DNA of 45,279 nt from Gemmatimonadota bacterium (GCA_026713285.1 JAPOOT010000289.1:1-45279); one strand, 5' to 3'. Counted from the first letter of the stretch, positions 1 through 45,279 are shown. A program made the numbers and translations. The notes: generated by a model from the letters alone, not told the origin.

Positions 1-250
1 CGGGATGAAAACAAGTTGGAGAATCATGCAGGCGCCGCTTTCTTATGAGAGACGGCCATGAGAAACTAAGAACCTTGGGGACATGTTTCTGAGGTGGTTT
101 ACATGATCTACTGGAAGGACATCATTGAAGAATAACTCCTTTCCAGTATGTACCAGTAAAGACCTCTCCCTCGCCCGGAACCCCGGTGGATCTTCTCTGA
201 CGGGCTCGTCCGGTGGGCAGCTTGGCTTACACGGCAGAAAAGGAAATCCG

Positions 251-1924
251 ATGGCTGAAATGACCGGTTACCGGTATATCGCGGAGATGCTGAGCGGCTA
301 CGGGATCAGGGCTGTCTTCCACGTTCCCTATGTCCTGGACGGCGCCCTCGTGGAGATGGAGAAACTGGGTATCCGCCGGGTCCGGTGCCATTCCGAGAAA
401 GCCGCGGCCTACATGGCCGACGGCTACGCGCGGGTCGCCGGCGGTCCCGGCATCGCCATGGCGCAGTCCGTCGGCGCGGCCAATCTCGCCGCCGGGCTCC
501 AGGACGCCTGGCTCGCGTGCTCTCCGGTCATCGCCCTGTCGGGCCGCTGGATGCCCCACTACCTGTACCGGCAGGCCTACCAGGAGATCGATCACCGGCC
601 CCTCTACGATCCGGTCACCAAGTTCAATGCCTACGTGGATGGCGTGGAACAGATCCCATTCCTGTTGCGCCAGGCCTTCCGCGAGGCCACCACCGGCGCG
701 CCGCGTCCGGTCCACCTGGACTTCCTGGGTCTTTCCGGCGATCTCGCGGCGGGATCGAAGTTCGATGCCGAGGCGATCGCAGAGGCGTCCTTCGCCCGGT
801 ATCCGGCATTTCGTCCCGAGCCTGAACCCGTGCGCGTAACGGAGGCGGCAAAACGCATCGCGCGGGCCGAGCGGCCCGTCCTGGTTGCGGGAGGGGGCGT
901 GACGGCATCAGGCGCGCAGGCCGAAGTGGTCCGTCTCGCGGAGAAGCTCTCGATACCGGTGGCGACCTCCCTCAACGCCAAGGGGACGATCCCCGAGGAC
1001 CACACGCTGTCGGCAGGCGTGGTCGGCACCTATTCCCGCAAGTGCGCCAACGAGATCGTCGCCGAGGCGGACCTCGTGATTTTCGTGGGAAGCCATACCG
1101 GCGGACAGGTCACCCATTTCTGGCAGATTCCCCAGCCCGGGACACCAGTAATTCAAATCGACGTGGACCCTTCCCAGATCGGCCGGAACTATCCTGCAGA
1201 AGTCGCCATCCAGGGCGACGCGAAGGTAACGCTGGAGCGGTTCATCGAGACCATTGAACCCGTGCCGTCGAGACCGTCGTGGACGGCTCGCGTGCGGGAA
1301 CGCGTCCAGGCCTGGCGGACCGAGTTCGACGGACTGCTCAGGTCCGACGCTGTGCCGATCCGTCCCGAGCGGCTTTGCCGCGAAATCACCGAATTCCTCC
1401 CATCGGACGCCATATTCCTCTCTGACACAGGCCATGCCGGCATCTGGACGGGTACCATGATCGAGATAACGCAATCCGGGCAGACCTTCCTGCGCTGCGC
1501 CGGGTCCCTGGGCTGGGTCTTCCCCGCGGCCATGGGCGCCAAGTGCGCCGCCCCGGACCGTCCCGTCATTTGCTTCACCGGCGACGGCGGATTCTGGTAC
1601 CATCTGGGGGAATTGGAGACGGCTGCCCGGTTCGGCATAAGCACCGTCACGGTGATCAACAACAACCGTTCCTTCAACCAGTGCCGGGGCGGGTTCGAAG
1701 GCGCGCACGGCGGGCGGGACCAGGGGTCGGACGACCTGTGGGTCTTCGAAGACGTAGACTTCGCCGAGGTGGCGAAATCCATGGGGTGCTTAGGGATACG
1801 CGTGGTAGACCCGGCGGGAATCCGTCCCGCTTTGGAACGGGCCGTCGCGGCGAACGGACCGGTCGTCGTCGACGTGGCCACCGATATTGATGCCATGGCG
1901 CCGACGGCTTACGTGCCGGAGTAA
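251..1924 (+). CDS. Thiamine pyrophosphate-dependent enzyme (acetolactate synthase large subunit-like)
   Basis: SEKAAAYMADGYARV N-terminal motif, GDGG...NNN TPP-binding motif; start moved to ATG 251 after the AAAGGA RBS. Confidence 0.9.
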   Translation: MAEMTGYRYIAEMLSGYGIRAVFHVPYVLDGALVEMEKLGIRRVRCHSEKAAAYMADGYARVAGGPGIAMAQSVGAANLAAGLQDAWLACSPVIALSGRWMPHYLYRQAYQEIDHRPLYDPVTKFNAYVDGVEQIPFLLRQAFREATTGAPRPVHLDFLGLSGDLAAGSKFDAEAIAEASFARYPAFRPEPEPVRVTEAAKRIARAERPVLVAGGGVTASGAQAEVVRLAEKLSIPVATSLNAKGTIPEDHTLSAGVVGTYSRKCANEIVAEADLVIFVGSHTGGQVTHFWQIPQPGTPVIQIDVDPSQIGRNYPAEVAIQGDAKVTLERFIETIEPVPSRPSWTARVRERVQAWRTEFDGLLRSDAVPIRPERLCREITEFLPSDAIFLSDTGHAGIWTGTMIEITQSGQTFLRCAGSLGWVFPAAMGAKCAAPDRPVICFTGDGGFWYHLGELETAARFGISTVTVINNNRSFNQCRGGFEGAHGGRDQGSDDLWVFEDVDFAEVAKSMGCLGIRVVDPAGIRPALERAVAANGPVVVDVATDIDAMAPTAYVPE

Positions 1925-2102
1925 AGGCAGGCGATTGTAATCGGTGATCCATGATCTATTCTATCACAGTCCGCGATGGTACCTTAGACGCCCGAACCTG
2001 ATAAAGAATTGGTTTTTTGTTAGATAAATGTTTCGTACATTAAGAAAAGACCGCCTTAGTTTCGCTCAGACCATCCCATCAGCTCCATACAGGAGGTCCG
2101 TG

Positions 2103-2906
2103 ATGCGATGCCTGGTATTCACCCTTGCCTTGACCTTCGCCGGATGCGCGACGTACAGCCAGATCGGATCGGGCGACTCGCGCGATGCAAGTGCGCTGTC
2201 CGGACCGGGAATGACGGTGACCTGGTTTGACAGCCGGGGTGGGTATCCATCTGTCGGGTACTACGACGTGCAGACCGTCTTCAGTACAAAGGAACTGGGG
2301 AACGGTCCTTATGTCCGCGTCGCGGCGTTGCACATCACGGGGACGTCGCCAAAGGACCTCCTCGGCATGTTGCGGATGCAGGCTTCGCGGATCGGCGCGA
2401 ACCGGCTGCTCATCGTCAAAGCGGAGGAGAAGATAGAAGAAGTCTATCTGTATTCCGGGCTTGAGAACGTGGCCGGGTTTTTCTCCGGTGAGAAAATGGC
2501 CGCGGATCGTAGAGACGAAGCATACACGCTCCGGATCGAAGCGATCGCGATCAGAATGACGGTTGATCGGACAACCCTGGAACCGTCCCGTCAATGGAAC
2601 GACCGGCCCACCGTGTACCAACCCCGCCGGCCGTATGACCGGCCCACTGTGTACCGGCCCCGTCGACCGGATGACCGGCGAAACGTGAAGCCACCCCGTC
2701 GACCGGATGACCGGCGAAACGTGAAGCCACCCCGTCGACCGGATGACCGGCGAAACGTGAAACCACCCCCACCACGGGAGGAGCCGGCACCGGTGAAGCC
2801 GCCTCCGCCAAAGGACGATCAGCCAGCCGAGAAGCCGCCTCCTCCAAAGGATGACCGGCCAAACTTGAAGCCACCCGGTCTGAAGACGAAGACCCACCGA
2901 CCGTGA
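2103..2906 (+). CDS. Putative lipoprotein with a globular domain and a Pro-rich repeat C-terminal tail
   Basis: AGGAGG RBS at 2091; signal peptide ending in lipobox FAGC; 12-aa repeats in the tail. Confidence 0.75.
   Translation: MRCLVFTLALTFAGCATYSQIGSGDSRDASALSGPGMTVTWFDSRGGYPSVGYYDVQTVFSTKELGNGPYVRVAALHITGTSPKDLLGMLRMQASRIGANRLLIVKAEEKIEEVYLYSGLENVAGFFSGEKMAADRRDEAYTLRIEAIAIRMTVDRTTLEPSRQWNDRPTVYQPRRPYDRPTVYRPRRPDDRRNVKPPRRPDDRRNVKPPRRPDDRRNVKPPPPREEPAPVKPPPPKDDQPAEKPPPPKDDRPNLKPPGLKTKTHRP
2601..2888 (+). repeat. Eight 36-bp in-frame tandem repeat units (DRRNVKPPRRPD-like)
   Basis: 36-nt period read directly from 2601; units 3 and 4 identical, outer units diverged. Confidence 0.9.
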
Positions 2907-2982
2907 AGGGACTCTCGTGTCCAGCTAGTAAAGGATGATGTGTTGGATGCAGGTTTGCCGACTTGAAAACCAATGGAGACGT

Positions 2983-3831
2983 TCAAGATTCGAATCTAGC
3001 GCTATCGGCGTCCGGAAGGATCCCGCCCTCGTCCCTGGGCAGCACGGACAGGGGGAGCGCGATCGAGGAACCCGCGTCGACCGGGAGCGTGACCCCCGTA
3101 ATCCACCGGGACTCCTCACTGGCCAGGAAGACGGCCGCGTGGCCCACGTCCCAGGCCGTGCCCTCGGTGCCCAGCGGCGTGGAGCGCATGCGAAGCTTGC
3201 GATGGGCTTCCGACAATCCGGCGGTGAAGGACCCATGCAGGTGGCCGGGAGCGATGCAATTTACGCGGACCCCGTCTTTACCGTGCTGCACCGCCATGTT
3301 GATGGTGAGGGCGATGACGCCGCCCTTGGACGTTTCATAGGCGACGTTGTATGACCATCCGCTCCGGAATCCGTCGATGGACGCCACGTTGATGATGGAG
3401 CCGCCGCCTGTTTCCGCCATGGCCGGTACGGCGAACCGGCACGCGAGCATCATGGCCTTGAGATTAACATTCATGATCTCGTCCCAGTGCGCCTCGGGCA
3501 CGTCCACCACCGTACCTGGATAGCTGACCCCCACATTGTTGAATAGGACGTGGAGCCCGCCGTAACGGTCTACCACGGTTTCGGTCATGGACCTGCAGTC
3601 TGCCAGCCGGGTCACGTCCCCGGTGAAAATAGAGGCAGTTCCCCCTTCTTTCTCGATGGTTTCAAGTGTCCTGCCGGCGTTCTCCTCGCTCCGGTCCGCC
3701 AGCAGCACCTTCGCGCCTTCCCGGGCGAGGAGCAGGGCGGTCGCCTGCCCGGTGCCCGCCACGTCGCTCTGCGTGCCCGCGCCCGTCACGATGGCCACCT
3801 TGCCGTGCAGGCGGGGCTTGCGAATCGTCAT
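2983..3831 (-). CDS. SDR family NAD(P)-dependent oxidoreductase
   Basis: KVAIVTGAG...G Rossmann motif, NNVG, YETSK catalytic motif. Confidence 0.92.
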   Translation of the reverse strand: MTIRKPRLHGKVAIVTGAGTQSDVAGTGQATALLLAREGAKVLLADRSEENAGRTLETIEKEGGTASIFTGDVTRLADCRSMTETVVDRYGGLHVLFNNVGVSYPGTVVDVPEAHWDEIMNVNLKAMMLACRFAVPAMAETGGGSIINVASIDGFRSGWSYNVAYETSKGGVIALTINMAVQHGKDGVRVNCIAPGHLHGSFTAGLSEAHRKLRMRSTPLGTEGTAWDVGHAAVFLASEESRWITGVTLPVDAGSSIALPLSVLPRDEGGILPDADSARFES

Positions 3832-3866
3832 TAAAACTCCCTGTTAATCAGAAAATCACCATCTTA

Positions 3867-3901
3867 ATGGCTGCGCCGCGCGATGGCTGCGCCGCGCGAT
3901 G
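3867..3901. repeat. 16-bp exact tandem duplication (atggctgcgccgcgcg x2) between the SDR genes
   Basis: read directly from sequence. Confidence 0.85.
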
Positions 3902-3924
3902 CGCCGAATCAGCGTGTCTCACGA

Positions 3925-4776
3925 TCAGAAGATCTCCGCGCCGCCCGCAACGACCAGGTCCACGGCCGTGAGGTAGTCCGATTCGGGCGAGGCCAGGAAG
4001 GCGACCGTCTGGGCCACGTCGTCGCCCCGGGCTACCCTTCCCAGGGGTGAGATGTCGGTTTTTTCCTGGATGAATTCCTGGTGGGCCTTGCTGTTTTTCC
4101 AGGATTCTCCGAGGATGGCGCCATCGGATACGGCCTCGGCAATGAATCCCACGCGTTCGGTATCGACCGCGGTGGGCGACACGGAATTGACGTTGATGCC
4201 GTGAGGACCGAGTTCCTGCGCCAGCGCCTGGGTGAAACGGATGATGGCGGCCTTGGAGGCGCAGTAGGCCGAGAACCTCGGGCGTCCGATCTTGCCCGAC
4301 GTGGAGGCGATGTTGATGATCTTGCCGCCGCTTCCCCGTTCGATCATGTGGCGCGCCGCGGCCCGGCACATGAGGAACACGCCCCGGGCGTTGACGTTCA
4401 TTTCCTTGTCCCAGGCCTCTTCATCCATATCGACCACGAGGACGCGGTCCTTACCCGGAAGGGAACCGGCCCCGTTCACCAGGATGTCTATGCGCCCGAA
4501 CCGTTCGATCCCCCGCGATACGAGGCCAGCCACGTGGTCGGACTTCGAGACGTCGGCCAGGATGGCCTCCGCTTCCCGCCCCGCCGCCTCGATCTCCCTG
4601 ACCACCGAGGGCAATCCCTCCCATTCCGACGAATCTCCGGGATAGGGGTTGGTGACCAGATCGCTGACGATGACGTCGGCGCCTTCCCGGGCGAGGCGCG
4701 TGGCGACGGCCCTGCCGATGCCACGTTCGCCGCCCGCACCGGTGACCAGGGCGGTTTTGCCGTGGAGGTTGTACAT
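3925..4776 (-). CDS. SDR family NAD(P)-dependent oxidoreductase
   Basis: MYNLHGKTALVTGAGGERGIG, YCASK; real start is ATG 4776 after an AAGGA RBS (the 527-aa ORF is over-extended). Confidence 0.92.
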   Translation of the reverse strand: MYNLHGKTALVTGAGGERGIGRAVATRLAREGADVIVSDLVTNPYPGDSSEWEGLPSVVREIEAAGREAEAILADVSKSDHVAGLVSRGIERFGRIDILVNGAGSLPGKDRVLVVDMDEEAWDKEMNVNARGVFLMCRAAARHMIERGSGGKIINIASTSGKIGRPRFSAYCASKAAIIRFTQALAQELGPHGINVNSVSPTAVDTERVGFIAEAVSDGAILGESWKNSKAHQEFIQEKTDISPLGRVARGDDVAQTVAFLASPESDYLTAVDLVVAGGAEIF

Positions 4777-4802
4777 GGATTGTTCCTTCTTCTGGCTGTT
4801 TA

Positions 4803-5690
4803 TTACTCGCCCTCTCTCCGGGGCCGCACCACGGTCTCGCCATCGTCCTCCACGAGGGGATGGTGATAGATGTAGGGCGGCTCCAGCACGGCGCGCTGCG
4901 CCTCGGTCAGCTCCGAGGTCCATTCGGGCTGGTTGGCCTCGTAGATCCCGCCGGCGTAGTGGAGATACTTGGGCGTATACCGGTACAGGGCGACGCGCCG
5001 GTCGTTCCTGCCGCGCCAGGGCAGCGTGCCGTGGGCGGTAGCCTCGTTGAAGATCACCAGGTCGCCGGCTTTCTGGACGATGTGATGGACCAGGTCCTGG
5101 TTGGCCTCCCAGGTCAGGATATCCTCGGGACATGGCAAGTTGGCCTTGTGGCTGCCCGGTATGACGCAGAGACCGCCCGCGCCGGGATCCACGTCCGCCA
5201 TGGCGAACTGGCACACGATGAGGCCTGATCGCATGCGCCCGTTGTGGTAGTGGTAATAGCGGGAACCGTTGAAGGTCGCGTTTCCCGAGCCGTGGATCTT
5301 GAGGCCCTCGCAGCCCGATTCGGCGACCAGCACGTCGACGCCGTGGTCGAGCTTCCAACCACGCCCGAACAGGGTGTTCAGATAGGGAATGATCTTCGGA
5401 TGGGCCAGGAGGTTGCGGAAGGGTTGGCACCACGGCTGCGGCCAGGTGAGCATGCCCTCGTAGTGGCGAAAGGGCGCATGCCGTCCTTCGAAGGGCCTTC
5501 CCCGCCAATCGCCGCTGAGTTCGTTGGGTCCGTCGTAGGATCCGAGCCGGTCCGGATTGGCGTCGAGGGCCTCGTTCAGCGCTTCGACTTCGTCCCCGTT
5601 CAGGAAACCCCGCACGTGAAGAAAGCCCTGCAGGTCGTACAGGTACTGTTCCTCTTCGTTCATGGTCGAAAAGGCCGGTGTCTCGGCCAT
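4803..5690 (-). CDS. Phytanoyl-CoA dioxygenase (PhyH)-family Fe(II)/2OG enzyme, non-canonical H-G-S motif
   Basis: YDLQGFLHVRGFL start, GGLCVIPGSHK, AGDLVIFNEATAHG, RRVALYRY; GGAG RBS before ATG 5690. Confidence 0.85.
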   Translation of the reverse strand: MAETPAFSTMNEEEQYLYDLQGFLHVRGFLNGDEVEALNEALDANPDRLGSYDGPNELSGDWRGRPFEGRHAPFRHYEGMLTWPQPWCQPFRNLLAHPKIIPYLNTLFGRGWKLDHGVDVLVAESGCEGLKIHGSGNATFNGSRYYHYHNGRMRSGLIVCQFAMADVDPGAGGLCVIPGSHKANLPCPEDILTWEANQDLVHHIVQKAGDLVIFNEATAHGTLPWRGRNDRRVALYRYTPKYLHYAGGIYEANQPEWTSELTEAQRAVLEPPYIYHHPLVEDDGETVVRPRREGE

Positions 5691-5871
5691 GGAGCGTCCT
5701 CCCTGGATGCTGTTCCTAACGATCTGGATGGCGCATGCAGAAATTACTGGTGTTATGCACAGAAAGATAGCCGGCGCGGCACCGCGCGCAACGACAAAAA
5801 GCGCTTCGAGGACCTCACGCGGGACGCAGAAAACGACGATCCGAAACCCTTCGACGCGTCCACAAAATGCC

Positions 5872-5900
5872 TTGACAGTCCTGCGGGGGCCGGTTAACGT
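5872..5900 (+). promoter_or_regulatory. sigma70-type promoter for thyX-rnhC
   Basis: TTGACA-17 nt-TAACGT. Confidence 0.6.
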
Positions 5901-5997
5901 CACGTAGTCCCCGCCATGGGGTGACCACGGGTCTGTGACCTAAAATGATCGTTGTGTTTTTCCTTGAGAAAACTACGCCCCGAAACTACGGGATGCC

Positions 5998-6960
5998 GTG
6001 TCCGAAGAACCCGAAGTACCCGAGCAGATCGAAGCGCAACATCTCGACCGTCCGACGGTTCCCGAACTGGATGAGTTCCTTGGCTTACCCTTCAAGGTGC
6101 TCGACGACGGGTTCGTCCGCGTCGTGGACTACATGGGCAGCGATCACTCCATCGTGCAGGCCGCCCGTGTTTCCTACGGCGCCGGAACCCGGCAGGTCCA
6201 CCAGGACCGGGGGCTGATCCGCTATCTCATGCGGCATCAGCACACCACCCCCTTCGAGATGTGCGACATCAAGTTTCACCTGCGGGTGCCCATGGACTGC
6301 TGGCGCCAGTGGATCCGTCACCGGACGGCCTCTGTCAATGAATACAGCACCCGCTACTCGCTGGCGATCGACGCGGCGCAGACCACCCCGCCCGATGCGT
6401 GGCGGTTCCAGGCGCAGGGCAACCGCCAGGGCAGTGGCGGTTTCGTCGACGAAACACAGGGAGCGCGTTTTTCCGAGAAGGAACAGGAGCTTCAGGAGGC
6501 CGCCCGGTCCCGCTACGAAGAGCGCATCGAAGCCGGCATCGCCCGGGAACAGGCCCGCAAGGATCTTCCCCTTTCCACGTACACGGAAGCCTATTGGAAA
6601 GTGAATCTCCTGAACCTGCTTCGGTTTCTGCTCCTGCGCATGGACGATCACGCCCAGTGGGAGATCCGGCAGTACGCCCATATTATCGGACACCGCATCG
6701 TGTCCGCCTGGTGTCCCGTGGCATGGCAGGCCTTTCTCGACTACAGCGTGAACGCCATGCAGCTGACCCACCTGGATTGGGAGATCATCCGGGCGATTCA
6801 GGCTGGAGACGACAAGGCAATACAGGATCTGCTGGTGGAGTACCGGTTCGTTTCGAAATCCGGTGCCCTGCGCCGCAACCGGGAGCGGGATGAACTCGAA
6901 GCCAAGTTGCAGAAGCTGAATATCCCGATTCCATGGCGATCCGGTGATGATCCCGCCTAG
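5998..6960 (+). CDS. thyX: FAD-dependent thymidylate synthase
   Basis: AARVSYG, HTTPFE, RHRTASVNEYSTRY ThyX signature, AQWEIR. Confidence 0.97.
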   Translation: MSEEPEVPEQIEAQHLDRPTVPELDEFLGLPFKVLDDGFVRVVDYMGSDHSIVQAARVSYGAGTRQVHQDRGLIRYLMRHQHTTPFEMCDIKFHLRVPMDCWRQWIRHRTASVNEYSTRYSLAIDAAQTTPPDAWRFQAQGNRQGSGGFVDETQGARFSEKEQELQEAARSRYEERIEAGIAREQARKDLPLSTYTEAYWKVNLLNLLRFLLLRMDDHAQWEIRQYAHIIGHRIVSAWCPVAWQAFLDYSVNAMQLTHLDWEIIRAIQAGDDKAIQDLLVEYRFVSKSGALRRNRERDELEAKLQKLNIPIPWRSGDDPA

Positions 6961-7026
6961 CGACACCGGGTACGTGGCCAATGCCGGTCGGTCCGCGACC
7001 GCGAACAACCCGATATGCGGTAACCG

Positions 7027-8010
7027 ATGAGTCGAGGCAAACCCGAGACGGTATCCCGGAGGTACGATGTCCCCGACGCCAACGTCCGGTCCGGGATACG
7101 CGATGCCCTGGATCGCTTCGGTCCGTCTGAGCACAGGGCCGAAGCCTGGTGCGATTGGGTGATGGTATTCGAGGATGAAAAGGAAAAGCTGGTCCTCAAG
7201 CAGTACCGGAAAGGTACGCTGATGATCCAGGGCAGGGGGGAACACCTGCTCCGAGTGATCCTGCACGTTCTTTCGCCCTTTCTGGCAAATTCGGGTGAAT
7301 CGGAAGACTCCGGAGAGGGCGCCGGCGGCGCAATGGCTCGCGGCGGTGAGAAGACCCGAAAGCTTCCGCTTCCGCACATCGGCACGGACGAGTCCGGCAA
7401 GGGCGACTATTTCGGTCCGCTGGTGGTGGGCGGCGTCCTGGTGGAGACGGGATCCCGGGAGAAACTGGCTGCACTGGGCATCCGGGACTCCAAGAAACTG
7501 GGCGACGCCAAGTGCCGCGAACTGGCGGCCGGGATCCGGCGTATCTGTGTCGGAAAGTACCGCGAGATAATCATTCCACCGGAGCGATACAACACGCTGT
7601 ACGAGGAGTTTCGCCGGGAAGGCAGGAACCTCAACCATCTCCTGGCCTGGGCCCATGCCCGCGCCATCGAATCCTTGCTGGAGTGCGCCGTCTGCCGGCT
7701 GGCCGTGGCGGACAAGTTCGGCAACGAGCACTACATCCGGTCCCGTCTCATGAACAAAGGCCGGGAGATCGAGCTGATCCAGGAACATCGGGGAGAGCGT
7801 TACCTGGCCGTCGCCGCGGCGTCGATTCTCGCCCGCGACCGATTCCTGGAGCACATGGAAAGACTGTCCGGCGAGGCCGGCCTGCCGCTGCCCAAAGGCG
7901 CCGGGACACAGGTCGTAACCGCAGCCAGGAAATTCGTCGAACGGCATGGCGTGGATAAACTGTCCGCCGTGGCCAAGATGCACTACAAGACCACGGCCCA
8001 GGTTGTGTAA
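7027..8010 (+). CDS. rnhC: Ribonuclease HIII
   Basis: N-terminal TBP-like segment (YRKGTLMIQG), IGTDESGKGDYFGP, DSKKL, AVAAASILAR, KMHYKT. Confidence 0.93.
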   Translation: MSRGKPETVSRRYDVPDANVRSGIRDALDRFGPSEHRAEAWCDWVMVFEDEKEKLVLKQYRKGTLMIQGRGEHLLRVILHVLSPFLANSGESEDSGEGAGGAMARGGEKTRKLPLPHIGTDESGKGDYFGPLVVGGVLVETGSREKLAALGIRDSKKLGDAKCRELAAGIRRICVGKYREIIIPPERYNTLYEEFRREGRNLNHLLAWAHARAIESLLECAVCRLAVADKFGNEHYIRSRLMNKGREIELIQEHRGERYLAVAAASILARDRFLEHMERLSGEAGLPLPKGAGTQVVTAARKFVERHGVDKLSAVAKMHYKTTAQVV

Positions 8011-8106
8011 CCCCGGTTTTTTTGTTAAAATCAGATCAGACGGATCGTCGTGTTTTGGATTGAACCGCTGGATATGTGAACCGGCTGTACAGGGAGCGTG
8101 CCCCGG

Positions 8107-9606
8107 ATGCGACAGACGACGCTATACGCGCATACAAGGTTCCAGATCGCGCCGGTAGACCCGAGGATCTTCGGCGGGTTCCTGGAGCATATCGGCCGGG
8201 CCGTCTACGAGGGCGTGTATGATCCGGACTGCGCGCATGCGGACGAGGACGGATTCCGGAAGGACGTCATGGAGGCCCTCGAACGCCAGTCCATGACCGT
8301 CATGCGGTATCCCGGCGGAAATTTCGTCTCCGGCTACCATTGGATGGACGGCGTGGGCCCCCAGACCCTGCGTCCCACGGTGCGGGAACTCGCCTGGCAG
8401 AGCGTGGAGCCGAACGCCTTCGGAACGGACGAATTCATCCGGCTCTGCCGCAAGATGGACTGGCGGCCCATGCTCACGGTCAACCTTGGAACAGGCTCCC
8501 CCGAGGAAGCCAGGAACTGGGTCGAATATTGCAACTGTCCCGCGGGTACGAGTTACGCCGACCTGCGGGTGAGCAACGGGGAGAAAATGCCCTACGACGT
8601 CGACCTGTGGTGCCTGGGCAACGAGATGGACGGACACTGGCAGCTCGGTCACGTGCCGGCGGACCAGTACGCGATACGGGCCCAGCAGGCCGCGAAGATG
8701 ATGAAGGACGCGGACCGGCGGATCGAACTGGTCGCCTGCGGTTCCTGCTCCGTGGATATGTTCGAAACCTACATGGAATGGGACCGCCAGGTCCTCGACT
8801 ACCTGGGCGATTATGCCGACTACATCAGTCTCCATCGTTACGTGGGCAATCCGGAGGACGACACCCCGGACTACCTGGCGGTCACGAACTCCATCGACCG
8901 GCAAATCGAGGAGATGGACGCGGTTTGCCGTTTCGTTCAGGCAAAGCGAAGAAGCCCCAAACGCGCTTACCTGTGCTTCGACGAATGGAACGTCTGGTAC
9001 AAGAACCACGAAACGGACGGAGAGGGCAAATTCGCCCCGCACCTGGTGGAGGAGATCTACAATCTCGAAGACGCCCTCGTCGTGGCCGGTTTCCTGAACA
9101 GCTTCGTACGCCACGCCGACACGGTTCGCATCGCGAACATAGCCCAGATCGTCAATGTCATCGCCCCGCTGATGACGCGGGGCGACGACCTGCTCGTACA
9201 GTCCATATTCCACCCCTTCACGATGTATGCGAAGCGGCGCGAAGGCACGTCGCTGCGGCTAAGCGTGGATGGCGCAAGCTACAAGAGCGAGCAGTACGGC
9301 CGGGTGAACTACATTGACGCCGCCATGATACAGAACGACAGCGTGCTGAACGTCTTTGTGACGAACCGAAGCACGGACACCGCCGTACCCCTCCGCATCG
9401 TGCTCGAAGACCGGCCGATCGAATCGCTGGTCAGCGCCGAAATCCTTACCGGGGGCGAAGATCCAAAGGCCGCCAATTCGTTCGAGCAGCCGGACCGGGT
9501 CGTCAAGCAGCCGTTCCGGGAGATAAAGATCGCCGGGGGCAGGGTGCAGTGCTTTCTACCCCCGTTGTCCTTCGCGGCCATGACCTTCGAACTCGAGAAA
9601 TGGTAG
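8107..9606 (+). CDS. abfA: alpha-L-arabinofuranosidase, GH51
   Basis: FLEHIGRAVYEG, RYPGGNF, WCLGNEMDG (acid/base), FDEWNVW (nucleophile), AQIVNVIAP. Confidence 0.93.
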   Translation: MRQTTLYAHTRFQIAPVDPRIFGGFLEHIGRAVYEGVYDPDCAHADEDGFRKDVMEALERQSMTVMRYPGGNFVSGYHWMDGVGPQTLRPTVRELAWQSVEPNAFGTDEFIRLCRKMDWRPMLTVNLGTGSPEEARNWVEYCNCPAGTSYADLRVSNGEKMPYDVDLWCLGNEMDGHWQLGHVPADQYAIRAQQAAKMMKDADRRIELVACGSCSVDMFETYMEWDRQVLDYLGDYADYISLHRYVGNPEDDTPDYLAVTNSIDRQIEEMDAVCRFVQAKRRSPKRAYLCFDEWNVWYKNHETDGEGKFAPHLVEEIYNLEDALVVAGFLNSFVRHADTVRIANIAQIVNVIAPLMTRGDDLLVQSIFHPFTMYAKRREGTSLRLSVDGASYKSEQYGRVNYIDAAMIQNDSVLNVFVTNRSTDTAVPLRIVLEDRPIESLVSAEILTGGEDPKAANSFEQPDRVVKQPFREIKIAGGRVQCFLPPLSFAAMTFELEKW

Positions 9607-9686
9607 TCCGCTGGCCGCGCGTCGGAACAATCCGGAGATCTAAGGTTTCAGTTCCGGCGTGATCTGCACGCTTGCGCAATCTTCCC

Positions 9687-11033
9687 ATGCCAGATATCCC
9701 AGAACGTGACACACTTTCCCGCCGCGCCGCCCTCAGGATCGGCGGCGGCGCCCTGCTCGGCGCGGCCCTGCTCGGCTGCGGAGGGAGCCGGGACGACCGG
9801 ACAGTCCTGCGATTCATGACGGCGCAGACCCTGGAAAAGCACCGGTCCCTCGAGCCGCTCATCGCCGAGTTCATGGAGATCCATCCCGGCATCCGGATCG
9901 AACACGTGAAGGTGCCCTGGGACCAGGCCCATTCGAAGTATCTCACGGCGATCCTCGGCGGCGCGCCTCCCGACGTCATGACCATTCCGAGCTGGTGGGT
10001 GACCGAGTTCCGCGCCATGGGCGCCCTCGAGGACCTCGCCCCGTGGGTCCGGGACTGGCCCCATCTGCAGGGGTATACGGAGCAGGTGAAACGGCTGACC
10101 CGGGCGACCATGGCCTTCGACGGGGACCGGGTCTTCGGCCTGCCCACGGAAGTGGCCGTCCGGTCCATGTTCTATCGCACCGAATGGCTCGAGGAACACG
10201 GACTCGAGCCGGCGCAGACGCGCGAGGAGTGGCGCGCACTGCTCGAGCGGATCACGGATCCGGGCAGACAGCGCTACGGGTACGCCCTCCGCGGCGCCCG
10301 GGGCGGTTTCTGGTCGTGGTGGCCCATCGCCCAGGAATACGCCGGGTCCAACGCGTGGTTCGACGATGACCACCGGTGCATTATAAACAGTCCGGAGCAC
10401 GTGGCGGGACTGTCCTACTGGAACGACCTCTACCAGGACGGGCTCGCACCGCCCGACTCGCTGAACTGGGGTTTCAACGAGCTGGTCCAGGGATTCTGGT
10501 CGGGACTCTGCGGCACGATGGAACAGGATCCGGAGGTGGTCCGGACCTGCCTGGAGCACGGCCTGGACGAAAGTACCCTCACCATCACGGTCATGCCCGC
10601 CGGCCCCAGGGCCCGCGTGGCCCTGTCCGACGGAGGGTATACGTCCATGTCTTCGGCATCTCCTAACAAGGACGAAGCCTGGACCTTTCTCAGCTGGCTG
10701 ATGGCGCCCGAACAGCGGCTTCGGTACTGCAGGGACGTCAACATGATCCCGCCCTTTGCCGAGAACCTCAGGGATCCCGCGTTCGGGCAGGGCCTCTACC
10801 AGTCCTTCGTGGAAATGGTGAGCGATCCGGCGATCATACAGAACTGGTATCCCAACTACCTGCCTGAAATGGGCGAGTTTCTCGAGGTGCGGGTGACCGA
10901 GGAGCACCAGAAGATGCTGCTGAAGAGACAGTCTCCGCGGGACGCTCTCGACCGCCTGGCCGATTTCCTGACCCGTGCCCAGCGGAACTACGTTGACCGT
11001 CACGGCCCGGACACGCCCCGGCCGCCTGTGTAA
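9687..11033 (+). CDS. Carbohydrate ABC transporter substrate-binding lipoprotein 1 (Tat signal)
   Basis: SRRAALR twin-arginine motif plus LLGC lipobox; SBP family 1 features (GAPPDV, MFYR, MPAGP). Confidence 0.88.
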   Translation: MPDIPERDTLSRRAALRIGGGALLGAALLGCGGSRDDRTVLRFMTAQTLEKHRSLEPLIAEFMEIHPGIRIEHVKVPWDQAHSKYLTAILGGAPPDVMTIPSWWVTEFRAMGALEDLAPWVRDWPHLQGYTEQVKRLTRATMAFDGDRVFGLPTEVAVRSMFYRTEWLEEHGLEPAQTREEWRALLERITDPGRQRYGYALRGARGGFWSWWPIAQEYAGSNAWFDDDHRCIINSPEHVAGLSYWNDLYQDGLAPPDSLNWGFNELVQGFWSGLCGTMEQDPEVVRTCLEHGLDESTLTITVMPAGPRARVALSDGGYTSMSSASPNKDEAWTFLSWLMAPEQRLRYCRDVNMIPPFAENLRDPAFGQGLYQSFVEMVSDPAIIQNWYPNYLPEMGEFLEVRVTEEHQKMLLKRQSPRDALDRLADFLTRAQRNYVDRHGPDTPRPPV

Positions 11034-11098
11034 AGCGGCGGTCCCGCGAGGCCGGCCGCCGGCCTAAAGCAGTGGTCCCGCGAGACCGGCAGCCGCGA
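11031..11098. repeat. 34-bp imperfect tandem duplication starting at the SBP1 stop codon
   Basis: taaagcggcggtcccgcgaggccggccgcc / taaagcagtggtcccgcgagaccggcagcc. Confidence 0.75.
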
Positions 11099-11123
11099 CA
11101 GCACAAGGAACAGGACCGATTCG

Positions 11124-12548
11124 ATGCGCCATCACGCGAATCCCGGCTCGAAACCCCGTCGAATTACCCGTCGCGACATGTTGCGGCTCGGTAGCGCGGC
11201 CTTTGCGGGCGCGGCCTTTGTGGGCGCGACCGTCCTCGGCTGCGGCGGCGGAGACGGCCGACGGACCGTCACGGTCTTCAGTCCCATGGGCGAAGTAAAG
11301 AACCTCGCCCTGCGCCGGCAGGTCGAACGCTTCATGGCGTTGCGGGACGACTTGCGCGTGGAGTTGATCCCCGCGCCGTGGGACCAGGGGCACGCCAAGC
11401 TGCTGACCATGATCGCCGGCGGCAACCCGCCCGACGTGATCGCGGCGACGGGACAGTGGATGGCCGAATTCCGGGCCATGGGCGCTATAGAGGACCTGAC
11501 GCCCTGGTACGCGTCGTGGCCGCATCGCGATGCCTTCACGCGTACGGGTCTGCTCCGGTGCGAGAGCAGCATGGCCATCGAGGATGGACGGGTATACGGG
11601 CTGCCGCTGGAACTGACGACGCGGGCCATGTTCTATCGCAGGCGGTGGCTGGACGAGCAGGGCCTGGTACCCGCGGCGACCCGGACCGGGTGGCGCGCGT
11701 TGCTCGAGCGGATCACGGACAGGGACCGTTACGGCTACGCCCTGCGGGGGGCCCGGGGCGGATTCTGGACCTGGTGGCCCATACTGGAGGAGTTCTCCGG
11801 TACGAACGAGTGGTTCGACAGGGATCACAACTGCATTATCAACAGTCCGGCGCACGTGGAAGGGCTGACCTACTGGAACGACATTTACCAGGACGGCCTG
11901 GCGCCGGTGGACTCGGTGAACTGGGGCTACAACGAACTGGTGCAGGGTTTCTGGTCCGGGGTCTGCGGTTGCATCGAACAAGACCCTGAAGTGGTGCGCA
12001 CCTGCCTGGAACACGGCATGGACGAATCGACCCTGGTTACCGCCGCCATGCCGGCCGGTCCCCGGGCCCACGTGGCTTCCAACGACATCTGGATCCTCTC
12101 GATCTCAAGCGCCGCGAAGAATACGGACGACGCCCTGGCGTTTTACGAATGGATGATGTCGCCGGAACAGCTCATCGCCTACAGCAAGGACGCGAGCGTA
12201 CTTCCTACGGTGAAGCAGGGCATGGACGACCCCTATTTCGGCCAGGGATTCCTGCAGCCGTTCATGGACATGGCCACCGATACGAGGTTCCTGCAAAACT
12301 GGTACCCGAGCTACCTGCCCGAAATGGGCGAATTCATCGAGGTGCTGGTCACCGAGGAACAGCAGAAGATGCTCCTGGGAAGGCAGTCTCCGCGGGAAAC
12401 GCTCGACCGGCTGGCAGACTTCCTGGACCGGGCCCAGCGGCGTCACGTGGATCGGCACGGTCCCGATACACCCAGGCCACCCAGGCCGTCCGATACGCCG
12501 GAACCGTCCGTGCCGTCCGAACCGTCCGGTACGTCCCGGCCGTCTTAG
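11124..12548 (+). CDS. Carbohydrate ABC transporter substrate-binding lipoprotein 2 (Tat signal), paralogue of SBP1
   Basis: TRRDMLR plus VLGC; long blocks shared with SBP1 (YGYALRGARGGFW, NELVQGFWSG, YLPEMGEF). Confidence 0.88.
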   Translation: MRHHANPGSKPRRITRRDMLRLGSAAFAGAAFVGATVLGCGGGDGRRTVTVFSPMGEVKNLALRRQVERFMALRDDLRVELIPAPWDQGHAKLLTMIAGGNPPDVIAATGQWMAEFRAMGAIEDLTPWYASWPHRDAFTRTGLLRCESSMAIEDGRVYGLPLELTTRAMFYRRRWLDEQGLVPAATRTGWRALLERITDRDRYGYALRGARGGFWTWWPILEEFSGTNEWFDRDHNCIINSPAHVEGLTYWNDIYQDGLAPVDSVNWGYNELVQGFWSGVCGCIEQDPEVVRTCLEHGMDESTLVTAAMPAGPRAHVASNDIWILSISSAAKNTDDALAFYEWMMSPEQLIAYSKDASVLPTVKQGMDDPYFGQGFLQPFMDMATDTRFLQNWYPSYLPEMGEFIEVLVTEEQQKMLLGRQSPRETLDRLADFLDRAQRRHVDRHGPDTPRPPRPSDTPEPSVPSEPSGTSRPS

Positions 12549-12584
12549 CCACCCGGGCCGAACGGCACCCTGAAACCCCACGCC

Positions 12585-13466
12585 ATGAAAAAAGCCGAAC
12601 CCTATCTGCTCCTGACGCCGGCCTACCTGCTCATCGCGGGATTCCTGTTCTACCCCATGGCCACGGTGTTCCTGCTATCGCTACGGGAATACCAGCTCAT
12701 GGATCCACTCAATACGCCCTTCGTCGGGCTGGACCAGTACGCCGCCATGGCGGGAGACGAGTACTTCTGGCGGAGTCTGTGGAATTCCGTGGTCTGGGTG
12801 GTCGTATCGTTGTTCTTCCAGTTCCTGCTCGGATTCTGTCTGGCGCTGCTGCTTAACAGCACGCGGTTCTGGGGAAGGGGGATCTTCCAGGCAATTGTTT
12901 TCGCCCCGTGGGCGGTATCGGGCTTCCTGATCGCCATCATCTGGGCATGGCTGCTGAACGGGGAATTCGGGCTGGTCAACGACCTACTCATCCGGACCGG
13001 ACTGGTGGATCAGAAAATCGGGTTTCTGTCTCGCGGGGAGACGGCACTCCTCTCCTGCGTGCTGGCCAATATCTGGTTCGGGGTCACCTTCTTCGCCGTC
13101 ATGCTCTTCGCCGCCCTGCAGGCCATCCCGCCGAGTCTTTACGAAGCGGCCGACATGGATGGCGCCACGGCCTGGCAGTCCTTCTGGCGCGTCACCGCGC
13201 CCATGGTGAAACCGGCGATCGTCATCACAGTACTTCTGCGGGCGATCTGGATATTCAACTGGGCGGACCTCATCTGGGTCATGACCGGGGGCGGTCCGGC
13301 CGGGGCGTCCCGGACCCTGTCCCTCTATGTTTTCCAGAAGGCCTTCCTGGGGCTGGACTTCGGGTATTCGGCCGCACTGGGCGTGGCGTTGACCGTAGTC
13401 TCCCTGGTCTTCACCGCCGTTTTCCTCCGGGCAACGAGGTTTTACGGCGACGAGGCCGCCCTGTGA
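12585..13466 (+). CDS. Sugar ABC transporter permease (MalF/UgpA-like)
   Basis: PFVGLDQY, LQAIPPSLYEAADMDGA EAA motif. Confidence 0.93.
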   Translation: MKKAEPYLLLTPAYLLIAGFLFYPMATVFLLSLREYQLMDPLNTPFVGLDQYAAMAGDEYFWRSLWNSVVWVVVSLFFQFLLGFCLALLLNSTRFWGRGIFQAIVFAPWAVSGFLIAIIWAWLLNGEFGLVNDLLIRTGLVDQKIGFLSRGETALLSCVLANIWFGVTFFAVMLFAALQAIPPSLYEAADMDGATAWQSFWRVTAPMVKPAIVITVLLRAIWIFNWADLIWVMTGGGPAGASRTLSLYVFQKAFLGLDFGYSAALGVALTVVSLVFTAVFLRATRFYGDEAAL

Positions 13467-13476
13467 GGAATGGAAG

Positions 13477-14310
13477 ATGATCCGGACGCAACCATTGCGC
13501 CGCCTGCTGCAGGTCGCCGGACTGAGCGCGTTTTTTGTCTTTGCGGTCTTCCCAGTGTACTGGATGGTGGTCACTTCGCTGACGCCGGAGAAGGATCTTT
13601 TCGTCTGGCCCCTGAAGTATTTCCCATCAGCGCCCACGCTGGAACACTACGCCGCGGCCTTCCTCCGCACCGACATTCCCCGGTTCTTCACCAACAGCAT
13701 CATGGTCGCCAGTCTGGCCTCGGCCTGTACGTTGACCGTATCCGTGATGGGAGGCTACGCCCTCGCGCGCTACCGTTTCCGGGGCCGGAAGGTCACGCTC
13801 CTGATGTTCCTGGCGACCCAGATGATGCCCGTGGTGGTGCTGATCGTCCCGCTCTTCATCATCTTCCGGATGCTCGGTCTGCTCAACACGCTCTACAGCC
13901 TGATGATCGTTTACACCGTGCTGAACATCCCCTTCTGCACGCTCATGATGCAGGGTTTCTTCGCGGGCGTCCCGTCGGAACTCGAAGAGGCCGCCATGGT
14001 GGACGGGTGCAACCGGATGGGTGCGATCCTGCGCGTGGCCGTGCCGCTGACCCGGCCCGGCCTGATCGCGACCTTTCTGTTCGCGTTCATCGGCGCATGG
14101 AATGAACTGCTCTTCGCGGTGATGTTCCTGAACTCGGAATCCACTTTCACTCTGCCCGTCGGCCTGTACAACTTCATCAGCAAGTACGACATACACTGGG
14201 GACGCATGATGGCCGGCGCCACCCTGGCGCTGCTTCCGGCGCTGGCCGTGTTCGCCTTCGTACAGCGGTATATGGTGCGGGGGCTGGCCCTGGGGGCGGT
14301 GAAAGGATAG
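13477..14310 (+). CDS. Sugar ABC transporter permease (MalG/UgpE-like)
   Basis: PSELEEAAMVDG EAA motif, AWNELLFA, GAVKG end. Confidence 0.93.
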   Translation: MIRTQPLRRLLQVAGLSAFFVFAVFPVYWMVVTSLTPEKDLFVWPLKYFPSAPTLEHYAAAFLRTDIPRFFTNSIMVASLASACTLTVSVMGGYALARYRFRGRKVTLLMFLATQMMPVVVLIVPLFIIFRMLGLLNTLYSLMIVYTVLNIPFCTLMMQGFFAGVPSELEEAAMVDGCNRMGAILRVAVPLTRPGLIATFLFAFIGAWNELLFAVMFLNSESTFTLPVGLYNFISKYDIHWGRMMAGATLALLPALAVFAFVQRYMVRGLALGAVKG

Positions 14311-14371
14311 CGGACCAGGGAGAGCAGGATCAGGCCAACTGGATCGGGATAGCGGAATCGGTGGAGCAGGG

Positions 14372-15172
14372 TCAGGGCAGCAGGATCGGGCGGACCCACA
14401 CGAGATAAACCTGTCCGCCGGAACGGATCGCCTGGTGTTCGGTCAGCACACGGTATGCTTCGCGGGCCGGTGATCCGGAGAGCGTGCGGTATCCGCGCGG
14501 GCGATTCCCCTTCACCTCGGCCAGGTCAATCGAATCCAGCGGCCAGTCCACGGCTTCGCCGGCCTGGTCCGCCATGTACCGGGGCAGCTTCTGCACGGCG
14601 ATCTCGACGCGATCGGGAACGAAGGGTTCCGCCCTTGGATGGGTGAATCCTGCGAGGAACAGGTTGAACTTGTACATGGATCTCCACGCCGGGGCGATCA
14701 CTTCGTTGCCGGAACGGGCCTCGAGCAACGCGGGCGAGTAGGTGTGAAGGCTTGGGGGTGCGTGCATTCCGATCCAGATGGTCACCTTGTCGTTGTCTTC
14801 CCGAAAAGGTTTCTGTATGCTCTGGGCATAGGGTAATTCATTATCGAGCCATTCGTTGGTCAGGCTCGTAAGGCCGAAGCTGCTCTGCAGGATCACGTAC
14901 AGTCCGGCAACCTCATGTTCTTCCAGCTGGACCTGCCGGTGGAGCGCATCGGCATCGTCGTCCCGAAATACGACAATTCCATTTCCGTAGATCACGATCT
15001 GCGGTGTACGCGAAAGAAAAACCTTGTGTACGGTGGTCGATGCGCGGACTACTTTACGCCAGATCGCCGGGTCGACATTGGATCCGTGAACCTCACCGGC
15101 CTTCAGGATCCCCGCCAGCAGGAGCAGGAGGCCGGGGACCAGGTTTCTGAGCGTACGTTGGACGCTATTCAT
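14372..15172 (-). CDS. Hypothetical exported protein
   Basis: Hydrophobic N-terminal signal-like segment; fills the gap with normal composition; no family recognised. Confidence 0.7.
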   Translation of the reverse strand: MNSVQRTLRNLVPGLLLLLAGILKAGEVHGSNVDPAIWRKVVRASTTVHKVFLSRTPQIVIYGNGIVVFRDDDADALHRQVQLEEHEVAGLYVILQSSFGLTSLTNEWLDNELPYAQSIQKPFREDNDKVTIWIGMHAPPSLHTYSPALLEARSGNEVIAPAWRSMYKFNLFLAGFTHPRAEPFVPDRVEIAVQKLPRYMADQAGEAVDWPLDSIDLAEVKGNRPRGYRTLSGSPAREAYRVLTEHQAIRSGGQVYLVWVRPILLP

Positions 15173-15400
15173 AGACTGTTTTCTCGATCTTCGACTGTTT
15201 CTTCGATTTCATTCCTATGCGATGCAACCGCTGCAACCGATCCATGGACGAGGCAAAGCGCAGTTTTCACAAGCAGCGCAAGTGGCGGTGCCCTTCCTGC
15301 GGCCGCATCAGGTTCCAGCGCGCCAGGTCCAGGGGCCGGACCGCCCGGTCCGAGAAACACCGCCGCGGAGACTGAATGTCCCGGGCGATTTCCTGCCGCA

Positions 15401-16354
15401 TCATGGGTTCAACTGCTCCATACGCTTTTCATAGGTAGACTTGTGCGCGGGATCGATCTCCATGAGCACTTCGTAGGCTTCCTTGGAAGGTTCCGCATCG
15501 GGGACTTCCGTGGGTGATTCCGCGCTGAATACGTCCGCCAGTTGCAGGTAATGGGCGTTCAGAAACTCCTTAAGACGCTCGTCCCTCGCGTTCTTTTTGT
15601 GAAGTTCGGCCATCAAATCCACGGCCTCGCGGCATAACGTCCGGGCCTCCACAAGCTTGTTTGCCTTCTGTGCCGCCAGCCCGCGGTAATACCGGTTACG
15701 GATCAGGCGATAAGGCCTGTAGTCATCTGCCAGAATGCCGTCGATCAGGTCGAGCCGTTCGTCCCAGCCCCGCTGAAACTCGCGGCTGAACCGTCCGTCC
15801 ACCGCGATGGCATTGGCGCGCTGGAAATGGCTGTCGCCGCCGAATTCCGTGTACTTGTCCAACTCGTGTCCGATCATGATGTGAACGTAGTAATCGATCA
15901 GCCACGTCAGGCCGTTGAACTGTTGATCGTCGTGCTGAAGCAGGTCCTCCCGTTCGTACTCGAATAGCCACCACCGGTCCAGGTATTTCAGGTCGGTACC
16001 GCTGTACACGGTCAGGCGCGAGCCGTACTGGGTCTTTACCGCGCTGCCGAGAAATGCCAGGATGGCTTCGAATCCCACGTGAACCGGCTCGGGAAGGTCT
16101 TCTTCCAGCCAGTCCCATTCTTCGATATAGTCGGTCATTGAACGGGAGAAGTCCGCCATGTGCTCGCGGTGCAGAACGGGCAGGGCTTCCAGGTGCACCA
16201 TGATCTCGGCTTCCACCTGCTGCCCGCTGGCTTCGTGCCACGGAAACACCGCCAGCCAGAGCGCCAACGCGCAGGTCCGTATCCACGCGCGATGTGGGGT
16301 TCTCCAATGTAGCGGCGAATCCATATGCGTGCTTCCGTTATCCAGGGTTCCCAT
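15401..16354 (-). CDS. DUF4835 family protein (PorD-like), exported; start could be 16324
   Basis: Signal peptide then QQVEAEIMV..., YLDRWWLFEY, LIDYYVHIMIGHELDKYTEFGG pattern typical of DUF4835. Confidence 0.75.
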   Translation of the reverse strand: MGTLDNGSTHMDSPLHWRTPHRAWIRTCALALWLAVFPWHEASGQQVEAEIMVHLEALPVLHREHMADFSRSMTDYIEEWDWLEEDLPEPVHVGFEAILAFLGSAVKTQYGSRLTVYSGTDLKYLDRWWLFEYEREDLLQHDDQQFNGLTWLIDYYVHIMIGHELDKYTEFGGDSHFQRANAIAVDGRFSREFQRGWDERLDLIDGILADDYRPYRLIRNRYYRGLAAQKANKLVEARTLCREAVDLMAELHKKNARDERLKEFLNAHYLQLADVFSAESPTEVPDAEPSKEAYEVLMEIDPAHKSTYEKRMEQLNP

Positions 16355-16373
16355 TCGGTCGTCTTTCGTCGGA

Positions 16374-16402
16374 AAGCTAACCGCGGGGACGCGGCATGTC
16401 AA
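16374..16402 (-). promoter_or_regulatory. sigma70-type promoter for the DUF4835 gene
   Basis: TTGACA-17 nt-TAGCTT on the minus strand. Confidence 0.55.
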
Positions 16403-16460
16403 GCCTATCCCGCGCCCGCGCGTCGCGTACGGATCCCACGCGCTCCCACAGGCGCTGGCC

Positions 16461-16489
16461 TTGACACCCGGGTCCCGGTGCTGTATTTT
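16461..16489 (+). promoter_or_regulatory. sigma70-type promoter for the radical SAM gene
   Basis: TTGACA-17 nt-TATTTT. Confidence 0.55.
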
Positions 16490-16591
16490 GGCCGTCCGTA
16501 GTGGATACAGGCACGATTGAGCGGCGCGGTGCGGCGGCGGCGACCGGCCCGGCCTGAATACGCGGCCGATCAGCGCTTTCTGGAAAGGTAC

Positions 16592-18496
16592 ATGATCGAA
16601 CAAACTAAGGCGCAAACCCTCGCCCGCGAGCGCGGGACCATATACAAGAAACCGGACGGAAAGGCCGTTCGAATCGCCCTGGTGTATCCCAATACCTACT
16701 ACCTGGGCATGTCGAATCTGGGTTTTCAGACCATCTACCGGCACCTGAACGAACGGGTCGACGTGGTCTGCGAACGGGCTTTTCTCCCGGAACCTTCCGA
16801 CCTGGAAATCCTGTCCAGATCCCGCAAGCCGCTGGTTACGCTGGAAACGGGGCTGCCACTCGGTTCGTGCGACATTGTGGCCTTCTCCGTCTCCTTCGAG
16901 AACGACTACCCGAACCTGATCCGTATACTGGAACTCGCACGCATACCCGTACTCTCGGCTAACCGGACCCACTACGATCCGGTCGTGCTGATCGGCGGCG
17001 CGATTACCTACATCAACCCGGAGCCGCTGGCGGAATTCGCAGACGCGATGATCATAGGAGACGGCGAAGAGGCGGCCTACGCCTATATCGACCGCTATAT
17101 CGAGGACCGGGGCCTGGGCCGGGAACGCCACCTCGCCGGCGCCATGGCGCTGGCGGGTATGTATGTCCCTTCTCTGCAGCAGACCGCACCGGGCGACCGG
17201 GAGGGGCCGCCGGCCTCCGGACCGGCCGCGGATTCCGGATGCGAGGCCGAGGACGCCAGACCAACTGCTGATGCCGGACCGGCCGCGGACACCAGACCAG
17301 CTGCTGATGCCGGACCGGCCGCGGATTCCGGATGCGAGACCGCTGCGTTCGACGCGGAGCTTGCGCCCGCCGGCCGGATCGCCAATGCGCCCGCCGGCCG
17401 GATCGCCAAGCAGCAGGTGCGCGATTTCGAGGATTACCCCGCCCATTCCGCCGTCCTCACGCCCGACACCGAGTTTGGCGACATGCTGCTGATCGAGATC
17501 TCCCGCGGGTGTCCCCGCCGATGCCGCTTTTGCGCCGTGAGTTATGTCTATCCCAAATTCCGCGCTTTGAAGCCGGAAACGATACTCGACGTCATCCGTG
17601 CAAAAAATGCGACGCTTGCGCGCGACGGCCAGGAGGGATTGAAAGCGGTGGGCCTGGTCAGTTCGGCCATGTGCGACTACCCCCACCTGGACGAACTCTG
17701 TGCGGGCCTGGAAGAGACCGGGCTTCGCGTGGGGGTTTCGTCGGTTCGGGTAGACCTGGTCCCTGACAGCCTGCTTCGACTGATGCTGAAGACAGGGCTG
17801 CGAACCATGACCATCGCACCCGAGGCCGGTTCGGAACGGCTCCGCAAGGCGATCAACAAGCCCATATCCTCGGAGGAAATCCTGACTGGCGCCCGAAGGA
17901 TTCTCGAGAAGGGCATCAAGCATCTCAAGGTGTACTACATGGTCGGCCTGCCGACGGAGACCGACGCCGACGTCGAGGAACTCATCGATATGACGCGCCA
18001 GCTTGCCCGGCTTCAGAGGGCTTGCGGGGAACCGGGCGGCCGGCTGAGGTTGAGCATAAATCCCTTCGTGCCGAAGGCGTTGACGCCCTTCCAGTGGAGT
18101 CCCATGGCGTCTCCGCGGGAGGTCAAGCGCAAGCTGAACCACATCAAGAAGGCCCTGCGCGGCACGCCGGGCGTGGACGTCAAGCACGAGAGCCTGAAAT
18201 CCGCGTATTTCGAGGCCATCCTGTCCCGCGGCGGCCGGGAATTGAGCGGATTTCTGATGGAAACGGTGCGGCGGGACGGCGACTGGAAACGCGCGGCGGC
18301 GGAAACGGAGACGGATATCTCCCGATATCTCGGGGACATGGCGGACATGCAGTCGCTTCCCTGGGATTTCATATCCACGGAAAAGGAACATCACCGGCTC
18401 CAGTGGGAGTACCGGAAGACTCACAACCTGCCCCATCGCACCCGGCGGCCGGCAGCTCGCGTCAGCCGGACGGATGCGGGGCACCCCGCGGTCTGA
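16592..18496 (+). CDS. Radical SAM protein (TIGR03960-like, B12-binding-like N-domain) with a low-complexity insertion
   Basis: ALVYPNTYYLGMSNLG, EISRGCPRRCRFC CX3CX2C motif, IAPEAGSERLR, PFVPKALTPFQW. Confidence 0.88.
   Translation: MIEQTKAQTLARERGTIYKKPDGKAVRIALVYPNTYYLGMSNLGFQTIYRHLNERVDVVCERAFLPEPSDLEILSRSRKPLVTLETGLPLGSCDIVAFSVSFENDYPNLIRILELARIPVLSANRTHYDPVVLIGGAITYINPEPLAEFADAMIIGDGEEAAYAYIDRYIEDRGLGRERHLAGAMALAGMYVPSLQQTAPGDREGPPASGPAADSGCEAEDARPTADAGPAADTRPAADAGPAADSGCETAAFDAELAPAGRIANAPAGRIAKQQVRDFEDYPAHSAVLTPDTEFGDMLLIEISRGCPRRCRFCAVSYVYPKFRALKPETILDVIRAKNATLARDGQEGLKAVGLVSSAMCDYPHLDELCAGLEETGLRVGVSSVRVDLVPDSLLRLMLKTGLRTMTIAPEAGSERLRKAINKPISSEEILTGARRILEKGIKHLKVYYMVGLPTETDADVEELIDMTRQLARLQRACGEPGGRLRLSINPFVPKALTPFQWSPMASPREVKRKLNHIKKALRGTPGVDVKHESLKSAYFEAILSRGGRELSGFLMETVRRDGDWKRAAAETETDISRYLGDMADMQSLPWDFISTEKEHHRLQWEYRKTHNLPHRTRRPAARVSRTDAGHPAV
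17185..17410 (+). repeat. In-frame nested repeats inside the radical SAM gene
   Basis: ccggaccggccgcgga x3, ttccggatgcgag x2, gcgcccgccggccggatcgccaa x2. Confidence 0.85.
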
Positions 18497-18551
18497 TCCC
18501 GGGATTTGAAGCCGGGGCCAGACCATCATTCCAAGTCAGTGGAGGCGAAAG

Positions 18552-19169
18552 ATGCAAAGAACGGGTCTATTCATGGCTGCCGTGTCGCTCGTGTTTTTCG
18601 TGGTGTCCTGCGGCGAATCGTCCGACCAACCCGAACCTGGCGGAGAGCCCGCAAACATGTTGATTATCGAAACCACCCTGGGCACTATCAAATGCGAGCT
18701 GTATCCCGACAAAACGCCGATGACCGTGGACGTCATTTCCAGCCTGGCCGAAGGCACGCGGGAATGGACCCACCCGGTAACCGGGCAGATCATGAACGGG
18801 GTTCCTTACTACGACGGCGTGATCTTCCACCGGGTCATTCCCGATTTCATGATCCAGACCGGCGATCCGGCCGGAACGGGCATGGGCAGTCCCGGGTTCG
18901 TGTTCGACGATGAGTTGAACGAGGAACTGCTCTTCGACCAGCCCGGCCGGTTGGCCATGGCGCACCGCGGTCCCAATACCAACGGCGGACAGATCTTCAT
19001 CACGGTTGCGCCCACGCCCCATCTCAACATGGTTCATACCATCTTCGGTCAGGTCGTGGAGGGACAGGACGTGGCCGACGCCATTTCAATGGTGCCCGCG
19101 GACCAGTCCCGGCCGCGCGAGGAGGTCAGCATCACCAAAGTGATCGTGGTCAGAGGGGAGGGCGAGTAG
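18552..19169 (+). CDS. Cyclophilin-type peptidyl-prolyl isomerase, lipoprotein
   Basis: VVSC lipobox, YYDGVIFHRVIPDFMIQTGDP, HTIFGQV. Confidence 0.93.
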   Translation: MQRTGLFMAAVSLVFFVVSCGESSDQPEPGGEPANMLIIETTLGTIKCELYPDKTPMTVDVISSLAEGTREWTHPVTGQIMNGVPYYDGVIFHRVIPDFMIQTGDPAGTGMGSPGFVFDDELNEELLFDQPGRLAMAHRGPNTNGGQIFITVAPTPHLNMVHTIFGQVVEGQDVADAISMVPADQSRPREEVSITKVIVVRGEGE

Positions 19170-19172
19170 AGG

Positions 19173-19832
19173 ATGAAACTGATTCGCAATGCGGCGACGG
19201 CCGCCGCGCTGGCGATTCTCGTCGCCTGGTCCGCAAGCGGCCTGGCGCATCCGCCCGTTCAGTCGAACGACGCAGCGCAGTCCGAATCCGGTGAACTGGC
19301 CGCCCAGTCCCTGGGGCCGGGCACCTACGCCGTCTTCAAGACCAACATGGGCGTCATCATTTGCAAGCTGTTCGATACGCTGGCGCCTGCCACCGTCGAT
19401 AACTTCGTCGGGCTCGCCGAGGGCACCCGGACCTTCAAGGATCCAAAAACGGGCCGGGAGACCAGGCGTCCCTACTACGACGGGACCCTCTTCCACCGGG
19501 TCATTCCCAACTTCATGATCCAGGGCGGCGACCCGACGGGATCGGGTCAGGGCGGTCCGGGATACAATATCAAGGGCGAAATCCGGGGCTCGCTGCGCTT
19601 TGACCGGCCGGGCCGGCTGGCCATGGCCAACGCGGGATCGCCGGATACCGCGGGCAGCCAGTTCTTCATCACCCACGGTCCGAAGTCCTACCTGGACGGA
19701 GGCTACACCATTTTCGGCCAGGTCATGAAGGGTCAGGAAGTGGTAAACGCCATCGGCCGGGTGCAAACGCGCGCCGACCGTCCCATTTTCGACGTCATGC
19801 TGGAGAAACTGACCATAGAACGGGTGAAATAA
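19173..19832 (+). CDS. Cyclophilin-type peptidyl-prolyl isomerase, secreted
   Basis: Signal peptide, FHRVIPNFMIQGGDP, AMANAG, GSQFFIT, YTIFGQV. Confidence 0.95.
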   Translation: MKLIRNAATAAALAILVAWSASGLAHPPVQSNDAAQSESGELAAQSLGPGTYAVFKTNMGVIICKLFDTLAPATVDNFVGLAEGTRTFKDPKTGRETRRPYYDGTLFHRVIPNFMIQGGDPTGSGQGGPGYNIKGEIRGSLRFDRPGRLAMANAGSPDTAGSQFFITHGPKSYLDGGYTIFGQVMKGQEVVNAIGRVQTRADRPIFDVMLEKLTIERVK

Positions 19833-19954
19833 GCCCGCGTCGGGGACCGGCCGTCGTACTGCTACACGGAGCAGTACGCCCCCGTCCATTTCTCCCATCC
19901 CTTTAAGTAAGGGGACCGGAGCGGGCCCCAACACGGATTACGAAGTGAAACGGC

Positions 19955-20770
19955 ATGAAGCGCGCATTCCACGGGTACGCAGGTTCCATGAGAGCGCTGG
20001 CGTCGGCGTGTTCGATCGCCTTCGCGCTCGTCCTCCTGCCGTCCGAACTGCGGGCCTTTGAACCGCCCGCACCCCATTTGAAAGCCTTCCTTGGCGGGCT
20101 GGACCAGCGCATGCCGCAGCCGGTTCCCGAGGGTCTGAGGACCTTCGCGGGCGACTCCACGGCTCTTCAGCTGAGCGCCGCTGACTTGGTGGACATGTTC
20201 ACCGCCGCGGAGCGGGATTCGCTCGCGCTGTTGCGGGTCAACGTGTTCCTGGCTCGGTGGATCGCCGTAAGGAACGTGCCTGTCTACGCTTCCGGCGAGG
20301 CGGTCGACGAAGCCCTGGCGGCGGGGTTTTCCCTGGGCCTGACCTTTCCGCTCAATCACGTCGCGTACCTTTTCTTCCTGCCTGACGCCGCTCAATCAGG
20401 CGATTTCCTGGTCCACATCCGCGCACTCTACGACATGAACTACACGTTCCGATTCGACCGGGATGTCCTTGACGCCGACGTGATCGTCCACGGCGCGGAG
20501 ACCTCGTACGCCGATGACGGCGGTCCCCGTACGGGTTACCTCGTGACGATGGAGATGTACGACGACCTGGCGTGGGCAAGATATACGAACATCGAGGGCA
20601 TATCGGGAAGAAAGCGTGGCGTGGCGGGGTTCCTGCAGCGGGTTTTCTTCTTCATACCGAAGACCCTGGACGGCCTGGAACTGCGGGACGGCCACCTGAA
20701 GATCAAGGCCTTCGTAGACCAGAACATCGAAGACTTCGAGCGTCTGGAACGCTACCGGGTCAGCCGTTAG
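19955..20770 (+). CDS. Hypothetical exported protein (start may be 19988)
   Basis: Signal-like hydrophobic N-terminus; co-oriented with the cyclophilins; no family recognised. Confidence 0.65.
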   Translation: MKRAFHGYAGSMRALASACSIAFALVLLPSELRAFEPPAPHLKAFLGGLDQRMPQPVPEGLRTFAGDSTALQLSAADLVDMFTAAERDSLALLRVNVFLARWIAVRNVPVYASGEAVDEALAAGFSLGLTFPLNHVAYLFFLPDAAQSGDFLVHIRALYDMNYTFRFDRDVLDADVIVHGAETSYADDGGPRTGYLVTMEMYDDLAWARYTNIEGISGRKRGVAGFLQRVFFFIPKTLDGLELRDGHLKIKAFVDQNIEDFERLERYRVSR

Positions 20771-22020
20771 CGATCCTGCGCGCCATGTTGCCCGCCAAGC
20801 GGGATGCGCCGGGCTAACACGTACCAGGCAACCACGATCACAATGCCTGCCGCCCCGGCCAGGAAGGCCACCAGGCGAGCCGCCACCGCGTCCAGCAACA
20901 GGCCCGTCGCCAGGGTCGAAATAGAGAAGGCGAGGGTGAAGAGCCCATGGTCCGCGGCGAATACCCGGCCGCGGTAGTCTTCGTCCACTACGAGCTGCAA
21001 CCCGAGCGAAGAATACACCCACATCACCATGCTGCCCGCGGCGGCGAGGCTGATACATGCCGCGGCCAGCCAGATGGACGGGGCCTGCGAAAACAGGATG
21101 AAGAAGGCGCCGTAGCCGATGAGCCCGACCAGGATGCCCGTCCTCAACCGGCCGAGCCGAATGGTGTCGAAGAACTTGATGAAGACGGCGCCCAGGAGCG
21201 TCCCCAGGCCCCGGGCCGTGTAAAGAATGGCAATGCCCGTATCGCCCGCGCGGTAGATCTGCCCGCCGAATACGGCGTAGAGCAGCACCGCGCCCCCGCC
21301 GGCGAGTCCCCACGTCGCCTTGCCCGGCAGGTAGACCCGCGTGGGCCGGTCGCGTCCGATGTACTTCAGGCCCTCGATGAAATCCGACAGGAACCGTACC
21401 GGCTGTCCCGCCCCCGACGCGGCGGGTATGGCGATCCGGGCTACGAAAACCGCCGATACCAGGAAACTGAGGGCGTTCAACTGGAAGGCGGCGGACCGGC
21501 CCAGGTGATCGGCCACGAGTCCGCCGAGGGCGGAGCCGATGGTCAGCATGGCCGCCCAGGTCGTGCTCGACAGCGCGTTGGCCGCCAGCAGCGCCTTGCC
21601 CCGGGCGATACTCGGCAGCGAAGCCGTGCGCGTGACGTCGAAGAAGGGCTGGAGACCTGAAAGCAGGGCCATGAAGAGGTACAGCATCCAGACGTCGTCC
21701 GCCGTTTCCACCAGCAGGAATCCGAGGGCGACCACTGCCCGGAGGATGTCGGCGACGATCATCACCCGCTTGCGGTCGTATCGCTCGGCGACGACGCCGG
21801 CCAGCGGCGTCATGAGGAAGGGCGGCAGCATCTGGCAGATCGTGACGATACCGAGGGCGAGCCCGGAACCCGTGAGGGCCAGGGTGAGGCCCAGTACCGC
21901 GATCGTGTTGAACCAGTCTCCGGCGTTGGAAACCACCTGCGACAGCCATACGAACCGGTAGGTCCGGTTTTCCCGGAGCAGACGGGTGTACGAAAGCGCC
22001 GAACCTGTTCTTGTCGTCAA
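20767..22020 (-). CDS. MFS transporter (DHA3/macrolide-efflux-like)
   Basis: GVVAERYDRKRVMIVADILR motif A, about 12 TM segments, YRGRVFA. Confidence 0.92.
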   Translation of the reverse strand: MTTRTGSALSYTRLLRENRTYRFVWLSQVVSNAGDWFNTIAVLGLTLALTGSGLALGIVTICQMLPPFLMTPLAGVVAERYDRKRVMIVADILRAVVALGFLLVETADDVWMLYLFMALLSGLQPFFDVTRTASLPSIARGKALLAANALSSTTWAAMLTIGSALGGLVADHLGRSAAFQLNALSFLVSAVFVARIAIPAASGAGQPVRFLSDFIEGLKYIGRDRPTRVYLPGKATWGLAGGGAVLLYAVFGGQIYRAGDTGIAILYTARGLGTLLGAVFIKFFDTIRLGRLRTGILVGLIGYGAFFILFSQAPSIWLAAACISLAAAGSMVMWVYSSLGLQLVVDEDYRGRVFAADHGLFTLAFSISTLATGLLLDAVAARLVAFLAGAAGIVIVVAWYVLARRIPLGGQHGAQDR

Positions 22021-22116
22021 AGGCCAGACCTGGAGGTTGGGGGACGCGGGATCGGATGACGGCTTTCTAATTACAGGCGGGAAGGAGGGATGTCAAGCGG
22101 GATGGGCTTCGGAAAG

Positions 22117-22400
22117 GGTCCGCAGGGCCCGCCGCCATATCGCACGGCACCGCCGGCCCGCGCCCGCCGCCATATCGCACGGCACCGCCGGCCCGCGCCC
22201 GCCGCCATATCGCACGGCACCGCTACCGCTGGTCCGCAGGGCCCGCCGCCATTTCGCGTCGCGCGGCGCCGCTGGTCCGCAGGGCCCGCCGCCATATCGC
22301 CCGCCGCCGGTCCGCGCCCGCCGCTATATCGCGTCGCGCGGTACCGCTACCGCTGGTCCGCAGGGTCCGCCGCCATATCGCCCGCCGCCGGTCCGCGCCC
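22117..22400. repeat. Modular GC-rich intergenic repeat array (7 copies of a ccgccgccatatcgc-like core)
   Basis: Core repeats every ~33-50 nt, linked by re-used blocks (ggtccgcaggg, acggcaccgc, gccggtccgcg). Confidence 0.85.
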
Positions 22401-22432
22401 GAGACGGACGGGCGGCACGGCCGCAACTGCGC

Positions 22433-22461
22433 TTGACATGGCCGGCCGGCCGGTTTACCCT
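22433..22461 (+). promoter_or_regulatory. sigma70-type promoter for the small Cys-rich gene
   Basis: TTGACA-17 nt-TACCCT. Confidence 0.5.
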
Positions 22462-22517
22462 TCCCGTATCACATCGATTATACAAGTACGGTTGGTGAGG
22501 TCTCAGGAGGCATGCCG

Positions 22518-22796
22518 ATGAGCAAACTGAAGTCGATCATGCACAACCGGACACACGGTCACCTGGGGGAAACGCGGCGCACCTGCTCCGACTGCGTCCA
22601 CGTCATGCCCGGCATGAGGGGGGACGAAGTGACCTGCGAGATCTACACGTTCAAACACCAGGCATACAATGTGCCCAGGAGGAGTTCCCTCTCTCCCGAC
22701 TTCGCGAACGACTGCGGATTCTACCAGGCCATGACCCCGGTGCAGAAGGCGGAATCCGAGCGGAAGTTCAAGGAGTTCTTCAAGCGGCTCAAGTGA
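22518..22796 (+). CDS. Small hypothetical protein with four Cys (CxxCxH...C...C), putative metal-binding
   Basis: AGGAGG RBS 7 nt before ATG 22518; own promoter; TCSDCVH...TCE...NDCGFY. Confidence 0.75.
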   Translation: MSKLKSIMHNRTHGHLGETRRTCSDCVHVMPGMRGDEVTCEIYTFKHQAYNVPRRSSLSPDFANDCGFYQAMTPVQKAESERKFKEFFKRLK

Positions 22797-22940
22797 ATCG
22801 CGGGTGGAATCGGGTGTGGCCGGCGCGAGACATGCTGTCCGCGCCTAACCCTGTGACCGGCGCGAGAAAGCCGCTGGCGTCGCCGCGGTGATGCCACGAC
22901 GGGTTGCTGTCCGTGCTGACCATCCGGACCGAATGCTCCG

Positions 22941-24191
22941 CTACTCGTTCATGGACTTGAGGAAAACCAAGTTCGTGGTGGTCCGTGACAAGCGCTCGGT
23001 CATCAGTTCCATGGCTTCGACCGGTCCGAGGCCGTCCAGGAATTTCCGCAGGATCTTCACCTTGCCCAGGATATCCGGTTCCAGCAGCAGTTCCGCCTTC
23101 CGGGTGGAGGACGCGCTCAGGTCGATCGCCGGGAAAATCCACCGGTTCGCCAGTTTGCGGCTGAGTTCCAGTTCCATGTTGCCCGTGCCCTTGAACTCCT
23201 CGAAGATCCCCTCGTCCATGCGGCTACCCGTCTCGATCAGCGCCGTGGCCACGATGGTAAGGCTTCCGCCTTCCTCGATGTTTCGGGCCGCGCCGAAGAA
23301 GCGCCGCGGTTTCTGCAGCGCGTTGGCGTCGATGCCGCCGGACAGGATCTTGCCGCTGTGGGGCGTTACCGCGTTATGCGCCCTTGCCAGTCGCGTGATG
23401 CTGTCGAGCAGGATGACCACGTCTTTGCCATGTTCCACCAGCCGCTTGGCCTTCTCCAGGACCATGTCCGAGACCGCCACGTGGCGCTCCGGCGGTTCGT
23501 CGAAGGTCGAACTGATCACTTCGCCCTTAACCGACCGTTCCATGTCGGTCACCTCTTCCGGCCGTTCGTCGATGAGCAGGACCATGAGCACCACCTCGGG
23601 GTGATTGTCCGTGATGGCGTTGGCGATCTCCTGCAGCAACATGGTCTTGCCGGCCTTCGGCGGCGAAACGATCAACCCGCGCTGTCCCTTGCCGATGGGG
23701 GTCAGCAGGTCCAGGACCCGCGTGGGCAGTTTATCTTTCTGGTACTCGAGAACGAACCGATCCAACGGATAGATCGGCGTCAGGTTGTCGAAGAGCGTCC
23801 GTTCCTTGGATGCCTCGGGATTGTCGAAATTGACCGTGTCCACCCTCAGGAGGGCGAAGAATCGTTCCCCGTCCTTGGGTGGTCGGATCTGGCCCGATAT
23901 GGTGTCTCCGGTCCGCAGGTCGAATCGTTTGACCTGGGACGGCGCCACGTAGATGTCGTCGGGACCGTGCAGGTAGCTGTAGTCCGGCGAGCGGAGAAAT
24001 CCGCAGCGGTTGTCCGGCAGCACCTCGAGCACGCCTTCCCCGAAGATGACGCCTTCTTTCTCGGTCTGCGCCTGCAGAATGCTGAAGATCAGTTCCTGTT
24101 TCCGCAGGCCCGTGTAGCTCTGCAGATCGAGCTCCTGTGCTATGGAATACAGGTCGGGCAGGGTCTTGGTTTTCAGTTCCAGAATGTGCAT
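22941..24191 (-). CDS. rho: Transcription termination factor Rho
   Basis: [51 protein letters not shown]. Confidence 0.99.
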
Positions 24192-24574
24192 GCTTCCTTC
24201 CCTTTTATAAGGTAAGATTGACTCTCGCCTGCCGGTCGTTCCTACGATGAAGATGCCCGGGGCGCGGCGAAGGGAGTGTGTTTTCCAACGGACTGGGTTG
24301 TGAACATTGTGAGCGGTGAAAACGACGGAATGCGGACGAGTCGTTCCCAGCAGTCGGGCCTGGCGAGCCGCGTCTGGAGACGCGCGGTTTTTCTGCTCTG
24401 GTTATGCCATCGGGAATAAGGGCAAACGCAACTTACCTTTGTGATGGAGCAATCCCGTAGAATGCGGTACCGGCCGTCATGAATCTGATCTTAAGGAAGA
24501 ATCGGCTTTCCAATGAGGAATCAATCAGGGGAACTTGCAAGGCATCGGGCTGCCGCCGTGACGGCGACACGGTT

Positions 24575-24602
24575 AATATACGGTTTTAATTCGCCGTGTC
24601 AA
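24575..24602 (-). promoter_or_regulatory. sigma70-type promoter of rho, giving a ~380-nt leader
   Basis: TTGACA-16 nt-TATATT on the minus strand. Confidence 0.55.
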
Positions 24603-24660
24603 GTCCCTGGACCACTTTTTTTCGTAAACCTCTACGCCTCAGGGCCCGACCCGGGCCGGT

Positions 24661-25947
24661 TCACTCGTTCATCTTGGGGTCGAGGGCGTCGCGAAGCCCA
24701 TCGCCCATCAACTGGAATCCGAGCATGGTGAGGGCGATCATGATGGCGGGAAAGGTCGCCAGGTGCCAGTAAGAACGGATATAGTTGGCGTTCTCCCCGA
24801 CCATCTGTCCCCAGCTCGGCGTCGGCGGGCTGATGCCGATGCCGATGAAACTCAGCCCGGCCTCCGCGAATATGGCGGAAGGGATCCCCAGGGCGAGTGC
24901 CACGATCAGCGGCGTCATACTGTTCGGCAGGATGTGGGTCACGACGATACGGAAATGGCTGCCGCCCATGGCCTTGGCGGCCCGGACGAATTCTTTTTCC
25001 TTCAAAGACAGAATCTGCCCCCTCAGGAGACGGCATACCCCTACCCATCCGGTCACCCCGATGGCCACGAAGATGTTGAATAACCCGGCCCCCAGCCACG
25101 ACATGATCAGGATGATGAAAAGCAGGCCCGGAAAGGCTGACATGATGTCTACGCCCCGCATGATGACGCTGTCCACGCGGCCTCCGGCGTACCCGGCCAG
25201 GGCGCCCAGGGGTACTCCGATGGCGAAGATGATGGCCTGCACGAGGACGCCCACCGTCATGGAAATCTCCGCGCCGTAGATGACCCGGCTGAAGAGATCG
25301 CGGCCCAGGCCGTCCGTGCCGAAGGGAAACATCCAGGACGGTTCCTGCCAGGCGACCAGGAAGTTCTGCTTGGTATAATGCAAAGGCGCGATCCAGGGCG
25401 CGAGCAGCGCCGTGTTGCTCAGCAGCAGGACCAGGAACAGCCCCACCAGGGAGAGCTTGTTGCGGGAAAACCGCCGGGTGGCGTCCGCCCAGAGCCCGCT
25501 GTCGTGTTTCTTGAAATACCGGTAGGCCCGCGGCCAGAGCAGGGTGAACTCCGTGGCCAGCGTGACGCGGAAGATCAGTCCCGCCCAGGAGAAGAAGGGT
25601 TCGAGACCCTCCCAGCTCATGGACTCCGACAGGCTTTCGGGTATGTCTTCCGTGCCGTAAGGGTACTGGTCCATCCAGGGTCCGAGCAGCCACCACGCAG
25701 CGAGCAAGGCGCCGGCGCCCAGGGCGGCGAAGAACAGTCTATGCTGGTACGCCCGGTGACAGAAGGACGCCCAACGCCCGGTTTCGTTCTTTCTTCCCAG
25801 GCGGTAGATTCGTGGCAGGCAGAGCACCAGCTGAATCGCCAGCGCGATCCGCCCCACCTCGAGGATCATGGTGTCCCAGCTCCATCCCAGGATGGCGCCC
25901 AGGACCCAGACGAGACTTGCGTCGCCCGGTGTGCCGATCGATTCCAT
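24661..25947 (-). CDS. Peptide ABC transporter permease (OppC/DppC-like) with N-terminal membrane extension
   Basis: RRFSRNKL, FGTDGLGRDLFSR, EFVRAAKAMG, GDGLRDALDPK. Confidence 0.9.
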   Translation of the reverse strand: MESIGTPGDASLVWVLGAILGWSWDTMILEVGRIALAIQLVLCLPRIYRLGRKNETGRWASFCHRAYQHRLFFAALGAGALLAAWWLLGPWMDQYPYGTEDIPESLSESMSWEGLEPFFSWAGLIFRVTLATEFTLLWPRAYRYFKKHDSGLWADATRRFSRNKLSLVGLFLVLLLSNTALLAPWIAPLHYTKQNFLVAWQEPSWMFPFGTDGLGRDLFSRVIYGAEISMTVGVLVQAIIFAIGVPLGALAGYAGGRVDSVIMRGVDIMSAFPGLLFIILIMSWLGAGLFNIFVAIGVTGWVGVCRLLRGQILSLKEKEFVRAAKAMGGSHFRIVVTHILPNSMTPLIVALALGIPSAIFAEAGLSFIGIGISPPTPSWGQMVGENANYIRSYWHLATFPAIMIALTMLGFQLMGDGLRDALDPKMNE

Positions 25948-25948
25948 G

Positions 25949-27259
25949 CTAGTCCTTCCGATACCGAATGCGGGGGTCTACCAGGGCGTACATGAGATCC
26001 GTAATCACGTAGATGACGACGATGAGCGACGACCAGAGCAGGGCCGTGGACATGATCATGGGGTAGTCCCGGGCGAATACGCTCGTGGTGAAATACCGCC
26101 CCAGGCCGGGAATGCGGAAGATCGTCTCAATAAAAAACGACCCGGTGATCAGGTTGGCCATCATCGGTCCCGCGATGGTAAGCAGGGGGATCAGGGCGTT
26201 CTTGAACACGTGCACCACCACGACCGAGAACTCGGTCAGGCCCTTGGCCCGGGCGGTGCGCACGTAGTCTGCCCGGATGGCTTCGATCATGTTCGACCGG
26301 GTGTATCTTGCCACGACGGCCATATCGCCGAGCGACAAGGCGATCACCGGCATGACCCAGTCCTTGGGCGAATTCCAGCCCCCCGTTTCAAATAAGTGCA
26401 GCCAGAGCGAGAACACGACGGTCAGGCCCACTGCGACGACGAAACTGGGCGTTACGATACTGAACACCGCCGTGAGCGAGGCGACGTAGTCTATCCATGA
26501 ATTCTGGTACACCGCCGCGAGAATACCCAGCAGCAGTCCGCCTGTGAGCGCCACGATCAGGGCCATGCTGCCCAGGTGGACGGATACGGGCCAGGCCTGG
26601 GCGATGAGTTCCTGGCAGGTCTTGCTCTGGTGCTGGAAGGAGTAGCCGAAGTCGCCTCTTACGACGTTGCTCACCCAGGAGATGTACTGAATGTGGAGCG
26701 GCTGGTCGAGATTGTACTTACGCATCAGGTTCGCCCGCACCTCCGGCGTCAGCGGTATGCCGCCGGTCTCGCCGCCGGCGTCGAAGGGACCGCCGGGCAC
26801 GGCGTGCATGATGGAAAAGGTGATGACGGAGACAGCGAAGAGTACGGGGAAGATCCAGAGAATGCGGCGGACCAGGTACCGGAAGCCCAGGTTCAGACCG
26901 AACAGGAAGATGCTGGTGATCGCTAGCATGATCAGCGTGCGTACCAGCATGACGTTCTGGGAATCGGTTCCCCACAGCGCCAGGCCCACGGCCGCCAGGG
27001 CAATGGTCCGCGCGGCCAGGTTCGGCACGCGGAATCGGCGCAGCAAGGTGGAGGCGGCGACGAACAGGAGAAGCCAGAGCGCGGCGAGGGCGGTGCCGAA
27101 CACGCCGAGTTGCGGAGCCGCGACGGCCAGGGCGACGATGGTGATCAACGTCTGGACGCCCTTGACGAAGGTTGCGTCAAGCTTGCGCCGGTCTCCCCAG
27201 TAACCCGCGGCCAGGACGAGCAACAGCCACAGGACGCCAATGATCCCTACTACGGGCAT
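25949..27259 (-). CDS. Peptide ABC transporter permease (OppB/DppB-like) with N-terminal membrane extension
   Basis: YLVRRIL, PGGPF, GDFGYSF, DYVRTARAKGL, DPRIRY. Confidence 0.9.
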   Translation of the reverse strand: MPVVGIIGVLWLLLVLAAGYWGDRRKLDATFVKGVQTLITIVALAVAAPQLGVFGTALAALWLLLFVAASTLLRRFRVPNLAARTIALAAVGLALWGTDSQNVMLVRTLIMLAITSIFLFGLNLGFRYLVRRILWIFPVLFAVSVITFSIMHAVPGGPFDAGGETGGIPLTPEVRANLMRKYNLDQPLHIQYISWVSNVVRGDFGYSFQHQSKTCQELIAQAWPVSVHLGSMALIVALTGGLLLGILAAVYQNSWIDYVASLTAVFSIVTPSFVVAVGLTVVFSLWLHLFETGGWNSPKDWVMPVIALSLGDMAVVARYTRSNMIEAIRADYVRTARAKGLTEFSVVVVHVFKNALIPLLTIAGPMMANLITGSFFIETIFRIPGLGRYFTTSVFARDYPMIMSTALLWSSLIVVIYVITDLMYALVDPRIRYRKD

Positions 27260-27397
27260 CCGATCGTCTGATCCTTTGCTTGGATGGGATGTTTACATGC
27301 GATACCGCGGTTCGCAGGGTGAGGAAACCGCCTGCATGGGCGAGCCCTTCCGCAAAACGCGGAGCCAACGGAGCCAAGGCCCCGCCGACCGCCAGAC

Positions 27398-27426
27398 AAC
27401 GTATAGGCCCCGGATGATTCTGTCAA
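27398..27426 (-). promoter_or_regulatory. sigma70-type promoter for the oppBC-like genes
   Basis: TTGACA-17 nt-TACGTT on the minus strand. Confidence 0.5.
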
Positions 27427-27497
27427 CGTAATTCGGTCGCTTCGCCAGGGCAAAAACCTGTTGATTCGGCGGGCCGTTTTGTTGTTTCATAGGGGTT

Positions 27498-28190
27498 ATG
27501 GACTACCTGCTCAGTGGATTCCTGGAAGCGGTCCGTCTGCTTATGTCCGGCGAATCCGGCGTGTACACCATCGTCGGCGTTTCCGTTTTCGTCGCGGTGT
27601 CCGCGATCCTGCTGGCCTCCGTGATGGGATTGCCCGCTGGCTACTTCCTCGCGACGCACCGGTTTCGGGGCCAGCGGCTGGTAACGACAGTGCTCAACAC
27701 GTTACTGGCCATGCCAACCGTGGTGATCGGCCTCTTCGTGTATTCCCTGATCTCCCGGCGCGGCCCACTGGGCTTTCTGGAACTGTTGTATACACCTAAG
27801 GCCATGATCATCGGCGAGACGATCCTCGCCCTGCCCATCGTGGCCGCGTTCACATTGTCGGCTATCCGCGCCGTCGATTCACGGATCACGGAGACGGCCC
27901 TGACACTGGGCGCGACGACGGCTCAGACGGCCCGCACGCTCATATCCGAGGCCCGGTACGGAATCATGGCCGCGGTGGTCGCCGCCTTCGGCCGGGTGAT
28001 CGCCGAGGTGGGCGCGGCCATGATGCTGGGCGGCAACATCAAGGGGAGTACGCGGACCATGACGACGGCGATCGCCCTGGAGAGCAGCAAGGGGGAGTTC
28101 GGACTGGCCATCGCCCTGGGTATCATCCTGCTGCTGACGGCATTCGGCGCGAACATTCTCTTTCACTGGCTGCAGGGATTCGACGACTGA
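27498..28190 (+). CDS. tupB: Tungstate ABC transporter permease
   Basis: PTVVIGL, SRRGPLG, AFGRVIAEVGAAMMLGGNI, TRTMTTAIALE typical of TupB. Confidence 0.85.
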   Translation: MDYLLSGFLEAVRLLMSGESGVYTIVGVSVFVAVSAILLASVMGLPAGYFLATHRFRGQRLVTTVLNTLLAMPTVVIGLFVYSLISRRGPLGFLELLYTPKAMIIGETILALPIVAAFTLSAIRAVDSRITETALTLGATTAQTARTLISEARYGIMAAVVAAFGRVIAEVGAAMMLGGNIKGSTRTMTTAIALESSKGEFGLAIALGIILLLTAFGANILFHWLQGFDD

Positions 28191-29206
28191 TGGCCGATCC
28201 GATCATCGTGGGCGAGCATATTTCGCACCGTTACGGCGCCGGGTTTCATTTGCATGTCGATCGCCTCGCCCTGTCCGCCGCGAGAACCTATGCCGTTTAC
28301 GGGGCGAACGGATCGGGCAAGACGACGCTTTTGAACATACTCGCCCTGCTGACCCATCCGCAGGAGGGCCGGATCCTCCTCGACGGCCGGCCCGTGAACG
28401 ATTCCGATCCCGCCCGAAGCCGCGGGTACCGCCGCCGCGTCACGCTGCTCATGCAGCATGTCTACCTGTTCCGGTCCACCGTCTTCGATAACGTGGCGTC
28501 GGGCCTGCGGTTCCGCGGCGTCGCGAAGGAGGCGCTGGAAGAACGGGTGACGCGCATGCTGAGCAAGGTTGGCCTGGAAAAACTCGCCCACCGTTCCGCC
28601 CACAGCCTTTCGGGCGGCGAAGCCCAGCGCGCCGGCCTGGCCAGGGCACTGGTAACGGAACCCGACGTGCTGCTGCTCGACGAACCCACGGCCAGCGTCG
28701 ATGCGGCGCACGGCCGGCAGATCGAAGAGATACTCCGGGAAACCTGTAGACAACGGCGGATGACCGTGGTACTCTCGACACACCAGTACGACCAGGCCCA
28801 TCGCGTCGCCGACGAAGTACTGATCATGCGCGACGGACGCTTGATCGAGGCGGGGCCGGAGAACGTTTTCAAGGGGCGTATAGACGAATCGGTGGATGGA
28901 CCGGTTGCCAGGCTGGACTGCGGCGTAACGCTGCGCACGAACACGGTCGCGCGCGGAGATGCGCTTGTCGCCATTTCACCACGGGAAATCCAGTTGTCCC
29001 GGTCGCCCCACCCTTCGGAAGCCGCGAACAGGCTCGAAGGCGTCCTGAACGCCGCGGCGGTGGACGGAGACCGCATTCGCCTGGACGTGGACGCCGGCCT
29101 GCGGTTGACCGTACACGTTGCGCGGGCATCCTTCGCCGGTATGGGGCTTACCGTCGGGGACACGGTGTACGCCGCCATCGGAGCATCGGCAGTTCGGACG
29201 CCGTAA
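28190..29206 (+). CDS. tupC: Tungstate/molybdate ABC ATP-binding protein with TOBE domain
   Basis: GANGSGKT, LSGGE, LLLDEP, C-terminal TOBE-like segment; TGATG overlap with tupB. Confidence 0.8.
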   Translation: MADPIIVGEHISHRYGAGFHLHVDRLALSAARTYAVYGANGSGKTTLLNILALLTHPQEGRILLDGRPVNDSDPARSRGYRRRVTLLMQHVYLFRSTVFDNVASGLRFRGVAKEALEERVTRMLSKVGLEKLAHRSAHSLSGGEAQRAGLARALVTEPDVLLLDEPTASVDAAHGRQIEEILRETCRQRRMTVVLSTHQYDQAHRVADEVLIMRDGRLIEAGPENVFKGRIDESVDGPVARLDCGVTLRTNTVARGDALVAISPREIQLSRSPHPSEAANRLEGVLNAAAVDGDRIRLDVDAGLRLTVHVARASFAGMGLTVGDTVYAAIGASAVRTP

Positions 29207-29212
29207 CGGGAC

Positions 29213-29348
29213 GGGGATTCCCCGGCGCGGTTCCGGGGTGCGATTCCCCGGTGCGGTTCCGGGGTGCGGATCGCAAACGGTTCCGAGTCGTGTCTACTCG
29301 GTGCGGTTCCGGGGTGCGGTTCTCCGGTGCGGATCGCGAACGGTTCCG
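29213..29348. repeat. GC-rich intergenic repeat cluster
   Basis: gcggttccggggtgcg x3 and ggtgcggatcgcRaacggttccg x2. Confidence 0.8.
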
Positions 29349-29415
29349 CTCTTGCCGTTTTGATTCCTCAAGGATTGCTTTCCTGACGACGGAATGACAA
29401 ACAACGGAGGGAACA

Positions 29416-30321
29416 ATGACCACCCGGGATTCCACACGCCTGATCATGGGCAAGGACGAGTTGCAGATGGACGGCAGGTACCTGTCCACGCTCCGGGAAG
29501 CCAACGAATTGCTGGACGACGCGGACGGGCTGCGCGAGCGCATGGCCGAAGACGGCTACCTGCTCATCCGGAGACTCCATGACCCGGACAAGGTCGTGGA
29601 AGCCCGCAGGGCCGTCCTGGAGAATCTCGACGCCAACGGCCAGATCGACCGGGACTATCCCCTCGATCTGGGTGTAGCGGCGCCCGGAAAGCGGGGAGCC
29701 TTCTTCGGCGGCGCCAAGCAGGTGACCCATACGGACGAATTCCTCGCGGTGGTCAACTCCCCCGAAATCATGGGGTTCTTCGAAATGTTTCTGGGAGGGC
29801 CCGTCCTCACCTTCGACTACAAGTGGCTGCGGGCAGTGGGCCCGGGAACCAACACCGGGGCGCACTACGACATGGTCTACATGGGACGGGGCACGCCGAA
29901 CCTGTATACCGTGTGGACGCCCCTGGACGATGTCACCTACGACATGGGTCCCCTGGTCATTCTGGCCGGATCCCACCAGTTCGAGGCCGTCAAGGAGACC
30001 TACGGCAAGATGGACGTGGACCGCGACCACGTGACGGGCCACTTCACCAACGAGCCCATCGAGATGGTCGACCAGTACGGGGGCCAGTGGCAGACGAACG
30101 AATTCCGGATGGGCGACGTGATCGTCCTCGGCATGTACACCATGCACGGGTCCATCAACAACGCCTCGAACCGATACCGCATCAGCACCGACACCCGCTA
30201 CCAGTTGGCCACCGAACCCGTCGACCACCGTTGGGTCGGCGAGAACCCCGTCGCCCATTACGCGTGGACCGAGGGCAAGACCGTGTCCATGGATGAGATG
30301 CGTAAGAAGTGGAAGGTCTAG
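29416..30321 (+). CDS. Phytanoyl-CoA dioxygenase (PhyH)-family protein, canonical HxD...H
   Basis: EDGYLLIR, GAHYD, TVWTPLDD, AGSH, MHGS, RISTDTRY. Confidence 0.9.
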   Translation: MTTRDSTRLIMGKDELQMDGRYLSTLREANELLDDADGLRERMAEDGYLLIRRLHDPDKVVEARRAVLENLDANGQIDRDYPLDLGVAAPGKRGAFFGGAKQVTHTDEFLAVVNSPEIMGFFEMFLGGPVLTFDYKWLRAVGPGTNTGAHYDMVYMGRGTPNLYTVWTPLDDVTYDMGPLVILAGSHQFEAVKETYGKMDVDRDHVTGHFTNEPIEMVDQYGGQWQTNEFRMGDVIVLGMYTMHGSINNASNRYRISTDTRYQLATEPVDHRWVGENPVAHYAWTEGKTVSMDEMRKKWKV

Positions 30322-30471
30322 CGCGTTAATGGAGATCGCGGACCGCCCGGCCGTCCATACCGCCGTGTCAGCGGGCCGCCGCACGGATCACACAATCCCG
30401 CAATCGGTCCGGCACAGATCGAATATCCCTGACCACTCACCCGGTTACCACGGGAACGCGAAGTGCGTCAT

Positions 30472-33400
30472 ATGAGAACCACACCCGTCCTCCTGGCCGG
30501 CCTCATCGTGCTGTGCGCCATATCCGCCTGCCAGACGTCCGGGGTCCGCGAGCGCGTGGCGTTCCAGGCCGAACCGGTCGTCGAAGGCCAGGTGGCCGGC
30601 GTGGTCGATTCCACGCGGATCCGGCAGACCATCGCCGACCTGGTGTCCTTCGGTTCCCGCGTGGCCGGCTACCCCGGGGCCACCGAAGCGGCCCACTACC
30701 TGGCCGGCCGCATGGACGAGATCGGACTGGAGGACGTGGAGATGGAAGAGTTCGTCGCTTCCGTCCCGCTGGACGAGGGCGGCGAACTGGTCATCCTGGA
30801 CGCCACGACCCTCGCATTCCCGTCGATTCCCCTCCACGCCGTGTGGCCCAACCTGGTACGCACCTCCACGACGCCACCGGCCGGAATCACGGGCATGCTG
30901 CACTACGTGGGCGCCGGTGATTGGACGGACTTCAACGGCATCGATCCAACCGGCGCCATTTTCCTGATGGACTTCAACTCCGGCGTGAACTGGCAACGCG
31001 CCGCCATGCTCGGCGCGGGCGCTGTGATTTTCGCGGAACCCGACCACACCACGCGGGTGGACGGCGAGGAGAAATACCTCCAGGTCCCCGTCAATTTCCC
31101 TCGATTCTGGATGGAGAAGGAATGGGCGGACCCGCTCGTGGCGTATCTTGAAGTCAACGGTCCCTTCACTGTCAGGACAAAGGGGCGCATGACGTGGAAA
31201 CGCCTCCCGGCCTACAATGTCATGGGGAAAATCACGGGAACGCACCCGGTGTTGAAGGAAGAAGCCATCGTGCTGGAATCCTATTATGATTCCATCTCTC
31301 CCGTGCCGGCCGTATCCCCCGGAGCGAACCAGGCATCGGGCGTAGCCGCGCTCCTGGAGATGGCCCGGTACTTCGCAGCCAATCCCCCTGCGCGTACCGT
31401 GTATTTCCTGGCAACCTCCGGGCACTTCCTGTCCCTCAGCGGCGTGAACGACTTCACGAACCGGCATACGCGCAAGACCCCCTATTTCGCGGAGCAGATC
31501 GAAGAGCCGATCAACATGAAGCTCTTCGCCGGGATCGACCTCTCGAGCGCCCGGGACCAGATCGGCGTTTATTATGCCGGCATCCTCTTCGCCGGGAACT
31601 CCTTCGAAAAACAACGGTTTTTCACACCTTTCGGCCGGACCTTCATGGGTTACGCGCAGGAGGTGATCCGTCGCGGGGTTTTCCCTTCCGACGCGCTGAT
31701 GAACGTGATCACGCCCTCCCAGGGCATACAGAGTACGGAGTTCTTTCCGGCGGGCAACATCGCGCTGGACGCGGAACTGGTCTTCTGGACGGGTTTCCCC
31801 GCGCTCTCCTTTGCCACGGTTTTCGACGTCCGCGAGTACGTAGACACCCCCCTGGACGATATGGAACGGGTGAACATCCGCAACGTGTATACGCAGGCCG
31901 TGCTGTTGACGGAACTATTCGGGCGGGCTGTCAACGACCCCATGCTGTTTCCGGACTTCAAGATGCAGCTCGACGATCGTTTCGTGCGCGGACGCATCCG
32001 GGTGGTCGAGTTCGATCCCCGGGAAGACTATATCCCCAGCAAGCCCAAGCCCGGTGCCGTGGTCCGGTTCCGCCGTTACAACAAGAGCATCAGCGGGGTC
32101 AAGAACGAGATCTTCGTGGTGGCGGACAGCATGGGCGTGGCCGAAAGCACCGAGCTGGAAGCGGGACGCACCTATCCTACCGAGGGATACGTCATGGATC
32201 CCGATACGGGGGACATTATCTACGCGCCGGACCGGGGTCCCTACGGGGAAGGGGCTTATCCCCTCGAGATTACAATGGACTGGGTGGACAAGGAAAAGCC
32301 CACGGTAGTCTTCCGTTCCGATGCGACCAACCTGTACGACCTCGTGGATCCGAGGTTCCTGACCCGGCTCAACGAGGCCGTGCTGCTGGATGAGTCGGGC
32401 AATCCGCCGCTCGAGTGGGGCATGACCTTTCAGGAGGGCGGCTGGACCACGGGTTTCTCCTACGAGGAAGACACGGCCGTCCTTTTCACGCCGCCGGAAA
32501 GCCGGTTCAAGGTCACCATGTCGAGCGGACTGTTCGGCCGCCGCCTGATCCTGACCAACGCCGGTGAAGACCATCCGGAAGGCATCGGTTTCGAGTCGGG
32601 GATCGGCGCGATTCCCCTGACTTCGTACCAGGTCGCGCGGGACCTGTGGCACCTGGACGAGGCGCGGATCGCCGCACTCAAATCCGTGGGGGTAAGCAAC
32701 GTCCGGCTGGACGAGTTCCACCAGGAAGCCGGACGCCTGCTGGACCTGGCCGAATCGGCCCGTCAGGACCTGCAGTGGGACCGCTTTATAAAGTACGCCC
32801 GGGCCGCCTGGGGATACGAGTCCAGGGCGTACCCCGACGCGACGGGAACGGCCAACGACGTGGTGCGGGGCGTCCTGTTCTACATGGTACTGGTGATTCC
32901 CTTCGCCTACGCACTCGAGCGGCTGGTCTTCGGTTTCGCGAATGTCTACAAGCGGATCGCCATGTCCTTTGCCATCTTTCTCGCGGCCTACGGCGTGCTG
33001 CGATTCACCCACCCGGCGTTCCAAATTACCACGGCGCCCGATATCGTCCTTCTCGCCTTTATAACCTTCGTCCTGGCCGCCGTGGTCATCTGGCTCATCT
33101 CCCAGCGGTTCAGCCAGACCATGCGGGAGTTCCGGCAGCATACGCACAGCGTGCAGGCCACCGACGTGCGCCGTTCGAGCGCGTTGGCTACGGCCTTCGC
33201 CCTCGGCATCGGGAACATGCGCAAGCGCAAGGCCCGGACGCTGCTGACCTGCGCCACGCTCGTGCTCCTGGTATTCACCGTGCTGTCCTTTACTTCCGTA
33301 CAGACCTACTTGCGGATCCAGAAAGTGAGCACGGACGCGGAATCCGCCTACACGGGTTTCCTGGTCCGGAACCCAAACTGGGCGCCGCTGCAGAAGCAGA

Positions 33401-35151
33401 CGCACCAGTACGTCCTGTCGGAATTCGGGTCGACAGAGGCCGAAGACGAGGACATCACCATCGTGCCCAGGTCGTGGTACGCCGGTACCGCGCCGGGGGT
33501 GAATACCTACATCAAGGTCGAGCATGACGCCGCGGACAGTTCCGCCCGGTCCACCTACGCGTCGGCCATCCTGGGCCTGCTGCCGGACGAGCGGACGGTC
33601 AGCGGCCTGGACCGTATCCTGACGGCGGGCAGGTGGTTCGAGGGGGATGAAAGGGACGTGTGCATCCTTCCCGTCGAGATGGCGCGGCTTCTCGGGATGT
33701 CGGAAGCGGACGCAGGTCAACAGGAAATCAGTATCTTCGGCAAACCCTTTACGGTCATTGGCCTATTCGACTCGGCCGCAATGGACAGGATCACCGACCT
33801 GGACGACGAGCCGCTCACCCCCGTGGATTACACGGCGACGGGGCGCGATCTGATCACCGAGCTTGCCATGATGGATTACGATGAGGAACCGGTGCAAATG
33901 GCCCGGTTCGAACACCTCCCGGCCGCGAATCTGATCCTTGCGCCCCATGCCTACGTAAACGACGTCGGGGGAACGCTCCGGTCCGTCGCGGTCCGTTTCC
34001 CCTCGGATGATGGCGCCCTCGACCGGATCGAACGCTTCATGCAGCGGCTGGGGATACCCGTGGTGGCCTCCGTGGGCGGAGAGGTCGCCGTGTTCAGCGC
34101 CATGGCGCTGAGTTCGCTGTCGGGCCTGGGCAACCTGTTCATCCCAATGGTGGTTGCCGCCCTGATCATCCTGAACACCATGATGAACGCCGTGTATGAA
34201 CGCTTCAGCGAAATCGGCGTATACAGCGCCGTGGGCCTGGCCCCGGCGCATATTGGCGCGTTGTTCATGGCCGAAGCCGCCATGTACGCCGTGATCGGGG
34301 GCATGTCCGGCTACCTCATCGGGCAGACCGTTGCCCGCGGTATCACGGAATACGAGATGCTTGCGGGCTTGACGCTGAACTATTCATCCCTGTCCGCGGT
34401 GGCCTCGACGGCCATGGTCATGGTGGTGGTCATGCTCTCGACGATTTATCCAGCGCGCAAGGCATCCCAGATGGCCGTTCCGGACGTCAACAGGCAGTGG
34501 TCCTTCCCCGATCCCGAAGGCGACGACTGGCGTTTCGAGTTTCCCTTCACCATAAGTAGCACGGAGACGCTCGGCCTGTGTGCTTATCTGACCCGGTTCT
34601 TCGAGTCCTACGGCGAGAGTACGCTGGGGAGTTTCATGACGGACGAGGTGAGCCTGACGGGCAGAAACGGCGGATCAGGCGGTGCGGGCCGCGCGACGGA
34701 AGCGGATGGGAATCCGCCCGGTAGAGATGTCCCGGTCAACGACGCCGCGGACCTTGAATCCGCTTCGGGCGCGGCCACTGATTCCGCGGCCCGCGGAAAC
34801 TTCGAGTCGGCAGCCGGCATGGCCACGTACGAAATTACAATGAAGACCTGGCTGGCGCCCTACGACACGGGGGTGAGCCAGCGGGTGACCCTTCACGCGT
34901 CGCCCGCCGAGGACGAACACGACCTGTACGCCGTGTGGGTGCACATCTATCGCCTGAGCGGCGACGTGGATTCGTGGCAACGCCTGAACCGCCGCTTCCT
35001 GAACGTGCTGCGCAAGCAGTTCCTGGTCTGGCGTACCGTGGACCAGGAGGTCAAAACGGTCTACGCGGGTGAGGGGCGGGAGATGATTGGTGCGGGCGCG
35101 GGGACTGGCCCGCGTACGGAGACTGGTCCAGGTACGGTGGAACCGGCCTGA
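30472..35151 (+). CDS. Large membrane protein: PA/M28 peptidase-like ectodomain fused to a MacB/FtsX-like permease
   Basis: ISAC lipobox, SRVAGYPG, NVMGKITG, YYDS...PGANQASG; GNMRKRKARTLLT and AVYERFSEIGVYSAVGL FtsX motifs. Confidence 0.88.
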   Translation: MRTTPVLLAGLIVLCAISACQTSGVRERVAFQAEPVVEGQVAGVVDSTRIRQTIADLVSFGSRVAGYPGATEAAHYLAGRMDEIGLEDVEMEEFVASVPLDEGGELVILDATTLAFPSIPLHAVWPNLVRTSTTPPAGITGMLHYVGAGDWTDFNGIDPTGAIFLMDFNSGVNWQRAAMLGAGAVIFAEPDHTTRVDGEEKYLQVPVNFPRFWMEKEWADPLVAYLEVNGPFTVRTKGRMTWKRLPAYNVMGKITGTHPVLKEEAIVLESYYDSISPVPAVSPGANQASGVAALLEMARYFAANPPARTVYFLATSGHFLSLSGVNDFTNRHTRKTPYFAEQIEEPINMKLFAGIDLSSARDQIGVYYAGILFAGNSFEKQRFFTPFGRTFMGYAQEVIRRGVFPSDALMNVITPSQGIQSTEFFPAGNIALDAELVFWTGFPALSFATVFDVREYVDTPLDDMERVNIRNVYTQAVLLTELFGRAVNDPMLFPDFKMQLDDRFVRGRIRVVEFDPREDYIPSKPKPGAVVRFRRYNKSISGVKNEIFVVADSMGVAESTELEAGRTYPTEGYVMDPDTGDIIYAPDRGPYGEGAYPLEITMDWVDKEKPTVVFRSDATNLYDLVDPRFLTRLNEAVLLDESGNPPLEWGMTFQEGGWTTGFSYEEDTAVLFTPPESRFKVTMSSGLFGRRLILTNAGEDHPEGIGFESGIGAIPLTSYQVARDLWHLDEARIAALKSVGVSNVRLDEFHQEAGRLLDLAESARQDLQWDRFIKYARAAWGYESRAYPDATGTANDVVRGVLFYMVLVIPFAYALERLVFGFANVYKRIAMSFAIFLAAYGVLRFTHPAFQITTAPDIVLLAFITFVLAAVVIWLISQRFSQTMREFRQHTHSVQATDVRRSSALATAFALGIGNMRKRKARTLLTCATLVLLVFTVLSFTSVQTYLRIQKVSTDAESAYTGFLVRNPNWAPLQKQTHQYVLSEFGSTEAEDEDITIVPRSWYAGTAPGVNTYIKVEHDAADSSARSTYASAILGLLPDERTVSGLDRILTAGRWFEGDERDVCILPVEMARLLGMSEADAGQQEISIFGKPFTVIGLFDSAAMDRITDLDDEPLTPVDYTATGRDLITELAMMDYDEEPVQMARFEHLPAANLILAPHAYVNDVGGTLRSVAVRFPSDDGALDRIERFMQRLGIPVVASVGGEVAVFSAMALSSLSGLGNLFIPMVVAALIILNTMMNAVYERFSEIGVYSAVGLAPAHIGALFMAEAAMYAVIGGMSGYLIGQTVARGITEYEMLAGLTLNYSSLSAVASTAMVMVVVMLSTIYPARKASQMAVPDVNRQWSFPDPEGDDWRFEFPFTISSTETLGLCAYLTRFFESYGESTLGSFMTDEVSLTGRNGGSGGAGRATEADGNPPGRDVPVNDAADLESASGAATDSAARGNFESAAGMATYEITMKTWLAPYDTGVSQRVTLHASPAEDEHDLYAVWVHIYRLSGDVDSWQRLNRRFLNVLRKQFLVWRTVDQEVKTVYAGEGREMIGAGAGTGPRTETGPGTVEPA

Positions 35152-35249
35152 TCGTCGCTGCGGTTCAGCAGGAATGGCCGGGCGATGATCGGCGCAGTCG
35201 CGTGAAAGGGTTGGACGCGGTCCCGTTATCAGGCTGAAGGAGGAATACC

Positions 35250-35720
35250 ATGGAAGGCGGAGGCAGCGGAGGCCCCTGGCTCAACACTCTGATGGGACAG
35301 AACGTTCGGGTTATGACGCCGGGATCCGCCACGGAGGACCGCATGACCGTCATCGAGGCCGTCGAGCCGCCCCACAGTCCGCCGCCCGTCTTCACCCGCC
35401 ACGCCTTCATCGAGATGTTCCTGGTCGTCAAGGGCGCCCTGACCTTCCAGTTCCTACACGAAAGCGCCTTCGTGATCGAAGCCAGCCAGATGGTGACCGT
35501 ACCCGGCTACCGGCCCCATTCCTTTTGGAACGAGGGGGACGATCCGGCGGGGGTCATGCTGATCTGCACGCCCGCGGGGCTGGACCGGTTCTTCGAGGCT
35601 TCCGATCGGTTGCTTCGGCGCATGCCGACGGACACGGCCGATCCCGATGAGTTGAAAGCGGAGATGGCACGCCTTCGGAAGGAGTTCGGGCTGGAACACG
35701 TGGCGCCGGCGCCGAAATAA
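35250..35720 (+). CDS. Cupin domain protein
   Basis: TRHAFIEMFLVVKGAL, VPGYRPHSFWN, TPAGLDRFF; AAGGAGG RBS. Confidence 0.85.
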   Translation: MEGGGSGGPWLNTLMGQNVRVMTPGSATEDRMTVIEAVEPPHSPPPVFTRHAFIEMFLVVKGALTFQFLHESAFVIEASQMVTVPGYRPHSFWNEGDDPAGVMLICTPAGLDRFFEASDRLLRRMPTDTADPDELKAEMARLRKEFGLEHVAPAPK

Positions 35721-36030
35721 GCCTTGGTGATCTTTGGTAGGCTACCCAATCTTTCATAAGAGTATAGCATCCCTAGAACACTGTTGTGTCGACGACACCG
35801 TGCAATAGCGAGTGGTTGGAGGATTTGACGTATCCTATAAACTGAGTTGACCCCGTTTAGTACGTATGAATTTGTGTACAACGAGGAGTGTTCGACACAA
35901 CTCCAAGAAATGTGAACCTGTCTACAAACCGGTAATCTTGGTTTTATGTGCACCGGGTAAAGTCAGTCCGCGTGGGTATGACAGCGTTTATCGAAAAGCT
36001 CGGCCGTATGAGGATCAAGGAGTTGGCGTG

Positions 36031-36831
36031 ATGGCGAGAGTCCGAAAGTCAACTGCAATTGAACGATTGCAGAGGTTGGTTGATGAGGCTTCAGAGCTGG
36101 ATATGGAGGATGATAGCTCTCAGGAAGTTCAAAAATGGATACAGGACGTTTTTACCGCTTTTATCAACATATTCGGTGAGGATAGTTCTCAGTTTTCACG
36201 ACTTCCGCAAAGTCACAAAACAACCCCAAGTGGGGTTCGTGAATACCTGAGATCAATGGTTTCCTGCGTCGCGTCTAGTCTCGATGAGATCAAGTACTTT
36301 CGTGAGGATGAAACAGAAACTGTGAAACAACCCTCAGAACAGGGTGACTTAAAAGCACCAGATAAGGACTGTTACGACCAGGGATCGGCGACCAAAAAAG
36401 TCTTTGTCGTTCATGGTCACGACGAGGCCGTCCTGCAGGCGGTTGCGAGATTTCTAGAAAAGCTGAAACTCGAACCAGTAATCCTGCACGAACAGGCGAA
36501 TCAAGGCCGCACGATCATAGAGAAATTTGAGGATCATTCGGATGCGAGTTTTGCCGTGGTTCTGCTGACACCTGACGACATAGGCGCGGCCGTTACGGAT
36601 AAGGCCGATCTACGGCACCGAGCTCGTCAGAACGTAATTCTCGAACTCGGATTCTTCATTGGGAAGTTGGGTCGCAACAGGGTCTGTGCTCTGAAATCGC
36701 GTTGTGTCGAAAATCCGTCGGACGTTGATGGGATGGTCTATATCAACCTCGACGAGCCAGATGCATGGAAGACCGGACTCGTGCGGGAGTTAATGGCAGC
36801 TGGTTTCGCCATCGACGCTAACTGGGTTTAG
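36031..36831 (+). CDS. TIR-like nucleotide-binding domain protein (PF10137-type) with helical N-domain
   Basis: KVFVVHGHD, ILHEQANQGRTIIEKFE, FAVVLLTPDD, RARQNVILELG, PSD; AAGGAG RBS at ~36018. Confidence 0.9.
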   Translation: MARVRKSTAIERLQRLVDEASELDMEDDSSQEVQKWIQDVFTAFINIFGEDSSQFSRLPQSHKTTPSGVREYLRSMVSCVASSLDEIKYFREDETETVKQPSEQGDLKAPDKDCYDQGSATKKVFVVHGHDEAVLQAVARFLEKLKLEPVILHEQANQGRTIIEKFEDHSDASFAVVLLTPDDIGAAVTDKADLRHRARQNVILELGFFIGKLGRNRVCALKSRCVENPSDVDGMVYINLDEPDAWKTGLVRELMAAGFAIDANWV

Positions 36832-36836
36832 CAGCC

Positions 36837-37142
36837 ATGAACGCACAGTTGTCGATTTCCAAAACCGAATTGTCAGCCTATTGTAAAAATCATGGCATCC
36901 GACGATTAGCAATTTTCGGATCGGTGCTCCGGCCAGATTTTGGCCCGGAGAGCGATATCGACGTACTGGTCGAGTTCGCACCGGGTCACACTCCCGGTCT
37001 GCTGGGCATGGCCGGATTGGAGATTGAACTATCCGAATTGTTTGGCGGTCGGAAGGTGGACCTGCGGACTCCTGAGGAATTGAGTCGTTATTTTCGACAG
37101 AAGGTCATTGACACGGCAGAAGTTCTATATGTGCAGGGATGA
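36837..37142 (+). CDS. Minimal nucleotidyltransferase (MNT/MntA antitoxin)
   Basis: FGSVLRPDFGPESDIDVLVEF (GSX10DXD), GRKVDLRT. Confidence 0.92.
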   Translation: MNAQLSISKTELSAYCKNHGIRRLAIFGSVLRPDFGPESDIDVLVEFAPGHTPGLLGMAGLEIELSELFGGRKVDLRTPEELSRYFRQKVIDTAEVLYVQG

Positions 37143-37254
37143 CGAAATCCCATTACAGCACATGTTGGACGCCGAGCGGGAGGCAGTGTGTTTTTCACGA
37201 GGACACAGTTGGTTGCAGCCGCTAAGTCAAGCCTACCATATCGCGCGTGAATAG
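37129..37254 (+). pseudogene. Truncated HEPN/HepT (DUF86) toxin remnant
   Basis: Overlaps the MNT 3' end; MCRDDEIPLQHMLDAEREAVCFSRG resembles a DUF86 N-terminus, then drifts and stops at 41 aa with no RX4HXY. Confidence 0.75.
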
Positions 37255-37613
37255 TAATCCAGGATGGTGGTGTCCGAAGTCACGAGCAGGCATTTGTTCA
37301 ATTTGGCCGTGGCCACGATCGTGCGGTCGACAGGATCCCGGTGATCCCAGTCCAGTTCGAGATTCCCGATCCATGTCCACACGTCCACTGGACGTACTTC
37401 AATCCGTTCGGTCCGTTCCAGATTTTATGCGAAGTCCTGAATGGACAGGGGCAACACAAGATCGGCCTTTTTCACCCTAACGCCGATCTCCCAGATCGAG
37501 ATCGAACTGATGCACACGCGGTCGGCTTGTGTAATCGTCTGGTCGTCGATTTTGGACAGGCGTTCGGGATCCAGTGTCCAGAAAACAAGCGCGGACGTAT
37601 CCAGTACGACCAT
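37233..37613 (-). pseudogene. vapC: VapC (PIN domain) toxin with one in-frame TAA
   Basis: MVVLDTSAL...SSISIWEI; TAA at 37427-37425; frame continues NLERTERIEV...HRDPVDRTIVATA...LVTSD...AIW to TAG at 37233. Confidence 0.9.
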
Positions 37614-37843
37614 TACGTTTCATCCCATTCGTCGATTGTCGGTGTGTCGATGTCTCCATGATAGACGATCTTTCCCCGCAGTCCATCGAAGATCCTGTCA
37701 ACCGATTGCTTTGGCTTTATGGGTTTTACACTGAGAACTGGACTCCGGTTATGCGTTACGATCAGATCCTCGCCCGATTCCTCGATTTCTCGAAATACCC
37801 GAAGCATATTGGCCTTCAGCTTGCTCTTCGATTTGAACAGCAT
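37613..37843 (-). CDS. Phd/YefM family antitoxin
   Basis: SKSKLKANMLRVFREIEESGEDLIVTHNRSPV; TAATG coupling to vapC; GGAG RBS. Confidence 0.88.
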   Translation of the reverse strand: MLFKSKSKLKANMLRVFREIEESGEDLIVTHNRSPVLSVKPIKPKQSVDRIFDGLRGKIVYHGDIDTPTIDEWDET

Positions 37844-37874
37844 ATGGACTCCAGTCTGTTTAGCAAAAGACTAT

Positions 37875-37884
37875 GGTCATGACC
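37875..37884. promoter_or_regulatory. Palindrome GGTCATGACC, likely Phd operator
   Basis: Perfect 10-bp palindrome about 30 nt upstream of the antitoxin start. Confidence 0.45.
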
Positions 37885-38013
37885 CTGGTTATATTCGAAG
37901 GATTTCCTATGAACCGTCAAGGATTTATCTCATTCTCGGCAACTTAGAAGTCGGATTCCGTGCGACTATTCCGACTGTATAGGTATGATGTTCAATTCAA
38001 TGTGTAAGACAGG

Positions 38014-38042
38014 TTGACAATCGACGTCCCGACGTCTAATAT
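38014..38042 (+). promoter_or_regulatory. sigma70 promoter of the MTase (leaderless), with two GACGTC sites in the spacer
   Basis: TTGACA-17 nt-TAATAT, 6 nt then ATG 38049; no RBS. Confidence 0.7.
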
Positions 38043-38048
38043 TAAAAT

Positions 38049-39185
38049 ATGGCCACTAACACCGAAAGATACGCTCCTGGTCGAGTACGAGATGCGATAA
38101 TCCGGGTGATGAGACTAACGACAGAAGGTTTGTCTGCTAAACAGATCGCAGCGAGAGTTGCAAAGATAGAGGGCCACATGCCTGAGTCCTCGATCAGGTC
38201 TTATCTTCGTCTGAACACTCCAGAGACATTTGTTCGTGAAAGGAGGGGGGTATACCGCCTTAAGGTAGATCATGACAGCAGTCTGCAACGAACGATGTTC
38301 AGGAGTCCACCTTGGCAGGAACCCTTCAAGTTTGGATCGGCTACATTGTTTCATAGTGAATGTTTGGATTGGCTGGACGCAAGAGATGACCAATCAATCC
38401 ACGCGATAGTTACCGATCCACCTTACGGTCTGCAGGAATACACAGCGAAAGAGCAGACGAAACTCCGAAATAGGAAGGGGGGGATCTGGAGGATTCCTCC
38501 TGCATTTGATGGCCACGTTCGTTCGCCGTTACCAAGATTCACTACTTTAACCGATGAACAAAAACTTTATCTTCGGGAGTTTTTCTATATCTGGTCTCGT
38601 CTACTGATCCCCAAGTTGGTACCTGGCGCCAACGTGGTCGTTGCCTCCAATCCACTACTCTCCCACATTGTCGCCGGCGCTATAGCGGATTCGGGGCTTG
38701 AAAGACGCGGCGACATCGTCAGGCTTGTTATGACTATGCGTGGCGGTGATCGGCCAAAAGCGGCACATGATGAATTCAAGGATGTCAGTGTGCTCCCCAG
38801 ATCAATGTGGGAGCCATGGCTGATATTCCGTAGGCCTGTGGAGGGAAGAGTACAGGACAACCTCAGAAAATGGAAAACGGGAGGGTTTCGACGGCCGACT
38901 GGACTCAAGCCATTCGGAGATGTTATTCAATCTTCCCCGACCAGAAAAAATGAGAAGGCGATAGCACCTCACCCCAGCCTTAAGCCACAATCCTTCTTAC
39001 GACGCCTCGTGAGGGGTGTTCTTCCACTAGGTGAAGGTATAGTTGTCGATCCCTTTGCCGGCGCTGGCTCTACTCTCGCGGCCGCTGAAGCAGTTGGGTA
39101 CGAGTCAATCGGAATAGAAAAGGATTCTCTGTACTTCAATATGGCCAAGGAAGCACTACAGCCACTAGCCGAGCTCGAAGTGTAG
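38049..39185 (+). CDS. Beta-class N4/N6 DNA methyltransferase with an N-terminal winged-HTH-like domain
   Basis: IVTDPPYG (motif IV) precedes HPSLKP and DPFAGAGST (motif I); N-terminal LSAKQIAARV...SSIRSYLR...RRGVYRL. Confidence 0.92.
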   Translation: MATNTERYAPGRVRDAIIRVMRLTTEGLSAKQIAARVAKIEGHMPESSIRSYLRLNTPETFVRERRGVYRLKVDHDSSLQRTMFRSPPWQEPFKFGSATLFHSECLDWLDARDDQSIHAIVTDPPYGLQEYTAKEQTKLRNRKGGIWRIPPAFDGHVRSPLPRFTTLTDEQKLYLREFFYIWSRLLIPKLVPGANVVVASNPLLSHIVAGAIADSGLERRGDIVRLVMTMRGGDRPKAAHDEFKDVSVLPRSMWEPWLIFRRPVEGRVQDNLRKWKTGGFRRPTGLKPFGDVIQSSPTRKNEKAIAPHPSLKPQSFLRRLVRGVLPLGEGIVVDPFAGAGSTLAAAEAVGYESIGIEKDSLYFNMAKEALQPLAELEV

Positions 39186-39204
39186 GGACTGAAGGAAACC
39201 TCAA

Positions 39205-39810
39205 TTACCTGTCTAGGTAAATCCAGTTCTCGCGAAGTTTACTCACGCCAAAGCGGTCAAGTGTGGCAGTTCGTGTGCCGAGTTCCCCTCTCGGATTGCG
39301 TCTAAAGTCTTCGATGGTTACCCTAGATAGGTAGACTTCCCTAAACGTCATTGGAAGTCTTGATGAAGAGGGTTCGGTTTTGTTATCGACCTCGTATACA
39401 AATACACACATCCACTGGTCGCGCGCGCCATGTGTATCGACCGCACCGCCTTTTTTCTTCGTGGTTTTGATTTCAAGACCCTGATCTCCCGACTTAACGG
39501 AGTTTTCTGCGTAAACTCCCTGAACGAGAAGGTCAGGATGGCCATTGAAGTAGTTGTTTTCAGTAAGCACCCTTGAATGTTTAGCCAGACTGGCCGTCAG
39601 CATGTCCGATAGCACACCAGACATGATAGCGGGTCTCAACATATCGTCAAGCCGTTCCAGTCCGCGGTCTACCAGATGAGAATTGACATCGTGGAAGAAA
39701 TCATAAACGTCCTGCATTGCCGACTCGAAATCCATAATGCGGAGCTGATATGGTAAAGTCGAGTCAGGATTGAATGATTCTCTTGCTACGACATTTCTGG
39801 ATTGTTTGAT
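39205..39810 (-). CDS. Putative type II restriction endonuclease (PD-(D/E)XK), convergent with the MTase; RBS points to an ATC start at 39810 (first ATG 39735)
   Basis: GHPDLL...GLEIK motif; frame open up to 39828; AAGGAG 8 nt before ATC. Confidence 0.7.
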   Translation of the reverse strand: MKQSRNVVARESFNPDSTLPYQLRIMDFESAMQDVYDFFHDVNSHLVDRGLERLDDMLRPAIMSGVLSDMLTASLAKHSRVLTENNYFNGHPDLLVQGVYAENSVKSGDQGLEIKTTKKKGGAVDTHGARDQWMCVFVYEVDNKTEPSSSRLPMTFREVYLSRVTIEDFRRNPRGELGTRTATLDRFGVSKLRENWIYLDR

Positions 39811-39927
39811 CCGTTCGTCTCCTTCATGTTATCTGAATGCATGTTTCAACAAAATGTGATTTACTGTGAATTTGTAAACCACTACCTACAATATCATGAC
39901 CTAGAATCTCATGAAAGTAAAATCAAT

Positions 39928-41082
39928 CTATTCCTCCACGGCCCGCAAATCCAGCGCCAGATCGCGGAAGCCCCGCACGCGGTGTAGGGTGACCAGGTTG
40001 GTGTCGTGCTGGTTCTTGCCGCCGCGCGCGGTGCGGGCGACGACGAGGAGATCGTCTCCGGAGATGACCTGCGAGGCGTAGCTGAAGGACTCCATCATGC
40101 TCCTGCTCATGGCCACGCATCCGGCCTGGAACCAGTTGAGGGCGTCGAGGCTGTACATCAGCATCAGGATGCGCCGCTCGTTTCCCGGCGGTCCGCTGAA
40201 ACCGATTCGCCGAAGGGGTTCCCGGTCCTGCCACGGGTTCGTGGACAGGGTTGCCGTGGTCCAGTAAAGGCCGCCTTTGTCGTCGTGGACGATCTGGAAC
40301 TTGCACTGGGCGCCCGGCATGGGATGGAACTGGAGGAAACGGTAGTCGAGGTTCCGACCGTCGTCCTCGACCCGTCCGATTGATGCCAGGCTCGACGTCG
40401 AGTGGCCGTCGACGATCGTGCGCATGATCATCCGGATCTCGCCGTCCACCAGCACGATGTTGCCCTCCAGGAAGCTGTCGGCCGGCACCTTGTCCTTCAG
40501 GCTTTCGGGGTATTTCCGCTGCGAGAGCACATCGGGGATACCGGGGAACCGGACGTGGTTGGACATGCGCCAGGCCGCCGGATCCAGGAGGTCTTGTGAC
40601 AGGTCGCCGGCCACCACCAGCGATTTCCAGTCGAAACGGCTGGGCGCGTCGCAGGTCTCGAAGGCGCGGTAGGCATGTCCGTTGTGGATCAATACCGGCG
40701 TCGGCGCGCAGTGGTGCTTCCCTTCGAAGAGCGTGACCGGCCCTTCCCAGGTGAAGCCGCCGTCCCGTGAGCGGCCGATGACGATGTCCCGGCTTTTGCG
40801 CTTGTTTCCGATGAGATACGCGTCGTCCCCGTAGGTCCAGACGGTCGCCCAGATGAAATCCTGGCACGACGCCAGGGTCCACGTTGCGCCGTCGTCGTCA
40901 CTGACCAGTACCTCGGTCTGATCCGGCACGGATTCCTTGAGCGGACTGGGACGGAACCATTCGTAACTGGCCAGCAGGCGCCCCGAGCGCATCCGCGCGA
41001 TCGACGGCGAACCGGCGTATACGTTCTCCGGGTCGGGTGATGAGGCCAGTACCTGGTAGTCTTCGGCGAGCATTCGATTCAT
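39928..41082 (-). CDS. Sialidase-like BNR/Asp-box beta-propeller protein
   Basis: Asp-boxes SDDDGATW, SRDGGFTW, SLDALNW; GSPSI N-terminal motif; GGAGG RBS; no signal peptide. Confidence 0.8.
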   Translation of the reverse strand: MNRMLAEDYQVLASSPDPENVYAGSPSIARMRSGRLLASYEWFRPSPLKESVPDQTEVLVSDDDGATWTLASCQDFIWATVWTYGDDAYLIGNKRKSRDIVIGRSRDGGFTWEGPVTLFEGKHHCAPTPVLIHNGHAYRAFETCDAPSRFDWKSLVVAGDLSQDLLDPAAWRMSNHVRFPGIPDVLSQRKYPESLKDKVPADSFLEGNIVLVDGEIRMIMRTIVDGHSTSSLASIGRVEDDGRNLDYRFLQFHPMPGAQCKFQIVHDDKGGLYWTTATLSTNPWQDREPLRRIGFSGPPGNERRILMLMYSLDALNWFQAGCVAMSRSMMESFSYASQVISGDDLLVVARTARGGKNQHDTNLVTLHRVRGFRDLALDLRAVEE

Positions 41083-41118
41083 GTCTAACGACCTCCTGGT
41101 GATTGGGATGGAAACACG

Positions 41119-41147
41119 ATTCTACCCGGCTGCAACGCGCTTGTCAA
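41119..41147 (-). promoter_or_regulatory. sigma70-type promoter for the BNR protein
   Basis: TTGACA-17 nt-TAGAAT. Confidence 0.65.
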
Positions 41148-41354
41148 CGGGAAGGTACCCGCTGGATCCGCTCGAAATCGCGCTACCCATATACGATACG
41201 CGAGCGCGAGATCTTCCCATAGTTCTTTATACGCGGCGCCATATTGCCCTTGATCTGAATCGCCCCCGACCTGTATCATAGAATCGATCACCAGGACAAC
41301 CATTCCAGATACGAACAGAGAAAATCGAACCGGGTCCGCCGGGAGGATACACTT

Positions 41355-42536
41355 ATGGCCGGAAAAACCAACCTGTCCCGCAGAGATTTGCTGATCAAGG
41401 GAGGGCTCGCGACGGCCGGCATGGCGCTGCTGCCGTCCCACGTACTGGCCCAGTTGGCCCAACTGGCGCGGGACGAGACGCCCGTGGACTGGATCGATGA
41501 ATTCGGGCCGCCGCAAAGCCCCGATTTCGTCCTGCTGGACTGGAACGGGCTCGAATCTTGGATTACGCCCGTAGACCAGTTCTTCTCGGCGAGCCACTAT
41601 CCCGAGCCCACCGTGGCCGGAGAAGGCTACAGTCTGGAGGTTTCGGGCGCGGTAAGACAGAAACTCAACCTGAGCCTCGACGAAATCAAGTCCATGCCGA
41701 GCAAGGACGTTATCTTCACCCTCGAGTGCTCGGGTAACCGGGGCGTCCCCGTTTTCCGGGGCGGCGTGTACAACGCCCGGTGGACCGGCACGCCGCTGGC
41801 GCCGGTCCTGGAACGGGCAGGGGTGTGGGACAACGGTATCGAGGTGGTATTCTTCGGACACGATGAAGGGGTCGAGAACGTCACGCCAATTCGAAGCGAA
41901 CCGCTGGCGATGAAACAGAATTTCGCCCGGTCGCTTACCACGAAACAGGCGATGGACCCGGACATCCTGCTGGCCTACGAGGTGAACGGACAGACGCTGC
42001 CGCCGAAGCACGGATATCCCCTGCGGCTCATCGTACCCGGCTGGTACGGCATCACCCAGGTGAAGTGGCTGAAACGCATCGAGGTGCGCACCACCCGGTA
42101 CATGGGCAGGTTCATTTCGCGGGATTACGTCACGGTCCGCGAGGAGACCCACAACGGGGAGACCGTCTGGCGACAGGAATCCGTTGGAAAAGGCCGGATC
42201 AATTCCGTCACGGCGCGGGTCACGCGCGTCGGCCCCCTGCACCGGATCTACGGCGCGGTATGGGGCGAACCGCTCAGGGAGGTCCAGGTGCGCATCGATG
42301 ACGGTTCCTGGCAGACGGCCGAAATCATCGAGGGGCTGGACGCGGAACACGCCTGGAAGTTCTGGCGGCTGGACTGGGACAGGCCTTCAGCGGGCGAGCA
42401 CACGATCACTTCCCGGGGCGTAACGACGGGCGGCACGATACAGCCCGCGCCGGACGACCCCTACCTGGCCGGCAAGAAGACATACTGGGAAAGTAACGGC
42501 CAGGTGACCCGGACTATTCAGATCTTCGAAAGCTAG
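41355..42536 (+). CDS. Sulfite-oxidase-family molybdopterin oxidoreductase, Tat-exported
   Basis: SRRDLL Tat motif, TLECSGN Mo-ligand Cys, HGYPLRLIVPGWYG, VKWL. Confidence 0.9.
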   Translation: MAGKTNLSRRDLLIKGGLATAGMALLPSHVLAQLAQLARDETPVDWIDEFGPPQSPDFVLLDWNGLESWITPVDQFFSASHYPEPTVAGEGYSLEVSGAVRQKLNLSLDEIKSMPSKDVIFTLECSGNRGVPVFRGGVYNARWTGTPLAPVLERAGVWDNGIEVVFFGHDEGVENVTPIRSEPLAMKQNFARSLTTKQAMDPDILLAYEVNGQTLPPKHGYPLRLIVPGWYGITQVKWLKRIEVRTTRYMGRFISRDYVTVREETHNGETVWRQESVGKGRINSVTARVTRVGPLHRIYGAVWGEPLREVQVRIDDGSWQTAEIIEGLDAEHAWKFWRLDWDRPSAGEHTITSRGVTTGGTIQPAPDDPYLAGKKTYWESNGQVTRTIQIFES

Positions 42537-42553
42537 GGAACGAATCCCGATCC

Positions 42554-43666
42554 ATGGTCATCGATTCCCACGCTTACTGTTTTCCGCCGGGAGACGCGAC
42601 GGCCGGGTACGCGGACGCAGGTGAACACCTCCGCTGGATGCAGGCCGAGCACGCGGTCCACCACCAGCCGGCCTGGCGCGTCCGCGACCGGGCCCCCGCC
42701 TCGTCAGATGCGATCGCTCCCGCTTCGCCCGGGGACTGGTCCACGCTTCCCGACGTGGATTTCCGCGTCGATCATGCCCATGGCCGGGTGGTGTGGACGG
42801 TCGACGGCGAAGACTGCACCAAGCAGTTCTACCCGCCCCACCTGCGCAACCTGGAGTACACCCCCGACGGCCTGATCGCCGAGATGGACTATGCGGGCGT
42901 GGACGCCGCCCTGCTCCATACCAATCCCATGCTGAACCGGGACAGCGCGTTCCAGGCCGAATGCGTCGCCGCATTTCCCGGCCGGCTGTACTCCATGGCG
43001 CCCGTGGACGAGTGGCGAATCGCCGCGGAAACGGACCGGGTGATCGAAGAGATTGAACGGGCCGTGCGCGTTCGCGGGCTGCACGCCGTCAAGTTCAACG
43101 CCACGCTGGCATATCGCGAAAGCGACGAACGCTGGAGCGGTGGCGCCTACCGACCGTTCTGGGACGCCGTGGCCGTCTTGAAGGTGCCGGTGTTCTTCAC
43201 CCTGGGCGCCGGACCCGTGCTCGGTTACCATGCCGACCTGACGCAGGGCTACTTCGACGAAGTCGGCGTGCTCATGGACTGGATGGACCGGTACCCGGAT
43301 TCGGTCTGCAGCATCACCCACGGTTTCCCCTGGCGCATGTTTGTCGAAGGCGACCGTCTCGTCTTGCCGGAGGAACTGTGGAAACCCTACGAAAACCGCA
43401 ATCTCAGCCTGGAAGTCTGCTTCCCCGTGCGCATCGGCGACCTTTTCGACTTTCCCTACAGCGAGGCCCTACCGGCCCTGGAGGAGTTGGTCGGCCGGAT
43501 CGGTAGCGACAGGTTGCTGTGGGGCACGGACATGCCCTTCCAGAACCGGTTCTGCACTTATCGGCAGTCCCGGGACTGGATCGAGAAGTACGCGGGATTT
43601 CTCGGCGAGGCGGACCGTGCCGCGATCATGGGCGGCACCGCCGCGCGTATACTGGGTATTACGTAA
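42554..43666 (+). CDS. Amidohydrolase family 2 protein
   Basis: MVIDSHAY, EMDYAGVD, RLLWGTDMPF, IMGGTAARILG. Confidence 0.85.
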   Translation: MVIDSHAYCFPPGDATAGYADAGEHLRWMQAEHAVHHQPAWRVRDRAPASSDAIAPASPGDWSTLPDVDFRVDHAHGRVVWTVDGEDCTKQFYPPHLRNLEYTPDGLIAEMDYAGVDAALLHTNPMLNRDSAFQAECVAAFPGRLYSMAPVDEWRIAAETDRVIEEIERAVRVRGLHAVKFNATLAYRESDERWSGGAYRPFWDAVAVLKVPVFFTLGAGPVLGYHADLTQGYFDEVGVLMDWMDRYPDSVCSITHGFPWRMFVEGDRLVLPEELWKPYENRNLSLEVCFPVRIGDLFDFPYSEALPALEELVGRIGSDRLLWGTDMPFQNRFCTYRQSRDWIEKYAGFLGEADRAAIMGGTAARILGIT

Positions 43667-43816
43667 CAAAAAGTTGATGTAGCGGGAATCCGGTGTTCTC
43701 GAAAACTGTTATAAGAAGAGTTAACTTTTGTGACACTTTAAGAACCCGGCTCCGGCCCCGCACCCAGCCCCGAGCCCAGCCCCGAGCCCGCAGGTTTACA
43801 TAAACCGGAGGAACCC

Positions 43817-44803
43817 ATGCACGTCGGCACCCAGCAGTTCAGCACATCGGACGAAGACCTGGAGTATCTCGCCCGCCACGGCGTCTTCAACAAGAACGAG
43901 AACAACATCACATTCCACAGGGAATACGGGTGGGATGTGGAGGAACTGGCGGCCAGGAAGGAGAAGTGCACCCGGTTCGGGATCGACATGGAGATGGTGG
44001 CCCTGCCCATCGCCCAGTTCAACGTAGACGGCGGCCAGGTGCCCAATTACATGCTGGGAAAATACGAGGAAGGCGACAAGGAAATCGAATTGGTGTGCAA
44101 CATGGTACGCCAGGCCTCGGAAGCGGGCATCCCGGCGGTGAAGTACTACCTGTGCGAGATGGAGAACCAGCGCACCGAGAGCGATCCGCCCGGACGAGGC
44201 GGTTCGGTCTACAGCACCTGGGACCTGGAGAAGGCGAAGGACCGGCCGCCGCGGTACGACGAACCCGTGACCGCCGAGATGAACTGGGCACGCATCACCT
44301 ACTTCCTGGAGCGGGTGATCCCCGTGGCGACCGAGTGCAAAGTCCGCATGGCCTGCCATCCCTGCGATCCGTGGCTGCCGCCCGGCTATCGCTGCGTGGA
44401 CCGCGTACTCGGCGGCTTCGATGGATTCAAGCGATTCATCGAGATCTGTCCCAGTCCGTACCACGGCATGAATCTCTGCCTGGGCTGCATGGCGGAGAGT
44501 TCGCTCGATCCCCGCAACGAGGTGCCCGACATCATCCGGTACCTGGGCTCGCGCAACAAGATCTTCCTCTGCCATTTCCGCAACATCGTGGGCGGGAGGA
44601 ACAAGTTCCAGGAAGTCTGGCCCGACGAAGGCGTCATGAACATGCATCGGAACATGCAGGCGCTCAAGGAAGTCGGCTATGATCACATGTGCGTGCCCGA
44701 TCACGCGCCCGGGCACAAGGACCCGGACAGCTATCGGCAGGCCTTCGCCTACGAGTTCGGTTACATCCAGGCGATGATCCAGGCCGTGATGGACGAGGGG
44801 TAG
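43817..44803 (+). CDS. Mannonate dehydratase (UxuA)-family protein
   Basis: NWARITYFLERVIPVA, MACHPCDP, CLGC, HFRN, DEG, VPDH. Confidence 0.8.
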   Translation: MHVGTQQFSTSDEDLEYLARHGVFNKNENNITFHREYGWDVEELAARKEKCTRFGIDMEMVALPIAQFNVDGGQVPNYMLGKYEEGDKEIELVCNMVRQASEAGIPAVKYYLCEMENQRTESDPPGRGGSVYSTWDLEKAKDRPPRYDEPVTAEMNWARITYFLERVIPVATECKVRMACHPCDPWLPPGYRCVDRVLGGFDGFKRFIEICPSPYHGMNLCLGCMAESSLDPRNEVPDIIRYLGSRNKIFLCHFRNIVGGRNKFQEVWPDEGVMNMHRNMQALKEVGYDHMCVPDHAPGHKDPDSYRQAFAYEFGYIQAMIQAVMDEG

Positions 44804-44882
44804 GACGCTGTTTGGCCTGGCTTGGGTGATCGGCAGGAGGTGGGTCAAACAGCATGGCGATCCAGTCTTCGCCATGCCACGG

Positions 44883-45278
44883 TCAGTTCTGCCACTCGAT
44901 CAGTTGCTGGTCCTGTTTCAGGCGCGCGCGCTGGTGCTGGGCGGCAGTGAAGATGTCTTCCAATCTGGGCGTGTCGACTTCGAGTCCCGGCAGAGCGTAC
45001 CGCGCTTCCATGAAAAACCGGTCCTCCTGCGACGATTGGATCCATGCGTGCCGCCACCATTCAAGCACGCGGTCTCGAGCGTCCGCCATGGCACTGGAAG
45101 AGGGCAGCCGGTCGCTCTTGCTGAGGTTGATGTTGCCGCGGGCCGGCAGCAGGTTCCAGAGATCGTTGTTGCGCCAGCGCGCCCACGGAAAACAGTGGTC
45201 GATGTGCGGAACGGTTTGAATACGCGCTGCGGACCAGACGCAGGTGAGCGCGAATCCGTCATCGCGCAGCTGTTTCGC
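44883..45278 (-). CDS. C-terminal HNH endonuclease domain of a gene truncated by the window edge
   Basis: Manual translation: LTCVWSAAR...HIDHCFPWARWRNNDLWNLLPARGNINLSKSDRLPS. Confidence 0.85.
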   Translation of the reverse strand, partial: AKQLRDDGFALTCVWSAARIQTVPHIDHCFPWARWRNNDLWNLLPARGNINLSKSDRLPSSSAMADARDRVLEWWRHAWIQSSQEDRFFMEARYALPGLEVDTPRLEDIFTAAQHQRARLKQDQQLIEWQN

Positions 45279-45279
45279 C

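Follow-up and report, generated by a model that had tools for sequence, protein, structure and literature searches.

We asked what a very large membrane protein encoded in a 45,279-nucleotide stretch of Gemmatimonadota bacterium DNA (GCA_026713285.1 JAPOOT010000289.1:1-45279; "the window" means this whole stretch) does and what drives it. The protein, here called T, joins an aminopeptidase-like ectodomain to a MacB/FtsX permease module. Literature searches found no published account of it, in agreement with an earlier model-made reading of the DNA (the sequence-only reading), which knew of no characterised function for such an architecture. Our analyses place T in a widespread, unstudied envelope machine.

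Gene and protein layout

T is encoded by a single intact open frame on the plus strand (30463/30472..35151), giving 1559 aa from the ATG at 30472. Its codon-position GC (0.62/0.45/0.82) is like that of real genes in this DNA, and orthologues in related genomes share 72-98% identity. The features are as follows.

30472..35151, plus strand: whole gene T, 1559 aa plus stop; alternative GTG start at 30463
30472..30531, plus strand: signal peptide with lipobox I-S-A-C (Cys20) at its end, by sequence reading
30568..31944, plus strand: M28 aminopeptidase-fold domain, apparently with a rebuilt metal site (about residues 33-491; Y271/Y272, D273, Q287, H318, F319, D356, D458), from Pfam, PDB alignments, model, Foldseek/VIA and column counts
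30823..31191, plus strand: PA (protease-associated) insert, about residues 118-240, boundaries approximate
31969..32571, plus strand: beta-rich middle domain, about residues 500-700, strands in the model
32620..32829, plus strand: three-helix periplasmic stalk, about residues 717-786 (model helices 697-766; protein residue = model +20)
32836..33147, plus strand: three extra TM helices before FtsX TM1, about residues 789-892, model helices
33175..33297, plus strand: amphipathic N-terminal helix and FtsX TM1, about residues 902-942, from the model
33307..34101, plus strand: MacB-type periplasmic core domain, about residues 946-1210, pLDDT ~90 and structure matches
34114..34476, plus strand: FtsX TM2-TM4 with major coupling-helix motif Y-E-R-F-S-E-I-G (1242-1249), from Pfam FtsX and the MacB 5lil alignment
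34510..35040, plus strand: cytoplasmic tail domain, helix-grip-like alpha/beta, about residues 1347-1523, low-complexity loop ~1401-1448, from the model

Pfam and the structure models thus bore out the anatomy that the earlier reading had laid out, namely a lipobox, a PA/M28 ectodomain, a long middle region, 3 extra TM helices, a MacB/FtsX module and a soluble tail. Bacterial lipoproteins carry the lipobox pattern [LVI][ASTVI][GAS]C, and residues 17-20 of T read I-S-A-C after a hydrophobic stretch, so that T is predicted to be a lipid-anchored 7-TM protein. The lipobox is restricted to the window's clade, and other T-family members carry ordinary signal peptides. The PA insert is supported by the alignment of residues 131-303 with the PA-M28 aminopeptidases 2ek8 and 6hc6, by invariant W125, P126, N127, L128 and T131 in the family alignment, and by a Pfam PA match in a T paralogue on contig C281. 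The middle region is specific to the family (residues 491-900 matched 1230 representative clusters); its beta-rich domain (~500-700) was barely covered by the fold searches, and no fold was assigned to it. Hydropathy peaks at 797-815 and 858-876 mark the extra TM region, and another at 925-943 marks FtsX TM1, close to the start of the MacB_PCD match at 923. The tail after TM4 resembles Bet v1/START, AHSA1, KA1 and BamC-N folds (1vjh, 6cay, 3ost; VIA Z 8-9), and many of its residues are invariant in the family alignment.

The M28-fold ectodomain and its zinc site

Pfam Peptidase_M28 (PF04389) matches residues 249-333 (E 5.7e-11), covering profile positions 1-81 of 193 only, and structure matches of the ectodomain model (pLDDT 87.8, pTM 0.88) recover the whole M28 fold including the PA insert. 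The model aligned with the aminopeptidase AAP (1rtq; VIA Z 29.1, rmsd 2.6, 269 aligned), with 2ek8 (Foldseek E 2.9e-24, VIA Z 28.7) and with TfR1 (Z 25.6). Active bacterial PA-M28 aminopeptidases are the closest solved folds; next come the transferrin receptor, glutaminyl cyclases and GCPII, and the top 50 also include a GPI-transamidase subunit. Nicastrin and nicalin are absent from the top 50 of both the Foldseek search against PDB and the wide VIA search, where an unlisted family may still be related. The label "nicastrin/nicalin-like" in the sequence-only reading is better taken as an analogy than a relationship; structure prediction, which it had proposed as a check, upheld the M28 fold but not this label.

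M28 enzymes hold five zinc ligands (His, Asp, Glu, Asp, His) and a Glu general base. Alignments to solved M28 enzymes turn GHLDS into SYYDS, GA(N)DD into GANQ and AEE into GHF in T, and motif position places VDT, with its invariant D458, where YHT would stand; these are the degenerate motifs read earlier. His is exchanged for Y271, the bridging Asp for Q287, the Glu-Glu pair for H318-F319 and the last His for D458, with D356 alone retained, following the ligand numbering of AAP. By alignment, four of the five canonical ligands plus the general base are replaced in T. Each of the replacement-site residues Y272, D273, H318, D356 and D458 recurs in 206-222 of the 228 family members (D273 in 222, H318 in 219, D356 in 212, D458 in 206). 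Because the replacements are nearly invariant, the site looks rebuilt under selection and not decayed, and could accommodate a ligand or another metal. The earlier description of a "dead" domain was thus right about the lost canonical di-zinc site and too strong in view of the conserved new residues.

Could the ectodomain still hydrolyse substrates, using a metal or catalytic site that is not the canonical one (e.g. H318, D356, D458, E/N286)? T would then be a membrane-anchored, mechanically gated peptidase, as if a type VII ABC system and its periplasmic hydrolase had been joined in one chain. The near invariance of the old ligand and base positions would suit this, as would the two histidines at the old Glu-Glu position and the Glu286 found in most members, and by homology to AAP these positions presumably surround the metal centre. 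We nonetheless consider an active enzyme unlikely: the canonical H/D/E/D/H set occurs in none of the 228 members, the conservation is equally compatible with a binding pocket, and the window's T has fewer candidate ligands than most members because it carries N286 and F319. A type VII ABC system working with a hydrolase does have a published precedent in YbbAP-TesA (PMC12646458).

The permease module, its candidate motor and its partners

The MacB/FtsX module of the earlier reading proved real. Pfam FtsX matches residues 1224-1334 (E 1.2e-14), MacB_PCD matches 923-1117 at 25.1 bits, just below its 27-bit cut-off, and the core domain between TM1 and TM2 superposes on MacB PCD 3ftj (VIA Z 13.2, rmsd 3.3, 178 aligned) and YknZ 5f9q (VIA Z 12.5). 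The Pfam match and the 5lil alignment, which runs through TERxxEIG, give four FtsX TM helices with a major coupling helix between TM2 and TM3, and the C-terminal model matches MacB, LolCDE, HrtBA and YtrEF (Foldseek). The coupling-helix motif is common to T (ERFSEIG), MacB (TERTKEIG) and a minimal FtsX considered below (TERYREIG), and E1243, R1244, E1247, I1248 and G1249 of T are invariant or nearly so. According to a MacB review (PMC5985334), this helix transmits NBD movement to the TMDs, and type VII permeases form homodimers or heterodimers or are fused into pairs that carry one or two periplasmic domains.

A whole-genome tblastn search with a LolD-type ATPase found no MacB-type ATPase in the window and none fused to T, in line with the sequence-only reading, which saw no partner ATPase nearby. 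The window's single match (28217-28843, 29.7% identity) was rejected as a MacB-type partner; the gene has ABC_tran and TOBE domains and is start/stop-coupled to a BPD_transp_1 importer permease. The alternative offered then, that partners lie elsewhere, fits what we found: the minimal FtsX (220 aa, almost without outer domain) and its LolD-type ATPase (best NCBIfam matches LolD, MacB, DevA, YbbA and FtsE) sit at the end of contig C193, and both belong to the same operon as T in relatives. That collinear operon, seen in several phyla, runs DUF6785/6784, T, an OPT-like protein (c1), an unknown protein, a PqqD-like protein, the minimal FtsX and the ATPase, with all seven genes in L100, L101 and L102 and six in L103 and L104. 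The window's genome has every one of these genes, but scattered, with a c3-PqqD pair at the end of contig C312.

The survey of homologue neighbourhoods that the earlier reading had called for thus yielded ATPases in compact operons, together with two OPT-fold-like membrane neighbours, one of them fused to T in one lineage. Across 72 T loci, c1 was a neighbour in 37, c2 in 27, c3 in 19 and PqqD in 19, and the c3-PqqD pair accompanies either T-c1 or the minimal FtsX and ATPase. An ATPase orthologue lies within 10 kb of T in four loci (L022, L030, L032, L066); the minimal FtsX was also counted in the last three, and the L022 copy was seen but missed by the improved gene caller. The minimal FtsX adjoins the ATPase in all 17 loci with both called, and the ATPase was found in 19/19 loci at 67-90% identity. 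The window's clade is sister (SH-aLRT 88) to one in T-c1-c3-PqqD operons.

The partners c1 and DUF6785/6784 are polytopic (~660-800 aa) and related to each other (hhalign, probability 93%, E 3.3e-7 for c1 against DUF6785). The nearest Atlas clusters of c1 are named "Peptide transporter family" (score 0.98), with PF03169 in 15-33% of cluster members; only 2 of 25 c1 members match Pfam OPT (best E 2.7e-5), the other 23 fall short, and no PDB entry matched by sequence. The OPT relationship, judged from sequence, is a remote one. Natural fusions of T with DUF6785/6784 reach 2083-2120 aa in full-length forms from several sources and form a 56-member cluster.

T and the minimal FtsX also occur together in genomes. 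Among 151 genomes of one phylum, both were present in 129, T only in 8, the minimal FtsX only in one and neither in 13 (Fisher p 1.3e-12, with kin among the 151 not independent); if the 13 are a single clade, they may represent one evolutionary event. In other groups, five T-bearing genomes were searched, and every one of them has a single minimal-FtsX orthologue. Five of the eight T-only genomes, in which no minimal FtsX was detected, measure 3.3-4.9 Mb, so incompleteness may not explain all eight.

These data bear on whether T uses an ATPase at all. As a passive scaffold or receptor docking on OPT-fold permeases, it would retain the FtsX module as a mere membrane anchor, and several observations agree with this: no ATPase adjoins T in the window or lies within 10 kb in 68 of 72 loci, the OPT-like proteins are its most constant neighbours and sometimes fused to it, T-only genomes exist, and the C-terminal tail could replace the NBD contact. 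We regard such a passive role as improbable. A mere anchor hardly explains why the NBD-contacting coupling-helix motif is invariant, and compact operons joining T to the LolD-type ATPase in distant lineages, together with the strong co-occurrence, count against it as well.

A second question is whether the machine serves the cell wall or envelope and not nutrient uptake, with a type VII ABC system driving a degenerate peptidase domain that binds peptidoglycan peptide stems or lipoproteins, much as FtsEX does with EnvC/PcsB/RipC. There is a precedent in FtsEX, which reportedly regulates a degenerate peptidase-fold protein (PMC7668044, PMC11627006). The ATPase is single-copy and extremely conserved; in this genome its gene follows recN and neighbours secA and a sigma-70-family sigma factor gene, in a housekeeping region. 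T is present in 33/33 genomes of the window's phylum, and in one variant (P0133) the M28 domain is preceded by LysM and an NMB0315-like domain. Against this, LysM occurs in just one of 16 variants scanned, the conserved neighbours of T include no peptidoglycan enzymes, the constant partners are transporter-like polytopic proteins, and the 3-7 T matches per genome would be unusual for a division factor. A cell-wall role therefore seems doubtful to us.

A proposed machine and its known relatives

We favour, with slightly better than even confidence, T as the large subunit of a type VII ABC mechanotransducer that is powered in trans and works with OPT-fold permeases. As the substrate-facing subunit of an uncharacterised MacB/LolCDE/FtsEX-like envelope machine, T would be powered by the LolD-type ATPase on C193 and would most likely pair with the minimal FtsX, giving an asymmetric complex in which one half bears the large ectodomain and the other is bare (compare BceB or LolC/LolE). 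Movements driven by ATP would travel through the stalk to the ectodomain, whose rebuilt M28/PA pocket would hold a peptide-like ligand or hand it over to the two OPT-fold membrane proteins. We infer a peptide substrate, whereas the LysM domain of one variant points instead to the cell wall. The window's T represents one of three paralogue lineages, all of which probably draw on a single motor.

Several observations sit uneasily with this arrangement. The tail occupies the expected position of the minor coupling helix and might alter or prevent NBD docking; the window and its clade lack operon linkage, with none of the partner genes within 6 kb in 11/11 tree rows; besides the T-only genomes, 3-7 T matches face one minimal FtsX-ATPase pair per genome; and a T self-dimer competes with the T-minimal FtsX pairing.

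The known systems differ from T in distinct ways. Like members of the OPT superfamily (PF03169), c1 and DUF6785/6784 are polytopic, and they are related to each other and weakly matched by Pfam OPT; unlike them, most c1 members fall below Pfam OPT, and gene order, together with a fusion in one lineage, links the partners to a type VII ABC protein, an association for which our literature search found no description. T shares its fold and PA insert with the PA-M28 aminopeptidases (Vibrio/Aeromonas AAP 1rtq, Aneurinibacillus 2ek8, B. subtilis BSAP 6hc6, P. aeruginosa PaAP 8ac7), and like the non-catalytic TfR1 it has no canonical zinc ligands. Where the aminopeptidases have the ligands H, D, (E)E, D, H, its family has Y, Q, (H)F/H, D, D, residues that are nearly invariant, and its domain, in contrast to both these enzymes and TfR1, belongs to a 7-TM ABC-type protein. 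With type VII ABC systems (MacB, LolCDE, FtsEX-EnvC, BceAB, YbbAP-TesA), T has in common the four-helix FtsX module, the MacB-type core domain between TM1 and TM2, the major coupling helix, a LolD-type ATPase in the T operon of relatives and, as a theme, the coupling to a hydrolase-fold protein in the periplasm. It departs from them in several ways. Its hydrolase-fold domain is joined in cis at the N-terminus, with a beta domain, a stalk and three extra TM helices as the connection; TM4 is followed by a helix-grip-like tail; the likely second half, an FtsX of 220 aa, has hardly any outer domain; the ATPase is unlinked to T in this genome; and T is constantly accompanied by two OPT-fold proteins, a PqqD-like protein and an unknown soluble protein.

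Gene and predicted anatomy of the M28-FtsX protein

One uninterrupted reading frame of 1559 codons encodes the protein under study (T), with an alternative in-frame GTG three codons upstream of its start. Its codon-position GC (0.62/0.45/0.82) is that of the real genes of this DNA, and related genomes hold orthologues of 72-98% identity.

Features of the window
15401-18529 (-): 1042-aa protein; sole Pfam match a C-terminal DUF4835 (770-1035)
24661-27259 (-): two OppC/OppB-type permeases
28190-29206: ABC ATPase with a TOBE domain
30472-35151 (+): T, PA/M28 ectodomain and MacB/FtsX module
35866-36831: protein with a CAP12/Pycsar-type TIR effector domain, in a low-GC island (35866-39735)
36837-37142: small nucleotidyltransferase, in the island
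38049-39185: N6/N4 DNA methylase, in the island

Read from the sequence, the N-terminus of T is a signal peptide ending in an I-S-A-C lipobox; all family members carry the signal peptide, and the lipobox is restricted to the clade of the window's T. Pfam placed residues 249-333 on positions 1-81 of the 193-position Peptidase_M28 profile, residues 923-1117 on MacB_PCD (the periplasmic core domain, slightly below the cut-off) and residues 1224-1334 on FtsX, and NCBIfam gave weak partial matches to MacB, LolC/E, ADOP and FtsX models.

T was modelled as two halves, residues 21-795 and 780-1559, from a 63-sequence family alignment. The ectodomain model is confident (pLDDT 87.8, pTM 0.88), and its first ~470 residues make up the whole M28 fold, PA insert included. 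Active bacterial aminopeptidases matched best, among them aminopeptidase 1rtq (AAP; Z 29.1, rmsd 2.6, 269 aligned), 2ek8 (Z 28.7, Foldseek E 2.9e-24), BSAP 6hc6 and PaAP 8ac7, followed by transferrin receptor 1 (Z 25.6), glutaminyl cyclases (Z ~25) and GCPII (Z 23.7); a GPI-transamidase subunit also matched (Z 19.8). The M28 fold is followed in the model by a predicted beta-rich domain (~500-700) and a predicted three-helix stalk (~717-786), regions that the fold searches barely sampled.

The C-terminal model is less confident (pLDDT 71.8, poorest in the membrane helices). Its order of three extra helices, amphipathic helix, TM1, periplasmic core domain and TM2-TM4 is the MacB arrangement, Foldseek matched it to MacB, LolCDE, HrtBA, YtrEF and YbbAP, and the core domain matched the MacB periplasmic domain 3ftj at Z 13.2. 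The final ~180 folded residues are predicted to form an alpha/beta domain, broken by a low-complexity loop at ~1401-1448, whose best matches at Z 8-9 have helix-grip or related folds (Bet v1-like 1vjh, StART-like 6cay, AHSA1, KA1 and the BamC N-domain); at such scores this predicted fold class is a lead rather than a finding.

Pfam and the models thus bear out what the sequence-only reading had observed at 30472-35151, namely a gene coding an M28 ectodomain and a MacB/FtsX module. Its interpretation stood as to the architecture, the lost canonical site and the lack of a nearby ATPase, and its label "nicastrin/nicalin-like" is kept as an analogy only, because neither protein was among the best 50 structural matches of the ectodomain in either of two fold searches.

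Among complete relatives, the orthologue at G014:C1:3612483-3617081 is interrupted by one in-frame TGA, and that at G024:C1:2608504-2613035 falls into two frames that overlap (residues 2-849 and 844-1542); sequencing error, pseudogene formation or a genuine split could account for these cases.

Other features of the window and its genome were noted beside the gene. Directly downstream of a cupin gene, the low-GC island (0.49-0.50 vs ~0.62), which also holds unnamed small ORFs, looks like an inserted defence island, and the closest relative (locus L011) has the same layout. The OppC/OppB-type permeases each have ~125-150 aa of N-terminal extension ahead of their Pfam match and are flanked by rho and a small importer pair, with no binding protein or ATPase adjoining; this arrangement is syntenic with T across the window's genus. 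The DUF4835 protein has a codon-position GC (0.72/0.45/0.69) that differs from its neighbours. Elsewhere in the genome, at locus L078 on contig C237, longest-ORF calling gave a 1721-aa minus-strand ORF (10583-15748) and the codon-GC caller gave small low-GC3 pieces, so that this is either a foreign-composition gene or a non-coding or mobile region.

A rebuilt M28 site conserved across the family

Alignment to solved M28 enzymes, with the ligand numbering of AAP, placed Y271 of T at the first His ligand, with the neighbouring Asp retained (D273), Q287 at the bridging Asp, where the motif is shorter by one residue, and H318 and F319 at the Glu-Glu pair of general base and ligand. By motif position, D356 lies at the fourth ligand, where Asp is retained, and D458 at the last His. 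Residue counts were made over the 228 family members with a length of 1200 aa or more.

Commonest site residues among 228 T family members
Position 271: Y, 187/228
Position 272: Y, 206/228
Position 273: D, 222/228
Position 287: Q, 153/228
Position 318: H, 219/228
Position 356: D, 212/228
Position 458: D, 206/228

The canonical M28 ligand set was found in 0/228 members. Positions 286/319 are E/H in most members and N/F in the window's T, and the PA insert is strongly conserved, with W125, P126, N127, L128 and T131 invariant. Because the substituted residues are common across the 228 members and none of these is canonical, the alignment indicates that the canonical di-zinc peptidase site is gone, that its loss is not private decay of the window's T, and that a replacement site has been under selection since before the family radiated.

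The rebuilt site may serve as a binding pocket, or else as a catalytic or metal centre of another kind. With a catalytic centre the ectodomain would be an active non-canonical hydrolase, a rival explanation that overlaps with our preferred reading of the head as handling a ligand; the near-invariance of the residues at the old ligand and base positions speaks for it, though it suits a binding pocket equally well, and the family-wide absence of the canonical ligand set speaks against it.

Operons of relatives and dispersed parts in the window's genome

Species-representative genomes yielded at least 792 stretches encoding a T relative, of which 72 loci were kept for neighbour counts. Genes were called by codon-position GC or found by tblastn, and the counts are to be read with the knowledge that the codon-position-GC caller overlooks low-GC-island genes and also missed the minimal FtsX of loci L085, L086 and L022.

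Genes accompanying T at 72 loci
c1, OPT-like polytopic protein of ~660-810 aa: directly 3' of T, 37/72
c2, DUF6785+DUF6784 protein: adjoins T, 27/72
c3, soluble protein without family: adjoins T, 19/72
PqqD-like, peptide-chaperone-like protein: adjoins T, 19/72
LolD-type ATPase, orthologue of that on contig C193 of the window's genome: within 10 kb of T, 4/72
Minimal FtsX, ~220 aa: within 10 kb of T, 3/72, and present at L022 beyond these

Five further genomes hold a compact operon whose genes run collinearly as c2, T, c1, c3, PqqD, minimal FtsX and ATPase, all on the same strand; seven genes are present in L100, L101 and L102 and six in L103 and L104. Many Latescibacterota have T-c1-c3-PqqD at one site and minimal FtsX with the ATPase at another, and c3-PqqD-minimal FtsX-ATPase stand together in a Zixibacteria-labelled genome (L094). 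The minimal FtsX adjoins the ATPase in 17/17 loci with both called, and the ATPase was found in 19/19 loci at 67-90% identity to the copy of the window's genome; with 63% mean column identity, it is among the most conserved proteins in the analysis.

A RiPP cluster, a candidate prompted by the PqqD-like gene, was rejected, as the conserved neighbours include no radical-SAM gene, precursor peptide or maturation enzyme.

Every part of this module is present, dispersed, in the window's 3.4-Mb genome. One contig (C312) ends with c3 and the PqqD-like gene, downstream of recN, and another (C193) ends with minimal FtsX and the ATPase; because both pairs end their contigs, the four genes are probably contiguous. 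Three copies of c1 were found (C237, C184 and C172), one adjoining recD2 as in Latescibacterota. DUF6785/DUF6784 proteins number ~15 or more paralogues (C403, C420, C219, C449, C483, C224, C111, C474, C117, C115, C439, C9, C445 and others) vs 3-4 copies of T; on C111 two stand in tandem. As to T itself, a full-length paralogue of ~41% identity lies on C281, and a further one, split across the ends of C474 and C184, keeps the canonical order c2-T ... c1. FtsX-domain matches total 28 in this genome, and its other MacB-type ATPases adjoin their own permeases.

Within the window, the sole ABC ATPase near T (28190-29206) was rejected as a partner on three grounds: start/stop coupling to the permease of a type I importer, a TOBE domain and 29.7% identity to the LolD-type ATPase. 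The claim that no partner ATPase lies nearby was therefore right.

Co-occurrence extends beyond the operons. T was found in 33/33 genomes searched in the window's phylum, mostly as three paralogue lineages. Among 151 genomes of a second phylum, its C-terminal half was matched in 137 and minimal FtsX in 130: 129 carried both, 8 T alone and 1, a genome of 1.0 Mb, minimal FtsX alone, and the other 13, which may be one clade, had neither (Fisher p 1.3e-12, kin genomes not being independent). Each of 5/5 T-bearing genomes tried from other groups had one clear minimal-FtsX orthologue.

The family is large: the private middle region (491-900) matched ~1230 representative clusters (50% identity) at E up to 1e-3, and 265 at 1e-30. 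A quick maximum-likelihood tree was built from 63 full-length T proteins; its long branches leave the deep order uncertain. In it the window's clade of 11 rows (partner gene within 6 kb in 0/11) is sister (SH-aLRT 88) to a clade of T-c1-c3-PqqD operons, and the paralogue on C281 belongs to the other main clade. Variants of 1800-3050 aa retain the M28 and FtsX parts and carry extra domains ahead of, or within, the M28 head: LysM and an NMB0315-like domain in P0133, Big_5 Ig-like domains in P0200, P0205 and P0217, and a rubredoxin domain at 634-679 in P0165.

The partner membrane proteins resemble each other. Both c1 and DUF6785/6784 are polytopic and mutually related (hhalign probability 93%, E 3.3e-7). 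The nearest Atlas clusters of c1 are named "Peptide transporter family", with Pfam OPT in 15-33% of cluster members; 2/25 c1 members reached Pfam OPT (best E 2.7e-5), and a c1 profile search against PDB sequences gave no match at E up to 1. There is thus moderate support for both being distant OPT-superfamily proteins. For c3, Pfam and NCBIfam gave no match and the Atlas only unnamed clusters. One lineage fuses T to DUF6785/6784 in proteins of 2083-2120 aa; their cluster has 56 members, several of them full-length and of differing origin. A word-indexed search that used the window genome's DUF6785 copy to look for longer proteins, a weak test, found no fusion.

A possible shared motor and the known type VII ABC systems

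Type VII ABC systems perform mechanical envelope work, not classical transport. To our knowledge few have been worked out, namely MacAB-TolC, LolCDE, FtsEX, BceAB, HrtBA and YbbAP-TesA.

The major coupling helix of T, Y-E-R-F-S-E-I-G, aligns to T-E-R-T-K-E-I-G of MacB and is invariant in the family; according to a review of MacB, this helix transmits NBD movement to the membrane helices (PMC5985334). The LolD-type ATPase would drive T in trans, with T and minimal FtsX forming an asymmetric pair, for which the same review gives LolC/LolE and BceB as precedents (PMC5985334). Complex prediction of T 885-1345 with minimal FtsX scored 0.31, 0.32 and 0.31 vs a mark of 0.32, with one control at 0.23, and the tool's verdict was "no answer". 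A rival explanation makes T an ATPase-independent scaffold for the OPT-fold proteins; the frequency of c1 beside T, the fusion and the absence of a partner ATPase in the window agree with it, and the invariant coupling helix and the co-occurrence with minimal FtsX point to a driven T.

Taking T as driven, the stalk would carry force to the M28/PA head, which may handle a peptide-like ligand together with the OPT-fold proteins. The fullest version, which we offer tentatively and rate well short of even, is an undescribed hybrid of primary and secondary uptake: the ATPase and the asymmetric FtsX pair would mechanically work a periplasmic aminopeptidase-fold receptor that captures oligomeric substrates, peptides or glycopeptides, and loads two proton-driven OPT-fold permeases, while several receptor paralogues of different specificities, the window's T included, would share one motor. 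If true, the coupling of OPT-type permeases to both an ATP motor and a reworked peptidase fold would be a new joining of primary and secondary transport, and a function would be assigned to DUF6785/DUF6784 and to many genes annotated "M28 family peptidase" in Latescibacterota, Zixibacteria and their relatives, uncultured groups that NCBI in many cases labels Gemmatimonadota. Among the papers listed by full-text searches, which do not extend to subscription journals, none described the T architecture, and DUF6785/DUF6784 gave no paper.

A cell-wall or envelope role like that of FtsEX-EnvC is a further rival, which overlaps with the main reading; the variant with LysM points towards the cell wall, and the OPT-like neighbours speak against such a role. 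Beside known systems such as YbbAP-TesA (PMC12646458) and FtsEX-EnvC (PMC7668044), T belongs to a large and so far undescribed branch of type VII ABC proteins.
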